Positions 1 through 64,000 are shown, numbered from the stretch's first letter. The stretch is 64,000 nt of DNA from Clostridia bacterium (GCA_017533565.1 JAFXHU010000015.1:640-64639), one strand, 5' to 3'. Notes: generated by a model from the sequence alone, not told the origin. Numbers and translations are program-made.

Positions 1-20
1 TCAGTCCGGATGAAAAAAGA
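1..20 (+). ncRNA. 3' end of FMN riboswitch aptamer (truncated by window start)
   Basis: CAGTCCGGATGAAAAAAG resembles the conserved RFN 3' segment AGTCYGGATGRRAGAAG; it lies upstream of a terminator and an ECF S-component gene. Confidence 0.7.
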
Positions 21-84
21 GAGTCGAAGATAGTACTATGCCAACGTGTGGCGTAAATAACTATTTACAATATTTTCTCTTTTC

Positions 85-117
85 CTCATAGATGCGGTGC
101 GCACTGTGAGTTTTTTT
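85..117 (+). terminator. Riboswitch expression-platform terminator
   Basis: CTCATAG-ATGCG/CGCA-CTGTGAG stem followed by T7, upstream of the ribU RBS. Confidence 0.7.
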
Positions 118-140
118 ATTTGTCTTGAAAGGAAAAGAGT

Positions 141-872
141 ATGAGCAAAAAAACTAAATTTTCAACCCGTATGCTTGCGGGTGTCGGCATATTTTCCGCG
201 CTTGCCGCGGTTGTAAGCTTTCTTACCTCCTTTTTAAAGGTAGGCTTTCTCTCGCTTGATGCGGGGGACATCGTAATCGTAATCGCATCCTTTATCTACG
301 GACCCGTAAGCGGAGCTATCGTTTCGCTTATCTCCGCGCTGGCAAGCTTTCTTTATTCGGGTACGGGATTTTGGGGCTTCCTTATGGATTTTGCCTCCTC
401 CGCCGCCTTCGTTTTCGTGGCGTCCTTTATCTACTCGCGAAAAAGGAATTTTAAATCGGCAATAATCGGTATCGGCGTTTCGGTTATAACAACCACCGCA
501 ATAATGATGCCGCTTAACATACTTATTACACCCATATATACGGGCGCATCCACGGGCTACGTAATATCGCTTATTCCCGTTTTGCTCCTGCCGTTTAATT
601 TTGCAAAAACGCTTTTTAACGGCGCCGTGTCGCTTATAATTTATAAGCCGCTTGTCCGCGCCATGCGTGCGGCAAGGCTTGCGCCTCCGTCAAAAGCCAA
701 GGACTCCGACCCGCAAAAGCCAAAGGACCGCCGTCCCACCGTTATGGCTCTCGTCCTCGGAGCGCTTGCCATCGCGGTTGCAGTTACCGTGCTTATCCTT
801 ATTAACACGCTCACCGACTATCACTTTAAGGTGGAGGAGCTGACCGCGCTTTGCCCCGCATACCTCGTATAA
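141..872 (+). CDS. ribU: ECF transporter S component, probably riboflavin-specific
   Basis: Multi-TM protein with FLSLD..D...IASFIYGP..G and LLPFNFAK motifs; FMN riboswitch remnant upstream. Confidence 0.75.
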   Translation: MSKKTKFSTRMLAGVGIFSALAAVVSFLTSFLKVGFLSLDAGDIVIVIASFIYGPVSGAIVSLISALASFLYSGTGFWGFLMDFASSAAFVFVASFIYSRKRNFKSAIIGIGVSVITTTAIMMPLNILITPIYTGASTGYVISLIPVLLLPFNFAKTLFNGAVSLIIYKPLVRAMRAARLAPPSKAKDSDPQKPKDRRPTVMALVLGALAIAVAVTVLILINTLTDYHFKVEELTALCPAYLV

Positions 873-888
873 ACGGCAAATAAATTCT

Positions 889-1668
889 ATGGAATACTTG
901 ATTTGCAAAAATTCACAGGGCGAGCTTCTTTGCTTTGCTCCCGTATCGGATAACCCGAAAATCCCCGAAGCGGCCGACCCGTGTCGAGTTTTTACCGCCG
1001 AGGTGCTTGCTTCAACCACGCTTAACGCCGACGCGCGCGAGGTGTATTGGCTTTACGAGGTCTGCTTTTCGGATTTTTCAAGCGCCTTCGTCACCGCCTT
1101 CGATTTTTCGGACGCGCTCGTTACCGCCCTCCTTCACGGAGGCGGGGGTCTTATCCCGTTTTATATATACGAATACGACCTTTTCGAGCTTCGGGAAAGC
1201 GGGAAAAACGGTGTCACCTCCTACGAATTTGATACGAAGCCCTCCGCCCTCCTTTCGGTGCTTAACGAAAAAAACCGCGACCTTGTCGCCCATGCGATAG
1301 CCTTTGCTAACGGCAATACCGAAGGGGGACTTCTCAAAGCCGAAAGAGAATATATTGAAAAAATTCTCGGCGCTGCGGATAAAACGGGGCTGGAGCTTAC
1401 CGCCGATGAAATTCTTTCGGTCTGCTCCTACGTGTGGAATAACTATATTCTTTTTGAGTCAACCGACGCCTCCGAGGAGGTGCGCCGCCTTCACGCCCGC
1501 CACTCTGCCGAGGCTGACCCCGTTGCCCTTTTGATGTGGACCTTCGTTTTCGAGCAATGGGCGCACTACGACTGTCACCTGCCTTATACGCTTTACCGTC
1601 TGCTGCTTAACGGCGGCTTTGACGGCTGTATCGACGGGCTTTGTGCCGAAAGAGAAATTTTGATGTAA
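889..1668 (+). CDS. Hypothetical protein
   Basis: 259-aa ORF directly downstream of ribU with host-like codon usage; no recognisable motif. Confidence 0.65.
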   Translation: MEYLICKNSQGELLCFAPVSDNPKIPEAADPCRVFTAEVLASTTLNADAREVYWLYEVCFSDFSSAFVTAFDFSDALVTALLHGGGGLIPFYIYEYDLFELRESGKNGVTSYEFDTKPSALLSVLNEKNRDLVAHAIAFANGNTEGGLLKAEREYIEKILGAADKTGLELTADEILSVCSYVWNNYILFESTDASEEVRRLHARHSAEADPVALLMWTFVFEQWAHYDCHLPYTLYRLLLNGGFDGCIDGLCAEREILM

Positions 1669-1694
1669 ATGCGTTGCGGTTTTTGGCGTAAACA

Positions 1695-1723
1695 TTGACT
1701 TTTTCGGGCAACTGTGCTACAAT
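1695..1723 (+). promoter_or_regulatory. Sigma-A-type promoter
   Basis: TTGACT-17 bp-TACAAT with an extended -10 TG. Confidence 0.7.
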
Positions 1724-1768
1724 AAACTCGGTAAACTGATTAAGTAAAGCTTTTAAAGGAGAAACATT

Positions 1769-2017
1769 ATGGCAGCAACGGTTTATGCAATTGACGTCGT
1801 TATGACAAACGGCAATCGCGGCTATGTAAAATTTTACGGCGACGGCACTTGGGACTGGCATCTCGTCAGCAACGTTGACGAGGCTACTTTATACAGAACA
1901 CAGCAGGAGGCGGTTGACGACTTTTATAAGTACGTGAAAGATGCCGTAAGCGAATACGGAGCAAGAGTTGACAGAAGCAGATGCACCATCGCCGAATGCT
2001 ACGCGCCTTGGGCATAA
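1769..2017 (+). CDS. Small hypothetical protein (82 aa)
   Basis: AAGGGAG RBS, own promoter and downstream terminator. Confidence 0.7.
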   Translation: MAATVYAIDVVMTNGNRGYVKFYGDGTWDWHLVSNVDEATLYRTQQEAVDDFYKYVKDAVSEYGARVDRSRCTIAECYAPWA

Positions 2018-2080
2018 TTTGCAAAAGGGTGAGCATTTGCCGCTTTCCCGAAAGGGATTTTATCTATTCTACGCAAAAGG

Positions 2081-2110
2081 AAAACGACCGCCGCGGCGGT
2101 CGTTTTTGTT
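2081..2110. terminator. Bidirectional intrinsic terminator
   Basis: AAAACGACCGCC-GC-GGCGGTCGTTTT between convergent genes. Confidence 0.8.
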
Positions 2111-2120
2111 TTATATTCTT

Positions 2121-3410
2121 TTATGCAAGATGCTCTTTTCTTGCCCTCTCCATTCGTCTTACGACCGTGTTGGTGTAAATAATCGAGAGGATTGAGAAGG
2201 CTATGCCAATAACGCATACAACCTGCTGTGCATATACGTTCTCGAGAAAGAGGAATTCGTTGCCCTGTGCCTGTATGTAATTGACGAGCGGGCGCACCGC
2301 AAGCGTTGTGAGAAAGCCCGAAACTCCGCCGAGAGAATAAAGAACGGCGAGAGAGTTGGGACGCTTTTCCTCGGCAACGTTGTTGAAAATCAAGATGATA
2401 AGCGCGGAATTTGTGCAAGCCATAACAACCGCGTAGAGCATTTGATATATTACGTAGGACGCCCTTCCTCCGAGCATTATAACCACGAGCGATACTGCAA
2501 ATGCAAAAATACCGATTGTGAGATTTCCGACGAAGCCGCGACGGTCGCCGAGAGCGCCGAAGGGGCGCGAAATTACCGCGCGAAGAAGAGCGTATGCGGC
2601 GGAGATTACCGATATTACGGTCATCGAAAAGCCAAGCTCGTTAATTGCGTAGGTGCTGAAAAACGGGGTAGTGGAATAAATCGCAATATTCCAAAGGACG
2701 TAAAGGGGAATGAGCAAGAGCGTTGCCCTGTCCGAAAACGCGCTCTTTATACGCAAAAGCGGCTTTTCCTCCACGCGCTTTGGCAGAGGCTTTTGCTTTG
2801 AAACGAGAAGGCAAACCGTGCAGCACGCCGAAAGAAGAAAGATTACCGCGCCGATAATTCCAAAGGCGAGCATAAGGCGGTTTTGCGCCTCCAAAGCGTC
2901 GATAATCGCGCCCATCGCAAAGGAAAAGAGCATTCCCGAAACAAGCGAAACAATCTCGTTAAGCGCGGAATACCTGCCGAGGTGACCCTCCCTTACAAGT
3001 CCGCGCGACCAGGCGGTTTTCCTCGGCGCGACTATGTTGAGAAGAATATTACCCGCAAGAATAAGACCGATGAAAATCCAAATGCGCGTGCCGCTTGGGA
3101 GCCGTATAAACGGAACGAGGTATAAAAGAAGAAAGCACAGCTGGTTAAAAGCGGTAAAGAGGATGATATTCCTCTTTTTGTTCATCATATCGCCGAGGAA
3201 TATCGAAACGAGCTGAAAGGAGCAGCCGAGCGCAAGAAACGAGGTTACAAGACCGATTGTTCCGTCGTCAAGTCCGACCGCCGAGCCAAGCTTTGCAAGG
3301 TAGGTTGTGCCTACGAGAATGGAGATAAAATATTCAAGAGCCGCGAATGCAATCTGAAAGCCGCGGCTTACCTTATAAATATCCTTTTCTTGGTTTAAGG
3401 TGTTGTTCAT
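2121..3410 (-). CDS. MFS transporter
   Basis: About 12 hydrophobic segments; G.LGDRRG loop motif. Confidence 0.8.
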   Translation of the reverse strand: MNNTLNQEKDIYKVSRGFQIAFAALEYFISILVGTTYLAKLGSAVGLDDGTIGLVTSFLALGCSFQLVSIFLGDMMNKKRNIILFTAFNQLCFLLLYLVPFIRLPSGTRIWIFIGLILAGNILLNIVAPRKTAWSRGLVREGHLGRYSALNEIVSLVSGMLFSFAMGAIIDALEAQNRLMLAFGIIGAVIFLLSACCTVCLLVSKQKPLPKRVEEKPLLRIKSAFSDRATLLLIPLYVLWNIAIYSTTPFFSTYAINELGFSMTVISVISAAYALLRAVISRPFGALGDRRGFVGNLTIGIFAFAVSLVVIMLGGRASYVIYQMLYAVVMACTNSALIILIFNNVAEEKRPNSLAVLYSLGGVSGFLTTLAVRPLVNYIQAQGNEFLFLENVYAQQVVCVIGIAFSILSIIYTNTVVRRMERARKEHLA

Positions 3411-3584
3411 AGCTCACGTACCGTTTGAAATTTGTTCGCAAATTTCCTTTGCGCCAAGGCAAGTGTAGCACAGTTAACCCGCCTTGTCAATAGAAAAACG
3501 AAAAATAAAAAAACACTTTTTCGGTTTTCAAAAAAGGCACAAAAAGTGGGACATTCGCACCCCCGCAAATGTCCCGTGAAAGCA

Positions 3585-5498
3585 TTATTCTATTATCAAA
3601 AGCGTGTGAAGCGAAAAGGGCGGAAGCGTTATTCGGAGCATATCTCCAACCGTATCGAACGGTATTTTTTCACCGGTTACGGGGAGGGTTACGCTACTTA
3701 CACGCCTACCGACTCGGAGGCTTACGCTAACGCCGTGGAGCGTCGGAAAGTCGGGCAAAATACAAACGTTGCCGCGATTGATGGGCGGAGCGTAGAGCAG
3801 ATGCACCGCGATAAAGCCGTCGCCCTCGCGTGTGCGAAGCTTTGCCGCGGAGGGGAAATTTTTAACCGCCGCATACGGTTCGTAAACCGATAGAATACCC
3901 TTTTTTATATATTCCTCCAGAACGTAGCTGCCCGATTTGTTGTATGCCGAAAAGACGGGATGCGCGAAATATGCGACGCCTCCGTTTTTCACAAGTGCGG
4001 GATATTCCGCGGCATCAAGCCTGTACGGTGTGTTCTTGTGACCGCAGAAATGACCCTCGCGGCGGTTGAAATACGGCTCGTAAACCCTTGCAAGAGTCTC
4101 GCCCTCGCACTCGGTGATATAAGCGGAGGAGTAGGACAAAAACGGAGTGTTAAAGCCGTCAAGCTCGCACTCTATATAGTCAAGGTCGAAGGGGGACGGT
4201 GAGAGCTTTTTTATTCCGATTTCCCGAAATCCGCTTTCGTAGGATGCCACAATGCTGCCACCCCGTGTCACAAAATCGCGCAATTTTGCCTTATCCTGTG
4301 CCAAAAGGCATACAGCATCGGGAAGAATTACGAGCCTGTGCCCCGAAAGCTCGTCGGCGCTCTCTATAACGTCGAAATCAAGCTGCATAAGCTGTAAAAG
4401 CTTTGATGCTCCGACGTCGGAATCGCTGTTGTGGCTCATAAAAAGGGCGACGTCGGTGTATGCCCTCGTGCCATAGGAATACGGCTCCAGCCTTGCCGCG
4501 TAGTCGAATGCGTGACCGATAAGGCGGTAGGTAGCCTCGTCAAGCCTTCCCGATGGGTGAAGATGGTCGCCGACCGAAATCTCCGCGCCTACGCTGAGCA
4601 TATCCGCACATTCATAACGAAGCGCCTCGGGATGCTTAAAGCCGCCAAACTCGCCCCAGGCATGGTGGAACTTTCCCGTCATACCGAGATACGGCTTTCC
4701 GTATCTTTCAAAGAACTTTGCACGAATGGGCATAAGGTCGTAGCCGCCCCACGCTGTGGGCAGGTCCTCAAGCTCGTAGTGCGTCTGATATGGGTGATAC
4801 TCGGTGCGGTTCATATCCGCGCCGCCATTGTAAAATACGGTGGCATTCGGAGCGTATTCGTGTACCACTGCGGTAAGACGGCGCATCATTTCAATGTGCT
4901 TTTGCTTGTAATATTTCTTGGCGTCGTCCTCGCTTTCGGGATTAAGCCCGAGAGCCTTCATACCGCATATACAGTCGGGACAGCCGCAGGATTCCTTTAC
5001 AAAGCAAATGTCGTAAAAGATACCGTCCGAAACGTCAAACTGCTCGCAAACGTCGCGCGTGACACGCTCCACCTCGTCAAGGTAGCCGCCCACGGGGCAA
5101 AGCGCCGCCCAGGAGCAATCCTCAATGTGTGCCTCGGGGTCGCCCGTCGGTGCGGAGCCAAAGTAGATTGGCTCGCCCGTTTTTATATTCCGCATCAGCC
5201 ATTCGGGGTGCGCGTCGGCATCCAGCTTTGACCAGCCGATGGGGATGTAAATCGGTGCCTTTGCCCCCGCGTCGTGGATAGCCTCTATCTGCTCCTTTAA
5301 AAGGTTGAATTTAAGGTGTGGGTGCATTTTTCCCACCCGCGTCGGGTAGTAGCAGTAGCCGTGATGGCACTTTGCAAACACGGTCATAAGGTCAACCCTC
5401 GCCGCCTTTATCGTAGCCGTAAACTCCTCTTTGTTAAAGCTCTCGCCGATGCCCTCTATGTCGGGACTTGTGTGAAAATCAAGATGGACTCTTTTCAT
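3585..5498 (-). CDS. Glycoside hydrolase, GH151/GHL6-like (putative alpha-L-fucosidase) with beta-galactosidase trimerisation-type domain
   Basis: HLDFHT, FAKCHHG..YYPT..G.MHP.L.F.LL..QI and GMTGKFH..WGEFGGFK motifs. Confidence 0.75.
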   Translation of the reverse strand: MKRVHLDFHTSPDIEGIGESFNKEEFTATIKAARVDLMTVFAKCHHGYCYYPTRVGKMHPHLKFNLLKEQIEAIHDAGAKAPIYIPIGWSKLDADAHPEWLMRNIKTGEPIYFGSAPTGDPEAHIEDCSWAALCPVGGYLDEVERVTRDVCEQFDVSDGIFYDICFVKESCGCPDCICGMKALGLNPESEDDAKKYYKQKHIEMMRRLTAVVHEYAPNATVFYNGGADMNRTEYHPYQTHYELEDLPTAWGGYDLMPIRAKFFERYGKPYLGMTGKFHHAWGEFGGFKHPEALRYECADMLSVGAEISVGDHLHPSGRLDEATYRLIGHAFDYAARLEPYSYGTRAYTDVALFMSHNSDSDVGASKLLQLMQLDFDVIESADELSGHRLVILPDAVCLLAQDKAKLRDFVTRGGSIVASYESGFREIGIKKLSPSPFDLDYIECELDGFNTPFLSYSSAYITECEGETLARVYEPYFNRREGHFCGHKNTPYRLDAAEYPALVKNGGVAYFAHPVFSAYNKSGSYVLEEYIKKGILSVYEPYAAVKNFPSAAKLRTREGDGFIAVHLLYAPPINRGNVCILPDFPTLHGVSVSLRVGRRVSSVTLPVTGEKIPFDTVGDMLRITLPPFSLHTLLIIE

Positions 5499-5560
5499 AT
5501 GTCCTCCAAAAAAGTTGTTCTTTCCTTTATTATATAGTAAACAATTAGAAAAGTAAAGAG

Positions 5561-5585
5561 AAAAAGCACCCGTAGGTGCTTTTTT
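5561..5585. terminator. Intrinsic terminator downstream of the XRE gene
   Basis: AAAAAGCACC-CGTA-GGTGCTTTTT. Confidence 0.75.
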
Positions 5586-5824
5586 TAAATAAGCTCGTCA
5601 AGCGAAACGGCAAAAACGGTTGCGAGTGCCTTTAGCTCAATATCCGTAACAAAGCGTTTTCCGCTCTCAATTCTTTGAATGGCGTTTTTGTCCACGTCTA
5701 TTCCCAAGAGCTGAAGCTTGTCGGCAAGTGCTCTTTGCGACATTTTGGTGGGATAGGATAAGCGAAGCTCGCGTACGCGCTCGCCGCAAAGATTGTTTCG
5801 CCCCGCATTTTTGTTTTTAAACAT
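5585..5824 (-). CDS. XRE-family HTH transcriptional regulator
   Basis: G.RVRELR...MSQRALA..LQ..G......AIQRIESGKR.VTD.EL..LA.VF. Confidence 0.85.
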   Translation of the reverse strand: MFKNKNAGRNNLCGERVRELRLSYPTKMSQRALADKLQLLGIDVDKNAIQRIESGKRFVTDIELKALATVFAVSLDELI

Positions 5825-5850
5825 AGCTTACCTCTTTTGACATTCAGTGA

Positions 5851-5879
5851 TTGACAAATATATTATATTGTGTTACAAT
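5851..5879 (+). promoter_or_regulatory. Sigma-A promoter of the AbrB-like gene
   Basis: TTGACA-17 bp-TACAAT. Confidence 0.75.
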
Positions 5880-5942
5880 TGTTAAAATGACACGCAGTGA
5901 ATGTCAAATAATGAAACATTATGTTTTTGTGAGGTAATATCC

Positions 5943-6116
5943 GTGGAAAAATGCGTTGGAATTGTGAAGGAAATAGACAAGCTTGGCAGAATTGTAATAC
6001 CAAAGGATTTCAGAGATAGACTGAAGCTTGGAAAAGAGGTAGAGGTCGTATTGACAAAAGCGGGGATTTTGATAAGAAGCGTAGAATATGAGCTTACGAA
6101 AAAAGAAAATAAATAA
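5943..6116 (+). CDS. AbrB/SpoVT-family DNA-binding protein
   Basis: GIVKEIDKLGRIVIPK.FR..L motif; GAGGT RBS before GTG 5943 (ORF track starts at 5901). Confidence 0.8.
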   Translation: MEKCVGIVKEIDKLGRIVIPKDFRDRLKLGKEVEVVLTKAGILIRSVEYELTKKENK

Positions 6117-6151
6117 CAAACCCGCCTATGCAAAACATAGGCGGGTTTGTT
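6115..6151. terminator. Bidirectional terminator
   Basis: AACAAACCCGCCTATG-CAAAA-CATAGGCGGGTTTGTT. Confidence 0.8.
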
Positions 6152-6477
6152 CACACCCCAGCTGTGAGCTTTATGAGCAGGTCGGTGTCGTCGGGCTGGA
6201 TTTTTGCCTCGTGGGCGGATTTGTTGCGGACGGTTGCTCCGCAACGGTCGCAGCGGTGTATGATTACGTAGCCCTTTTTGGGGTCAGGCTCCGCCTTTAT
6301 CGGGCGGAGTATCCCGCCGCAGGCGTTTGCCCTGTCCCCTGGATTTATATCCACGTGAAGCGAGCAAAGGCAAAACGGACAGTGATTGCGAGAGGTGTAG
6401 CCGAGCGGCAAAACCTCCTTGCCGCAGTTTTTACATATAAAGCCCGCGTCGTTTTTTGAAAATCTCTTGTTTTCCAC
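6151..6477 (-). CDS. RNHCP domain protein
   Basis: F.CKNCG...RNHCPFCL.S.H.D..PGDRA..CGG...H.C.RCG. Confidence 0.9.
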   Translation of the reverse strand: MENKRFSKNDAGFICKNCGKEVLPLGYTSRNHCPFCLCSLHVDINPGDRANACGGILRPIKAEPDPKKGYVIIHRCDRCGATVRNKSAHEAKIQPDDTDLLIKLTAGV

Positions 6478-6575
6478 TTTTTCTCCGTATGTTTACCCCT
6501 ACCCGTGTCAAAAATAAGAGTGTAAAATCGGTATTGAAGCCGTATTTCGGCATCAAAGCCACGGGAGGGGAATTT

Positions 6576-6698
6576 ATGAAAAGAATTATCGGTATTTTGC
6601 TTTGTCTGCTTCTCGCAATAGCTCTCGGCGCATCTGCCCGCGGCTTTCGCGAGGCGGGAGTTTCAATGGCGGAGAGCAGGGGGGAGTATGCGGTATAG
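6576..6698 (+). CDS. Small signal-peptide-like protein (40 aa)
   Basis: GGGAGG RBS, then MKRIIGILLCLLLAIALGASA... Confidence 0.45.
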   Translation: MKRIIGILLCLLLAIALGASARGFREAGVSMAESRGEYAV

Positions 6699-6699
6699 C

Positions 6700-8082
6700 C
6701 TACTTCCCGACGCAGAAGCGGGAAAAAATATCTCCGACAACGCTTTCGGAAACGCTCCTGCCGTCAAGCTCTCCGATTGCCCCAAGGGCAAGCTCTATAT
6801 CGGAGGATGCAGCATCGGCGGGCATACCGACCGAATATGCCGTAATGGCAGCGTCTATAAACTCCCTCGCCCTCAAAAGCGAAGAATGCTGGCGAGCAGA
6901 GGATACGACGGCGTCGGTGGAGGTAGATATCTTCTCGTCCGTGAAAAGTCGGTCAACCACCTCGGTTAAATGGCGCAGAGCCTCATCCCCGCCGTCCCTT
7001 GCCGAGGTGCGGATTGTTGCGTCAAAATCGCAATTAAGCCTACCCGTGTCAAGCTTTTCGGCACCGTCCGCCTTGTTGAGGATACATATTTTCGCCCCGC
7101 GCGCCTCCTTTAGCAGAAGGAGCAAATCCTCGTCCTCCCGATCAAGCTCGCGCGAAAGGTCGAATACCGCGATTATAAGCTCCGCGGCGGCTATTTTTTC
7201 CCTTGAGCGCTCTATGCCGATTTTTTCAACCGTGTCCGCGCCCTCGCTTCTTATTCCCGCCGTGTCGGTAAGCCGAAGCAAAACCCGCCCAAGCGGAACT
7301 GTTTTTTCAAGAAGGTCGCGCGTAGTGCCGGGAATGCTCGTTACTATTGCCGCCTCCTCGTCGAGAATGAGGTTGTATATAGTTGATTTTCCAACGTTGG
7401 GCTTTCCGCAAATTACCGCGGATATTCCCTCGGTTATCGCGCGCCCCGTTTTGTAGGAGTCGATAAGCCGGTTAAGCAGCTCGCGAATTTTGACAAGCTC
7501 CGCGAGCGTTTGCTCCTCGGTAAAATCGCCGAGGTCCTCGTCGGGATAATCAATTCTCGCGTAAATAGAGCCGAGAAGCGTGGTGATTGCCGTGCGGATT
7601 TCCCCGATTTTCGTGCGAAGCCTCGTGCGTGCAGGCTCTGCACCGAGGCGCATTTCCTCGCGGGATTTTGCATCTAAAAGGCTGCCTATTGCCTCCGCAT
7701 CGGTAAGCGAAAGCCGCCCGTTGATAAATGCCCGACGGGTAAATTCGCCGCTTTCTGCAGGCACAGCTCCCGCCGCGAAAACAGCCTCCAGCACGGTCGC
7801 ACTGACCAGGCTGCCGCCGTGACAGGAAATCTCGCACACGTCCTCCCCCGTGTATGAATGGGGCGCGGGGAAAACGGTTGCAAGCCCGTCGTCGATTCTT
7901 TCATTATTATATATAATATATCCGTAAACCTGCGTCCTTGCGGGATAGTCGGAAAGCCGCCTTCCCGATGCGGGACGGAAAACCCTTTCGGTTATTTCGC
8001 ACACGTCCGCGCCGCTTATACGGATAATCGCAACCCCACCCTTTCCGGGTGGGGTGGAAATTGCTGCAATTGTATTGAACAT
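6700..8082 (-). CDS. mnmE: tRNA modification GTPase MnmE
   Basis: TIAAISTP.G.GGVAIIRISG, GKPNVGKS, GTTRD, DTAGIR and C-terminal FCVGK. Confidence 0.97.
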   Translation of the reverse strand: MFNTIAAISTPPGKGGVAIIRISGADVCEITERVFRPASGRRLSDYPARTQVYGYIIYNNERIDDGLATVFPAPHSYTGEDVCEISCHGGSLVSATVLEAVFAAGAVPAESGEFTRRAFINGRLSLTDAEAIGSLLDAKSREEMRLGAEPARTRLRTKIGEIRTAITTLLGSIYARIDYPDEDLGDFTEEQTLAELVKIRELLNRLIDSYKTGRAITEGISAVICGKPNVGKSTIYNLILDEEAAIVTSIPGTTRDLLEKTVPLGRVLLRLTDTAGIRSEGADTVEKIGIERSREKIAAAELIIAVFDLSRELDREDEDLLLLLKEARGAKICILNKADGAEKLDTGRLNCDFDATIRTSARDGGDEALRHLTEVVDRLFTDEKISTSTDAVVSSARQHSSLLRAREFIDAAITAYSVGMPADAASSDIELALGAIGELDGRSVSESVVGDIFSRFCVGK

Positions 8083-9197
8083 TACTTGATTCCGTCGTCG
8101 TCCTCGTCGATGACAAGCTCCTCTGCCTCGTCGGGAACGGTGGTTTCAACGGTAACGGTTTCGTCGTCGCTTTCGTCAACCGAAACGCTTACGTCAACTG
8201 CGCCGACGCTTGCGCTTACGTCGTCTGCCTCGGGTGCAAACTCGTCGCGAAGCGAGGTGGAGGCTTCAACCTCCGCATCCTCCTCAAAAATGCCCTCGGG
8301 CTTCTTGTCGGTGAGGAAGATTACGATTTTGCGGTTGTTTTCCGAGCCGATGGAGTTGGTGGAAACACCCTCGATGCCCTGAATTTCGGAGTGAATAATT
8401 CTTCTCTCGTACGCACTCATAGGCTCGAGCATAACGCTGCGCTTGTTGCGGAGTGCCTTCTGTGCCATTCTTCTTGCAAGCGCACGGAGGGTAGCCTCTC
8501 TCTTTGCGCGGTAGCCCTCGATGTCGATTGTAACGCGGCTCTTGTCGCGCTCGCCCTTCGAGTTCTTTCTCGCGGAGGCGAGGTTTGCAAGATACTGAAG
8601 CGCGTCGAGAGTGTCGCCGTGATGACCGATAAGAGTGGAGGCGTCCGAGCCGATGATGTTGATTCTTCTCGTTCCGTCCTCGCAGGAATACAGCTCTGCG
8701 GTAGCCTCAAGACCGATATCCGAAAGGAGGGTGTTGATAAAGTCGAAGGACATATCCTCTCCCGCCTCTACCTCGCGGCGCTCCATCTTAAGCTCGTTTT
8801 CGGGAATTACGGGAGCCTGCGGCTTGCTTGCGGAGCCTTCTGCACCCGTCTTTTTCTTGTGCTTCTTTTTCTTCTTATTGCTCTGGGCGGGAGCTGCCTC
8901 CTCACCCTCCTTTACCTCGGGCTTCTTTTCCTCTCTTGGCTTTGCCTCGGTTTTTCTTTCGGGCTTCGGTCCTTTTTTCTTGTCCCCTCTGCGTCTTTCC
9001 TCACGCTCGGGAATTTCAATCGATGCCTTAACCTGTGCGGGCTTTACGCCGATAATGCCGAAGATGCCTTTCGAGCCCATATGAACTATTTCAAACTTAA
9101 TATCTACGTCGTCAAGCGCGGAAACGCCAAGCGCCGCGCGGGCATTTTCCTTTGCCTCTGCAACGTCCTTACCTGTTGCAAGTACTTCCTTAATCAT
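8082..9197 (-). CDS. jag: RNA-binding protein Jag/KhpB (Jag_N, KH, R3H) with acidic C-terminal tail
   Basis: SKGIFG, LIGHHGDTLDALQYL and LEPMSAYERRIIH motifs. Confidence 0.93.
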   Translation of the reverse strand: MIKEVLATGKDVAEAKENARAALGVSALDDVDIKFEIVHMGSKGIFGIIGVKPAQVKASIEIPEREERRRGDKKKGPKPERKTEAKPREEKKPEVKEGEEAAPAQSNKKKKKHKKKTGAEGSASKPQAPVIPENELKMERREVEAGEDMSFDFINTLLSDIGLEATAELYSCEDGTRRINIIGSDASTLIGHHGDTLDALQYLANLASARKNSKGERDKSRVTIDIEGYRAKREATLRALARRMAQKALRNKRSVMLEPMSAYERRIIHSEIQGIEGVSTNSIGSENNRKIVIFLTDKKPEGIFEEDAEVEASTSLRDEFAPEADDVSASVGAVDVSVSVDESDDETVTVETTVPDEAEELVIDEDDDGIK

Positions 9198-9250
9198 ATC
9201 TTAACCTTTCTTTAACTGTTTAAAAGATGTCCTCTGACAGCCTATACCTG

Positions 9251-10582
9251 TCAGTCCTTGATTTCGGGGATATCTCCGCCGAATTTTTTGTTTCCGCCCT
9301 CGGTCTTTTTGTCCTCGGGAATCGGGGGAAGCTCCTCGTAATCGTCGTCGTCGATATAGTGGAGCGAGCGGTACTTCGGTCCCTGCTTTGCCGCAGCGCG
9401 TGCCGCCTTTTCGATTTCCTTTTCCTGACGGCGAAGCTCCTTTATCTCCTCCTCGCTAAACTTTGGAATTGGCATAAGCTTTGCAAGGATAAGCGAGTTG
9501 ATAAGTCCGAGTATCGACTGGTAAATCCAGTAAAGACCGAGCATTCCCGAGAAGCTGAACGCAATAAAGAGCGTCATACCGGGCATAACGAGGTCCATAA
9601 TCTTCATCGAGGCTGCGGTTTGCGCGTCCTGACCCGCGGTGGCGGGGGAGGGGTTAATCTTTCTCATTATCCACATCGTAAACCACTGTGCAAGCGCCGC
9701 AAGCACGGGAATGATGCAAAGGATAGAGAAGTTCTTAAGACTCGGCGTGTGAGCGAGGTTTACGCCCCAAAGCATAAAGTTCGGGATGCTATCGTACTCG
9801 ATACCGTAGTCTTCTATGAGTGTCATTCTGTCTTCCGCGTCGGTTGACTTCTTAATAGCTTCTGCGTTTTGAATGATTGCGAGCTGGTTGGCGTTAAGCT
9901 CCTCCTCGCCGTCCTTCTTTGCGAGAAGCTCGCTGTTTGCGGTATAGCCGTTTTCAACGAAATCGCGGATATTGCCGACGAGGGCAATTTCCTTCGTCTT
10001 AAGAGTCTTTTTGAGGTTCTTGTACGCCTTGTTCTCTCCCTTCTTCTCCTTCGTTTCAAGGAAATCCGAAAGAATCTTTTCCTTCGTTTCCGCATTGTCC
10101 GAGGAGTAGTCGAGATAAAGGCGAAGGGAAATATCGGTCCTTGAAAAATCCTCGTCGCTAATCTCGCTTATGCCGTTTACGGCAAGAAGGCTTGCGTCAT
10201 AGCTGTCGATAGGCTTTGCGATGTAGGAAAGAGGACCCTGAATAACGGTGTAGAGCAGAATGATTATGGGCATCTGGATAAGAAGGGGAAGACAGCCCGA
10301 CATCGGGTTATAGCCCTCCTTTTGCTGCAGCTCCATAATTTCCTGCTGCTGTTTTTGCATTGTGGGTTGGTCTGTTCTGCCCTTGTACTTTGCCTTGATA
10401 AGCTCGATTTTTGGGGTCAGCTTTGCCATTTTTATCTGGTTTTTCTGCTGCTTAATCGTAAAGGGCAAAAAGACGATTTTGAATACCAGCGCGTAAAAGA
10501 GAAGTGCGAGTGCGTAGGAGCCGGAAATCGTATTGAAGAATCGCATCATCGCACCGAGCGCGGTGTAAATCCAATCTAACAT
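9251..10582 (-). CDS. yidC: Membrane protein insertase YidC/SpoIIIJ
   Basis: LPFTIKQQK, NPMSGCLPLLIQMPI and GLYW motifs; operon context. Confidence 0.95.
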   Translation of the reverse strand: MLDWIYTALGAMMRFFNTISGSYALALLFYALVFKIVFLPFTIKQQKNQIKMAKLTPKIELIKAKYKGRTDQPTMQKQQQEIMELQQKEGYNPMSGCLPLLIQMPIIILLYTVIQGPLSYIAKPIDSYDASLLAVNGISEISDEDFSRTDISLRLYLDYSSDNAETKEKILSDFLETKEKKGENKAYKNLKKTLKTKEIALVGNIRDFVENGYTANSELLAKKDGEEELNANQLAIIQNAEAIKKSTDAEDRMTLIEDYGIEYDSIPNFMLWGVNLAHTPSLKNFSILCIIPVLAALAQWFTMWIMRKINPSPATAGQDAQTAASMKIMDLVMPGMTLFIAFSFSGMLGLYWIYQSILGLINSLILAKLMPIPKFSEEEIKELRRQEKEIEKAARAAAKQGPKYRSLHYIDDDDYEELPPIPEDKKTEGGNKKFGGDIPEIKD

Positions 10583-10595
10583 TTTTAAATTCCTT

Positions 10596-10871
10596 TTAAA
10601 TATTTTTGTTCTCGGTTATATCCTTCGCAGTGTCTGCCGGACGCGGGTTACGAAATCCTTTTTCGGGTACGGGGTCGTATCCACCCTTGCAAAACGGGTT
10701 GCAACGGAGAATGCGCCATACGGTAAGGATAAGTCCCACGAAAAAGCCCCGTTTCTTAAAAGCCTCGATAGCATAGCTTGAGCAGGTGGGCGTAAATCTG
10801 CAGCAGGGCGGTTTTAGGGGGGATATAAATTTTTGGTAAAGGCGTATAAGCCATATCATCAGGTGCTTCAT
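10596..10871 (-). CDS. yidD: Membrane protein insertion efficiency factor
   Basis: YQKFISP...[10 protein letters not shown]...[15 protein letters not shown]. Confidence 0.95.
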
Positions 10872-11248
10872 TTTCCCTGATACATTCCGAGCTTTGCCAA
10901 TGCCGACTCAAGCTGTACCTTTATTTCGGTGCTTTTCATATTGACGGCGGCGTGCCGTGCGGCAATGACGATGAGAAATCCGACCTTAAGCGGCCGTTCC
11001 TTTTCAATGAGGCGTAGCGCCTCGCGCATTATACGGCGACAGCGGCTTCTCACTACCGCCTTGCCAAGCGTCTTCGAGGTTGTAAGACCGATGCGGTTAA
11101 CAACCCTTTTTTCGGGATGCGACCTTGCGAGTCGCTTTGCTGCATAATCGGGCAGAACGTAAACCGCAAGAGCCGATGTCACTGCTCTTTTGCCCTTTGA
11201 ATACGCTTTTGAATACAAATGATTTTCACAAATCGCCTTGAATTTCAT
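10868..11248 (-). CDS. rnpA: Ribonuclease P protein component
   Basis: [19 protein letters not shown] motif; GGAGG RBS before ATG 11248. Confidence 0.93.
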
Positions 11249-11368
11249 AAAGGCCTCCATTCAAGCAAAAACCCCGATAAAGTGCCGTGGTAAATCGGTC
11301 GTTTATCGGAGGTTTTGTTGTTGTCACTCTGGTGACTGTCACGTTGTGACCGACTGCTTCGCCGTCAA

Positions 11369-11503
11369 TTAGTAGGTGAGTCTTGCTCTTCCCTTGGCGC
11401 GTCTTCTCTTAAGAACCTTTCTTCCGTTAGCGGTTGCCATTCTCTTTCTGAAACCGTGTTCCTTTTTTCTCTGTCTCTTCTTGGGCTGGTAAGTTCTTTT
11501 CAC
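11369..11503 (-). CDS. rpmH: 50S ribosomal protein L34 (absent from ORF track)
   Basis: Manual translation from GTG: [44 protein letters not shown]; AAGGAGGT RBS. Confidence 0.97.
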
Positions 11504-11565
11504 GATTGCACCTCCTTCGTCAAAAATTAACATCTTTTATGCGTATTCATATTAACGCAAGGTAT

Positions 11566-11594
11566 ATTATAACGCATCAACCACCGTTTGTCAA
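11566..11594 (-). promoter_or_regulatory. Consensus sigma-A promoter of the rpmH operon
   Basis: TTGACA-17 bp-TATAAT on the minus strand. Confidence 0.85.
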
Positions 11595-11723
11595 GCAATT
11601 TTTTAAAATATTTATTTTTTATATTGTATATACAGCTTTCCGTATTGTAATTGTAAAGAAATTGTGCTATAATTTTCCTCAGAAAGATGCAATGGTTTCT
11701 GCAAAAACCAAAAAGGGGTAAAA

Positions 11724-13967
11724 ATGATTTTTGATTCAAAGTGGATAACGTACAAAACGGGCGAAAACAATTCCCCCGACGATAAATACGGAAACCCCTC
11801 TCCCTATTTCAGACGGGGGTTTTCTGTCGCCTCCGACGTAAAGCGCGCCACCCTTTACGTAAGTGCGCTTGGAGTTTTCAAGGCGTTTCTTAACGGCGCG
11901 CCCGTGTCAAATGATTACCTTTCCCCGGGTTGGGTTGACTACCATAAAAGACTCCCCTACGTCACCTACGACATAACCGATATGCTTCGTAAAAGGAATG
12001 CGGTCGGTGTTGTGCTTGGCGACGGCTGGGCTGTGGGGCATCTCGGCTCCACCTATGCGTTTAAAAGATGCGGCTACTCGGAAAGGGTGGAGTTCACAGC
12101 GCTTTTGAGAATTGAATACTCCGACGGACATACCGACGAAATCTCTACCGACTCCACCTGGCGCGCAAGCTCGGGTGCAATACGCAGATCGGATATATAT
12201 ATGGGCGAATACGTTGACGGGCGGCTTGCCCTCGGTGATTTTTCTTCCGCCGACTATGACGACGGCGCGTGGGAGTATGCGGAGGAATGTGTTTTTAAAT
12301 TCTCCCGAAACCTCTTTCTTGACCCCGTGAAAATTCCCCCGATTGTCGTTAAGCATCGGCTTACACCCCACCCCGTGTCAAAAAACGGCAATAAAACTTT
12401 ATATAACGTTGGGCAAAACATAGCTGGCGTTGTTTCCCTTTCGGTAAGGGGAGAGCGCGGTGCGAAAATCACCGTCCGCCACGGAGAGCTGCTCTCGGAC
12501 GGTGCGCTTTATACCGAAAACCTCAGAAAGGCGGAGGCAACCGATACCTATATCCTTGCGGGTGGGGGCGTTGAAAAATTCCGTCCGCTTTTCACCTATC
12601 ACGGCTTTCAGTATTTTGAAATTGAGATTGACGGAAATGCGGAAATTCTCGATGCGGCTGCGGAGGCAATGTACACCGACCTTTCGGTCGCGGGCGAATT
12701 TTCCTGCTCTGATGAAATTGTAAACAAAATATATTCCAACGCACTCTGGGGACAACGGGATAATTTTCTCGGTCTGCCAACCGACTGTCCGCAGCGTGAC
12801 GAAAGACTCGGATGGACGGCGGATGCTCAAATATTCGCGCGAAGTGCAATGTGGAATATGGATTGTCGCGCCTTTTACGACAAATACCTCTCGGATATAA
12901 GGGATGCGCAGCTCGGTAACGGTGTAATCCCCGCGGTCGCTCCCGTCCCTCCTGTTGGAAGCCGCTTCTATACGGGGCGTGACTGTGCCGCAGGCTGGGC
13001 GGAGGCTATCGCGGAGCTGCCCTACGACCATTTTATAATGTACGGCGATACGAAAATCCTTCGCGACAATCTGCCCGCGGCAAAAAGACTTCTTGACTAT
13101 TACGCCGAGGAAAGTCCAAACGGCATACGAAACGGGGGCGGTGCATACGGCGACTGGCTCTCTCTCGGCACACCGTCCGACCTTTCGGCGATTTCAACGC
13201 TTTACTACACCCGTCTTTCGGGAATGGTTGCGTTTATGTGCCGCGTTATTGGAGATACGGAGGCCGAAAGGTACGAGGCACTCTTTGAAAGACAGAAAAG
13301 GGTTTTCAGCGATAATTTTGTTTCGGAGGACGGAAAAATTCTCTCCGATACGCAATCCCTTTACGCCATTGCATACAAATCGGGCATTATTACAAGGGAG
13401 GAGGCAAAGCGTCATCTTGAGAGAAAGCTTAACGAAAGCTGCGGAAAGCTCACAACCGGATTTCTCGGCATAAAATTCCTGCTTCCGACCCTTTGCGATA
13501 TAGGGCGTGCCGACCTTGCCTACGGTATACTTACAAGCACCGAATTTCCGGGGTGGGGCTACTCGATAATGAACGGCGCAACAACGGTGTGGGAGCATTG
13601 GGACAGCTTTACCGCAGAAAACGGAATACGTGCAGGGATGAATTCCTTTAACCACTATTCCTTTGGCTCTTGTGTGGAGTGGATGTTTGAATATTGCCTC
13701 GGAATACGACCGACGGCATCGGGTGGGTTTAAATCCGTCATCCTTGCTCCCACGTTTGACCCGACGGGCAAAATCACCTCTGCAAAGGGAAGATATGCCA
13801 CCCCGTGTGGAGAAATTGAGGTCTTGTGGGAGAAAACGGGCGATAAAATCACCTATACCGCCACAGTCCCGAATGCCGTAAATGTAAATCTTGATTTACA
13901 TAATTATGAGGTTGTCGACTCGGAGCACGACGGCAACAAATATACCGTTACCGTTTTGGCTCCGTAA
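11724..13967 (+). CDS. Alpha-L-rhamnosidase, GH78
   Basis: PTDCPQRDERLGWTADAQ, GATT.WEHW and MNSFNHY motifs. Confidence 0.92.
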   Translation: MIFDSKWITYKTGENNSPDDKYGNPSPYFRRGFSVASDVKRATLYVSALGVFKAFLNGAPVSNDYLSPGWVDYHKRLPYVTYDITDMLRKRNAVGVVLGDGWAVGHLGSTYAFKRCGYSERVEFTALLRIEYSDGHTDEISTDSTWRASSGAIRRSDIYMGEYVDGRLALGDFSSADYDDGAWEYAEECVFKFSRNLFLDPVKIPPIVVKHRLTPHPVSKNGNKTLYNVGQNIAGVVSLSVRGERGAKITVRHGELLSDGALYTENLRKAEATDTYILAGGGVEKFRPLFTYHGFQYFEIEIDGNAEILDAAAEAMYTDLSVAGEFSCSDEIVNKIYSNALWGQRDNFLGLPTDCPQRDERLGWTADAQIFARSAMWNMDCRAFYDKYLSDIRDAQLGNGVIPAVAPVPPVGSRFYTGRDCAAGWAEAIAELPYDHFIMYGDTKILRDNLPAAKRLLDYYAEESPNGIRNGGGAYGDWLSLGTPSDLSAISTLYYTRLSGMVAFMCRVIGDTEAERYEALFERQKRVFSDNFVSEDGKILSDTQSLYAIAYKSGIITREEAKRHLERKLNESCGKLTTGFLGIKFLLPTLCDIGRADLAYGILTSTEFPGWGYSIMNGATTVWEHWDSFTAENGIRAGMNSFNHYSFGSCVEWMFEYCLGIRPTASGGFKSVILAPTFDPTGKITSAKGRYATPCGEIEVLWEKTGDKITYTATVPNAVNVNLDLHNYEVVDSEHDGNKYTVTVLAP

Positions 13968-14115
13968 TGCCGTACCCCACGCGCCCCTTAAATATTTAAT
14001 AAATTTTGTAATCGGTTCTACTATGCTTGACAAAGCGTGTGTTTTATGCTAAAATAACCGCATAGTTAGAATGAGAAGTATTGGCTTTAGTCAATTTTCG
14101 GCTTTTGGAGGCTTT

Positions 14116-14667
14116 ATGAGAAAGGATATTGCAAAAATCCTCGTAACAGAGGAGGAAATCGATAGAATTACCACCCGAATTGCGGCGCAAATCGACCGCG
14201 ACTACGCGGGTGAGGATAAAAATCTCATTCTCGTTTGCGTGCTGAAGGGCTCGATTGTGTTTATGGGCGACCTTATGAAAAAAATCACCGTCCCCGTAGA
14301 GATTGACTGTATAAAGGCGTCAAGCTACGGCGCGGGTACGGTTACAACAGGCACTGTCAACATTCATCTTGACCTTGTGCGCCCCGACCTTGACAAATGT
14401 GACCTCCTTGTTATTGAGGATATTATCGACAGCGGCGTGACCCTCTCTTATCTTACAAAGTACCTGAAGGGAAAGGGCGCGCGAAGCGTTAAAACCTGCA
14501 CCCTTCTTGACAAGCCCTCCCGCCGCCGCGTGGAGTTTGTGCCCGATTACTGCGGTACCGAAATCCCCGACGAGTTCGTTGTCGGCTACGGTCTTGATTA
14601 CAACGAGCGCTACCGCGCGCTCCCCTATATCGGCGTGCTTGACCCGTCGGTTTACTCGGGTGAGTGA
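14116..14667 (+). CDS. hpt: Hypoxanthine phosphoribosyltransferase
   Basis: VLKGS..FM.DL, IEDIIDSG.TL and EFVVGYGLDY; GGAGG RBS. Confidence 0.96.
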   Translation: MRKDIAKILVTEEEIDRITTRIAAQIDRDYAGEDKNLILVCVLKGSIVFMGDLMKKITVPVEIDCIKASSYGAGTVTTGTVNIHLDLVRPDLDKCDLLVIEDIIDSGVTLSYLTKYLKGKGARSVKTCTLLDKPSRRRVEFVPDYCGTEIPDEFVVGYGLDYNERYRALPYIGVLDPSVYSGE

Positions 14668-15971
14668 TGCCGAGCGTAGCCGTCTATACCCTCGGCTGCA
14701 AGGTATCGCAATACGAAACGGAGGCACTCGCCGAGGAGCTTGTGCGACGCGGATTTACACTCGTGGAATTTGACACGCCTGCCGACGTTTACGTTATTAA
14801 CACCTGCACCGTAACTGCCGAAAGCGATAGAAAATCGCGGCAGTACATACGCCGTGCCGTATCGCAAAACCCCCGCGCCGTGGTTGCCGTTATGGGCTGC
14901 TACAGTCAAAGAAGCGCGAGCGAGGTTGCCGCAATAGACGGCGTGAAAATCGTCGTCGGCACTGCCGACAAAATGAAGGTTGCCGACCTTGTAAGCGAGT
15001 ATTTAAGCGGGAAAAGGGAGGGACGGTATATTTCCGCCCCGCCGCTTGACAATGAAAAATTTGAACCGATGCGCGTTGAAAAAGCGCCGCGCACCCGTGC
15101 CTACGTGAAAATTGAGGACGGCTGTGAATCGCGCTGCTCCTATTGTGCAATCCGCCACGCCCGCGGACCCGTCCGCTCAAAGGCTCCCGCCGACGTTATC
15201 TCGGAGGTAGAGGGGCTTTACAAAAGCGGCACTCGCGAGGTGGTGCTGACGGGAATTGAAACAGGCTCCTACGGGCGCGACCTTGACGGAGGGTGCGACC
15301 TTGCCGAATTGATTCTCACGCTCGACGGGCGTAAAAGCTGCGAAAGGCTGCGGCTCGGCTCGCTTGCTCCCGAGCTTGTCGGAGAAAAATTTATTCTAAG
15401 GGTAAAGGATGCAAAAATCCTTGCACCGCATTTTCACCTTTCGATGCAGTCGGGGTCGGATACGGTGCTTCGCCTGATGCGCCGCCGCTATTCCCGCGCC
15501 TACGCGCTTGAAACCGTTGAGCTTTTCAGAAGGCATATCGCGGGGGTACAGTTTACCACCGACCTTATGGTTGGCTTCCCCGGGGAAACCGAGGAATGCT
15601 TCCTTGAAACGGTTGATTTCGTGCGACGGGCAAAATTCCTCGACGCTCACGTTTTCGCCTATTCCGAAAGGGAGGGCACGGATGCCGTTTCTCTGCCAAG
15701 CCCCGTGCCGAAAAGCGAAAGACAACGCCGCTCGCGAGAGCTTATTCGCGTTGTGCGCGAGGTGCGCGACGAAATCCTTGACGGTATAGTTTCGTCGAAA
15801 AAGCCGCTTTGCTGTATTCTCGAAACGGGTGATGGAGGGTATTTTACCGCCCACTCCGACGAGTTTGCCGAGGTAAGCGTTTACGCTCCCGAAAACAAGC
15901 AGGGGGATAGGGTAAACGTCATACCCGTGTCACATAATAACGGCGTTATATGCGGTAAGCTTGCCGATTAA
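14664..15971 (+). CDS. mtaB: tRNA threonylcarbamoyladenosine methylthiotransferase
   Basis: TLGCKV.QYET, INTCTVT..SD.KSRQ and radical [11 protein letters not shown]. Confidence 0.92.
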
Positions 15972-16015
15972 CAGTATTAAAATTTGCAAATAATTATTTA
16001 CATTTGGAGATAAAA

Positions 16016-17407
16016 ATGGAAAACACAAAAAAGACAATGGACAAAATCGTGGCTCTTTGCAAAACTCGCGGCTTTATCTTTCCCGGCTCGGAAATTTACG
16101 GCGGTCTTTCCAACTCCTGGGACTACGGTCCTCTCGGTGTTGAGTTTAAGAACAACGTAAAGCGCGCTTGGTGGCAAAAGTTTGTGCAGGAGTCGCGCTA
16201 CAACGTCGGACTTGACTCCGCGATTATTATGAATCCCCAGGCTTGGGTGGCTTCGGGACACGTCGGCGGCTTCTCCGATCCGCTTATGGACTGCAAGGGC
16301 TGTAAGGCAAGGCACAGGGCGGACAAGCTTATCGAGGATTACGCATTCGCAAACGGGCTTAACGACAATCCCGCGGGCTGGAGCTTTGACGAGATGGCGG
16401 CGTACATCAAGGAAAAGGGCATCGTTTGCCCCGATTGCGGCGGAAATGATTTTGCCGACATCAAAAAGTTTAACCTTATGTTCAAAACCTTTATCGGCGT
16501 TACGGAGGACAGCCTTAATACCGTTTATCTCCGTCCCGAAACTGCGCAGGGAATTTTCGTAAACTTCCCCGCGGTACAGCGCTCTATGAGAAAGAAGCTT
16601 CCCTTCGGCGTTTGCCAAATCGGAAAGTCCTTCCGTAACGAGATTACCCCCGGTAACTTCGTTTTCCGTACCCGCGAGTTTGAGCAGATGGAGCTTGAAT
16701 TCTTCTGCAAGCCCGGCACCGACCTCGAGTGGTTTGCATACTGGAAGGATTTCTGCCACAAGTGGCTTCTTAACCTTGGTATGAGGGAGGAAAATCTCCG
16801 CCTTCGCGACCACGACCCCGACGAGCTTTGCTTCTATTCAAAGGCGACCACCGACTTTGAATTTTTGTTCCCGTTTGGCTGGGGAGAGCTTTGGGGCATC
16901 GCGGACAGAACCGACTACGACCTCGGTCAGCATCAGACCCACTCGGGCAAGGATATGACCTACTTCGACCAGGAAAAGAACGAGCATTACGTTCCCTACG
17001 TAATCGAGCCTTCGCTCGGCGCGGACAGAGTTGCGCTCGCCTTCCTCGTTGACGCTTATGACGAGGAGGAGCTTGACGGCGGCGACGTAAGAGTTGTGCT
17101 TCACCTCCACCCCGCACTTGCTCCCGTGAAGGCTGCGGTGCTTCCCCTTTCAAAGAAGCTTTCCGAAAAGGCGCTCGAGCTTTACGACGAGCTTGCAAAG
17201 GAATTCCCCGTTGACTTTGACGAAACAGGCTCTATCGGCAAGAGATACCGCAGAGAGGACGAAATCGGAACGCCCTTCTGCATCACCTACGATTTTGAAA
17301 CCGAAAACGACAGCTGCGTAACCGTGCGCGACCGCGATACTATGGAGCAGGTGCGTATCCCCGTATCCGAGGTAAAGGCGTATATCAAGGAGCGCCTTAA
17401 GTTCTGA
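16016..17407 (+). CDS. glyQS: Glycine--tRNA ligase (alpha2 type)
   Basis: [34 protein letters not shown] and [17 protein letters not shown]. Confidence 0.97.
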
Positions 17408-17489
17408 TTTGAAGCTTTATTGCCGCTTTAACGAGGCAAAATTCAGCAAGTCCCCGACCAACCGTCGGGGGTAATTTAAAGGAAGATAT

Positions 17490-17954
17490 ATGAAAGACTT
17501 AAAGCGAATTGCGTCCTTTAGCGTTGACCACGATAAAATAACGGAGGGTATCTACGTTTCGCGTATCGACGGCGACGTTACCACCTACGATTTGCGTACG
17601 AGAGTGCCAAACGCGGGCGACTATATGGACAATATCACTATGCACACGGTCGAGCATCTTTTTGCAACCTACGTCCGTTCCTCCTCTATCGGGGATAATG
17701 TGCTTTATTTCGGCCCTATGGGCTGTCAAACGGGGTTTTACCTTCTCGTCCGAAATGCCGAAAACGGCACGGTTCTTGCGGTTGTAAAGGACGTGCTTTC
17801 TAAAATTCTTGCACACACGGGCGACGTGCCCGGGGCATCCCGCGTTGAGTGCGGAAACTATAAAAATCTCGACCTTGCCTCGGCAAAGCGGGAGTGCGAG
17901 CGTTATCTTGCCTGCCTTGAGTCGCGGGAGAATGATTTTACCTATCCCGCGTAA
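17490..17954 (+). CDS. luxS: S-ribosylhomocysteine lyase
   Basis: SF.VDH, HTVEHL.A, GPMGCQTGFY and CGNY. Confidence 0.96.
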   Translation: MKDLKRIASFSVDHDKITEGIYVSRIDGDVTTYDLRTRVPNAGDYMDNITMHTVEHLFATYVRSSSIGDNVLYFGPMGCQTGFYLLVRNAENGTVLAVVKDVLSKILAHTGDVPGASRVECGNYKNLDLASAKRECERYLACLESRENDFTYPA

Positions 17955-18015
17955 TTTAACACGGGGTGCGGGATAAAACGCAAAATGCAAATAAATATTT
18001 ACAAAAGGTGCTTAT

Positions 18016-18717
18016 ATGGACTGTAAATTTGACATCGGTATAATCGGAGCTATGGACCCCGAGGTTAACGAGCTTGTCGCACGTCTTTCGGGGTTGAAAA
18101 GCGAAACAGTTGGCTCTGTTACCTTCCACTCGGGAGAGCTTCTCGGAAAGCGCGTCGTAATTGCCAAATGCGGAATCGGAAAGGTATTTGCCGCAATTGC
18201 CACCGAGGCTATGATTTTGAAATATTCCCCCCGCCTTATCGTAAATACGGGCGTAGGCGGTGCGGCAAGCGCGGGACTTTCGCCGCTTGACGTTGTTATA
18301 GCCGACAGGCTTTGCCAGCACGATATGGACACCTCGGCAATCGGTGACCCGAAGGGACTTGTTTCGGGCATAAACCTTATCTATTTTGAAGCCGACTCAC
18401 GTGCGGTTGAAATACTCACCGCGGCGGCAGAAAAAATGGGCGTAGGGTATAGCGTCGGTGCTATCGCAACGGGTGATAAATTCGTTTCATCGCTTGAGGA
18501 AAAGACTCGCATCAACACCGATTTCGGTGCGGTTGCCTGCGAGATGGAGGGCTGCGCCGTGGCACAGGTTGCCCTTGTAAACGGTGTAAAATTTGCCGTT
18601 GTCCGCGCAATCTCCGACAGTGCCGACGGAAGCGCGTCTATGGAATATTCCAAATTCCTTCCCGAGGCGGCACGCATTTCCACCGCGCTTACACTCTCTT
18701 TGGTTGAAAAATATTGA
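18016..18717 (+). CDS. mtnN: MTA/SAH nucleosidase
   Basis: IGIIGAM, CGIGKV.AA, CEMEG.A and RAISDSADG. Confidence 0.95.
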   Translation: MDCKFDIGIIGAMDPEVNELVARLSGLKSETVGSVTFHSGELLGKRVVIAKCGIGKVFAAIATEAMILKYSPRLIVNTGVGGAASAGLSPLDVVIADRLCQHDMDTSAIGDPKGLVSGINLIYFEADSRAVEILTAAAEKMGVGYSVGAIATGDKFVSSLEEKTRINTDFGAVACEMEGCAVAQVALVNGVKFAVVRAISDSADGSASMEYSKFLPEAARISTALTLSLVEKY

Positions 18718-18846
18718 TAACTCGGTGGGGAAAATCCGTTTCCCGCCAAGCAATGAAAAAGACGGCATAAAGTGAACCCAAAAAGCTCACAAAAGCCGTC
18801 CTTTTTCTTTTTTAACCTTATTTTATATAGAAAGCCGCTACAAATC

Positions 18847-18985
18847 CGTTTGCGAAGCAGCCGCGGAGCTTAAAAACGTTTTTAGAGCAACCGTAGAGCT
18901 TCCAAATGACTTTTGGGAAGCAGCCGCGGAGCAAAAAAAACAACGTTTGGAAAGCTCCTGCGTAGCTTGCGGATACCGTTTTGAA
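18847..18985. repeat. Degenerate tandem repeat (~31-33 bp units)
   Basis: GAAGCAGCCGCGGAGC exact at 18854 and 18917, with decayed copies between and after. Confidence 0.5.
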
Positions 18986-19010
18986 ATAACGGTGGGGTCG
19001 GTCGTTGCGA

Positions 19011-21380
19011 TTATTTTTTATCCTCGTCAACTCGTTTCCAAAAGGCTTCGGTGCGCGCCTTCAATTCCTTTGCATCCCCGACGTATTTCATTCCCCGCCA
19101 AAGTGAGGGAATGCTTTTTTTGTATATGGGGTCGCGGAAGCGGTCGTCAATTAAAAGGATAACACCGCGGTCGTCCTCCGTCCTTATGACTCTGCCCGCC
19201 GCCTGAAAGACCTTATTCATTCCGGGGTAAAGGTAGGCGTATTCCGTGCCCGCCTCGTATTTATCGTTGAAATAGTCGCGCATTGACTCTCTTTCGTAGG
19301 AAAGGGTCGGCATACCTATACCGACGATAGCCGCGCCGATAAGACTGTCGCCCGTGAGGTCAACGCCCTCCGAATATATTCCGCCAAGCACGCAAAAGGC
19401 AATAAGATACTTGCCGTCGCAGTTTTTAAACTCGTCAAGGAATGCACGCTTTTCCTCGGCAGTCATATCCCGCTTTTGGATAACGGTGTGGAGCTTCGGG
19501 TACTTTTCGGTAAAGACTCCCGCCAAAAGCTCAAGGTATTCAAAGGAGGGGCAAAATATCATATAATGTCCGCGCCTTGCGCTTATCATAGCGGCAATTG
19601 CACGGCAAACGGCAGGGGCTGTGCGCTCTCTTTCGGAGTACCTTGTCGAAACCGAATCCACTATCGAAACCGAAAGCTGTGACGGGTCAAAGGGCGAGCC
19701 TGCGGTAAGGCTGTCGGTTGTGCCGTCCGCGCCGAGAAGCGAGCGATAATACACAAGCGGCTCAAGCGTTGCGGAGAAGAAAACGGCGGCATTTCCCGTC
19801 CTTACTCTGTCGGATATTACACCGCCCGTGTCAATGCAAAACAGGCGAAAATTTAACACGCCCCCCTCGTAAAATAGGAAAAGACGGTATTTCTCGTCAA
19901 ATTTTTCAAGCGATGTGCCAAGCTTTTTGAGCCTGTAATAAAGCTCCCGCAAAAGCAGCGTGCGCTCTGTTGCCTCTCCGTCCTTATCGCGAAGGGAGGC
20001 TCGGTATGCCGCCTCCGCATCGGCGAGAAAGGTGTAAACAATTGTGTACAAATCGGACGGCGGATTGTGAAGGCATACCGCCCCGACCTTCTCCCCTCTT
20101 TCTCTCTCGTGAAGCTCGTCGCGAAGGTAGGGGAAGAACAAGCCTTCTATGCTATCCCTTGCAGTCTTGATTGCCTCCCTGATTGCGGAGTGCTGCGGCA
20201 AAAGAGGATTTGAAAGCAGCTCGTCAAGCTCCCTTGTCGAAAGCTCGGAGGAATACATTTCTCTCGCCCTTTCGGGGAGGTTGTGCGCCTCGTCGATAAG
20301 ATAAACGTATCTTCCGCCCTCGGTAAAATACCGCTTAAGATAAATTTGCGGGTCAAAAAGGTAGTTAAAATCACAAATTACAACGTCGCAAAGCTCGGAG
20401 TAGCAGAGCGCAAGCTCGTGCGGACAAATGCCGTATTCCTTGCCGACTCTTTCGAAATCCGCGCGAAGCACGACCGCCTTGTTTAAATTGTAAAGTGAAA
20501 GAACTGCATCGGGTATCGACGAAAGGCTTGAAAGTCGGCAGCCGCCGTTTGGTCTGCGACAGGTAAGCCCCTCGGAGCAAAGCGTCTCCTTCGAATAGAG
20601 GATACACGCCTTTACCGTCACCCCCTGCGACGCAAAAAGCTCAAGGCATTCGCTTGCCGCACGTGCCGCCGTATGCTTTGGCGTGAGGTAAAATATTTTG
20701 TCGCACCTTCCCTCGCCGAGTGCGCGGAGGGCGGGGTACAAAACCGATACCGTCTTTCCCGTGCCGGTCGGGAGTGAAGCACAAAGCTGTGTGCCGTGTG
20801 CGATTGTGCGATGCACCGCGTGGATAAAATCCGACTGCCCCTCTCTTATCGCGGGATAGGGAAATTTCAACGCCCTGTATGCGGGAAGCCTTTCGCTTAC
20901 ACGCTCGATTTCGGGAGTGGCGTATTTTTCGCAAACACCGATGCATTTGCTGAAAAACCTTTTAAGCGCCTCTGCCTTCGGCTGCTCCCTTTCCTCACAA
21001 ATCAGCTCTCCGTCCGCATTGTAGTAACGCGTGCAAAGCTCGGCTTCTTTTTCCGCCCCGTACAAATAAAGCAGCAAAAAGCCCTCTGCGCGCGTTCTTT
21101 CTCTGTCCTCCCTCGGAAGCCTTTTTCCGAGCGTGTCAACCTTTCTTTCGAGGGTGATGACACCGTCCGAGATTTCCTCTGCGAGGCCGAAAATCTCCGC
21201 GGAGTATCCGAGGATAACCGTATTTCCCGAAAGCCTTATTTTTTTCGCCTCGGGATAAAGCTCGCGGGAATATTTTTTCGCCTCGTCCTCTCTTTCGGGC
21301 GCGGAAATGCCGCGGTGAGCAAGATTGACAAGCTCCTTGATATTAACCGAAAGCGTTTTGCTTTCCACGTCGTATCTCAT
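19011..21380 (-). CDS. DinG/XPD (Rad3)-family Fe-S DNA helicase
   Basis: PTGTGKT, four Fe-S Cys, DEAHN, SATL, SEGVD and QAAGRVIR..DDRG. Confidence 0.9.
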   Translation of the reverse strand: MRYDVESKTLSVNIKELVNLAHRGISAPEREDEAKKYSRELYPEAKKIRLSGNTVILGYSAEIFGLAEEISDGVITLERKVDTLGKRLPREDRERTRAEGFLLLYLYGAEKEAELCTRYYNADGELICEEREQPKAEALKRFFSKCIGVCEKYATPEIERVSERLPAYRALKFPYPAIREGQSDFIHAVHRTIAHGTQLCASLPTGTGKTVSVLYPALRALGEGRCDKIFYLTPKHTAARAASECLELFASQGVTVKACILYSKETLCSEGLTCRRPNGGCRLSSLSSIPDAVLSLYNLNKAVVLRADFERVGKEYGICPHELALCYSELCDVVICDFNYLFDPQIYLKRYFTEGGRYVYLIDEAHNLPERAREMYSSELSTRELDELLSNPLLPQHSAIREAIKTARDSIEGLFFPYLRDELHERERGEKVGAVCLHNPPSDLYTIVYTFLADAEAAYRASLRDKDGEATERTLLLRELYYRLKKLGTSLEKFDEKYRLFLFYEGGVLNFRLFCIDTGGVISDRVRTGNAAVFFSATLEPLVYYRSLLGADGTTDSLTAGSPFDPSQLSVSIVDSVSTRYSERERTAPAVCRAIAAMISARRGHYMIFCPSFEYLELLAGVFTEKYPKLHTVIQKRDMTAEEKRAFLDEFKNCDGKYLIAFCVLGGIYSEGVDLTGDSLIGAAIVGIGMPTLSYERESMRDYFNDKYEAGTEYAYLYPGMNKVFQAAGRVIRTEDDRGVILLIDDRFRDPIYKKSIPSLWRGMKYVGDAKELKARTEAFWKRVDEDKK

Positions 21381-21646
21381 ACGGCACCTCCTTCTTTTTT
21401 TCTATATTTTACACCAAAGCGAAGTCTGTTGTCAATACCCTTGCGCTCCACACGCTCTTTACCTTCGATAATTCCGTTTTCTGACCCGTTTGACAAAAAA
21501 AGCAAAGAGAATGCCGTACAAAGCCTCCGCCGCGTTTTTCTTTACCGAGTAGCGGCGGCTTATTCGCCCGCCGTATGCCGTGATTGCTCATTGCGCTCTG
21601 CCGCGTTTGTAATTACTTGCGGTTAGTGCCACCCCGTGTTAAATTT

Positions 21647-21679
21647 AAAAACAAAACCCCGCGGGAATTTCCCGCGGGG
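21647..21679 (-). terminator. Terminator closing the phage-like operon
   Basis: CCCCGCGGGAA/TTCCCGCGGGG stem followed by TTTTGTTTTT on the minus strand. Confidence 0.8.
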
Positions 21680-21708
21680 AAAGCCGTACGGCTTTTTTAA
21701 AAAGTAAA

Positions 21709-22551
21709 CTATGCGTTACATTGTGTACGCATAAACGCCTCTAAAAGCCGACATTTTACCTTCATCCATTCTATCTCTCTTTCGCATACGTAGCTATATC
21801 CTTGCGAATAGCCGCGAAGCGCAAATGCGGGCAAGGGGCAAAGCCTTAACAGCCCCTCTATGACCTCCGCCGCGCCAAGACCGTCCTTCACGCCAAGCAC
21901 CACCGACGCGGTAAATACCGTGCAAACCGTCGTTGGAATAAGCCTCACGCACAACCCGATGAGCTTCGGGCCTCGCGGGTTTTTAAGCTCGGCGCTGCTT
22001 CCTTTCTTGGTCGAGAGCAGTGTGCCTACTCCGAGTCTTACCGCCGAAAGCCGCCCTACGCGCCGAAAAAGTCTTTTATCCTTTTTCGTTACCGACCCAC
22101 CCGAAAGATACCCTTCGTAATCCGAAAGAGTTTTGCCGTTAAGCGAAAGCAGAGCCTCTTTTCTGTGCCGTAATTCCTCGTTTACGTATTTCTCGATAAA
22201 TTTTTGCAAATCGCCAATCATCTCCGCCTTTACTCCGTCGCAAAGCAGGGTAAGGCGCTCCGCCACCGCAATATATTCCTTGCTCTCTCTGCCGAGCGCC
22301 TCTCCCGCATCCTCGAGAGAAAAATAAATCACGTAGGACGCAACGAGTATCAGCAAAAGATTTGCGGTAAGCTCCTTTGCCCCGATTTCGTAAAAGCCGA
22401 TTTCGGTAAAGGTTACGAGAATTACGATAAGTGCGGTAAGCGCCGCAACCATCTTTCCGCAGTTTTTTATAAGTGCGGAGTAGCCGCGCTTTACCGTATC
22501 GACGCCGCTTAAAAGCGCATGCTCAAAATCGGTATCGGGGTTATTCTTCAT
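21709..22551 (-). CDS. Membrane protein (2 TM + soluble helical region + 2 TM)
   Basis: Hydrophobic pairs near both ends; ATG 22551 overlaps the upstream gene; last gene of the operon. Confidence 0.7.
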   Translation of the reverse strand: MKNNPDTDFEHALLSGVDTVKRGYSALIKNCGKMVAALTALIVILVTFTEIGFYEIGAKELTANLLLILVASYVIYFSLEDAGEALGRESKEYIAVAERLTLLCDGVKAEMIGDLQKFIEKYVNEELRHRKEALLSLNGKTLSDYEGYLSGGSVTKKDKRLFRRVGRLSAVRLGVGTLLSTKKGSSAELKNPRGPKLIGLCVRLIPTTVCTVFTASVVLGVKDGLGAAEVIEGLLRLCPLPAFALRGYSQGYSYVCEREIEWMKVKCRLLEAFMRTQCNA

Positions 22552-22909
22552 TTCTTCCGTATCTCCTTGCAAGTCTAAAAAGGACTGCGCCGATAACGTT
22601 GCCGACAAATCCTATAAAGGAAATTGTAAGCATCTCTGTCGCAATTCGGGAGGCAAGAAGGAAGATGAGAAAAATCGCAAGCCAGACGGAATAGCCCGAC
22701 GGCGATTTAAACAACTGTCGCACGAGCTTGAAAAGCGGCAGGAAGGCGACGAGCAGTAATAGCACCGCAATTCCGGATAAAAGGTATTCGCCTCCCTTGC
22801 TTACCCAAATCGGAAAATAGAGCAGCACGGAAGCTGCGGGCGGAATTACCGAAAAGGCAAGACCGAGCGCGTTAAGCAGTACGTAGCCTCTCGTGTTATT
22901 CGTTTTCAT
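22541..22909 (-). CDS. Small 4-TM membrane protein (holin-like size)
   Basis: 122 aa, mostly hydrophobic, basic C-terminus. Confidence 0.7.
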   Translation of the reverse strand: MKTNNTRGYVLLNALGLAFSVIPPAASVLLYFPIWVSKGGEYLLSGIAVLLLLVAFLPLFKLVRQLFKSPSGYSVWLAIFLIFLLASRIATEMLTISFIGFVGNVIGAVLFRLARRYGRNEE

Positions 22910-23639
22910 ACGCGAGGAGAGCCTCCCTCATTTCGGCGATTTTTGCACCTACCTCGTTCTTTTGATATTGCGGAAGCGAGGAGGTCATAAATATACCGTA
23001 AAGCATATCTATCTGCGCCGCAAGAATAACCTTAAGCTTTTGTCTTTCCTCCGCTTCCGAGCTTAACGCGGCAAGCCTTTCGGAAAGATTATCAACCGCG
23101 TCCTCGATTCCGCCGAGGCAGTCCTCCGCCTGTGCAAGCCTTTCGCATACCGCCCGCGACAGCTCGTCGGTCTTTAGCTCGCCGCGCTCTGCCGCCTCCT
23201 TTATGCCGGATACTGCGGAGGAAATTGCGCCAATCCCCTTTTTGACAATAGGCAAAAGTCCGCTTTTATACGCATAAGCGAGAATGAGCGAGCCGACAAA
23301 GGAGAGCAGGCAGAAAATCTCGGTTGCATATTCCTTGACGGTGTTGAAAAGCAGCTCGAAGGGATTTGTGCCTGCATTGCCCTCGGGCAAGTCGGACTCA
23401 CCGCTTTCCTTTGCGGCGCCTTCGTTATCCTCCGCCGCGGTTGCGTAGGTTGGGTCATCGGTGACGTCCTCGGAATTTGAAAAATCCGAGAGATGGGAGG
23501 TCGTTCCGCCCTCAAAGGCTTCGGCATATACCGTACCCCGTGTTAAATTTTTGGGGCTGTAATCGGCAAATGCAGTTACCCCGCCGAGCAGAACGGCAAG
23601 AATTGCCACCACCGTAAAAATGTAAATAATTCTTTTCAT
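22896..23639 (-). CDS. Signal peptide + acidic linker + TM + coiled-coil protein
   Basis: MKRIIYIFTVVAILAVLLGGVTAFA signal; TM around IFCLLSFVGSLILAYAY; heptad-like C-terminal region. Confidence 0.7.
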   Translation of the reverse strand: MKRIIYIFTVVAILAVLLGGVTAFADYSPKNLTRGTVYAEAFEGGTTSHLSDFSNSEDVTDDPTYATAAEDNEGAAKESGESDLPEGNAGTNPFELLFNTVKEYATEIFCLLSFVGSLILAYAYKSGLLPIVKKGIGAISSAVSGIKEAAERGELKTDELSRAVCERLAQAEDCLGGIEDAVDNLSERLAALSSEAEERQKLKVILAAQIDMLYGIFMTSSLPQYQKNEVGAKIAEMREALLAYENE

Positions 23640-24034
23640 TATCCAAACAGAGCGTTACCCTTTATTAGGGCGTAAAGCTCATTCGTCCTTTCTTTGATTT
23701 CTTTTATTTCGCCTTCAAGCGCCCTTATTCTCGAAAGGCTTATTCTGTGGATTTTATCCACCGTGGGGGCGGGTGTAATTCTCTCTCCCGTGATAATAAG
23801 CGGCTCAAGCAGAAGCTCGCCTCTTTCGGTAATAAGATACGGCGTGTAATGTCCGTCCCCCATTCCCTTCGTGCTAAAGCTTCCTCTGCCGTTTTGAATT
23901 TCCACCCGTCTTGGGCCTATCATAACAATGCCGCACGTGCCCTCGCCAAGCACAAGCTCTACGGCACTGCCCCTGCCCGAGATGCTTTTCCATTCGCCGT
24001 ATGCGGGAGTTAAAATATATTCAACCGTAATCAT
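23639..24034 (-). CDS. Hypothetical protein, beta-rich with C-terminal coiled coil
   Basis: Overlaps both neighbours (ATGA and TAATG junctions). Confidence 0.65.
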   Translation of the reverse strand: MITVEYILTPAYGEWKSISGRGSAVELVLGEGTCGIVMIGPRRVEIQNGRGSFSTKGMGDGHYTPYLITERGELLLEPLIITGERITPAPTVDKIHRISLSRIRALEGEIKEIKERTNELYALIKGNALFG

Positions 24035-24417
24035 GATTCAAGCTCCAATTTCTCAAGGCATCTGTCGATATCCTTGCGCAGGTTCGCAAGAAAATAAGCG
24101 AGATTTCCGTCCCCCACGGGAATATAGGCGAGTATTTTTCCGCTTCCGAACCAGTCGATAAAATCGCGAAGGCTGACCTCCTCGCCGAGTCCGACCTTTA
24201 TGGCGTGTGCAACGGAGTCAGCGCCCTCCGCCGAAATATCGTCGATAAGCTCGTTGAACCTTTGCATAAGGTAAAGCGGAAGTCTGTCGAATGCCTCCTT
24301 CATCTCCCTTGCGCTAAAGCCGCTGCCGCCGTATTCCTCGGGCGCTGTGGGGCGGTTGGGAAGTGATGCAACCTTAAGAAGCTCAATTTCCTCGTCGGTT
24401 ATTGTTTTTGCTTTCAT
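24031..24417 (-). CDS. Hypothetical protein resembling a tail-fibre N-terminal anchor
   Basis: VASLPNRPT...SAREMKEAFD segment; AGAAAGGA RBS; position after the nozzle gene. Confidence 0.5.
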   Translation of the reverse strand: MKAKTITDEEIELLKVASLPNRPTAPEEYGGSGFSAREMKEAFDRLPLYLMQRFNELIDDISAEGADSVAHAIKVGLGEEVSLRDFIDWFGSGKILAYIPVGDGNLAYFLANLRKDIDRCLEKLELES

Positions 24418-24429
24418 AATATTCCTTTC

Positions 24430-27087
24430 TTACGTGTGCTTAATCCGTCCTTTTATTTTGTATCTAAAGGATATGCCGTGAAGCGAAATCGGAGAGGACG
24501 GTGCCTCCGAATAAATTGCAATATCCTTTTCAATCCAATCCTTTTCCTTTTCGGCAACCGCAACGGTTTGGTCCATTTCGGGATTGAGCGAAAGGCGGGC
24601 AAAATCTATGTCCAAGAAGCAAAGAGCGCGTCCGCCAATACTAACGAATTCGGAGTATTTTCCCTTGTCGGTCGTGGCTTTGCAGGTGGGAAGCGCAACG
24701 GTTGCGCGTCCGAGCTTTACGGTGAGCGAGGATTTTACCGTGCTTTTGGTAAGATGCGGCACGCCGCAGTCGGTTTTTACCGTTTTGATGACGTAACGCG
24801 GAGCTATCCCGTCGAAGCTGTATAGGGAGGGGTGAAGCCTTCTGCCGTAAATCTCGCGGTATTCCGCCTCGGTTATTCCCATTCGGATAAGATAGTCCTC
24901 CGAGAGGGGGACGGAGCGCATGTCGTTATTGAAAACGAAAACCGTCCCGTTTGCCGTAAAGTAGAGCCTTCCGTCAACGGCAAGGTATTTTTCCGCCGCC
25001 ATAAAGTCGGTATAGCCGTATTCCTCGGTCGGGTAAACGGCGTATCGCGTTTCGCCCCCGTAGGTGAAGTAAAAGGTTTTTCCGTCCTTCGCGTAGGAGT
25101 AAACGGTAGTATCTACGGGCAAATCTGCGTATTCGGGAGAGAGCGAAAGCTCCGGGTCGGTAACGTAGGAGCAGTAGCGGTAAACCTGCTTTTTGCCGAG
25201 ATACGCACCTACTCCGTTGATTATGAACCACTCGTATTCGGTGCCGTTGTTTCTTCCCGTAAAGGTCGCGCGTGTGTCGGCAAGATAAATTCGCGAGTGG
25301 GAGCATACGGCAATATATCCCATCCAGTCGAAAAGCTGTGCCTCCGAAAGCCTCTCTCCGAGAAGGCGGGAGGTCACGTTTGAGGAGCGAAGGCAGATAT
25401 CTCTTTCAAGATTTGTCGCCTGCTTTTCTATTGCACAAAGTCCGCGCGGCGAGATAAAAAGCGGTGCATCCGCCGCGGCAACCGCCGCCCCGTGACAGCT
25501 TTCGCCCGAAAACGCATCGTAAACCGGATATATTCGCGGGAGAACGTCAATCCCCGTGTCCTCTCCCTTATGGAAAAAGATGCTGCCCATCGGGTCGTTT
25601 TCCTTTTTGAAAACGTAAAGCCCGTCACCTACCGAAAGAAGCGCGCTTACCGCTACGCCCTTTGAGCCGTCGTTAAAGTAGTTATGCTCGCCGAAATAAA
25701 GCGCAGAGGCTTCGCCAAAGCGGGTGCGCGAGCAATAAAATACCGTACCGGGGAGCTTCGGATTGCCCGCAAGGAAGACTCGCCCGTCGTAAAGGGCGGC
25801 TACCGTACAGCCCTCGATAAGCCCGCGACCGCTTATATCGCCGCCCTCGTCGCTGCCGTTAAAGCTCGAAAAAAGCTCGGGCAGACGTCCGCTTACGCAA
25901 AGGCGGGAGCCGTTGTACTGCCAATGCTTTTCAAGACGGAGGGTTATTCCGCAGGGCGCGCCCTCCTTGATTTTTACCTCGAAATCAACCGAAGCACCGT
26001 CAACAGTGACAAGCTCCACCGCATCGAATTTAGCGTTGAGAGGGAGATAAAGAGAGAGGGACTCGTCAACCGTGCCGTAAAGCTTTTCCGCCGCACCGAT
26101 TGCCTCCACGCCCTCGATTTTTGAAAGCTCCTCCGCCGTTCCCTCGTAATAAACCCGATTGAGGCTTAAGGAGGCGGCAAAGGCGGCAGCACCTATTCGG
26201 TAAAGCCCGCCTCGCAGGTACACCTCGCTTAAGGACGGACAGCTGTTAAACGCCGTATCGTCTATGACGTTGAGCGTGGATGGAGTGGACACCGTGCGTA
26301 TTCCGTCACAGCCGAAAAAGGACATTTTGCCGATTCTTCGCACACCCTCGCCGATTTTAACGGAGGTGATTTCGGTGTTGCCCCTAAACGCGCTGTCGGC
26401 AATTTCGTCAACTCGGTAAAGCACTCCGCCGATGCGCTTTCTTCCGGGAATAAAAACCTCCCCCGAAAGTCCCGCATCCGCACCGCTTACCGCACAGGTA
26501 AACGCCTCTGCATCGGTAATGCTGTAGCGAAGCTTGTCGCTTTCAGGCTCTAACTCGCGCCCATCGACAACGTCAAATTCCTCGGTTGTCGAGTCGGTAA
26601 GCAGGTTTCGCGCCTCAAGCCTCTCGCCGTTTAAATACAGCGTCGGAACGTAGGGCGGAGGCTCGGCATCGAGAACGGTATCCGCATCAAGCCTTTTGTA
26701 AAGCCTTCTTACCCTCTCGCCGTCGAGAATATAGGTGTGGTCCTCAAACGGAAAGCTGCAAAGCAGTTTTTGCGGAAGGCTTCCGCGGCTTTTGGGAGTG
26801 CCGCCCTCGCCGTCAAGGCTGTAAAGTGAGCCTCCCGACTGAACCAAAATGTCCCCGAAATGTGAAAGCATAGCCTCCACACTTGAGCCGAAAGCGGCGA
26901 GCCTCCTGTAGCCGGGCACACTTACTATCGCGGAGGGCGTGTCGCTTTCGTAGTCGCGAAACACGTTCTCGCAGTAGGCAAGACGGCTTTTAACCGAGCT
27001 GTTTCCCTCGGGTGCGATTCCGCGAAAGCCCGAGAAGCTTTCGGTATATTCGGCGGTTGATTTGATGATGTTTCTCATTTTAGCCAT
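24430..27087 (-). CDS. Putative tail nozzle/stabilisation protein (P22 gp10 / T7 gp12 position) with BspA-type LRR insert
   Basis: N-terminal FSGFRG, propeller-like segments (GRVFLAGN, LYVFK, PLFISPRG), and internal repeats I...AF..C..L..V. Confidence 0.65.
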   Translation of the reverse strand: MAKMRNIIKSTAEYTESFSGFRGIAPEGNSSVKSRLAYCENVFRDYESDTPSAIVSVPGYRRLAAFGSSVEAMLSHFGDILVQSGGSLYSLDGEGGTPKSRGSLPQKLLCSFPFEDHTYILDGERVRRLYKRLDADTVLDAEPPPYVPTLYLNGERLEARNLLTDSTTEEFDVVDGRELEPESDKLRYSITDAEAFTCAVSGADAGLSGEVFIPGRKRIGGVLYRVDEIADSAFRGNTEITSVKIGEGVRRIGKMSFFGCDGIRTVSTPSTLNVIDDTAFNSCPSLSEVYLRGGLYRIGAAAFAASLSLNRVYYEGTAEELSKIEGVEAIGAAEKLYGTVDESLSLYLPLNAKFDAVELVTVDGASVDFEVKIKEGAPCGITLRLEKHWQYNGSRLCVSGRLPELFSSFNGSDEGGDISGRGLIEGCTVAALYDGRVFLAGNPKLPGTVFYCSRTRFGEASALYFGEHNYFNDGSKGVAVSALLSVGDGLYVFKKENDPMGSIFFHKGEDTGIDVLPRIYPVYDAFSGESCHGAAVAAADAPLFISPRGLCAIEKQATNLERDICLRSSNVTSRLLGERLSEAQLFDWMGYIAVCSHSRIYLADTRATFTGRNNGTEYEWFIINGVGAYLGKKQVYRYCSYVTDPELSLSPEYADLPVDTTVYSYAKDGKTFYFTYGGETRYAVYPTEEYGYTDFMAAEKYLAVDGRLYFTANGTVFVFNNDMRSVPLSEDYLIRMGITEAEYREIYGRRLHPSLYSFDGIAPRYVIKTVKTDCGVPHLTKSTVKSSLTVKLGRATVALPTCKATTDKGKYSEFVSIGGRALCFLDIDFARLSLNPEMDQTVAVAEKEKDWIEKDIAIYSEAPSSPISLHGISFRYKIKGRIKHT

Positions 27088-27088
27088 A

Positions 27089-27922
27089 TCACGCCCACCC
27101 GTTCGTTTTGTATTGCCTGTCGCGGGACGGAGGCTCTATGCGCTTCAGCCTGTTGATTCCGTCGCGGTAGAGTGCCATATAGTACTGCGCCTTTCCCTCG
27201 TCGTCGTCAAGCCATACGAAGGAGGCGACGAGCAGGGGGAAAAGCTGCTCCGTACCCGCGGGAAGGTCGAGTGCCTCCGCGTTCTTTTGAGGTGCGGCGG
27301 GAGTCCTGCAGTATTCTATTTCAATCTCTCCGTCGAGCGTGAAGGGAAGGTAAAGCCTTCCGCCCCGCGCCGTAAGCTCAAGCCCCGACATATTACCGCT
27401 TACGCAAATCGGCGTGCTTGAAAGATGGCTGAAATTTCCGATAAGGAGGGAAAGGTCAACTGCTCTTTTCTCCGAATACTCGGGAACGTCGCGAAGCGAT
27501 GCGAAGCCGCCATCAAAGGATGCGAGCGCGGTTATCTCGTAGTCAACCGCACCGCTAAAGCGGATAATTCCCCGACCGCTTGGGAGTGCGCCGCTTACAA
27601 CTCCGCTTGCACGGCTGAAGGCTTGAAGCTCCTCCGTTTCTCCGCCGATTACGGTGTATTCGCCCTCACCGCTCGGGCGAAAGGAAAAGGCACTGCCGTA
27701 AAGCTCGTATTCCTCCGTCCTGCCTCCCGTGTGGCATACGTTTTTGTAAAGCCGAGTCATTCGCGGTGCGCGAACGTAAATCCTTTTGATATCGGTTTGC
27801 GGAGCGTCGAGGTTAATTATGGCAAGCGCGCGCTCGGTGGCGCGAAAAAACGCATCGTCGTCGGAAACCGTTCTCTCAAAGCCAAGTCCCGCGACCTGTG
27901 CCTTTAATTCATTGTAGGTCAT
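27089..27922 (-). CDS. Putative head-tail adaptor (P22 gp4 / T7 gp11 position)
   Basis: MTYNELK start after AAGGAG; C-terminal LFPLLVASFVWLDDD..KAQYY...Y helix; follows the capsid gene. Confidence 0.6.
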   Translation of the reverse strand: MTYNELKAQVAGLGFERTVSDDDAFFRATERALAIINLDAPQTDIKRIYVRAPRMTRLYKNVCHTGGRTEEYELYGSAFSFRPSGEGEYTVIGGETEELQAFSRASGVVSGALPSGRGIIRFSGAVDYEITALASFDGGFASLRDVPEYSEKRAVDLSLLIGNFSHLSSTPICVSGNMSGLELTARGGRLYLPFTLDGEIEIEYCRTPAAPQKNAEALDLPAGTEQLFPLLVASFVWLDDDEGKAQYYMALYRDGINRLKRIEPPSRDRQYKTNGWA

Positions 27923-27954
27923 ATTTCTCCTTTCTTCAAAAAGATTTAGAATAA

Positions 27955-27979
27955 CGGGCGCCAAGCTAAATGGCGCCCG
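27955..27979 (-). terminator. Hairpin after the capsid gene (probable attenuator of tail genes)
   Basis: CGGGCGCCA-loop-TGGCGCCCG followed by TTATTCT on the minus strand. Confidence 0.6.
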
Positions 27980-27986
27980 AAGAGAA

Positions 27987-29039
27987 TTAGTCCGCGAGAG
28001 CCGTTGCCGTTTCGAGAGCCTCCTCGTCTGCGGTAACCTTAAGAATATGCTTATAGCTACCGAAGCCAAGGCTGAAGCGGCATCTTCCCGTCCAGTTGTA
28101 ATTGCCCGTGTGATGGTCAATCCAAGAGCTTACCGTAAGGGGAACACGCTCGAAGAACAGGTTGCCGCCGAGAGCCTTGTTTGCCTCGGAGGACATAATA
28201 ATCATTTCGTCGCAATCCGCGTTCCAGGTGGGAATCACGATGATATTCCAATTGCCGTAATGAATATTTACGTCGTTATTTGCGGTGCCTACCGCGTTTT
28301 CGGAGCCGCAAATCTGCTTTATCATCTTCTCAAGCTTCGGCTGGTTGCCGGGGAGGATAATGGTGTCTGCCACGTATCCCGTGGGGTCGCCGTTTTCGTC
28401 CTTCATATTTCGGAGCGCTGCCGCAAGGCTGTAAAGAGAGTTCTCCGCCTTTTCGATGGAGTAGCTTCCGTTTGCTCTTGCAAAATCGCCGTAGAAGTAG
28501 TTGGACTGGTTACCGCTTGCCTCTTCGTAGCCCCAGTAATGATTGCGGTGGAAAAGCGGCATACCGTCGGGGGAGGTGGTTGAGATGCGTGCGCCCGCAA
28601 AGTTAATAAAGGCGGAATTTGCACAGGAAATCGCGCTGGCGCAAGCCTTGTTGATTGTTTGGTAATAGCTTCTTACGAAGTTCTGGATTCGTCTTTTCGC
28701 TTCTGCGGCAATACCGAAGTTTGCGTCCTCCATCATCTCCGCGGTGATGGTAAACTCCTTCATAAACTGAAGATGCTCGATGCTCATTGTGAAGGTTTCT
28801 GCAACGCAGTCGTTGACGGCTGCACCGCCCTCGGGCACGTAGTCGAAGCAGTTAAAGCCCTTTTGAACGATGACGGTTTCGGCAAAATGATTGCTCTTTT
28901 CCTTGTTGAAAAGCCAATCGCAAATGCCGCCCTTCTTTTTCATAAGGTCGCTTTCATGCTCGATAAGCATCTTAATCGGCGTGTCGAGTCTGCCTATCGC
29001 GCCGTCGCCCATATACTGTGATTTAGAATAAATAATCAT
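27987..29039 (-). CDS. Major capsid protein (HK97 fold, Mu gpT-like)
   Basis: 350 aa; V.EGG, F.IT.EM.ED, DG.PLF..NH and R...GF motifs; strong AAGGAG RBS; follows the scaffold. Confidence 0.75.
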   Translation of the reverse strand: MIIYSKSQYMGDGAIGRLDTPIKMLIEHESDLMKKKGGICDWLFNKEKSNHFAETVIVQKGFNCFDYVPEGGAAVNDCVAETFTMSIEHLQFMKEFTITAEMMEDANFGIAAEAKRRIQNFVRSYYQTINKACASAISCANSAFINFAGARISTTSPDGMPLFHRNHYWGYEEASGNQSNYFYGDFARANGSYSIEKAENSLYSLAAALRNMKDENGDPTGYVADTIILPGNQPKLEKMIKQICGSENAVGTANNDVNIHYGNWNIIVIPTWNADCDEMIIMSSEANKALGGNLFFERVPLTVSSWIDHHTGNYNWTGRCRFSLGFGSYKHILKVTADEEALETATALAD

Positions 29040-29054
29040 TTTTTTCTCCTTTTT

Positions 29055-29621
29055 TTAATTTGTTACTCTTTTATAAAGGTTGTAAATTTGTGAATCGGAA
29101 AGTCCCGAAAGGATTTCCCTTGCAACCGAAAGCTCCGCACGCGACATTGCTCCGCGGGGAGCGCCCGCGGTCTGCGAAACCGCACTCGAAAGGTGCGCGC
29201 GTCCGTCCCTTTTCTTCGCTCTGTGCGAGGTGGCGAGGTAAGCCTCGATTGCGGTAAGCCCGAGGTCGCGCAGGGCGGCGTAGCGCATAGCACCCGAAAG
29301 CTCGGATATGTCACGAAGCTCCGAAAGCTCGGGAAAATTCGCCCGAAGCACCTCAAGGTCCTCTCTCATTATTCTCTCGTAATCCACCTCGGCTGCGGGA
29401 GTGGAGTCCGTGTCCTCCGCATCGCTCAAGCTTGACTCTGCGGCGTAGCCGTCGGTCATATCAGCCGTCCCTGCCTCTGCCTCGGGTGCGGAGCCGCTTG
29501 CACCGTCGGACTGTCCGACGTCCTCGGTATTCTCTTGGCTTATCGGCTGTACCTTTGCCTCTGTGTCCGAATTCAACTCGGGCGAAACCGTATCTATGCC
29601 GTATCCTGCGCTGTTATCCAT
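29055..29621 (-). CDS. Putative capsid scaffolding protein
   Basis: Acidic, disordered N-terminal half, helical C-terminal half ending LSDSQIYNLYKRV; directly before the capsid gene. Confidence 0.6.
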   Translation of the reverse strand: MDNSAGYGIDTVSPELNSDTEAKVQPISQENTEDVGQSDGASGSAPEAEAGTADMTDGYAAESSLSDAEDTDSTPAAEVDYERIMREDLEVLRANFPELSELRDISELSGAMRYAALRDLGLTAIEAYLATSHRAKKRDGRAHLSSAVSQTAGAPRGAMSRAELSVAREILSGLSDSQIYNLYKRVTN

Positions 29622-29758
29622 TACTTCTTACCCGTGCGAAGGTCGCCCTTTCCGACGATTTTTTCTCCCTTGGGGGAGTTATTTGACTTGCTTGGCGCCT
29701 TTACCATTCCGTAGCCAAGCTCGCGGTAAGCGTTTTTGCTTTCTGCGTTCTTTTTCAT
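29621..29758 (-). CDS. Small basic protein (45 aa; absent from ORF track)
   Basis: GAAAGGA RBS; MKKNAESKNAYRELGYGMVKAPSKSNNSPKGEKIVGKGDLRTGKK; TAATG overlap with the scaffold start. Confidence 0.7.
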   Translation of the reverse strand: MKKNAESKNAYRELGYGMVKAPSKSNNSPKGEKIVGKGDLRTGKK

Positions 29759-29781
29759 TGTTTTATCCTTTCTTGCTTGTT

Positions 29782-30486
29782 TTATTTTGTGTTTGCAATG
29801 CCTTTAAGCTCGTCTGTATAGCCTGCGCTTTTTCCCTTGTCGAGAAAGCGTCCCGTCTGCCACACAAGCTCGTTAATATCCTCCTCGAGAAGACCCATTC
29901 TCGCCGCGTAGCTTCGTATTGCCGCCTCGTCCATATAGGAGGACTGCGCCGCGATTATGCACTTGTCGAATACGCTGTCGCGCAGGGCGCGGTAAACGTT
30001 TGCGCTGACGGTTGCGGCATCCTCGGGCGAAAGCCCCTTGTCTATGCCTATTGCGTAGGTTTCGTCAAGCCGCATTATTCCAAAGCCTACGAGCTGTGAC
30101 TCAAGGCTTTTCATTTTGCTGTCCCGGGTGCTTCTGTATTTTTGAAGATAGTCCTCGTATCCCGCCTGTGCGGTTATATATTGATTTTCCATTCTCTCGC
30201 CCGCCGCGCTTACGCTTGCGAGCTGCTTTGCGCGTGCCGCCTCCTCAAGATACTCCGCGTAGCCTCCGCCCGAAAGTCCGCTTCGCGCCAAAAGCTCCGC
30301 CTGCGTGCCGTAATTTGCCGAGTCGGAAAGCTGTGCGTTGATTGCGCTCCTAACCGCGGCGGAGTAATCCGAAATCGGATTGATGCCCTTTGCGCTCATA
30401 TATTCGGAGAGGGATTTTGCACTCGCGGAGCTTTTGAGTCCGCGCCGCTGCTTAAGAAATTCCTCGAGCGATTTCGCTTCCTTCAT
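29782..30486 (-). CDS. Ala-rich helical protein, possible internal virion/ejection protein
   Basis: YG.QAE.LA.SGLSGGGY..Y segment; overlaps the portal 3' end; AAGGAG RBS. Confidence 0.55.
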   Translation of the reverse strand: MKEAKSLEEFLKQRRGLKSSASAKSLSEYMSAKGINPISDYSAAVRSAINAQLSDSANYGTQAELLARSGLSGGGYAEYLEEAARAKQLASVSAAGERMENQYITAQAGYEDYLQKYRSTRDSKMKSLESQLVGFGIMRLDETYAIGIDKGLSPEDAATVSANVYRALRDSVFDKCIIAAQSSYMDEAAIRSYAARMGLLEEDINELVWQTGRFLDKGKSAGYTDELKGIANTK

Positions 30487-32266
30487 AGACCGCGTTCTCC
30501 TTTCTTAAAGCGTCGGTGAAATATTCGACGTTCTCTCTTGCGTGCGGATAGTGCGCTCGCTCCTGACTTTGCCAATAGCGAAGAAGGGTAACCGTGCTGC
30601 TCGGGTCGCCGAGAGTCCCCGCCTTCAGGTTTTCGAGGTTTCTTTGCCAAAGCGCCTCTCTTTGATAATCCGCGCCCTCGTTTCTGTCCGCGGAGAATAG
30701 GTAGGCATCGTCGTAGTAATACTCGCCGCGTATTCGGTCGTATTCAATAAAATCGTAGCGGTTGAATTCCGCGGAGTGTATTCTGCCGTATGCGTCCTTG
30801 TAGGAAAGGCGTCGCGGCTCGTCCGCGAAGGCGAGATAAAGCGTGAAAATGATTTTATCAAGCTCTGCGTAAGCCGCCTCCTTCATTCTTCGCTTGGATT
30901 CAAGCCTGCCCGTAGCCTGCGAAATTCGCAGCTGCTTTGCAACACCCGACTCGGTTACCGCGGTGTCTATGCCCTGGTAGGCGTCGGAAATGCCGATAAC
31001 CCTCTTTGCGTGGTCGTAAAGCCTCTCCGCCTCCGCAATATCCTGGCTTATATCGGGGGTGGTATCCACCTTTCCGTATTGAGCCGCGCTCTCTCCGGGC
31101 TTCATTCTTATAACCTGACCGAATACCGAATTATTGAGCGAAACCGTGGCGTCCTCGGGAACTATGGGTGTAATTCCCGCGCGTATGAGCTTTTCGAGAA
31201 TACGGCTCTCGATTTTGTTGATTGCCTGCTGCTCGGGGCGTATGTACTCGCAGTCCGAGCCGCCGAAAAGCGATGCCTCGCGAGAGGTGTTCTTTCTTAC
31301 AACGACGGGAAAATGCTTTGGAACGTAGTAGGGAAGGGAGGTTCGCTTTTTCTGAACCTCGCCGTTTTTGATTACGGGCGCGCCGCCCTCCGTAATCGGA
31401 GTGCTGGCTCGCAGGACGCTACCGCCCGCGGAAAATACGTCGTCGGAAAGAAGCTCGTAAAGGAGGTTACCCTCCGCCGCCTTAACTCCGCATTCGCATT
31501 CGCCCTCCGCCGCACCGCATTTCGGGCAAATCCGCCCCTTGCGGTAATAGTATTTCGGAAGGTGCGAAAGCTCCACGTCGCCCGTGAAAAGGTATCTGCA
31601 AACGTCGCCGTCGTCGTCCTTGTAAAAGCAGACGATAAGATTTACGGCGTCCCCCTCGGGCACGCCCGTGTCGTATTCGTAGCAAAGCTCCGCCGCGTCA
31701 AGCTCCTCCGCGCTCTTGCCGTAGCTTCTCGAAAGCTCGCCCTTCGTGGTGGTGAACTTGAGGAAAAGGTATTCCATATCCTCTATTTTGAAGATGCCGG
31801 GCTGCGGAATTATGTCCTTCGGCGAAAGGCAATGCACCTTCACCGTGCCAACCTCACCGAGATATTCGGAGCTGTTATCCCATTCCACGTACCACACGCT
31901 ACCGCCGTAAATATAGGTATAACGCTCGTCGATGTCGTTAAGCTCGTCGAACGGAAGCCGCATTCTCACCGCACGGCAAAGCCTTTCGATGGACGCGGCG
32001 TTACGCTCTCTTGACTCGCTGTACGAGCTTGCGTCCGCCTTTGGCATAGGAATGTCGGAGGAAACCTGGCTTTCCACGATTTCGTATGTGATGTTTCTCA
32101 CCGTGAGCGCTGCCTCGGTTGAGCCGTCGATTGCCGTGTCACCCATATACTGGCGCATATTCCTCTCGCATTCGGAAAAGGTTTCCTGTGCGGCGGTTAA
32201 GGCTCTTTCGTAAAGCGTGCTGAAAAAATCGAGGCGCAGCTCTTTTGTACTGTTTTCAATTTTCAA
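30452..32266 (-). CDS. Portal protein
   Basis: About 600 aa following TerL; ISDAYQG....ESGVAKQL...QATGRLESKR stem segment; TTG start overlaps the TerL stop. Confidence 0.8.
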   Translation of the reverse strand: MKIENSTKELRLDFFSTLYERALTAAQETFSECERNMRQYMGDTAIDGSTEAALTVRNITYEIVESQVSSDIPMPKADASSYSESRERNAASIERLCRAVRMRLPFDELNDIDERYTYIYGGSVWYVEWDNSSEYLGEVGTVKVHCLSPKDIIPQPGIFKIEDMEYLFLKFTTTKGELSRSYGKSAEELDAAELCYEYDTGVPEGDAVNLIVCFYKDDDGDVCRYLFTGDVELSHLPKYYYRKGRICPKCGAAEGECECGVKAAEGNLLYELLSDDVFSAGGSVLRASTPITEGGAPVIKNGEVQKKRTSLPYYVPKHFPVVVRKNTSREASLFGGSDCEYIRPEQQAINKIESRILEKLIRAGITPIVPEDATVSLNNSVFGQVIRMKPGESAAQYGKVDTTPDISQDIAEAERLYDHAKRVIGISDAYQGIDTAVTESGVAKQLRISQATGRLESKRRMKEAAYAELDKIIFTLYLAFADEPRRLSYKDAYGRIHSAEFNRYDFIEYDRIRGEYYYDDAYLFSADRNEGADYQREALWQRNLENLKAGTLGDPSSTVTLLRYWQSQERAHYPHARENVEYFTDALRKENAVYEGSEIARGIS

Positions 32267-33630
32267 AGTGGTTCTCCGTATTTTGATTTTAGATATTTTC
32301 TGCCCGCCTCGTTTGCCGTGGCGTAGTCCTCCCACATATCCTGCGACCACCTCGTGCGCCTGACGCTTTTGCTCTCGCTCGGCGGGCGGGTGTGAAAGAT
32401 TGCAAAGCCGCGAAGTGCATCGGGTGCGTGGGTTATGGCGTGCGGCTCGGTGGAGCAGTCGGTCGGACGCACCCTGTCAACCGAGAGGGCGGGCAGACAG
32501 CGTATTATCTCGGTGCAGTTGTTGAAGATTTTGAGCCGCGGTCCGTCCTCCCCGTCGCGGAGCAGCTCCTTCACGGCAAGCCAGCCGCATTCCCTGTCGT
32601 TGGAGGTTTTCGTGAAATGAACCCCGAACTCGGCGAAAAGTCCCGACTTGGTTTTACCCGTTTCCTGGCTTCTCGAAAAGAGGTCGGGAGGTGCAAGGGT
32701 GGCGTAGATATCCTCGCCCGCGGGCGTCCTCTCGGTTATCGCCCTCGCCGCCGCGCTTATCGGGAGGTTGCTCTCGCAATATTCGCGGTAAAGGTAAACC
32801 CTGCCGTCGGGCGCAATCGCAAGCCAAAGCACCGCAAGGCGGTCAAGTCCGTAGTCAACCGTTCTGTATCTGCGCCATTCCGACGGAATTTCAAAGGGTG
32901 CAACCGTGTGCTTTGCCACCGAAAACTCCGAAAAGTACTGTCCGTCGAAGATGTTCCAATCTCCGAGAAGAAGCGCGCGTCTTTCCCTTTCGGGGAGGTT
33001 TTTAAGGCGCTCCTTATACGCGGGGTCGCTTTGCATAAGGAATTTGTTGTCCTCGACGAAGGAGGGAATGAATATTCGCTTCATTCCGCCCTCTCCCTCG
33101 AAGGTCTTGCCCGCGGGTGCGGCATCGACGAACCTTTCCTTTACCCAGGTATGACCTACGCCGCCGGGGTTTGTGGAGGACTTAATCTGCTTTGGATAGG
33201 AGTTCGCTCCCCTCACTCGCGATATGAGGTAAACGTACTGCATTTCGGTGAAGTGGGTTAATTCGTCAAAGCGTATTACGTCGTATTCCGCGCTTTGATA
33301 CTGGTACACGTCGTTTTCTCCCGCACAGTAGCCGAAATCGATAACCGACCCGTTTTTGAATTTCCCCGTATGTGTTGACGAGTTAAGCGTGAATATCTCC
33401 CGCGGATAAAGCGAAAGGGCACAGCGGATAAGCGATTTTTCAAGCTCCGCATAAGTCCTTCGCAATATGAGCTGTCTTGAGCGCGGGTATTTGAGAGCGA
33501 AAAGGAGTGCGTCAACCATTTGTCCGTAGGACTTTCCGCCGCCCGCCGCCCCGCCGAAAAGCACCTCGCTCTCGGTCGCGTCGATAAACCGCTTCTGCTT
33601 TTTCGTTACCGATATATTAAGCCTCCTCAC
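32263..33630 (-). CDS. terL: Terminase large subunit
   Basis: Walker A GGAAGGGKS, LILRRT, Walker B FDELTHF, STNPGG.GH.WVK, nuclease VDYG and H.PDALR. Confidence 0.93.
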   Translation of the reverse strand: MRRLNISVTKKQKRFIDATESEVLFGGAAGGGKSYGQMVDALLFALKYPRSRQLILRRTYAELEKSLIRCALSLYPREIFTLNSSTHTGKFKNGSVIDFGYCAGENDVYQYQSAEYDVIRFDELTHFTEMQYVYLISRVRGANSYPKQIKSSTNPGGVGHTWVKERFVDAAPAGKTFEGEGGMKRIFIPSFVEDNKFLMQSDPAYKERLKNLPERERRALLLGDWNIFDGQYFSEFSVAKHTVAPFEIPSEWRRYRTVDYGLDRLAVLWLAIAPDGRVYLYREYCESNLPISAAARAITERTPAGEDIYATLAPPDLFSRSQETGKTKSGLFAEFGVHFTKTSNDRECGWLAVKELLRDGEDGPRLKIFNNCTEIIRCLPALSVDRVRPTDCSTEPHAITHAPDALRGFAIFHTRPPSESKSVRRTRWSQDMWEDYATANEAGRKYLKSKYGEPL

Positions 33631-33964
33631 CGACTACCTCCACCGTAACGGTAAGCGGCTCCGTGCCGAGCGATTCTCTTTCCTCGCCCATACCGTATTC
33701 CGCGGAAAGGATGAATTTCGTCATAGAGGCGTCCTGCTTCTTGCCAAGCGCGCTGTCAATAAGATAATCTCTTCGGATTTCGCTGCATTCCTCACAGGCA
33801 CGTCTGAATTCCTTTTTCTGCTCCTTAAAGCACAATACGTCGGCGAGTGTAAGACCCGCTTCTCTTGCAAATTTCGAAAGGCTTGGCGCACCCATTCCCC
33901 CAAAATTGAGAAAGTAGGTGTAAAGCCTTCTCGGTAAATCCTTCGTGTACCTTGCCTTTTTCAT
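33617..33964 (-). CDS. Putative terminase small subunit
   Basis: 115 aa, HTH-like N-terminus (PSLSKFAREAG) then helical region; AGGAGG RBS; immediately upstream of terL. Confidence 0.7.
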   Translation of the reverse strand: MKKARYTKDLPRRLYTYFLNFGGMGAPSLSKFAREAGLTLADVLCFKEQKKEFRRACEECSEIRRDYLIDSALGKKQDASMTKFILSAEYGMGEERESLGTEPLTVTVEVVGEEA

Positions 33965-34012
33965 TAAGTCCTCCTACACGGGGAAATCTCGAGCTTTCCC
34001 TCGTGTGAGTCC

Positions 34013-34041
34013 ATTTTACACGCCCAATTTCCGTTTGTAAG
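34013..34041 (-). promoter_or_regulatory. Candidate promoter of the virion operon
   Basis: CTTACA-17 bp-TAAAAT on the minus strand, followed by a 5' leader hairpin (33976-34006) and AGGAGG. Confidence 0.45.
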
Positions 34042-34593
34042 TATCAGAGCATTCCAAAATTCACCTCATTTTTCACTCCTTTCGTTGTAAGGACTGCACA
34101 AAAACCGAGGCAGGCTAACCCGAAAAAGCCCGAAAATAGCTCCGAAATTTGACACCTTTGGGGCACTTTTTTGACCCCCGAAAATTGAACGAAATCCCTT
34201 ACGGTGCAAGGGTTTTCGGCGCGTTTTAGCAAAAAACGAAAATGCGAATTTGACACTTTTGAGAGCCAATTTTTGGTAAAAACGCACTTTTTTCAAAAAA
34301 ATCGCAAAAAAAAATCCCCTTTCTTGCAAAAAGGGGGCGGCAAATCAAAATAAGAAGTCGGGGTAAAGCAAATGGCGGTTACGGCGGTAAAGCAAAATGA
34401 GAGTCCGAGGCAAGGTGAGGTGACGAACGGGGGTAATGCAGACAAAAGGAGGTGATGTCGGCAAATTTATGTAATGGCGGCAAAGGGAAAAAAGCGGTTA
34501 AAGCCTTTGCCCGTGCGCTTGATTTCGGCTTTGGGGCAAAAAAAGAAGGGCAAACGGAAAATCCGTCTGCCCGGCTCTGTAAATATTGCGCTT

Positions 34594-36753
34594 TTATATT
34601 TCAATTACGTTTCTTCCGACCGAAAGTGGGATTGCTTCCTCTCCGTTTTTAAACACGCCCGAGATGCCCGCGGGGAGCGTTACTGTGACGGAGGTCCTTT
34701 CCTCGGTAAGGATTTCGACCTTGATTTTTTCGCCGTTGCCCGCCGTTATATAACCGCTTGCGTTTTTAACAGTGCCGATTGCGCGCGGCTCGATTATCAC
34801 ACGCCCGTAGCCGACGGAGTCCTCCGCCTGCCGTATTCCGAGAATGTAATCGAAAAGGAATGCCGCCACAGCACCGAGCATCGGGTGGCAAAGCGAGCGC
34901 GAGGCGTCGCCCCAATATTCGGGAAGGGTAGTGCGCCCCTCCTTCATAAATCTGCCGAAGCCGTGGGGTGTGTCCGCGGTCATAAGCCTTACCGCTATGT
35001 CGCCCCTGCCGTTTTCGAACATAAGCCGAGTTACAAGCTCCGTGCCGAAAATTCCCGTATCGTAATATCCAAGCTCGTCATACCTTTCGATAAGCCTATT
35101 GAGCGTTCTTTCGTCACCGATGCCCATATCGACGGCAAATGCGTTTGCACCCTGTATTCCTCCGATAAAATTGCCGTCCCACGGATTCATATACGCGACG
35201 GTTGTTGCGCGTCTGCGGTACGCAATCCTTCTTTCAAGCTCGGGAATGTCCGCCTCCTTGCCGAGAAGCCGTGCGATTTCTATCATTTTTTGACAGGACT
35301 TTACGTAAAAGTAATTGTTTACGTAGGGTGCGGGAAGCGCAACGGGGTCGGGTGTTACCCAATCGCCGAGACACCATTCACCCTCTCTGTCGCTTACGAC
35401 AAGACCGTTTTCGGAATGGTCGTCAAGGTAGCGGAGATACTCCCACATCTGCGGATACATTTCCGCAACGGGCGAAATATCGCCAAAGCGGTTGTAAAAC
35501 TCATATGGAACGGACACCATTGCCGAGCCCCAGCCGCCGGGACCTCCGCCCGCGTGCGTGTAGGGCGCGGTGTATTGCACGTGACCCGAAATCCTGTCCT
35601 GACAGTCGGAAATGTCGGTAAGCCACTTGCGGTAAAATCTCTCCGAATCCACCGTCAGCATTGCCGCGTGCGCGCAAAGCTGTCCGTCACCCGTATATCC
35701 GCGACGCTCTATCTGCGGACAGTCGGAGGGCATTCCCGAGTGCATATTTATAAGCTGGGTGTGCATAAACAGCCTGTAAACATAGTTAAGCACCGTATTA
35801 TCCGAGGTAAAGTCGGCGTTTTCGGCTACCTCCGAATAAACCTCGTCAAAGCGGATTATCTCCGCATTTCCCTTTACCCTTGCGTATCTTGCGCAAATCC
35901 AACCAAACTCGGGGCGGACGGTGCGACCCTCTCCGTCCGAGATAATATTGAACTTCTGCTCGTGCGCGTGGGTTTCGTCAATGTCGGTGCCGTCCTTTAG
36001 CACGTCCTCGGAGAAAAGGATTTCCACTCTCTCGCCGCACTCGGCATCAACCCTTACGAGCGGATAACACGTTGTGTTTATGCCGAAATCGTATATTTTG
36101 TATTCCTCGCACTCGTACGAAACGGTGGGGGAAAGACTGCGGTGTATTATATCGCGCGGACAGTCGGTGGTACAGTATTCGCTCTCGCGAAGGTCTGCCT
36201 CCAAAACGACAGGTCTGCCCTCTCCACCAAAAGAGGGAAGCCGTGCCGATTTGTCGTCAATGCGAAGGTCCTGGCACTCTCCCTTGTTGTAATGGTTGTC
36301 GGTTACGTGGGAGGGAATCCATCTCGCCTCCTCGGAGGACACAACCTCTCGCCCGTCGGCGAATTTAATGCGAAAGGCAACCTTTTTGTTTCCGTCGCCA
36401 AAGCTCTCCTCCCATATCGGCTTGTTGTACCAGCCGTTGCCGAGAAGCACCGATACCACGTTTTCACCCTCCGAAAGAAGGTGGGATATATTGAATTTTT
36501 CAACGTATACACGGTGGTGCAGTATTTCGCCCGACGGAAAGTCGTTTGCCTCGAAATCCGACGCGAGGGGAAGACACTCGCTCTCGTGAACGCGCACCCC
36601 GTTAATATAAAGGATAAAAACTCCGAAGCCGAGGACGGCTATCTCCGCATCCTCTCCCGCCCTTGCATTAAAGCTTTGATAAACGAGAGGGATGTCAAGG
36701 TCGTTGCCCGTTCCTATCCATTTTGCCTTGCCGAAAAAATCCGAAAAATTCAT
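34594..36753 (-). CDS. GH78-family glycoside hydrolase (rhamnosidase-like)
   Basis: LLGNGWY, PSDCPQIERRGYTGDGQ, LGDW and TTL.EYW...SLCHPM. Confidence 0.88.
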   Translation of the reverse strand: MNFSDFFGKAKWIGTGNDLDIPLVYQSFNARAGEDAEIAVLGFGVFILYINGVRVHESECLPLASDFEANDFPSGEILHHRVYVEKFNISHLLSEGENVVSVLLGNGWYNKPIWEESFGDGNKKVAFRIKFADGREVVSSEEARWIPSHVTDNHYNKGECQDLRIDDKSARLPSFGGEGRPVVLEADLRESEYCTTDCPRDIIHRSLSPTVSYECEEYKIYDFGINTTCYPLVRVDAECGERVEILFSEDVLKDGTDIDETHAHEQKFNIISDGEGRTVRPEFGWICARYARVKGNAEIIRFDEVYSEVAENADFTSDNTVLNYVYRLFMHTQLINMHSGMPSDCPQIERRGYTGDGQLCAHAAMLTVDSERFYRKWLTDISDCQDRISGHVQYTAPYTHAGGGPGGWGSAMVSVPYEFYNRFGDISPVAEMYPQMWEYLRYLDDHSENGLVVSDREGEWCLGDWVTPDPVALPAPYVNNYFYVKSCQKMIEIARLLGKEADIPELERRIAYRRRATTVAYMNPWDGNFIGGIQGANAFAVDMGIGDERTLNRLIERYDELGYYDTGIFGTELVTRLMFENGRGDIAVRLMTADTPHGFGRFMKEGRTTLPEYWGDASRSLCHPMLGAVAAFLFDYILGIRQAEDSVGYGRVIIEPRAIGTVKNASGYITAGNGEKIKVEILTEERTSVTVTLPAGISGVFKNGEEAIPLSVGRNVIEI

Positions 36754-36835
36754 AATATGCTCCATTCTGCCGCCGCGGCGGCTTTTTTTGCTTTAATTTT
36801 CCAAGCCTGTTTTGTTGTCTTTTAAGCTATTGCCG

Positions 36836-36900
36836 TTTTTGTCTGTGCTTTTACCTATGGTCTTTTTGTCTGTGCTTTTACCTATGGTCTTTTTGCCTGT
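36836..36900. repeat. 27-bp tandem duplication (2 exact + 1 partial copy)
   Basis: TTTTTGTCTGTGCTTTTACCTATGGTC at 36836 and 36863, partial at 36890. Confidence 0.9.
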
Positions 36901-36933
36901 ATTTTTCAAATATTGCCGTTTTATGCCTGTGCT

Positions 36934-38865
36934 TTAATCCATTACCGTTTCGTAAAGAAGGAGAAGCTCCTCCTCTATCTCGCTCTTGCGCCTGTCTATC
37001 TCCGCTGCGCGAAGGTAATCGGTTGCCGCGGGACCGAAAAGCTCTCGGTCAAGAGCCTCAAGCTCCGCCTCAAGCTCCGCGATTTTCTTTTCCGCGCGCT
37101 CACGCTTTTTCTCGTCGCTTCGGCGCTTTGCCGCCTCGCGCTTCTTTTCCTCGTATTCCGCCTTGGAGTAGGTTGCCCTTTTCTCCGCGATAACGGGTGC
37201 TACGCTCCTGTGCGCTCCGCGCTTTTCCATATATTCCGCGAAGGCATCGTCGTCGCTTTCGAGAATATAATCGCGCATACCCCTTTCCATCGCGGGGTCA
37301 AGCTCAATTATTCTCGTTGCAACTCTGTTTATAAAATATCTGTCGTGCGAAACCGCGATTACCGTGCCCGGGAAGGCAATGAGCGCATCCTCGAGAGCCT
37401 CGCGCGAGCCGATGTCGAGGTGGTTGGTCGGCTCGTCCATCACGAGAAGGTTTACCTTCTTTAATATAAGCTTCGCAAGCGTAAGCCTCGCGCGCTCTCC
37501 GCCCGAAAGCTCCGATACCGATTTATCCATATCCTCCGCACCGAAAAGAAACAGGGCAAGCGTGCCGCGAAGCTCCGCGTCGGGTAGCGAGGGGTATTCG
37601 TCGCGCATCTCGGAAAACACGGTTTTTCCGTCGTGAAGTCCGCGGTTTTCCTGGTCGTAATAGCCTATTTTGATATTATATCCGAGCGTGATTTTGCCCG
37701 CGGTCGGAACGAGCATAAAATTTATAAGACGCATAAGCGTTGACTTTCCGCAGCCGTTTGGACCGAGAATCATTACGCGCTCGCCGCGCCTTACGAGAAA
37801 GGAAAGATTTGAAATAAGCGGACGCTGTCCGTATGAAAAGCAAAGCTCTTTTACCTCGCAAACGTCGCCCGCGCTTTCCTCCTTCGCCATAAAGCTCATA
37901 CGGATATCCTTCGGTGCCTTTGGCGCAAGCTCTACCTTTTCCATTCTCGCAAGCTGCTTTTCCTTTGAGCGTATCGTCACGAAATTATGCTCTCTGTTGC
38001 ACCTGCGCTGAAATTCTATATTCGCGCGGATTTTCGCAATCTGCTTTTGCTGCTCCTTGTACCGCTTTTCAAGGCTTGCCGCCTCCGCCATCTGCTGGTC
38101 CTTGCATTTTGAGTAGGAGCCGTTATACATTCTCGCTACCCCGTATTGAAGGTGAAGCGTCTTTTCTGTCGTGCGGTCAAGGAAATATCTGTCGTGCGAA
38201 ATTATAAGCACGGTTTTTTTGTAGCTTGCAATATATCCCTCCAGCCATTCGAGCGCATCGACGTCAAGGTGGTTGGTCGGCTCGTCGAGCATAAGTATAT
38301 CAGGCTCTGTTGCAAGAAGCCGCGCAAGGGCGAGGCGCGTGTACTGTCCACCCGAAAGCGTGCGGATTTCGCGCTCTATCATCTCCGCATCAAAGCCGAG
38401 GCGCAAAAGCATTCCGCGACAGCGGGAGCGAAATTCAAGACCGCCGCCCGCCGAAAACTCTCGGTTTTGCTCGTTAAGCCTGTCGGTAAGGCGTGCAATT
38501 TCCCCTTGGTCGCCGTTACGCGCCGCAAGCGAGAGAAGCTCCTCCGTCCTTGCGATTTCCTTTTCAAGAGAAAGCAGGGCGGGGAATGCCGTAAACATAT
38601 ATTCAAGACAGGAAAGCCCCGCGGGAAGCGCGGTAAGGCTCGGGTTTTGCTCGAGCATACCCACCGTGTGACCCTTTTGAATGTAAACCGCGCCCGAGTC
38701 GGGCTCGCTCACCCCTGCCAAAATTTTGAAAAGCGAGGTTTTTCCCGCACCGTTTACGCCGATGATGCCGACTCTGTCCCCGTCGTTGACCGAAAAGGAT
38801 ATGTCCTTTAAAATTACGTCCGTGCCGAAGGCGAGATTGATTTTTTCGGTTGAAAGAGCTATCAT
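36934..38865 (-). CDS. ABC-F family ATPase
   Basis: Two ABC cassettes (GVNGAGKT, LSGGQ, DEPTNHLD; GPNGCGKS, LSGGE), no TM, C-terminal coiled coil. Confidence 0.93.
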   Translation of the reverse strand: MIALSTEKINLAFGTDVILKDISFSVNDGDRVGIIGVNGAGKTSLFKILAGVSEPDSGAVYIQKGHTVGMLEQNPSLTALPAGLSCLEYMFTAFPALLSLEKEIARTEELLSLAARNGDQGEIARLTDRLNEQNREFSAGGGLEFRSRCRGMLLRLGFDAEMIEREIRTLSGGQYTRLALARLLATEPDILMLDEPTNHLDVDALEWLEGYIASYKKTVLIISHDRYFLDRTTEKTLHLQYGVARMYNGSYSKCKDQQMAEAASLEKRYKEQQKQIAKIRANIEFQRRCNREHNFVTIRSKEKQLARMEKVELAPKAPKDIRMSFMAKEESAGDVCEVKELCFSYGQRPLISNLSFLVRRGERVMILGPNGCGKSTLMRLINFMLVPTAGKITLGYNIKIGYYDQENRGLHDGKTVFSEMRDEYPSLPDAELRGTLALFLFGAEDMDKSVSELSGGERARLTLAKLILKKVNLLVMDEPTNHLDIGSREALEDALIAFPGTVIAVSHDRYFINRVATRIIELDPAMERGMRDYILESDDDAFAEYMEKRGAHRSVAPVIAEKRATYSKAEYEEKKREAAKRRSDEKKRERAEKKIAELEAELEALDRELFGPAATDYLRAAEIDRRKSEIEEELLLLYETVMD

Positions 38866-38979
38866 ATCCGCCCTCCTTTTAAATTAAGACTAAAGGTAAA
38901 TAAACTAAAATAAGCAAATACCAATTGATATTTTAGCATTTTGAGACTTATTTGTCAAGAAACGAATAAATTTTGAATT

Positions 38980-38997
38980 TATGAATAAATATTCATT
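38980..38997. promoter_or_regulatory. ARG box (ArgR operator)
   Basis: TATGAATAAATATTCATT matches WNTGAATWWWWATTCANW. Confidence 0.6.
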
Positions 38998-39290
38998 GCA
39001 TAAACAGTCACAATATGCACTTTTAAACGGAAAAATGTACAAAAATCGCGAAAAAGCGGAGCAAACAACTCGGTTTCGGAGGGAAAAACGTTACAACCGA
39101 CCCCAAGCTTGAGTAATATATTCAATGAATATTCATAGTATCGTACAAAATATTTTCCGCAAAAATATCTAAAATTAAATGAAGAAATCGGGTAAAAGCC
39201 GCCTTGGGCGGAAATGAGAGGGGCTAATAATTGATTTTGATGCAGCTGTGTTTGTTAAATATGCACAAAAACCACCCACGCAACTCCCTT

Positions 39291-39329
39291 TATGAATAAA
39301 AATGCAACAAAAATGAATTTTATTGCAAA
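39291..39329. promoter_or_regulatory. Tandem ARG boxes
   Basis: TATGAATAAAAATGCAAC-3 bp-AATGAATTTTATTGCAAA, the classic ArgR geometry, next to the -35. Confidence 0.7.
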
Positions 39330-39335
39330 AAAGTA

Positions 39336-39364
39336 TTGACTTTGCGAAAAAGCGGGAGTATAAT
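39336..39364 (+). promoter_or_regulatory. Sigma-A promoter of the amino-acid ABC operon
   Basis: TTGACT-17 bp-TATAAT. Confidence 0.8.
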
Positions 39365-39416
39365 TATGCCATAACAAAAAAACCACGCGGCACCGCCGCA
39401 GAAAGAAGAAACCAAA

Positions 39417-40319
39417 ATGAAAAAGATTATTTCGCTTATACTTGTTGCCGTGCTTGCACTTTTTGCACTCTGCTCCTGCAAGAAAACCTCGGAGGATACT
39501 CCCTCCGCCGCATACGATAAGGCAATGCAGGCTATCGGCTACAACGCCGACGACTATACCGAAACTCTCACCGTTGCAATCTCTCCCGACTTTGCACCTA
39601 TGGAGTTCTACGACACTGCAAAGGATACCATCGTCGGCTTCGACGTTCTTCTCGCAACCTTCCTTGCGAAGGAGCTTGGTATGAAGCTCGTGCTTGACCC
39701 GATGTCCTTCGACGCTTGTATGGCTGCCGTTTCCTCGGGAAATGCCGACCTTGCTATTTCGGGCTTCTCCTGGACCGCAGACCGTGCGGAAACCTTCCTT
39801 ATCTCCGACTATTACGTAGCGGGAGAGAATGAAACCGAGCAAATTCTTATCACCACCGCCGACAACAAGGACACCTTCACCGCGGGCAAGACCGACTTCT
39901 CGGGACTTAAAATCGGTGCGCAGGGCGGCTCCTTGCAGGAGCTTCTCGTAAAGGAGCAGCTCGTTACGAAGGGCGCAACCCTGGAGCTTTTCGACAACAT
40001 CAACACCGCGGCTACCGCCCTTGCTACCGGAGATATCGACGCTCTTGCGGTTGCTTACGGTAACGGCGAGGCTCTTGCAAACGATACTATCGTTCTTTCC
40101 GACTACTACTTTGAGGTGGACGAAAAGTACAAGAACAACGTCGTTCTTCTCAACAAGGAGGATGCGGAGCTTCTTGAGGCAGTAAATACCGCGCTTGCAA
40201 AGGCAATGGATGCAAACCTTTACGACCCCTGGTACGAGGCTTGCCAGATTTACGCAGAGGTAAAGACCGCCGACGAGCTTGGCTATGACGACGAGGGTAA
40301 CAAGATTACCGAGGAATAA
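39417..40319 (+). CDS. Polar amino-acid ABC transporter substrate-binding lipoprotein (probably arginine)
   Basis: Lipobox LCSC; SPDFAPMEF, GFDV.LA and ADLAISG motifs; upstream ARG boxes. Confidence 0.9.
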   Translation: MKKIISLILVAVLALFALCSCKKTSEDTPSAAYDKAMQAIGYNADDYTETLTVAISPDFAPMEFYDTAKDTIVGFDVLLATFLAKELGMKLVLDPMSFDACMAAVSSGNADLAISGFSWTADRAETFLISDYYVAGENETEQILITTADNKDTFTAGKTDFSGLKIGAQGGSLQELLVKEQLVTKGATLELFDNINTAATALATGDIDALAVAYGNGEALANDTIVLSDYYFEVDEKYKNNVVLLNKEDAELLEAVNTALAKAMDANLYDPWYEACQIYAEVKTADELGYDDEGNKITEE

Positions 40320-40398
40320 ATAAAGTGCCGCCGCACCTCCTTTGGGGAGTTACGGCGGCACGCGTTGCGTAAAAAACTGAATTTAAACGGAGAAAAAT

Positions 40399-41091
40399 AT
40401 GTATTTAATCACTCTTGCGGAGGATATGGGCAAGATTTTTGTCAAGTACTGGGATATGTTTTTGATAAAGGGCTTGAGTGCTACTATCCTCCTCTCGCTG
40501 CTTACCGTGGTTTGCGGTACGCTTCTCGGGGCAATTTTTGCCGTAATAAAAATAAGCAGGGTAAAGGCGTTGAGCTGGATAATCAGCGCAGTTGTGGAGG
40601 TTATTCGCGGCACGCCGATGCTTTTACAGCTTTACATAAGCACCTTTCTTATCCCGGTTATAGTTCCCGCAATGAACGAGCTTGAAAACAAGAAGCTCAT
40701 TTGTATTGCTCTAACGCTCATTCTCAACAGCGCGGCGTACGTTTCGGAGATTATTCGCTCGGGTATAGAGGCGGTTGATAAGGGACAAAGCGAGGCGGCA
40801 CGAAGCCTTGGACTTACGTCAAGGACCGCGATGCTGCAAATCGTATTTCCACAGGCGATAAAGAATATCCTTCCCGCCCTCGGTAACGAGTTTATCACCG
40901 TTATAAAGGAAACCTCGCTTGCCTCCACCTTCTACGTTGGTGAGCTTATGACACAGTATCACAAGATTGTCGGAACAACCCACAATCCGTTGCCTATTCT
41001 TATGATAATAGGTATCATTTATTTCGTTTTGAACTTTGTTCTTTCAAAGGGACTTGGCGTGTTTGAAAGGAGGATGAAGGCAAGTGCATAA
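40399..41091 (+). CDS. Amino-acid ABC transporter permease
   Basis: [34 protein letters not shown] and IKETSL. Confidence 0.93.
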
Positions 41092-42025
41092 TTCCGAAAA
41101 CATCATCGAAATAAAGGGACTTTATAAATCCTTCGGAAAGCTTGAGGTCCTAAAGGGCGTTTCCACCGAAATTAAAAAGGGAGAGGTCGTTGCGGTTATC
41201 GGAGCGTCAGGCTCGGGCAAATCCACCATACTGCGCTGTATGAACCTTCTCGAAGCTCCGACCTTCGGAGAGGTTTGGATGCAGGGACAGCTTCTCACTC
41301 CCGTTGACCCGTACCTCCACCCCGAGGTAATTGGACTGTCAAACACCTACAAACGGCTGATTGCGGGCGGACTTTCCCACGCCGAAGCTATTGCACAGAT
41401 AAAGTCGGAGGACCTTCTCAACGAGAAATTCGCCGTTGCGGAGGGAAAGGCATACAAGGCAAAGATTAAAGAAATTTACAAGGAAAATCACATTGATATA
41501 AACCTCGCCCGCCAGAAAATGGGAATGGTTTTCCAGCAGTTTAATCTCTTTAATAACAAAACCGTATTGGATAACATAACTCTCGCTCCGCTTAAAACGG
41601 GACTTTACGGCGGGACGAAGGCGGAGGCAAAGGCTGTGGCGCAAAAGCGCGCGCTTGAGCTTCTCGAGCGTATAGGACTTGCCGAAAAGGCGGACTCCTA
41701 TCCCTCCACCCTTTCGGGCGGACAAAAGCAGAGAATTGCCATAGTGCGCGCACTCGCAATGAACCCCGACGTCATACTTTTCGACGAGCCGACGAGCGCA
41801 CTCGACCCCGAAATGGTAGGAGAGGTGCTTGACCTTATGAAGCGGCTTGCCAACGAGGGAATGACGATGGTTATCGTTACCCACGAAATGGGCTTCGCAC
41901 GCGAGGTGGCGGATAGAATTATCTTCGTTGACGAGGGCGTTATAGCGGAGCAGGGCACTCCCGCCGAGGTTTTTGGCAATCCCCAAAATCCGCGTCTTAA
42001 GGAATTTCTTTCAAAGGTTTTGTAA
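41084..42025 (+). CDS. Amino-acid ABC transporter ATPase (GlnQ-type) with internal insertion
   Basis: [26 protein letters not shown] and [11 protein letters not shown]. Confidence 0.93.
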
Positions 42026-42092
42026 ACCGCCAAAGCCCGCGGCTTTTCGGGCTTTTAAGGCTTTATTAACCGCCAAAGCCGGCGGATTATTG

Positions 42093-42122
42093 AAGGACGG
42101 CAATTGCTTGCCGTCCTTTTTT
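42093..42122 (+). terminator. Intrinsic terminator
   Basis: AAGGACGGCAA-TTGC-TTGCCGTCCTT followed by a T run. Confidence 0.8.
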
Positions 42123-42249
42123 GTGCGAAATATATTGATTTAATAAAGGAAAAAGTCAAAATAGTGCTACTTTTTCACAAAATAGATATTGAAAAGGCAA
42201 AACCGCTTATGTATAATGAATTTAGAAATATTTTATTTTGGAGGCTTAT

Positions 42250-43428
42250 ATGGCAAACATTCTCGATGCTTTTAAGGAAAATCAGACCGAAACCGTCGTT
42301 GACACCACGAAAAAGGTGCGCGTCGGTATTATCGGAACGGGTTGGATTGCGGATGCTCACATCGCGTCCTATCTCAAATGCCCCGACGTTGAAATCGTTG
42401 CGGGTGCGGACCTTATCCCCGGAAAGGCGGAGGCGTTCTTCAAGAAACACGGCGTAAAGGTAATCAGATGCGATTATAAGGACGGAGAGGAAATGGTAAA
42501 CGACAAATCCCTCGCTCTTGACGCGGTTTCGATTTGTACCTATAACCGTCAGCACGCGCCCTGTGCTATTCAGGCACTCAAGGCGGGAGTGCACGTTCTT
42601 CTCGAAAAGCCCTTTACCGTTACCACGGAGGAGGCAATCGAGGTTATGAGAGCAGAGAAGGAAAGCGGAAAGATTCTTTCCATAGGCTTCCAGCCGCGTC
42701 TTGACCCCAATATGATTATGGTAAAGGATATTGTACAGTCGGGCGTCCTCGGCGACGTTTACTACGTACAGACGGGCGGCGGCCGCCGTCGCGGAATCCC
42801 CACCCCCTTCGGTACTACGTTTATCGAGGACGAAACCGCGGGCCTTGGCGCACTTGCCGACATCGGCTGCTATTCTCTCGATATGGTGCTTAACGCTCTC
42901 GGTTATCCGAAGCCCCTCACCGTTACGGGCTACAAGTCCAATTTCTTCGGCACCGACCCGAATTACATAGGCTACAAGCAGTGCGGTCACCCCGAATATT
43001 ACGAAAAGTTCGGTGTTGACGACTTTGCTGCAGGCTTTATCCGCCTTGAAAACGGTACGGTTATCGACTTCCGTATCGCGTGGGCAATGAACCTTGACAC
43101 CTCGGGCGATACCATTCTTTACGGCACGAAGGGAAGCCTTCGTATCCCCTCTACCGAGTGCTGGAACGGCTCGGTCGGCGGCGACCTTGTTATCTATCAC
43201 GAGGTTGCGGGCAAGCAGGTTGAAACCGTTATTCCTCAAATTAAGGAAGCTCCCAACGCCCCCACCAACTTTGACAGAAAGATTCGTACCTTTGTTGACG
43301 CGGTTAAAAACGGAGGAAAGGCTCCCGTTCCCTCGTCCGAGATTATTTATAACCAGGCAATCCTCGACGGCATTGCAAAATCCGCAGTCCTTGGCCGTGA
43401 GGTTGTAATCGAGGTTCCTGAGGTTTAA
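42250..43428 (+). CDS. Gfo/Idh/MocA oxidoreductase
   Basis: RVGIIGTGWIA, LDAVSICT, HVLLEKP and G.LADIGCY. Confidence 0.92.
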   Translation: MANILDAFKENQTETVVDTTKKVRVGIIGTGWIADAHIASYLKCPDVEIVAGADLIPGKAEAFFKKHGVKVIRCDYKDGEEMVNDKSLALDAVSICTYNRQHAPCAIQALKAGVHVLLEKPFTVTTEEAIEVMRAEKESGKILSIGFQPRLDPNMIMVKDIVQSGVLGDVYYVQTGGGRRRGIPTPFGTTFIEDETAGLGALADIGCYSLDMVLNALGYPKPLTVTGYKSNFFGTDPNYIGYKQCGHPEYYEKFGVDDFAAGFIRLENGTVIDFRIAWAMNLDTSGDTILYGTKGSLRIPSTECWNGSVGGDLVIYHEVAGKQVETVIPQIKEAPNAPTNFDRKIRTFVDAVKNGGKAPVPSSEIIYNQAILDGIAKSAVLGREVVIEVPEV

Positions 43429-43564
43429 TTTTTAAAGCCTTAATACCCTCTAATCCCGCGACGGATTACGAAAATACGCGCACCCGTGTCAAATTAAAGC
43501 GCGGGTGCGCCGATTTAAACACACCGATTTGGTGTAAATAATTATTTACATAACGGAGATTATT

Positions 43565-44407
43565 ATGAAAAAGTTTAAGATTGGTATTCAGCTTTACGGT
43601 GTAAAGCACGCAATGGCGGCGGACTTTGACGGCACGCTGTAGGCTATTGCTGATATGGGCTACGAGTACGTTGAGTTTGCAGGCTATCACGGCAAGACGG
43701 CAGAGGAGCTTGTCGCTGCTCTTAACAAATACGGTCTTAAGTGCGTATCCGTACACCAGAATATAGATTTCTTTGACGAAAATCCGCAAGAAAAGGTTGA
43801 TTTCCTCAAGGCATTCGGCACAAAATATTCCATAATTCCGTGGTGTAGCACGGATAAGCTTGCGGGAAGCCCCGAATGGGAGGAAACCAAGCAAAGGTTT
43901 ATCGCGGTGGCAGAGCTTCTTGACAAAAACGGTATGAAGCTCGGATATCACAACCACGACTTTGAGTTTACGAATAAATTTGAAGGTAAAACCCTCCACG
44001 ACCATATCGTAGAGGCACTTCCCGCCGACAAATTCGAGCCGCAGCTTGATACCTGCTGGGTACATTACGCGGGCATCAACCCCGTTGAAAAAATCCGCGA
44101 ATTCAGCGGCAGAGTTACCGTCGTCCATCTTAAGGATTTCGTTTGCAAAAACCTTGCGGGCGGACCTGTTTACGCGCTTATCGATACCGAAGGAAATGCC
44201 AAGGGCGGCGGCGACCGCAGCGAAAGCGGCTTTGAATACCGTACCCTCGGTCAGGGGCTTCAGGACGTAAAAGCAATCCTTGAGGCTTGCGAGGAGTGCG
44301 GCACAGAGTACGTTATAGTAGAGCAGGACGACCCCTCGCAGGGACTTTCCGAGCTTGAATGTGCAAAGGCATCACGTGACTACCTTCGCGAGGCATTTGG
44401 TATCTAA
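43565..44407 (+). pseudogene. Sugar phosphate isomerase/epimerase (xylose-isomerase-like TIM barrel) interrupted by in-frame TAG at codon 26
   Basis: GGAG RBS + ATG 43565: MKKFKIGIQLYGVKHAMAADFDGTL*AIADMGYEYVEFAG...YHNHDFEF...LDTCW..HLKD..VEQD. Confidence 0.7.
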
Positions 44408-44498
44408 ACGGAATACACGCCTTCTGTATAGGGTGGATGTACCACCCCGTGTTAAAATAATCCGATTTTAAGGTTAACAAAACGTTACTTTTGAATTG

Positions 44499-44537
44499 AA
44501 AAAAGGAGCAGATTTCGGTCTGCTCCTTTGTTTTTTT
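44499..44537. terminator. Bidirectional terminator
   Basis: AAAAAAGGAGCAGA-TTTCGG-TCTGCTCCTTTGTTTTTTT. Confidence 0.8.
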
Positions 44538-44548
44538 AGCCCTTTGGC

Positions 44549-45376
44549 TTATATCTCAACCTCAAGTCCGTCGTAGGTCACGCCAAAGCCGTGCCTTGCC
44601 GCTATTTTTACAAACTCCTCGTGGGTTGCAAGTCCGTTGTGGCTGAAATGATTTACGTAAACCGCGGTGTCCTTGTCACATGCACCGATTTCTATAAGCC
44701 TTTCAAAAAGCTCTACGTCAACGTCAAGCGACATATGGTGGTCGCGAGTGCCCTTAATAAGCATTGACGTGCAATCAAGCGAAATGTAATCAAAGCGTAT
44801 GCCGAGGCTTTTGATATAATCAAGCGTTTCGTCAAACAAAAAGCCTGTGTCGTTTGCGTAAAGAATTGACTTTCCGTTATGCTCGATTGCGTAAATTACG
44901 GGGTTTGCTGCGGGGTCGTGATTTGCGCGAAGTGGAATAATGCGGTAATCCTCTATCCAAAACGGCTCAAACTCCTTGATTTCGTGGAATTTTAACCTCG
45001 CGCAATCTACGTCGGCACCAAAAAATTCCTTCGCCCTTCGGTATCCCGCCGAGGTAAGGTAAACGTGGAGCGCTTTCTCCTCTATTTCGTTTGCAATGCT
45101 CGGAAGCCTGCACCAAAAATCCCTTTCAAAAAGGTGGTCAAAGTGCGAGTGAGTGATGATACAGTGACGAATTTGGCGGAGGTCGAGTCCGTAGTTAAGC
45201 ACGTGCATATACGTATCGGGCGGAAAGTCTATAAGAATTTTTCCGTCGAGCAGCGCTTGGCTTCTCGTCTTTATCTCCTTGCCCCTTTTCTCAAGGGCGT
45301 TTTTGCATATTCGACAGTTACAGAAAAGACCGGGAATGCCCTCCGCCGCCGCAGTGCCGAAATATTTGAGCTTCAT
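44549..45376 (-). CDS. Metallo-beta-lactamase fold hydrolase (PhnP-like)
   Basis: GTAAAEG.P..FC.C..C, THSHFDH and NHFSH. Confidence 0.85.
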   Translation of the reverse strand: MKLKYFGTAAAEGIPGLFCNCRICKNALEKRGKEIKTRSQALLDGKILIDFPPDTYMHVLNYGLDLRQIRHCIITHSHFDHLFERDFWCRLPSIANEIEEKALHVYLTSAGYRRAKEFFGADVDCARLKFHEIKEFEPFWIEDYRIIPLRANHDPAANPVIYAIEHNGKSILYANDTGFLFDETLDYIKSLGIRFDYISLDCTSMLIKGTRDHHMSLDVDVELFERLIEIGACDKDTAVYVNHFSHNGLATHEEFVKIAARHGFGVTYDGLEVEI

Positions 45377-45426
45377 AATTTCACCGCCTTTATCTTTTAA
45401 AATTAATCTTTACTTTGTGCCGTGAG

Positions 45427-46935
45427 TCAGGAGTAAATCGGGAACGAGATGTAAATGGGCGAAAGCCTTTCGTTAAAGCTGATTTCAAGTAGAATTTTTG
45501 ACACGGGTGCGGGGTTTTCGGGTACAACAATGGTGAAATCGCACTCCTTTCTTCCGCAGGTGTGGGGGTTAAAATCGGGCACGAAAAGCGTTTTTGGCCC
45601 CTCTACCTTAAATCCGTCGGGGATTATCCAACGGAAGTTTGCCGTTCGCGGTGCCGACTCGAAATAGCATTTCGATTCAATAAGAAGATGAACGCCGATT
45701 TCCTTATTTCTGCTTGCGTCCGGCTCGCACCCAAGCGAAAGCGTCGCGTTTGCAAGATTGGATTCGCCGTATGCCGTATAGGGGCGCAGGCACTCAAGCT
45801 CCTTTGCCACCCTTCCGCGACAAAGCTCAAGAAGTCGGCCATAGGTATCCTCGGCAATCTCGTCCCCGACACCAAGCTCTACGCCAAGCTCGAAAAACAC
45901 TCCCGTATATCCCCAGTTGGTGTATCTTGTTGAATTTGCGTGAAGCGCGAAGGGCGCGATTCTTACTATTCTTTCGGTAAGCTCGGTACAGGTCTTCGGA
46001 AAATAAGAGCCGTTTGACGACTTCACAAGCGAGATAGTAACGATATCGTCGCCGATATGACGGCGCCAGTCCTCGGGGATTCCCGCCATACCGTAAAGAA
46101 TACCCATTGTCGCGCCGACGGTTGCCGCGGTGCAGTCGGTATCGTCGCCGCAGTTGATTGCGGTAATCATCGACTTTTTGAAATCCCCCTCTCCCCAAAG
46201 AAGTCCGATAACCGCGTAGGTTACGTTGGACGGAGCCTCAAACCAGCCGTTTCCGATATCCGCATTAAGCTTTTGAACCTCGTTCCTTGCGGCAAGCCAA
46301 TCCGTCCCCGCCTCGTAAAGGTCAAGCACAAAGCGAATGCTTTTTGCCATTCTCGATTCCGCGGGAATAGCCGAAAGGCCGATTTCAATACATTTTTTGA
46401 GCTCGGGAACGGCGAATGCCGCCGACTGCATAGCCGCGACGAAAGCCGCCGCAAACGTACCCTCTCCCGCGCCGTGGTCAACCATAGCATCGGTTGCCGC
46501 ATATTTTGCCGCCGCGTGGGGAAGTGCGGGGCAAACGGTCGCCCAAATTTCGGTACGTATCCACGCACCGTTGGAGTTTTGCCAATCGTTGTCGTAATCG
46601 CCCGACATCGGCGGGGGAAGTCCGCGCCTCATATTTGCCTTTCCTATACCGTACTCATTCCAATGGGGAACAATGTAGGAAAGCCAAAACTCGCCGAGAA
46701 GCTCGGGTGTTATCGCATACGGCCCGTATTGCTCGAGCGCGTAAAGCCAGGCAAGCTGTAAATCAAGGTCATCGTTCGGAAGGACGACTCCCTCCTCGGT
46801 TACGAAGCCCTCTACGTCGAGAACCTCGCGCTTGCCCTCATAGGGCGCGCCCATCGTCCCGCCGATGTTTTTCCCGATAAAGCAGGCGTAAACCTTGTCA
46901 CGGTATGCCTCTTTGTCAAGCGTAATTTTAATCAT
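45427..46935 (-). CDS. ADP-ribosylglycohydrolase-family protein
   Basis: GKNIGGTMGAPYEG, NDDLD, SNGAWIR and G.DTDC.AATVG. Confidence 0.88.
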   Translation of the reverse strand: MIKITLDKEAYRDKVYACFIGKNIGGTMGAPYEGKREVLDVEGFVTEEGVVLPNDDLDLQLAWLYALEQYGPYAITPELLGEFWLSYIVPHWNEYGIGKANMRRGLPPPMSGDYDNDWQNSNGAWIRTEIWATVCPALPHAAAKYAATDAMVDHGAGEGTFAAAFVAAMQSAAFAVPELKKCIEIGLSAIPAESRMAKSIRFVLDLYEAGTDWLAARNEVQKLNADIGNGWFEAPSNVTYAVIGLLWGEGDFKKSMITAINCGDDTDCTAATVGATMGILYGMAGIPEDWRRHIGDDIVTISLVKSSNGSYFPKTCTELTERIVRIAPFALHANSTRYTNWGYTGVFFELGVELGVGDEIAEDTYGRLLELCRGRVAKELECLRPYTAYGESNLANATLSLGCEPDASRNKEIGVHLLIESKCYFESAPRTANFRWIIPDGFKVEGPKTLFVPDFNPHTCGRKECDFTIVVPENPAPVSKILLEISFNERLSPIYISFPIYS

Positions 46936-47155
46936 TTCAAGCCACTCCTCGTTTGGGATTTATCGAGTAAATCATACATTAAATGTCACCGAAATGCAAT
47001 ATAAAGGTTTAAAAAAGGAACAAAACGCAAACCTGTGTTTAAAAAACGCAATTACGGTTATTAAAAGCAGCGCCCTCCGAAAAAAGGACACCGCTTGTTT
47101 TGTTATTGAGCTATCGAATAATTTCCGCTTTTCGGCGGCCCGTTAGGTTGTGAAA

Positions 47156-48652
47156 TTAACCGAAAATAGGGAAATAAACGTAAAGGGGTGTGCATCTGCC
47201 GTTGGTGAAAAGCTCGAGAACGATTCTGTTCTCCGCCGCAACGACGTCCCCCGCCTTGATTACGTAATCGGCATATCCCTCGCCGCTTGTGTGGGGGTTA
47301 AACGCTTTAGTCATAATGTTTTTCTTGCCCGAAACGGTAAAGCCCTCGGGAAGGAGCCATCTAACCTGAATTGTACGCGGCTCGTCCTCGAAATATTGCT
47401 TTGCCTGTATATGCACGTGAACGCCGATTTCCTCTCCCGCGGAGATTTCGGGAGCCTTGTCAAGCGTTACGTTTACGTTCATCATAACGTTATCCGCGTA
47501 GATGGTATAGGGCTTAAGCGAGCGTGCAACCTTGCCCGCCTTTTCGGCAAGCGACATAAGGCTTTCGTAAACGCCGTCGGTGTCGGTTTCGTCGCTGAAT
47601 TCAACGGTATAGCTCGGAAGAAGCTCGCCCGAATACATCCAATTGCTGTGTCTTATGGAGTGCGCGCCCACAACCACGGGGGCAAGCCTTACTACACGCT
47701 CGGTAAGCTCGGTACAGGTCTTGGGGATGTTCTTTCCGTTGTTACCTCTTGCGACGGAAATAGTTACGATGTCGTCGCCTATGTACTCGCTCCAATCCTT
47801 CGGAATTCCGGCGGTGCCGTAAAGAATACCCATAGTTGCACCTACGGTAGCACCCGTACAGTCGGTGTCGTCGCCGCAGTTGATTGCGGTAATCATAGAC
47901 TTTTTGAAATCGCCCTCGCCCCAAAGAAGACCGATAACCGCATAGGTTACGTTGGACGGAGCCTCAAACCAGCCGTTTCCGATATCGGCATTAAGCTTTT
48001 GCACCGCGTTTCTTGCATCAACCCAGGACATACCGCCCTCGTAGCATTCAAGCACGAACTTTACGCTTTTTGCCATTCTGGAGTCCTCGGGAATTGCCGC
48101 AAGACCGATTTCGATACATTTTTTGAGGTCGGAAACAGCAAAAGCCGCCGACTGAAGTGCCGCAACGAATGCCGCCGCAAACGTACCCTCGCCCGCGCCG
48201 TGGTCAACCATTGCGTCCTCCATTGCGTATTTTGCCGCTATGTGTGGCATTGCGGGGCATACGGTTGCCCAAATCTCGCTTCTTATCCACGCGCCGTTTG
48301 AATGCTGCCAGTCGTTATCGTAATCACCCGACATTGGCGGGGGGAGTCCGCGCTTCATATTCGCCTTTCCGATGCCGTATTCGTTCCAATGGGGAACGAT
48401 AAAGGAAATCCAATGCTCGCCGAGAACGTTGGCGTTAATTCCGTGCGGTCCAACGTTTTCAAGCGCGTAAAGCCATATAAGCTGAAGGTCAAGGTCGTCG
48501 TTGGGAAGCACCTCTCCGGGCTTTGTTGCAAATCCATTTATATCAAGTATTTCTCTAACACCCTCGTATGGCGCGCCCATTGTGCCACCGATGTTTTTTC
48601 CAACCCAGCAAGCGTAAACCTTGTCGCGGTATTCCGTGTAATTAAGCTTCAT
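47156..48652 (-). CDS. ADP-ribosylglycohydrolase-family protein (paralog)
   Basis: Same motifs as 45427-46935 with long identical peptide stretches. Confidence 0.88.
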   Translation of the reverse strand: MKLNYTEYRDKVYACWVGKNIGGTMGAPYEGVREILDINGFATKPGEVLPNDDLDLQLIWLYALENVGPHGINANVLGEHWISFIVPHWNEYGIGKANMKRGLPPPMSGDYDNDWQHSNGAWIRSEIWATVCPAMPHIAAKYAMEDAMVDHGAGEGTFAAAFVAALQSAAFAVSDLKKCIEIGLAAIPEDSRMAKSVKFVLECYEGGMSWVDARNAVQKLNADIGNGWFEAPSNVTYAVIGLLWGEGDFKKSMITAINCGDDTDCTGATVGATMGILYGTAGIPKDWSEYIGDDIVTISVARGNNGKNIPKTCTELTERVVRLAPVVVGAHSIRHSNWMYSGELLPSYTVEFSDETDTDGVYESLMSLAEKAGKVARSLKPYTIYADNVMMNVNVTLDKAPEISAGEEIGVHVHIQAKQYFEDEPRTIQVRWLLPEGFTVSGKKNIMTKAFNPHTSGEGYADYVIKAGDVVAAENRIVLELFTNGRCTPLYVYFPIFG

Positions 48653-48893
48653 AATTCGCTCCTCATATAAATTTATTAATTATTAAATGTAATTTAGTTA
48701 TCACTACTTATATATTACAGTAAAGAAAAATAAAATGCAAGAGGTAAAGCAAATTTTTCTTTTAAAGGAAGGCTATCTCATTTTTGCCAATCGTCCCCTC
48801 CGTTACCGTATATTTTGCATTGAAAGCGACCCCCCTCCCGTGCTACAATATAAGCACGGGGTGACCCGAAAAACATAAAGGAGGTAAAAGACA

Positions 48894-49850
48894 ATCAGAG
48901 AAAGAAAAAGAAATTCAATAGCCCGCCGCGCGGCGGTATTTGTGCTGTCGCTTGTAATTTTGACGGGTACCTTTGTCAAGGTGTCGTATGCCGCGGGAGG
49001 TGAAAGCGCGGTACGTGCGCGTGGGATAACCGACGGGCAGGGTGTGAACGCTCCGAACGGAGTTATTTCCTACAAGCTCCCACCCGTGTCAAATAAAAGC
49101 GTGTGGGCGCAGGAAAGATTGACAACTAAAGTTTACGGAAAATCGCTTTCCGACCCCGCCCTCGTTATGAATGGTATTACATATCTTCCGCTTCGGGCGG
49201 TGGCGTCGAGCCTTGGGCTTTCGGCAAGCTACAGCTCGTCAACGCGAACAATGACCGTGTCGGGCGGCGGACTTTACCTTACCGCGACCGACGGCGGCTA
49301 CGTTACCTATGCAAACGACCGACCGCTTTTCAGCTTTTCGCCAAACGTGATAATGTCAAACGGACGGATGTATATACCCGCCTCGGCACTTACGAAGGCT
49401 CTCGGTATGAGCTTTACCACCTCGGGTGGCTCGGTTAACGTCGGCGGTACACCTCGCCCACTTGCCGCCGCATCAAAATTTTACCGCGACGACGAGGTGC
49501 TTTGGCTTGCGCGAATAATAATGGCGGAGGCGGGCGGCGAGAGCCTTCTCGGTCAGATTGCCGTTGGCGACGTAATACTTAACCGCGTGCGCTCAAATGC
49601 CTTTCCCAACACGATTTACGGTGTAATCTTTGACCGCAAATGGGGAATACAGTTCAGCCCGGCCGCAAACGGAACGATTTACAATACCCCGTCCTATACG
49701 GCGACTCTCGCGGCGAAAATCTGTCTTGAGGGAACGAGCCTTTCGGATGATGCGATGTATTTCCTTAATCCCTCGCTCTCCACCTCAAGCTGGATTGTAA
49801 ATAACCGCCCGTATGCCTATACCATCGGAAATCACTACTTTTTCCTTTAA
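48894..49850 (+). CDS. Cell wall hydrolase (SleB/Hydrolase_2) with copper-amine-oxidase-like N-terminal repeats; probable ATC start
   Basis: WLARII.AEA.GE...G.IAV..V.LNRV....FPNTI.GVIF...QFSP and IGNHYF; TYLPLR and MYIP repeats. Confidence 0.85.
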   Translation: MRERKRNSIARRAAVFVLSLVILTGTFVKVSYAAGGESAVRARGITDGQGVNAPNGVISYKLPPVSNKSVWAQERLTTKVYGKSLSDPALVMNGITYLPLRAVASSLGLSASYSSSTRTMTVSGGGLYLTATDGGYVTYANDRPLFSFSPNVIMSNGRMYIPASALTKALGMSFTTSGGSVNVGGTPRPLAAASKFYRDDEVLWLARIIMAEAGGESLLGQIAVGDVILNRVRSNAFPNTIYGVIFDRKWGIQFSPAANGTIYNTPSYTATLAAKICLEGTSLSDDAMYFLNPSLSTSSWIVNNRPYAYTIGNHYFFL

Positions 49851-50017
49851 TTAAGGGTGAAGCGCGGCTTGCTTGGCTCTGTGCGGTACAATTTTAAATG
49901 CTCTCGCTGTGCGGGAGCATTTTATTTTCGTCTAATACTTGCAAATTGCGAAAAGGTGTAGTATAATAGAAGGGTAATCGGCTTTGCCGAACTTTTAAAA
50001 AACGGAAGGAATTCGTT

Positions 50018-50569
50018 ATGGTATATAGACTAAAGGTAGCGGGCATCGAGCGTGACCTACCCCTTTGCCCAATCGCGGACAATCTTTACATAGGAGCTTT
50101 TGTGCTTTTCGGTGACGTGGAGCTTACCGAAAAATGCGCTGCCGCCCTGCTTGAAAAAGCACCCGAGCACGACGTTATTATCACCGCGGAGTCAAAGGGA
50201 ATCCCCCTCGGCTACGAGATGTGCCGTCTTTCGGGCAAAAACCGCTACGTCCTCGCGCGTAAGTCGGTAAAGCTTTATATGAAGGACGTCGTTAAATGCG
50301 AAACACAGTCCATCACCACCTCCGAAAAGCAAACGCTTTACATCGACGGAGAGGACGCCGCATTTATGAAGGGAAAGCGTGTGCTTATCGTTGACGACGT
50401 AATCTCGACGGGAGGCTCGCTTCTCTCTCTTGAAAACCTCGTTTTGCAGGCAGGCGGTAAAATCGTCGGCAAAATGGCAATCCTCGCGGAGGGCGACGCC
50501 ATCGACCGAAAGGATATAATTTACCTTGAGCCGCTTCCTCTTTTTGACAAAAACGGCAACCCCGTGTAA
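50018..50569 (+). CDS. Purine phosphoribosyltransferase (Apt/Xpt family)
   Basis: TAESKGIP, ARK and VLIVDDVISTGGS. Confidence 0.88.
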   Translation: MVYRLKVAGIERDLPLCPIADNLYIGAFVLFGDVELTEKCAAALLEKAPEHDVIITAESKGIPLGYEMCRLSGKNRYVLARKSVKLYMKDVVKCETQSITTSEKQTLYIDGEDAAFMKGKRVLIVDDVISTGGSLLSLENLVLQAGGKIVGKMAILAEGDAIDRKDIIYLEPLPLFDKNGNPV

Positions 50570-50646
50570 AGTTTACACCCGTTTTGCTCACCCAACAACC
50601 CCAAAAATCGGTTGTTGACTAACGGTAAAATGTAAATAAAACATAA

Positions 50647-50675
50647 CAAAAGCCAACCGCCCGCGGTTGGCTTTT
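50647..50675. terminator. Bidirectional terminator
   Basis: AAAAGCCAACCG-loop-CGGTTGGCTTTT. Confidence 0.75.
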
Positions 50676-50852
50676 TGAATAGCGAAGCCTTTTTGATAAA
50701 AAACGCCCCGCAGCATTTGGCGCGGGGCGTAAGCTTTTATTTTGGATTATGCCAACCGAGGCAGTTTAAGTCTGCCAATGGCGTTTTAATATTCGTGCAA
50801 GCGCTTTTGGGGTATTCGCGCTCGTGCTATATGCACACCCTCCCTTTTACGG

Positions 50853-53693
50853 TTATTCGGTACGAAGAGCCACAACGGGGTCCTTCTTTGCCGCGCTTGA
50901 TGCGGGGATAAGACCCGAGATGAGCGTAAGTCCCACCGAGAGGGCGATGAGGAGAATTGCCTGACCCACGGGGAGTGCGGCAATCGATGCGTAGTTAATA
51001 AGCGGGTGAAGTATAATGTTGACTATCACAGAGGCGAAATAGGTGAACAGTATACCGATAAGACCCGCGAGCAGACCGATTATAAAGGTTTCGGCAATAA
51101 AGAGGTTGGAAACGTCGCGCTTTCGTCCGCCAAGTGAGCGAATGACACCGATTTCCTTTATTCTCTCAACCACGGAAACGTAGGTTATAATACCAATCAT
51201 TACGGTTGAAACGACAAGCGAGATTGAGGTAAACGCGATAAGCGCGTAGGAGATTACGTCAATCATTGTATTGATAACGCTGATAATGATTTCAAGCGTG
51301 TCGTTGTAGGTAACGCTTGTTCTTTCGCCTTCGAATTTCACACCGTCTATATAAACGTCGTTATCAAGGTTGTTCCAGTCGTCGAGGTAGCTTGTAACTT
51401 TGTCCTTTGAAGCAAAGTCGACGGGGTATATTGAGATGCTGCTCGGAAGATTGACAGCACCGAGCGCACGCTTTGAAAGAAGCTTTACAGACATAATCTG
51501 TGAAATGCCTGCGCCGCCCTGCGAGCCGCCCTGCGAGCCACCCTGCGAGCCGCCCTGTCCTGTGCCCATCATACCCATAAGGTCGGCGGTGGAAAGAGGC
51601 TCGCCAACCGTAGCGGTATCCTTTTTAATCTCGTAGGAAAGCGGCTGACCCTCTCCGTTTTTGATGGGGATAATGCTGCGGAAATTGTATTCGTAGCTCA
51701 CCGCGGAGGTATAGGCATCCGCCTCCCCGAACGCCTTTACGATTTCGCTGTCCGTATTGGCGGAGAGGATATGCTCGGAAAGAGCCTCCGTGTAATAAAT
51801 TCCCGAGGAAAGACAGCCAAAGTTGGTTTCCTCGTCGGCGATAAGCACGCCTGTAATTTTAAGGGTGACGCCGTCCGCGGTTATATTTGCCGCATCGTGA
51901 CAGTAGGTGGAGAGCATAACCGACTGTCCCGTCGGGAGGGCCATTGTCTTTGGCGCGGAGTAAATGGCATTGTTGGGATACCAGGTAAACTCGTAGCCGA
52001 GAAGCTCGTCGTAGGAAAAGCTGCTCTTGTCAATAGACTCGTCGTAATACTCGGTAAGGTCGGGCGTGCCGTTTTGGATTTCCTCCTCCGTCGGGGGAAT
52101 GGAGTGCTTGTATATGAGGTTATAAAACTCCGCTTCCGTCAAAATGCCAAGACGGGCAAGAAGGAGGTCGGACACCTCCTGGTCCTTTGAGAGGACGAGC
52201 ATAACCTCGTCGTATTGGTCGGCAACCTCGCCGTAAACGTCGTACTGCGAGGCTATGTAGTCGGGGTTGTTGGGTGCCAATTCAAAATTCGGCGCAAGCT
52301 GCGGAATGTAGCTTGCGTATGCGGCATAGTCGGTTTCCTCCAGTACGGAGGTGTAAATCGCGGTAAGCGCGGCTATTGAAATACGGCTCGTAACCTCGTT
52401 TCCATTCTCGTCAAGGTGGCGAAAATCGGTATATATCGAGTGGTTAAGGTCAAATCCGTAGTCCAGCACCATTGCACCGTAATAGCTGCCCGGCATTGCC
52501 TTTATATAATCGACGTAGCTCTTGTTTATATCGTTTTTGATGAAGAAGTTTTTGGAATGCTCTGTCATCGTTGCGATGTACTCTATCATAGAGTCGATGT
52601 ACGCCATATACGGCTTTTTTTCGCCGTCCTCGCCCGCCGCGTCGTTCATCATTTGCGAAATGACGTTAAGGTCGTAGGTGGTTTCGGTAATCGTAATCGG
52701 GCTTCCCGAAAGCATATCGTCCTGCATAGCCGCAACGTATCCCTTTATACCCGCGGAAAAGGCAAGCACCATTGCGATACCGATAATGCCGATGGAGCCT
52801 GCGATTCCGACCATCGTGGTGCGCCCCTTCTTTGAAAGAAGGTTTTTCGCCGAAAGACGGAATGCGGTGAAAAAGGACATTTTTGCCTTTTCTCTCTTGC
52901 GCTTCTTTTCCTTGAGGATTTTTGCTTTTTCCTCGGGTGTTGCCTCGTCAAGCAGGGCAGCCTCCGCCGCCTTTTGCTCTGCAAGCTCGGCAAGCTCCGC
53001 CGCCTCCTCCGCGTCGGTCACGGGGTTGGTGTCCTCGGTGATATTTCCGTCGAGAAGGCGTACTATTCTCGTCGAATACTGCTCGGCAAGCTCGGGGTTA
53101 TGCGTTACCATAATTACAAGACGCTCGCCCGAAATCTCCTTTATAAGGTCCATAATCTGCACGCTCGTTACCGTGTCGAGCGCGCCCGTCGGCTCGTCGG
53201 CGAGGAGGATTTCGGGGTCGTTTACGAGCGCACGCGCAATTGCGACACGCTGGCACTGTCCGCCCGAAAGCTGGTTGGGACGCTTGTAATACTGTCCCGA
53301 AAGGCCCACGCGGTCAAGCGCGCGCTTTGCCCTTTCGACTCTTTCCTCTCTGCCGATGCCCGCGATTGTGAGCGCAAGCTCCACGTTTCCAAGCACCGTC
53401 TGGTGCGGAATGAGGTTATAGCTTTGGAAAATAAATCCAACGCGGTGGTTACGGTAAACGTCCCAATCGCGGTCGGTGTAAAGGTCGGTGCTGACTCCAT
53501 TTATAACAAGGTCGCCCGAGGTATAATGGTCAAGTCCGCCGATGATGTTAAGCATGGTTGTCTTTCCGCAGCCCGAGGGGCCGAGGATGGACACGAATTC
53601 CCGCTTTCTGAACGAAATCGACACACCGCGAAGAGCGTTGACCGTTTCGGAGGCGGTTACGTAATCCTTTCTTATGTTTTTAAGCTGAAGCAT
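50853..53693 (-). CDS. MacB/FtsX-type fused ABC ATPase-permease
   Basis: GPSGCGKT, LSGGQ.QR, ADEPTGALD; C-terminal SV.ER.KEIG..RSLG and AAKKDPV.ALR. Confidence 0.92.
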   Translation of the reverse strand: MLQLKNIRKDYVTASETVNALRGVSISFRKREFVSILGPSGCGKTTMLNIIGGLDHYTSGDLVINGVSTDLYTDRDWDVYRNHRVGFIFQSYNLIPHQTVLGNVELALTIAGIGREERVERAKRALDRVGLSGQYYKRPNQLSGGQCQRVAIARALVNDPEILLADEPTGALDTVTSVQIMDLIKEISGERLVIMVTHNPELAEQYSTRIVRLLDGNITEDTNPVTDAEEAAELAELAEQKAAEAALLDEATPEEKAKILKEKKRKREKAKMSFFTAFRLSAKNLLSKKGRTTMVGIAGSIGIIGIAMVLAFSAGIKGYVAAMQDDMLSGSPITITETTYDLNVISQMMNDAAGEDGEKKPYMAYIDSMIEYIATMTEHSKNFFIKNDINKSYVDYIKAMPGSYYGAMVLDYGFDLNHSIYTDFRHLDENGNEVTSRISIAALTAIYTSVLEETDYAAYASYIPQLAPNFELAPNNPDYIASQYDVYGEVADQYDEVMLVLSKDQEVSDLLLARLGILTEAEFYNLIYKHSIPPTEEEIQNGTPDLTEYYDESIDKSSFSYDELLGYEFTWYPNNAIYSAPKTMALPTGQSVMLSTYCHDAANITADGVTLKITGVLIADEETNFGCLSSGIYYTEALSEHILSANTDSEIVKAFGEADAYTSAVSYEYNFRSIIPIKNGEGQPLSYEIKKDTATVGEPLSTADLMGMMGTGQGGSQGGSQGGSQGGAGISQIMSVKLLSKRALGAVNLPSSISIYPVDFASKDKVTSYLDDWNNLDNDVYIDGVKFEGERTSVTYNDTLEIIISVINTMIDVISYALIAFTSISLVVSTVMIGIITYVSVVERIKEIGVIRSLGGRKRDVSNLFIAETFIIGLLAGLIGILFTYFASVIVNIILHPLINYASIAALPVGQAILLIALSVGLTLISGLIPASSAAKKDPVVALRTE
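51513..51557. repeat. 12-bp in-frame tandem repeat encoding (QGGS)n
   Basis: GCCGCCCTGCGA x3.7 (one mismatch) inside the ABC gene. Confidence 0.9.
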
Positions 53694-54002
53694 TTTTTCT
53701 TTCCTGCCTGTTTTTCTGCGCATTTGAGCGAATTTTTACAAATAGCATTATAGCACATATTTATGAACAATTATAGTGGTTTTGTACAAATAATTAAAAA
53801 AATATTTCGTATCTTTAAATGCGGCGCGAAACGTGGTATAATTAAAGAAAAACCACCCCGCGACAGGGATTGCCGCGGAGGAAAAACGGCGAAAGGACCG
53901 TAATTTGTCGGATTATACGTGTTATTTGTAAATACACGGTAATCGGTTCACCAAATCCAAAAAACAGATTAAAATAAACGTAAAAATGCAAAGGAGAAAG
54001 GT

Positions 54003-54470
54003 ATGAAAAGAATAATTGCAATTGCTTTGGTATGCGCGTGCGTATTACTCGTATGCACGTCGTGCAAGAAAGGCGAGGAATACCCCGAGAAGGACGCATA
54101 CAACGTGACAATGAAGGTTGTTATAGAGGGAATAGGTGAATATATCTTTCCCCCCGACGTGAAGGAAATGACTGTAACCATACCTTACGACGGTGTAAGC
54201 AGAAAGGTGTATCTTTCTGCTTATCAATATTACGACCACCCGAACAAAACCTTTCGCGAGAGTTGGTTTGAGCCTCCATTTGAGGGTCGCGACGTTTTCA
54301 AAGAGGGGATGTTGTATGAACCTCCGGGTGGCTTAAGAAAAAGCAAGGAGGAAAACATTATTGACGAAGAAGGTGTTTATGCATACACTTGTTACGTAAG
54401 CACTACTTCACAATCAATGGAGTTTAGGTTTATTGCATTGCATATAGTGGTGGAGGAAAACAGACGTTGA
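54003..54470 (+). CDS. Hypothetical lipoprotein
   Basis: MKRIIAIALVCACVLLVCTSC lipobox; AAGGAG RBS; visibly more AT-rich than its neighbours. Confidence 0.75.
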   Translation: MKRIIAIALVCACVLLVCTSCKKGEEYPEKDAYNVTMKVVIEGIGEYIFPPDVKEMTVTIPYDGVSRKVYLSAYQYYDHPNKTFRESWFEPPFEGRDVFKEGMLYEPPGGLRKSKEENIIDEEGVYAYTCYVSTTSQSMEFRFIALHIVVEENRR

Positions 54471-54574
54471 AAACAATACATTTCTACATTCCCAAAAACG
54501 GGTTAGGCTTCGTTCTGTTGTATATCAAAAAGCTTCGTGCGGGAAAATTTACCGCATACTGAATAGGAGGTATT

Positions 54575-55402
54575 ATGCTCGGTGCTTTGATTGGCGACGT
54601 TGTGGGAAGCCGCTTTGAATTCAAGGACTTTAAGTCAAAGGAATTCGTGCTTTTCACCCCCGACTGTCACGTTACTGACGACAGTCTTATGACACTTGCA
54701 ATAGCAAAGGCGATTGTGCTTTGCCGCGGGGACGAGAGCCGTCTTGCCACCCTTACCGAAAGGTATATGAAGGAGATTGCAAGGCTTTATCCCGGTGTTG
54801 GCTGGGGTTATCTGTTTTATCAATGGGTTATGGGGTATAACCCGACCCGCCCGTACAGCCTCGGAAACGGGGCGGGAATGAGGATAAGCCCCGTCGGCTG
54901 GGTTGCGAAAAGCGAGGAGGAGGTAAAGCGCCTTTCCAAAATTGTTACCGAAATTTCACACGGACATCCCGAGGGGCTTCTCGGTGCGGAGGCGGTGGCT
55001 ATGGCGGTTTACCTCGCACGCATCGGTACTCCAAAGGAGGAGATTTACCGACGAATGATTACCGACTATTATCCCGAAATAGATAGCTTTACGCTTGATT
55101 CCATACGCCCGACCTACGAGATTGACGACGGCGGGCTTTGGGTTACCTGCCGCGGGTCTATACCGCAGGCGTTGCGCGCGTTTTTCGAGGCAGAGTCCTT
55201 TGAGGATACAATCCGAAACGCCATTTCAATCGGCGGCGATGCCGACACGATTGCCGCGATGGCAGGCTCTGTGGCGGAGGCGTATTACGGAGTGCCCGCC
55301 GAGCTTGAGGAAAAGCTGCTTTGCTATCTTTCGGAGAGCCTTTCAGATATATATTTCGCCTTTGAAACCGTGAAAATCCCGCGCACCCCGCGTGCAAAAT
55401 GA
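54575..55402 (+). CDS. ADP-ribosylglycohydrolase (DraG-like, short type)
   Basis: MLGA.IGD..GS.FEF, TDDS, GNGA.MR.SP and GGDADTIAAM. Confidence 0.9.
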   Translation: MLGALIGDVVGSRFEFKDFKSKEFVLFTPDCHVTDDSLMTLAIAKAIVLCRGDESRLATLTERYMKEIARLYPGVGWGYLFYQWVMGYNPTRPYSLGNGAGMRISPVGWVAKSEEEVKRLSKIVTEISHGHPEGLLGAEAVAMAVYLARIGTPKEEIYRRMITDYYPEIDSFTLDSIRPTYEIDDGGLWVTCRGSIPQALRAFFEAESFEDTIRNAISIGGDADTIAAMAGSVAEAYYGVPAELEEKLLCYLSESLSDIYFAFETVKIPRTPRAK

Positions 55403-55635
55403 CCTTGCGATGCGCGGCTTGGGCTTGGTGGCTTTTGCCTGCCGATGCATGGTGAAGCGCCTCACCCTTGGGCTGTGTTTACCGAAAGCAAAAGCCTTTG
55501 CCGCTTTATGACGCGGATAAATATTCAAAAAAGCCATACCCCTTGCCGATTTTTTCAAAACGGGTTGAATTGTTTTTTCGCTTGTGCTAAAATATTGGGG
55601 TAAAGCAAAAAAGCAAATTGAAAAGGAGATTTAAA

Positions 55636-57438
55636 ATGATTAAGGAAAGAAAAGACGTAGAGCAAAAATACAAATGGGACCTTTCGGTGATTTACGCCGA
55701 CGAGGATGCGTTTTTTGCCGATTACAAAAGGGCGGAGGCTCTCGTAAAGGATTTTGCGCGTCACGAAAAAACAATTACGGCAAGCGCCGCGGGGCTTTAC
55801 GAGGCACTTTGCGCGAGCTGTGAGATTGAAAACATAATCGGAAGGCTTTGGGAATATGCATCTCTTAACTTTGCCGTGGATACCTCGAACAATAATTTTC
55901 AGGCGCTTAACGCAAGGGTGAGAAATCTTGCCGTAGAGGCGGGAAGCGCGTCCTGGTTTGTTCAGCCCTACATCCTCAAGACCGACAAAAAGACTATTGA
56001 AAAATGGTTTGCCGTAGAGCCGCGGCTCGCTACCTTCCGCCGCACCGTTGACAAGATTATGCAAAAGAAGGCGCATACCCTCTCCGACGAATGCGAAATG
56101 CTTATGTCCCGACTTGAAAACGCCTTTGGCGGTGCTGACGATACGCGAAGCCTTTTTGCCAACGCCGACCTTAAATTCGGGAAAATCAAGGACGAGAGCG
56201 GAAGGACGGTGGAGCTTACCGATACGAACTACGTGCCTTTCCTTATGTCCTCGGACAGGAGGGTAAGGCAGTCTGCATTCCGCACGCTTTACAAAACCTA
56301 CGGACAGTTCGCGAACACCTTCGCCTCGCTTTACAACTCACACGTAAAGGAAACCACCACCGTCGCAAGGGTAAGGAATTACAAGAGCAGCCTTGAAGCC
56401 TCCACCTCCTACGACGAGGTTACGCCGGTTATCTATAACAATCTTATTAAATCGGTGCATAAGGGGCTTGCTCCGCTTTACGAGTATTACGAATTAAAGC
56501 GCACCGTCCTCGGTGTTGACAGGCTTCATCTTTACGACGTTTACGCACCGCTTATCGGGGAGTTTGAAAAGAAATACACCTACGAGGAGGCGGTAGAGGA
56601 GGTTCTCGACACCGTCGGCATTTTCGGCGAGGAGTATAAGTCCACCCTTACCGCGGGACTGAAGGAAAAGGGTTGGGTTGACGTTTATCCCACGCGCGGA
56701 AAGCGCGGCGGCGCATTCTCCTCGGGCGTACCCGGTACGGAGCCGTATATTCTTCTCAACTTCACCGACACCTTTGACGACGTGTTCACCCTCGCGCACG
56801 AGGCGGGACACTCTATGCACACCTACTTCTCCACAAGCTATAACGAGCCGCACAATTCGGGCTATCGCATTTTCGTTGCGGAGGTTGCCTCCACCGTAAA
56901 CGAGCTTCTTCTCGCGCACAGAAAGCTTGCCGAGGCGGGGAGCGATATGGAAAAGCTCTATATCCTTAATCAGCTTATGGAAACCTACAAGGGTACGCTT
57001 TACCGTCAGACGATGTTTGCCGAGTTTGAGAGGGATATGCACGCCCTTTGCGAAAAGGGAGAGCCGCTTACCGCAGACCTCATTTCAAAGAAGTATTACA
57101 GAATCGTCAAGAAGTTCTTTGGAAAGGACGTTGCCTGTGACAGGCAGATTGCCTGCGAGTGGATGAGAATACCGCATTTCTACTCCTCCTTCTACGTTTA
57201 CAAGTACGCAACCTGCATCTCCGCGGCAAGCGCGATAGTAAAGAGAATAGAATCGGAGGGCGAGGCTTACGTAGAGAAATATATCGACTTCCTTAAGTGC
57301 GGAGATTCCAAATCCCCCCTTGACAGCCTTCTTGTCGCGGGCATCGATATGACAAGCCCCGCGGTTGTCGAAAGCGCGGTTGCCGACTTTGCCTCCTGCG
57401 TTAAGCAGTTCAGAGAAATTTACGAAAAAAACGCATAA
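55636..57438 (+). CDS. pepF: Oligoendopeptidase F (M3B)
   Basis: KWDL, GKRGGAFS, LAHEAGHSMH, VAEVAST and W.RIPHFY..FYVYKYA. Confidence 0.95.
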   Translation: MIKERKDVEQKYKWDLSVIYADEDAFFADYKRAEALVKDFARHEKTITASAAGLYEALCASCEIENIIGRLWEYASLNFAVDTSNNNFQALNARVRNLAVEAGSASWFVQPYILKTDKKTIEKWFAVEPRLATFRRTVDKIMQKKAHTLSDECEMLMSRLENAFGGADDTRSLFANADLKFGKIKDESGRTVELTDTNYVPFLMSSDRRVRQSAFRTLYKTYGQFANTFASLYNSHVKETTTVARVRNYKSSLEASTSYDEVTPVIYNNLIKSVHKGLAPLYEYYELKRTVLGVDRLHLYDVYAPLIGEFEKKYTYEEAVEEVLDTVGIFGEEYKSTLTAGLKEKGWVDVYPTRGKRGGAFSSGVPGTEPYILLNFTDTFDDVFTLAHEAGHSMHTYFSTSYNEPHNSGYRIFVAEVASTVNELLLAHRKLAEAGSDMEKLYILNQLMETYKGTLYRQTMFAEFERDMHALCEKGEPLTADLISKKYYRIVKKFFGKDVACDRQIACEWMRIPHFYSSFYVYKYATCISAASAIVKRIESEGEAYVEKYIDFLKCGDSKSPLDSLLVAGIDMTSPAVVESAVADFASCVKQFREIYEKNA

Positions 57439-57478
57439 CCACAAAACCGAGAAAAAACGCCTCGGCATTGAAAAAATT

Positions 57479-57508
57479 AACACGCCCCGACACATCGGGG
57501 CGTGTTTT
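57479..57508. terminator. Terminator between convergent genes
   Basis: AACACGCCCCGA/TCGGGGCGTGTT stem followed by T residues. Confidence 0.7.
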
Positions 57509-57526
57509 GTAAATAAATGCTTACGT

Positions 57527-58465
57527 TTAAAAGGGCTGGTAGGGAAGCTCGTCACTCAAAAGAAAAAGCGAAAAGGAAACGGCTCCCTCACCCGAAACCG
57601 TGAAGGTGACCTCGTCCCCCGCCATAAGCTGGACCTTGATGCTTTCGGTTGCGCTTGCGGTGAAGGCTCTTTCGCTTCCGTTTATTTTAAGCGAATACGC
57701 ACCCGTCTCGGATGCTCCCGTCAAAACGTATTCTCCCGCCTTCTCTGCGGTGAAGGCGTAGTAAACCGTACCTCCCGATAAATTTACCGTGTGAAGCGTG
57801 CCAAAAGATGGGGTAAACGGGTTTTTCTCCGTGCCCATCGGGTAGATGAGCGATGCCTGTGCATCTATGCCAACGCCGTTGTTCGTTATCAAAACGAGCG
57901 TTTCGCCCTCCGCGGTATAGAAAATGCTTCCGCGGACGTTGGTATGCACCTCTTTTCCGTCAAGCTTAACCGAAAGGCTCGGTGCATTTGGAACGTAAAG
58001 CGTGTTTTTGTCCCCACTCGGCTTTATGAGATAGTACGCGCTTTTGCCCGCGCCGAGCGAAATTGTGCAATCTCCGTCGATAACGTGCGGATTGTTCTTC
58101 GTGCCCTCGGTTTGTATAGGGCTTTTAAGCGTGAGGACGTGAAGGCTCGAGTCCTTTCCGAAATTTATAACGAGGCTGCTTGCAATTATCTCGTATTCGG
58201 GCGGGAAGGAAACGATTTTAAGCGTGTATTCCCCGTAAAGCAGGTGCGAGGACGCGCGTCCGTCCTTTCCCGTGGTCACCGTGTCAAGCACGCGCGAGCC
58301 TTCGCGAATTTCCACGGTCACGCCCTCCACGGGCATATCGTAGCTGTTGTACACCGCAACCGTAAGGCTGCCCTCCTTCTCGGAAACCTCCGTCCTGTGG
58401 GCACAGGAGGCAAGCACCCCCATAAGCAGCACCGCAATCAATATAAGACAAACCGACCTTTTCAT
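57527..58465 (-). CDS. Lipoprotein with prealbumin-like beta-sandwich and repeated beta domains
   Basis: LASC lipobox; P.EGV.V....TTG.DG.A...L.YG.Y motif; two GT..NP repeats. Confidence 0.75.
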   Translation of the reverse strand: MKRSVCLILIAVLLMGVLASCAHRTEVSEKEGSLTVAVYNSYDMPVEGVTVEIREGSRVLDTVTTGKDGRASSHLLYGEYTLKIVSFPPEYEIIASSLVINFGKDSSLHVLTLKSPIQTEGTKNNPHVIDGDCTISLGAGKSAYYLIKPSGDKNTLYVPNAPSLSVKLDGKEVHTNVRGSIFYTAEGETLVLITNNGVGIDAQASLIYPMGTEKNPFTPSFGTLHTVNLSGGTVYYAFTAEKAGEYVLTGASETGAYSLKINGSERAFTASATESIKVQLMAGDEVTFTVSGEGAVSFSLFLLSDELPYQPF

Positions 58466-58590
58466 AACAAATCTCCAAGCTTCTTTTTTCAAGTGAATAT
58501 TGTAGCACATTAAGCTCCGTTTGTCAATTCCTTGTTTTGGAAGGACTTCTTTTTTTATTTCAATTTCCTTACTTTACTTGTTTTTGCTTA

Positions 58591-59517
58591 TTAAATTCTG
58601 CGAAGATTTAAATCGTCGACGAATTTGCAGGCTGCGAGGGCGGCTACGGTGCCGTCTGCGGTGGCGGTGGTTACCTGTCTTACCGATTTTGTGCGGCAAT
58701 CGCCCGCGACAAAGACGCCCTCGATTTTGGACTCGGGGACACAGCTCTCGCCCGCCTCGGCGTAGCCCCACCTGTTAAGCGTGACCACGTCGGCAAACGC
58801 CTCGCACTGCGGCACCTGTCCGATTGCAACGAACATTCCGTCCGCCCCGAGCATAAACTTTCCGTCGATGTCCTGGTATATGATACCCGCGAATTTGCCG
58901 TCCTCCTCCAGAATGCCGTACACCTGTGCGCCGAGGATAAATTTGACGTTATCACGTGCGTCAAGTACGGTTTTAAGGCTCTTTTCGCCTGTAACCTCGC
59001 CAAGATTTTGTACGATTACAACCTCACGTGCCGTTTCGGAAAGGAGTATTGCCTCCTGGAGTGCGGAGTTTCCGCCTCCGACGACTATAACCTTTTTGTC
59101 CTTGTAAAAGGCGCCGTCGCAAACCGCACAAAAGGAGATGCCCTCGCCGATAAATTTTTCCTCGTTATAAAGTCCGAGCCTTCTATGCGTAGAGCCGGTG
59201 GCAATTATAACCGCCTTTGCGGTGTACTCGCCGCCCTCGCATTTTACGGTAATATTGCCTCTTTTGCCGCCGAGTCCCACAACCGTGTCAAGCTCTATTT
59301 CCGCGCCGAGGTCGGTCGCATGCTCGAAAAGCAAATCTCCAAGCTCCGCACCCGAAAGAGAGCGAGAGCCGGGGTAGTTTTCAACCCTTGGCGACTTTGT
59401 AATCTGCCCGCCGAAGCACTCCTTTTCAATAAGCAAAACGCTCTTTTCCGCGCGCCTTGCGTATATAGCGGCGGTAAGTCCCGCGGGACCCGCGCCGACG
59501 ATAATTATATCATACAT
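58591..59517 (-). CDS. trxB: Thioredoxin reductase
   Basis: GAGPAGLTAAIY, CAVCDG, GGGNSA and GVF.AGD. Confidence 0.93.
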   Translation of the reverse strand: MYDIIIVGAGPAGLTAAIYARRAEKSVLLIEKECFGGQITKSPRVENYPGSRSLSGAELGDLLFEHATDLGAEIELDTVVGLGGKRGNITVKCEGGEYTAKAVIIATGSTHRRLGLYNEEKFIGEGISFCAVCDGAFYKDKKVIVVGGGNSALQEAILLSETAREVVIVQNLGEVTGEKSLKTVLDARDNVKFILGAQVYGILEEDGKFAGIIYQDIDGKFMLGADGMFVAIGQVPQCEAFADVVTLNRWGYAEAGESCVPESKIEGVFVAGDCRTKSVRQVTTATADGTVAALAACKFVDDLNLRRI

Positions 59518-59589
59518 ATATCGTACCTCTTTGCCGTTATCTGTTAGCTTAAATAGCCCCTCACAAGTGAAGGGCTATTTGTTTTTATT

Positions 59590-61977
59590 TTACTTTGATT
59601 CAATGTATTTTTTGATTTCGGAAACGCCGACAAATCTGTTGTAGGCATCACCCTGCGTTACGATAAGGGTAGGTGCTTGCTTTATCTCAAACGCCGAAAC
59701 AAGCTCCGCATTTTCGTTTGCGAGAAGAACCTCGTAGCCGATTCCGGCCTTGTCAAGAAGGAGCTTTGCCGCCTTACAGTTGGGGCAGGTCGAGGTGGTG
59801 AAAAGAAGCACTCTTTCGGGAGCGTCAACCTTTACCTCCTTGTTCGGAGTGCCGAACTTTTCCGCGCGCTCCTCGTCGGTAAGGGGGCATTTGCCCATCG
59901 CCTTTTCGTGGGTGTAAACCTTACGTGCCTTGTATTCCTCCGCCTTACCGTCGTTCCAGTTTTGTACGGGACGGTAGTAGCCGGTTATACGGCTGTAAAC
60001 CTCGGTCTTTTCACCGCATTCGGGGCAGATAAACTGCTCGCCTGCGAGATAACCGTGATTCTTACATACCGAGTAGGTCGGGGAAATCGAATAATAGGGA
60101 AGCCTGTAATGCTCCGCAATGGTACGCACGAGGGTTGCCGCACTTCTCCAATCGGGAAGCTTTTCGCCGAGGAAGGCGTGGAATACCGTACCCGACGTGT
60201 AAAGGGTGTGAAGCTCGTCCTGCATATCGAGAGCCTCGAAAATATCGTCGGTGTAGCCAACGGGAAGGTGGCTCGAGTTGGTGTAGTAGGGTGTGCCGCC
60301 GTCGGTTTTATCGGACGCGGTAATAATGTCGGGATAGAACTTTTTGTCGTGCTTTGCAAGACGGAAGGAGGTGGACTCCGCAGGGGTAGCCTCGAGGTTA
60401 TAGAGGTCGCCGTACTGCTCCTGATAGTCGGAAAGACGGTTTCTCATATGGTTAAGCACGTCCTTCGTGAACTGTCTGGTTTCCTCGTGGGTCATATCCT
60501 TCTTAAGCCACTTTGCATTGAGTCCCGCCTCGTTCATACCGACAAGGCCGATGGTGGAAAAGTGGTTTGCAAACGTGCCGAGATAACGCTTTGTATAGGG
60601 GTAAAGGCCCTCCGCAAGAAGCTTTGTGATAACGTCGCGCTTAATCTTAAGCGAGCGTGCCGAAATATCCATAAGCCTGTCAAGACGCTTGTAGAAATCC
60701 GCCTCGTCGGTTGCGAGATACGCGATACGCGGCATATTGATGGTTACAACGCCGATAGAGCCTGTGGACTCACCGCTACCGAAGAAGCCGCCCGACTTTT
60801 TACGAAGCTCGCGAAGGTCAAGGCGAAGTCGGCAGCACATAGAGCGCACGTCGCTCGGCTCCATATCCGAATTAATGTAGTTGGAGAAGTAGGGAGTACC
60901 GTATTTCGCGGTCATTTCAAAGAGAAGCTTGTTATTCTCGGTCTCCGACCAGTCGAAATCACGGGTGATGGAGTAGGTGGGAATGGGGTACTGGAAGCCT
61001 CTGCCGTTTGCGTCGCCCTCAATCATCGTTTCGATGAAGGCGCGGTTAACCATATCCATTTCCTTCTTACAGTCCTTGTACTTAAAGTCCATCTCCTTGC
61101 CGCCGACGATGGCATTCATTTCCGCGAGGTCGGCGGGAACGGTCCAGTCGAGGGTTATGTTGGAGAAGGGAGCCTGTGTACCCCATCTTGACGGGGTGTT
61201 AACACCGTAAATAAAGGATTCTACGCATTTTTTAACCGCATCGTAGGAGAGATTGTCAACCTTTACAAAGGGGGCAAGGTATGTGTCAAAGGAGGAGAAT
61301 GCCTGTGCGCCCGCCCACTCGTTTTGCATAATGCCGAGGAAGTTTACCATCTGATTGCAAAGGGTTGCAAGATGCTTTGCAGGTGCGGAGGTAATCTTTC
61401 CCGTTACACCGCCAAGACCCTCTTGAATAAGCTGCTTGAGCGACCAGCCCGCGCAATAGCCCGTAAGCATAGAAAGGTCGTGAATGTGAATCTCCGCGTT
61501 TCTGTGCGCGTTTGCGATTTCGTCGTCGTAAACCTCGGAAAGCCAATAGTTTGCCGTAATCGCGCCCGAGTTGGAAAGGATAAGACCGCCGACGGAGTAG
61601 GTGACGGTAGAGTTTTCCTTAACGCGCCAATCGGCAACCTTTACGTAATTGTCAACGATTTCCTTGTAGTTAAGGACGGTGGAGGACATATTACGCATCT
61701 TCTCGTGCTGACGGCGGTAGAGAATGTATGCCTTTGCCACGTCGTCGTAGCCCGCCTGGATAAGCACGCGCTCAACGCTGTCCTGAATATCCTCGACGGA
61801 GATGTGATGGTCAACTATTTTCTTTGAAAAGTCCGCCGTGACCTTCAGTGCGAGAAAGTCAATGACGTCCTGGTTATATTCGGTTTCGGTTGCCTCGAAG
61901 GCAAGCTTGATTGCATCGGCAATTTTCTTGATGTCAAAGCTGACGATTTTGCCGTCGCGCTTTAATACTGCGTACAT
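59590..61977 (-). CDS. nrdD: Class III (anaerobic) ribonucleoside-triphosphate reductase with ATP cone and C-terminal glutaredoxin-like domain
   Basis: V.KRDG ATP cone, SMCCRL, ATPAES, C..H/CPECG zinc site, SRITGYY glycyl loop, then FTTSTCPNC...QAPTL. Confidence 0.95.
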   Translation of the reverse strand: MYAVLKRDGKIVSFDIKKIADAIKLAFEATETEYNQDVIDFLALKVTADFSKKIVDHHISVEDIQDSVERVLIQAGYDDVAKAYILYRRQHEKMRNMSSTVLNYKEIVDNYVKVADWRVKENSTVTYSVGGLILSNSGAITANYWLSEVYDDEIANAHRNAEIHIHDLSMLTGYCAGWSLKQLIQEGLGGVTGKITSAPAKHLATLCNQMVNFLGIMQNEWAGAQAFSSFDTYLAPFVKVDNLSYDAVKKCVESFIYGVNTPSRWGTQAPFSNITLDWTVPADLAEMNAIVGGKEMDFKYKDCKKEMDMVNRAFIETMIEGDANGRGFQYPIPTYSITRDFDWSETENNKLLFEMTAKYGTPYFSNYINSDMEPSDVRSMCCRLRLDLRELRKKSGGFFGSGESTGSIGVVTINMPRIAYLATDEADFYKRLDRLMDISARSLKIKRDVITKLLAEGLYPYTKRYLGTFANHFSTIGLVGMNEAGLNAKWLKKDMTHEETRQFTKDVLNHMRNRLSDYQEQYGDLYNLEATPAESTSFRLAKHDKKFYPDIITASDKTDGGTPYYTNSSHLPVGYTDDIFEALDMQDELHTLYTSGTVFHAFLGEKLPDWRSAATLVRTIAEHYRLPYYSISPTYSVCKNHGYLAGEQFICPECGEKTEVYSRITGYYRPVQNWNDGKAEEYKARKVYTHEKAMGKCPLTDEERAEKFGTPNKEVKVDAPERVLLFTTSTCPNCKAAKLLLDKAGIGYEVLLANENAELVSAFEIKQAPTLIVTQGDAYNRFVGVSEIKKYIESK

Positions 61978-62062
61978 TTTTTCCTCCTGTTGATGTTATA
62001 TTTCGTTTTGTTTAAAGTCGAAGCGGGGATAGAAAAAACGCTCCCCGAAAGCGTGTACATAA

Positions 62063-62091
62063 AGTATACACCAAAAGGAGCGCTTTGTCAA
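62063..62091 (-). promoter_or_regulatory. Sigma-A promoter of nrdD
   Basis: TTGACA-17 bp-TATACT on the minus strand. Confidence 0.75.
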
Positions 62092-62097
62092 CACAAA

Positions 62098-62144
62098 ACA
62101 CAAAATATTGATAAATTTGTAGATTTTTCCACAATATGTAGTAT
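62098..62144. promoter_or_regulatory. Tandem NrdR boxes
   Basis: ACACAAAATATTGATA (62098) and CCACAATATGTAGTAT (62129), 31 bp apart, fit acaCwAtATaTwGtg. Confidence 0.75.
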
Positions 62145-62146
62145 TT

Positions 62147-62830
62147 TTAGCCACGAATTTTGGCACTCGGTATTTTAACCTTTAGCAGATTTAACAAATC
62201 GCAAAGCCCGTTTTTGTCATATCCGTTAAGTCCCGATTTTATACAGTCGCCCGAGTCGGCGAAGCTCTGTAAAAAGAAGGCGTTTGCACCCGACAGCCAA
62301 TTGCCAATATTTGTAAAATCCTCGGCGGAGTGAAGCTCCTTTACCACGGTTGTGCGGAACTCGTAATCAATGCCCGAGCGCATAATCATATCCGCGCTTT
62401 CTTCAATCTTCGATATATCGATATCCACTCCCGCAACCGCGGAATACCTCTCGCGAGAGGTTTTTATATCCATTGCAATATAATCGACAAGACCTCCCGA
62501 AATAAGCTCCGAAAGCACCTCGGGGCGGTAGCCGTTGGTGTCAAGCTTTACCGCGTAGCCCATATCGCGCACCCGCTTTATAAAGGGAATGAGGTCGGGC
62601 TGGAGCGTCGGCTCGCCTCCCGAAATGCAAACGCCCGAAAGCCTTCCGCGCCGCTTTTCGAGAAAATCAAAGATTTCCTCCTCGGGAATAGCGTAGCCAC
62701 CGTTTTTTACCACGAGCGAGGCGTTGTGGCAAAACGGACAGCGAAAATTGCAGCCCGCCGTGAATATAGTACAGCCAACTCTCCCCGGAAAGTCGAGAAG
62801 CGTGAGCTTTTGAAGTCCTTTTATTATCAT
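62147..62830 (-). CDS. nrdG: Anaerobic RNR activating radical SAM enzyme
   Basis: L.DFPG...FT.GCNFRCPFCHN, SGGEPT, KLDTNG and YEFRTT. Confidence 0.92.
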   Translation of the reverse strand: MIIKGLQKLTLLDFPGRVGCTIFTAGCNFRCPFCHNASLVVKNGGYAIPEEEIFDFLEKRRGRLSGVCISGGEPTLQPDLIPFIKRVRDMGYAVKLDTNGYRPEVLSELISGGLVDYIAMDIKTSRERYSAVAGVDIDISKIEESADMIMRSGIDYEFRTTVVKELHSAEDFTNIGNWLSGANAFFLQSFADSGDCIKSGLNGYDKNGLCDLLNLLKVKIPSAKIRG

Positions 62831-62872
62831 ACAAGCTCCTTTTATATCCATTTGTTGTAGTCTGTGCTTTAA

Positions 62873-64000
62873 TCAATCCGTAAGCATTTTACGGCATTCA
62901 AGCAGCCAAAACAGGCAAGCTTTGGTTTCCTCTCCGTCCTCACCGTAAAGAGATTTGTAAATGCCGTAAGCCTCCTCGAAGCATTTTGCCGCCTCCGTGT
63001 AATTGCCTATGATCCGGTATTCGTCGGCAAGATAATAAATGAATTTCACCGACGTGCTATGCATTTTTCCGAGAGAGCGGACGGAAAGCTCCCGCCCCCT
63101 TTTGAAAAGGGAAGCCGCCTCCTCGTGCTTATTCAGAGTGGAGAGGGATAGACCGAGAGAAAGCATACAGAGAAGCGTATCGGGATGCGACTCTCCAAGG
63201 ACCTTGCACGCGATGCCGTGCGCCTTTAGTATAAGCTCGTGGGAGCGCTCAAGGTCACCGTTATCAAACAGCACCTCCGAAAGGTTGTATAAAGAAATTA
63301 CGGTGTCGGGATGCTCCTCTCCGAATATGCGACGGCACGTTACGTAAACTGCTTCCCAAACGTCAACCGTGCGCTCGTCCCCGCATTCGCAATACAGTCC
63401 CGCGAGATTTGCAAGCGCGGTAATTGTGTCGGGATGCTCCTTTCCAAGCGTTTCACAGCGAAGACGGTAGGCATTCTCAAGGTATTCCTTCGCCTCGTCG
63501 AGCATACCCCCGTTAAGGTAGCAGACTCCCAGATTGCTCATAGCAAAAAGCGTGGTGGAATGACGCTCTCCGAGAAAGCCCTTTGCCGCGTCAAACGCCT
63601 CCCTTGCATAGGTGAGTGCCGCCTCCCCGTCACCGATATAATCGTACGAGTAGCCGATATTCATAAGGCATATAATCGTTTGCTCGTCGGCTTCTCCGCG
63701 GGTCCTAAGGTTGTATTCGTAAAGCCTTTTTACCCATTTAAGCGCATTTGTAAAATCCCCTTGGCTGCGATACAGGTCGTAAAGAAGGTCTAAAGCCTCA
63801 TAATAATCCTGTCTTGCGGCAGAAATAATATACTCCATTCCGCGCTCACGGTCAACCTCAACGTCGATGCCGTTAAGGTAGGCAAGACCTATGAGATAAA
63901 GATGCTCGGGGTCGGTGTCGTTTTCGGGAGTGACGATACCGTCAAGAAAGCTATCGAGCCGCATATACATCGCCTCGCGCTCGTCGGTAGAGGTACAGTC
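62873..64000 (-). CDS. Tetratricopeptide-repeat protein (about 42-aa HPDT-type repeats), 5' end outside the window
   Basis: Repeated LG..HPDT...L.NL units; frame stays open to the window edge. Confidence 0.85.
   Translation of the reverse strand, partial: DCTSTDEREAMYMRLDSFLDGIVTPENDTDPEHLYLIGLAYLNGIDVEVDRERGMEYIISAARQDYYEALDLLYDLYRSQGDFTNALKWVKRLYEYNLRTRGEADEQTIICLMNIGYSYDYIGDGEAALTYAREAFDAAKGFLGERHSTTLFAMSNLGVCYLNGGMLDEAKEYLENAYRLRCETLGKEHPDTITALANLAGLYCECGDERTVDVWEAVYVTCRRIFGEEHPDTVISLYNLSEVLFDNGDLERSHELILKAHGIACKVLGESHPDTLLCMLSLGLSLSTLNKHEEAASLFKRGRELSVRSLGKMHSTSVKFIYYLADEYRIIGNYTEAAKCFEEAYGIYKSLYGEDGEETKACLFWLLECRKMLTD

Follow-up and report, generated by a model that had tools for sequence, protein, structure and literature searches.

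A chromosomal podovirus-type particle operon of Clostridia as a candidate gene transfer agent

RcGTA, a gene transfer agent with a small head, is known together with its regulators and its dependence on the competence genes of recipient cells. PBSX is a myovirus-like defective phage under host control in a Gram-positive bacterium; its particles enclose host DNA and leave the cell by lysis but do not transfer DNA productively, and the element itself encodes a repressor, a late activator that is sigma-like and an endolysin of the amidase type. Satellites of the cf-PICI type hold an integrase, a primase/replicase, a regulator and a capsid module, and no tail genes. For FpGTA of Faecalibacterium prausnitzii, a recent report (PMC12946183, Nat Commun 2026) describes 40-nm particles with roughly 8.5-9 kb of packaged host DNA and operon proteins detected by proteomics, and it names PBSX of Bacillus subtilis as an earlier Gram-positive example.

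The locus described here lies in a window of 64,000 nucleotides (the whole stretch of DNA that was analysed). We consider it likely to be a domesticated remnant of a podovirus-type phage, that is, a host-resident operon working like a gene transfer agent (viriform), which would keep only genes for building a DNA-filled particle and probably for its release. Its hosts appear to form a large genus of uncultured animal-gut Clostridia of the Oscillospirales. The novelty of this reading is lowered by the published, podovirus-like FpGTA (PMC12946183), which the earlier note on this DNA had missed.

Gene content and boundaries of the operon

The block occupies positions 21709-33964 on the minus strand of the window, as do all features given below, and comprises 14 ORFs of one orientation that mostly overlap, in the order terS, terL, portal, two unknowns, scaffold, capsid, adaptor, nozzle, fibre anchor, one unknown and three membrane proteins; no other long ORF with family support was found across this interval. 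Taken from the ORF coordinates, the overlaps measure 14 nt (terS/terL), up to 88 nt (terL/portal), 35 nt (portal/g4) and 1 nt (g5/scaffold) at the head end and 4 nt (g10/g11), 1 nt (g11/g12), 14 nt (g12/g13) and 11 nt (g13/g14) at the 3' end.

The packaging genes begin with a small terminase (terS, 33617..33964; 115 aa) that matches phrog_3064 (terminase, 3.6e-8) and, weakly and below cut-off, Pfam GP3_package (0.0023). It aligns with the TerS of phage G437 (197 aa) over residues 109-187 of the latter. Phages G437 and G438 are uncultured podophages of 45-48 kb that have terminal repeats; in IMG/VR they correspond to the records underlying loci L160 and L153, respectively. The large terminase (terL, 32263..33630; 455 aa) matches Terminase_3 (2e-13), Terminase_6N (1e-11) and phrog_979 (1e-49) and shows 63-81% identity over 31 genus loci, while the portal (30452..32350; up to 632 aa, with an uncertain start codon) matches phrog_156 (3e-32) as well as P22_portal and SU10_portal (both sub-threshold) and is 46-80% identical between genus loci. 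Beside the portal lies g4 (29782..30486; 234 aa), for which Pfam and PHROG gave no match; its residues 6-114 are similar to the N-terminal part of a protein of 767 aa that comes after the portal in G437, and tblastn finds it in 14 genus loci. The following 45-aa ORF, g5 (29621..29758), has no PHROG match and gives tblastn matches in 4 other genus loci. A probable scaffold of 188 aa (29055..29621) is assigned from an N-terminus that is acidic and of low complexity and from its place ahead of the capsid, and is found in 31/31 genus loci (144-207 aa; 297 aa in its G437 counterpart); neither the scaffold nor the "helical protein" of the earlier note has a family match in Pfam or PHROG, and both labels reflect position and composition only. 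The major capsid protein (27987..29039; 350 aa) matches phrog_371 (major head protein, 1.5e-9), has relatives with Pfam PF25209 Phage_capsid_4 and is 47-65% identical between genus loci. Right after its stop codon stands a hairpin with 9 pairs, 8 of them G-C, and a weak T-tail (27955..27979), possibly an attenuator.

The tail genes start with a head-to-tail adaptor of about 277 aa (27089..27922) that matches Pfam SU10_adaptor (8e-6) with a score marginally below the cut-off (26.9 versus 27.0 bits). Its ORF is open to 28120, orthologues align only from about residue 60-67, and it sits between capsid and nozzle in all loci. The tail nozzle (24430..27087; 885 aa) was assigned from its structure model and carries an inserted BspA-type LRR domain (LRR_5 at residues 226-321, 3e-16); the best Foldseek matches in the PDB for its AlphaFold2 model (pLDDT 85.6, pTM 0.76) are podovirus nozzle or tail proteins including T7 gp12, SU10 and P22 gp10 (E 2e-17 to 1e-9). 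The tail is thus podovirus-type, with this nozzle fold and an adaptor and with no tape measure, tube or sheath. The next gene, g10 (24031..24417; 128 aa), encodes the N-terminal anchor of a variable fibre with a putative role in receptor binding: Its first ~100 residues are conserved, homologues in other species range from 96 to 1122 aa, and in G437 a homologue of 527 aa precedes a tail protein and a reverse transcriptase of a retroelement. In the same variable region, g11 (23639..24034; 131 aa) has no family match and occurs in only 3 other genus loci.

Three membrane proteins close the operon. The first, g12 (22896..23639; 247 aa), has two hydrophobic segments and a coiled-coil tail, and a distant match (E 0.001) to a 238-aa protein that holds the same place in the membrane cassette ending an integrase-bearing prophage on contig C2. 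The second, g13 (22541..22909; 122 aa), has four hydrophobic segments, is kept in 22 genus loci as well as G437 and G438 (dN/dS 0.10) and is a putative holin. The third, g14 (21709..22551; about 280 aa, ORF open to 22608), has three hydrophobic segments and an all-helical predicted model (pLDDT 75) without a fold match in the PDB better than E 0.4; a distant paralogue lies at the end of the C2 prophage, and G437 has a homologue. On balance these three proteins seem to be a holin-type lysis cassette that releases the particles, though family searches found no recognizable peptidoglycan hydrolase in the block; a role as ejection proteins is a more tentative assignment.

Upstream of terS, a candidate promoter (34013..34058; scan match at 34041-34013) consists of TTTGGAA, 8 nt, (T/A)ATACTTAC, 17 nt and TAAAAT. 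This three-part motif has a single occurrence in the whole assembly and was found 5' of terS in 14/24 upstream regions examined, all 14 from the window's subclade. The operon ends at an intrinsic terminator (21657..21679) with a 10-pair stem, 9 of the pairs G-C, followed by TTTTGTTTTT (T-run). One flank holds a DinG-type helicase, PNP, LuxS and ProRS, with a promoter-like site of DinG's own past the operon terminator (21435-21406), and the other holds a GH78 rhamnosidase and an ABC-F protein; the GH78 gene, upstream of the block, has its own terminator (34572-34548).

No tRNA gene was found in the window, no direct repeats bracket the block, and no att repeat lies beside it. Family searches and the gene inventory revealed no integrase, primase, replication or lysogeny gene in or beside the block and no regulator gene within it. 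In the whole assembly (1.71 Mb, 77% complete), we find one tyrosine integrase, on a different contig from the block, nothing that matches PF07508 (the "Recombinase" domain family of large serine recombinases) and, using tblastn with the ORFs of G437, G438 and the second-copy locus L044, no second podovirus-type cluster. What would mark a temperate prophage as functional, namely an integrase or other recombinase, a module for replication or lysogeny and att repeats at the ends, is therefore absent from the block, and what is seen, a chromosomal cluster of particle genes without genes for replication, integration or lysogeny, is what characterizes gene transfer agents. Much of this had been anticipated: The earlier note described 14 co-oriented and often overlapping genes bounded by one promoter and one strong terminator, flanked by host genes (DinG, GH78) and devoid of integrase, replication gene, att repeat, tape measure and endolysin, and the coordinates, inventory and repeat search agree on each point; no ORF remains that could serve as tube or tape measure.

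Presence, inheritance and selection across the genus

The capsid gene is present in 33/36 other species of the genus (with the portal found in 1 of the 3 misses) and in 73/79 other genus genomes that are at least 90% complete, with 6/79 lacking it. Outside the genus, one genome of the sister genus has it, and 0/26 genomes from the other genera of the family do. The species-level genome collection contains 265 capsid-encoding loci, and more than 70 species of the genus were seen. Across 31 genus loci examined, gene order is common to all and the ORFs are full-length: The capsid measures 342-354 aa and the portal 571-658 aa in 31/31 loci each, TerL 450-463 aa in 30/31 and the nozzle at least 813 aa in 27/28, with the remaining locus ending at a contig edge in both latter cases.

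Every gene measured shows purifying selection, with dN/dS between 0.03 and 0.40 at unsaturated dS. In a pair with dS of 0.4-0.8, values rise from TerL (0.058) via capsid (0.08), portal (0.11) and nozzle (0.19) to adaptor (0.31) and scaffold (0.40); terminase and portal are the most conserved genes overall (0.03-0.11). These data bear directly on the idea that the block is a functionless cryptic prophage remnant whose decay has merely not yet begun. Most of a phage genome is indeed missing and the block is known here from genes alone, but the large ORFs have all stayed intact in 31 loci whose proteins now show 47-81% identity, a distance at which neutral decay would have broken them, and dN/dS far below 1 for each measured gene and the conserved promoter point the same way, making a remnant highly improbable.

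Trees of TerL, portal and capsid were compared with trees of RpoB and RpoC for 26 taxa. Element and host trees have 14/23 splits in common (label permutation mean 0.23, maximum 3), with 9/23 host splits missing from the element tree, and the patristic correlation of r = 0.68 was reached in 0/2000 permutations (Mantel). Vertical inheritance with the host under purifying selection, as is typical of gene transfer agents, is thus what we observe. The GC content of the block also follows that of the host (r = 0.95, n = 30, range 45 to 63%), and it lies above the host's in 25/30 species (mean +1.7 points).

The comparative tests hence favour domestication over decay or an active prophage. Patchiness among close relatives and relaxed selection, both named beforehand as arguments against a domesticated short-tailed GTA-like system, were not seen, and the suggested comparison of TerL and capsid with species trees shows the element following its host; the preference for such a system over prophage decay is supported by presence, intactness, selection and host congruence. 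The description of base composition as host-like holds only roughly: Against 300 random host windows of the same length as the block, its GC content (53.1% versus 49.8% for the genome) is at the 99th percentile and its tetranucleotide distance at the 91st.

Mobility, phage relatives and proposed working

At least one flank of the window's block (ABC-F or DinG-PNP-LuxS-ProRS) is common to 13 genomes. Wherever enough flanking sequence is available, the block adjoins host genes with orthologues in the window's genome, and integrase or replication families were found among 0/10 remaining unexplained flank ORFs; a usual home inside full prophages, which would have spoken against domestication, is therefore not what we see. 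Contigs from three independent gut metagenome studies span both block/host junctions, and none skips the block or contains an excision joint (all 20 sequencing runs holding the stretch contribute metagenome contigs, and none that is registered as RNA holds it). In the deeper subclade, however, the block is found at other loci, and one species has it in circularly permuted order, running from scaffold to g14 and on to terS-terL-portal, which indicates past movement or rearrangement.

The closest phage relatives are known. In a 62-row capsid tree, all genus copies and the sister genus form one clade (SH-aLRT 96), with a sister clade (95) of 13 viral contigs that include two terminal-repeat genomes of 45 and 48 kb. 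G437 and G438 follow the gene order of the block with homologous terS, terL (42-47% identity), portal (43-45%), scaffold, capsid (44%), adaptor, nozzle, fibre anchor and g13, to which G437 adds g4-like and g14 homologues. Both carry about 30 kb more than the block. G437 encodes a replication initiator, RecT, a RecE-like protein, RusA, PAPS reductase, a DDE integrase, a giant polyvalent protein of roughly 3800 aa between portal and scaffold and the retroelement reverse transcriptase near the fibre, while G438 has a tyrosine integrase; the block has none of the replication, recombination, polyvalent-protein and retroelement genes of these phages. Its TerS and scaffold are also shorter (115 versus 197 aa and 188 versus 297 aa), the latter being only suggestive of a smaller head. 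At least five genomes contain a second, phage-type capsid copy and related active phages infect the same genus, so that occasional replacement by recombination may have occurred.

These observations are pertinent to whether the block could be a mobile element, i.e., a cf-PICI-like minimal satellite or a phage dependent on a helper, which would fill its own capsids with its own DNA and be moved by a helper or by host recombination. An element of 12-15 kb that brings along a terS, terL, portal and capsid is reminiscent of capsid-forming satellites, and the different loci in the deeper subclade, the circular permutation, the active phages in the same genus and the viral listing of block fragments in IMG/VR could all be accommodated. 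Yet these fragments hold the block only, no excision joint appears in the three metagenome studies, neither integrase, primase, replication gene nor att repeat is found within or next to the block, the element tree agrees with that of the host, the locus is common to 13 genomes, and the tail genes are its own, unlike in cf-PICIs. We thus regard a satellite as quite improbable.

An operon that is inherited and intact genus-wide and contains only packaging, head, short-tail and probable lysis genes makes a strong candidate for a gene transfer agent that belongs to the host. A regulator whose gene lies elsewhere in the host genome would activate its conserved and unique promoter, and TerS and TerL, judging from their strong conservation, would load DNA via the portal into a scaffold-assembled capsid. 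Headful packaging would draw on the host chromosome, because no replicating or excising phage genome is available. Adaptor, nozzle and species-variable fibre would then finish the short tail, and the three terminal membrane proteins would let the particles out, most likely as a holin-type lysis cassette. DNA packaging, release and transfer by this element are predictions from its genes.

The nearest variant of this reading is a PBSX-like defective phage whose DNA-filled particles would serve bacteriocin-like killing or lysis or provide extracellular DNA without productive delivery. The comparative evidence is identical for both, weighing equally on transfer and non-transfer, and a fibre region that differs strongly between species (g10 homologues of 96-1122 aa) fits any surface recognition, killing included. 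Low dN/dS of terminase and portal (0.03-0.11) and the complete adaptor-nozzle conduit argue that DNA packaging and the delivery channel both matter, and we consider non-transferring particles possible but unlikely.

Comparison with described systems

The gene-transfer reading can be extended, tentatively: A 45-kb podophage with a polyvalent protein would have been domesticated independently and in ancient times, become fixed at the base of the genus and co-diverged with its hosts since, representing a new viriform family unrelated to FpGTA. If so, this family would combine a complete single operon with a hydrolase-free, non-canonical release cassette and a dedicated conserved promoter. Should the roughly 45-kb capacity of the phage relatives have been kept, the head may hold the whole 12-kb operon, unlike in classical GTAs, and the element could spread itself along with host genes.

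FpGTA is known from particles and the present element from genes alone. As described for FpGTA in PMC12946183, both have chromosomal TerS, TerL, portal, scaffold and capsid with short-tail-type proteins in gut Clostridia, both are near-ubiquitous in their genus without prophage context, and a podovirus-like morphology has been proposed for FpGTA. The same paper places FpGTA in two operons about 125 kb apart, I with ten ORFs in 10.5 kb and II of 5.5 kb, the latter with baseplate, fibre, RBP, holin and endolysin, whereas the present element is one 12.3-kb operon of 14 ORFs without a recognizable endolysin. Between portal and capsid, FpGTA seems to have one gene, as implied by the accession numbers given there (RCH50851.1, RCH50849.1), versus three here. 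Among the named matches in the best 120 listed for each of two distant capsid relatives, most matches being nameless, none bears the name Faecalibacterium.

RcGTA-type GTAs of Alphaproteobacteria, which are viriforms (PMC9662315, PMC5721377, PMC7360931), resemble the present element as head-and-tail clusters without replication or integration genes, with vertical inheritance, purifying selection and GC content at or above that of the host. RcGTA itself has a siphovirus-like build that includes a tail tube and a tape measure, and it shares no homology with the present element. Compared with PBSX, the block is podovirus-type and without a regulator gene or recognizable endolysin of its own, and compared with cf-PICIs it lacks an integrase and replication gene but brings its own adaptor, nozzle and fibre.

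Gene content and boundaries of the particle operon

The 14 co-oriented particle genes that the earlier note had described (minus strand, window 21709-33964) are borne out by their ORF coordinates, with 8 of the 13 junctions overlapping, as well as by family matches and the fold of the nozzle protein. Family searches identify the minus-strand genes for the small terminase (terS; phrog_3064, 3.6e-8), large terminase (terL; Terminase_3, 2e-13, and phrog_979, 1e-49), portal (phrog_156, 3e-32), and major capsid protein (phrog_371, 1.5e-9), and the ORF 3' of the capsid gene, the adaptor, scores 26.9 bits against Pfam SU10_adaptor, just below the cut-off of 27.0. The 885-aa ORF that follows is assigned as the nozzle from a structure model built from 25 orthologues (pLDDT 85.6), the top Foldseek matches of which are, without exception, nozzle or tail proteins of podoviruses (cyanophage A4, Carin-1, T7 gp12, Kp9, SU10, and P22 gp10; E 2e-17 to 1e-9). 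This protein carries an inserted BspA-type leucine-rich-repeat domain, and it was through this insert only that a PDB sequence profile search matched it; the same search returned no match for the capsid and none under E 0.12 for the adaptor. The ORFs of 234, 45, 188 ("scaffold"), 128, and 131 aa found no family match, so that "scaffold" and the other labels of such ORFs are assigned by position, and 10 long homologues of the 128-aa fibre anchor yielded no Pfam domain (coiled-coil noise in one). Among named phages, a tblastn search of 50,697 phage records with the capsid found 7 matches, all weak (23-28% identity) and functionally uninformative, and the ESM Atlas gave generic Mu-gpT/Phage_capsid_4 viral clusters only. 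The TerS of the block is missing about 85-108 N-terminal residues of phage TerS and keeps an HTH-like segment. Because this segment is present, we dropped the idea that loss of the TerS DNA-binding domain causes non-specific packaging (as reported for RcGTA and for FpGTA, the podovirus-like gene transfer agent [GTA] of Faecalibacterium) and make no claim of such a loss. The last three ORFs, g12, g13, and g14, have 2, 4, and 3 hydrophobic segments, respectively.

As proposed earlier, the block has one promoter-like site (34041-34013) and one strong closing terminator (21679-21657) at its ends, both on the minus strand; another minus-strand hairpin lies directly 3' of the capsid stop codon. The promoter motif consists of TTTGGAA, 8 nt, (T/A)ATACTTAC, 17-18 nt, and TAnAAT (also written TTTGGAA-N8-TATACTTAC), with a −35 position that is non-canonical yet conserved. 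All three parts are found 5' of terS in 14 of the 24 upstream regions examined, and all 14 belong to the subclade of the window. Conserved in this way, occurring a single time in the whole assembly and absent from the genomes of both terminal-repeat phages described below, the motif points to a dedicated trans-acting regulator as a candidate. The 600-bp leader upstream of the promoter has two minus-strand copies of GTGTCAAAT(T) (34155-34165 and 34256-34266) and two extra terminator-like hairpins (34336-34316 and 34212-34196). We dropped these GTGTCAAA repeats as a regulatory lead, given that they are confined to this species and were not found 5' of terS in 23 others. An Rfam search of 21000-35000 at E up to 0.1 gave no matches.

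Ordinary host genes adjoin the block on both sides, encoding a DinG-type helicase, PNP, LuxS, and ProRS on one flank and a GH78 rhamnosidase and ABC-F on the other, and neither a tRNA gene in the window nor repeats bracketing the block were found, which confirms the earlier description of a host context lacking att repeats. At least one of the flanks that the block has in the window is common to 13 genomes. Since ABC-F directly precedes terS in at least six other species, the GH78 gene between them (34594-36765, with its own terminator at 34572-34548) looks like a later insertion in the species of the window. Between GH78 and ABC-F, a 27-nt unit is repeated in tandem, with two perfect copies (36836-36889) and a degenerate third (36920-36946); one copy is missing from one metagenome contig. 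The block occupies other loci in a deeper subclade, where RpoB identity to the window's genome is 70-76% (80-94% in the first group), and even there it lies between host genes whose orthologues occur in the window's genome. Another 10 flank ORFs lack an orthologue there; 4 of them have no Pfam match and 6 belong to ordinary cellular families (argininosuccinate lyase, PASTA kinase, symporter, lysyl-phosphatidylglycerol synthase, metallo-beta-lactamase, and a pectate-lyase-like protein); none is of an integrase or replication family, and the block thus adjoins host genes rather than lying within full prophages. At both ends, contigs of three independent gut metagenome studies run across the block/host junction into the same host genes, and none from these studies skips the block; this check used contigs only, depth being uninformative, and X5 and X6, two runs with identical figures, were counted as one. 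No run listed as RNA was among those found to contain the stretch. One genome, G014, has a circularly permuted block on its contig C14 (L015 and L047), with the halves in reverse order (scaffold to g14, then terS-terL-portal, then an 805-aa pectate-lyase-like ORF), all on a single strand and between host genes.

Distribution, descent, and selection

A search of related genomes, as the earlier note had advised, found the block not to be patchy within the uncultured gut genus of the window's genome. Of 36 other species in the genus, 33 have a single full-length capsid copy, as does 1 of 24 genomes from the order's other families; of the three genus species without it, one has the portal and the other two are represented by genomes 72% and 76% complete. 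Counted by genome, the capsid is found in 73 of 79 others that are at least 90% complete, with the six lacking it being 90-96% complete. A capsid profile run against a 400-genome draw across the order matched 28 of 401, including both sampled genus genomes and one of the sister genus, and none of 26 genomes from the family's other genera; elsewhere in the order its presence is patchy, genus by genus. In the species-level genome collection, 265 loci encode the capsid; the top 80 are all from uncultured gut MAGs, mostly from ruminants or other animals to judge by their titles, and altogether the block is carried by more than 70 species. In another family of the order, three genomes (G042, G094, and G113; L032, L202, and L203) have a more distantly related block (capsid 29-31%, portal 32%), whose portal-capsid spacing is only about 2 kb. 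It is present in 4 of 6 genomes of its genus with flanks common to two species, and it may be a second, separate genus-wide retention.

In 31 genomes of the genus, we then mapped the window proteins to the roughly 20 kb surrounding the capsid gene. Gene order is identical across these loci, and the main particle genes are intact: the capsid (342-354 aa) and portal (571-658 aa) in 31 of 31, TerL (450-463 aa) in 30 of 31, and the nozzle (813 aa or longer) in 27 of 28, the one remaining TerL and nozzle each being truncated where a contig stops. Relative to the window's proteins, TerL is 63-81% identical, the portal 46-80%, the capsid 47-65%, and the nozzle 25-42%; the host neighbour DinG is 44-50% identical in the nine loci with a full-length copy. 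Possible stops in the portal matches of three fragmented MAGs (G005, G002, and G027) fall at joins of match pieces on short contigs. Weaker capsid matches (E 1e-141 to 1e-160) occur in genus genomes G004, G449, G464, G493, and G468, as a second copy in four of them and as the sole match in G468.

The comparison of TerL and capsid with species trees proposed earlier was run as TerL+portal+capsid against RpoB+RpoC for 26 taxa in a quick LG+G4 search, leaving out genomes with partial or absent RpoB (G001, G012, G018, G025, G026, and G028) or a fragmented block (G002, G005, and G027) and using, for G023, the one of two rpoB copies that lies on a long contig. The element and host trees have 14 of 23 splits in common, compared to 0.23 on average and at most 3 under label permutation, and their patristic distances correlate with r = 0.68, reached by none of 2000 permutations, with the element evolving at about 1.8 times the rate of RpoB+RpoC. 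Instead of relaxed selection, a species pair with unsaturated dS (0.4-0.8) revealed purifying selection, with dN/dS of 0.058 for TerL, 0.08 for the capsid, 0.10 for g13, 0.11 for the portal, 0.19 for the nozzle, 0.28 for the fibre, 0.31 for the adaptor, and 0.40 for the scaffold; a second close species pair gave comparable values. The host-like base composition claimed earlier holds in part: block GC follows host GC from 45 to 63% (r = 0.95, 30 species), but in the window's genome it is 53.1% vs 49.8% and above 99% of equal-sized host windows. It exceeds the host sample in 25 of 30 species, by 1.7 points on average.

Sister phages and the terminal membrane cassette

Relatives in IMG/VR are of two kinds, short block-only contigs (capsid 53-58%) and larger contigs (43-46%). 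Two of the larger ones, of 45,377 and 48,036 bp, are bounded by direct terminal repeats and classed as complete; one of them encodes a tyrosine integrase. The 45,377-bp podophage (G437; L210-L212) has the block genes in the same order and, in addition, a replication initiator, RecT, a RecE-like exonuclease, RusA, PAPS reductase, a DDE integrase, and a polyvalent protein of about 3800 aa between portal and scaffold (PBECR3/PBECR5 nucleases, ART-PolyVal, and GNAT). A tail protein and a reverse transcriptase lie beside its fibre genes, the latter suggesting a diversity-generating retroelement. In a capsid tree of 62 rows rooted on relatives from other families, which took 16 of 37 IMG/VR loci (large-contig phage-type records and hand-picked others, whose capsid matches all span over 280 residues), the genus copies and that of the sister genus form one clade (SH-aLRT 96). 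Its sister clade (SH-aLRT 95) groups 13 viral contigs with a capsid from within the genus, the second copy of genome G004 (L044). This pattern fits one capture event and a subsequent loss of about 30 kb, and the genes shed on domestication can be read off from the free-living sister clade. Of the five weaker capsids, the one examined, from G004, falls among the phages, which shows that related active phages still infect the genus and lysogenise genomes that already carry the block.

One ordinary-looking prophage lies outside the window, at about 300-34300 of contig C2 of the same assembly. At its start lies the only tyrosine integrase of the assembly (C2:377-817), and the prophage includes a second TerL-like gene (C2:15831-16286) and ORFs of long-tail size (1017 and 853 aa); in its late-gene half (L218, C2:20000-39999), 8 of 10 scanned ORFs have no PHROG match. 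This prophage ends with a three-ORF membrane cassette (238/133/294 aa), in which the 238-aa ORF distantly matches g12 (E 0.001) and the 294-aa ORF g14 (E 0.009), in colinear order; the g14 equivalents of the deeper subclade are closer to the C2 copy (E 1e-17 to 1e-28). The late genes of G437 also end with g13 and g14 homologues. The simplest reading of g12-g14 is a lysis module, because the cassette is common to long- and short-tailed phages and stands at the end of the late operon. As it has no recognisable hydrolase, in line with the endolysin not seen earlier, and g14 (an all-helical model) found no PDB fold match better than E 0.4, we infer this function with moderate confidence, with ejection proteins as the alternative. 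A likeness of g14 to alpha-pore-forming toxins and ABC transporter helices was too weak to count as evidence. If the element is active, its three-gene membrane cassette would be a lysis or delivery module of an undescribed kind.

Comparison with known gene transfer agents

Carrying particle genes only, descending vertically, and evolving under purifying selection, the element qualifies on genomic criteria as a GTA and neither as a prophage nor as a satellite, which supports the earlier proposal of a domesticated GTA-like operon over prophage decay. Only a handful of GTA lineages are known, and their understanding comes nearly entirely from Alphaproteobacteria. A profile search with the genus capsids found the genus's own proteins only. 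Further searches started from two distant capsid relatives, one in a human-faecal "Bacteriophage sp." record and the other in a genome from a different family; the names among the matches listed were Gemmiger, Allofournierella, Ruthenibacterium, Intestinibacillus, Enterenecus, Pseudoflavonifractor, and Caudoviricetes contigs of 43-45 kb, with neither Faecalibacterium nor an RCH accession (FpGTA proteins) among these matches. Literature searches on GTAs or podoviruses in Clostridia, Oscillospirales, Ruminococcaceae, and the rumen found no description of the present element, and the name "FpGTA" in the full text of PMC12946183 only.

FpGTA, the first podovirus-like GTA, was described only in 2026 from a human gut Firmicute and is reported to form 40-nm particles with about 9 kb of host DNA and proteomic support (PMC12946183). 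By its description, it is the closest published system to the block. Its genes are split between two operons and include those for a canonical holin and endolysin. The block would be the second GTA case in gut Clostridia and, if active, a built-in route of gene exchange in abundant, uncultured bacteria of the herbivore gut. Its interest lies in the depth of the comparative evidence and in the identification of free-living sister phages: compared to FpGTA as published so far, it offers a dense comparative record of more than 70 species, a host-congruent tree, gene-by-gene selection, and sister phages.
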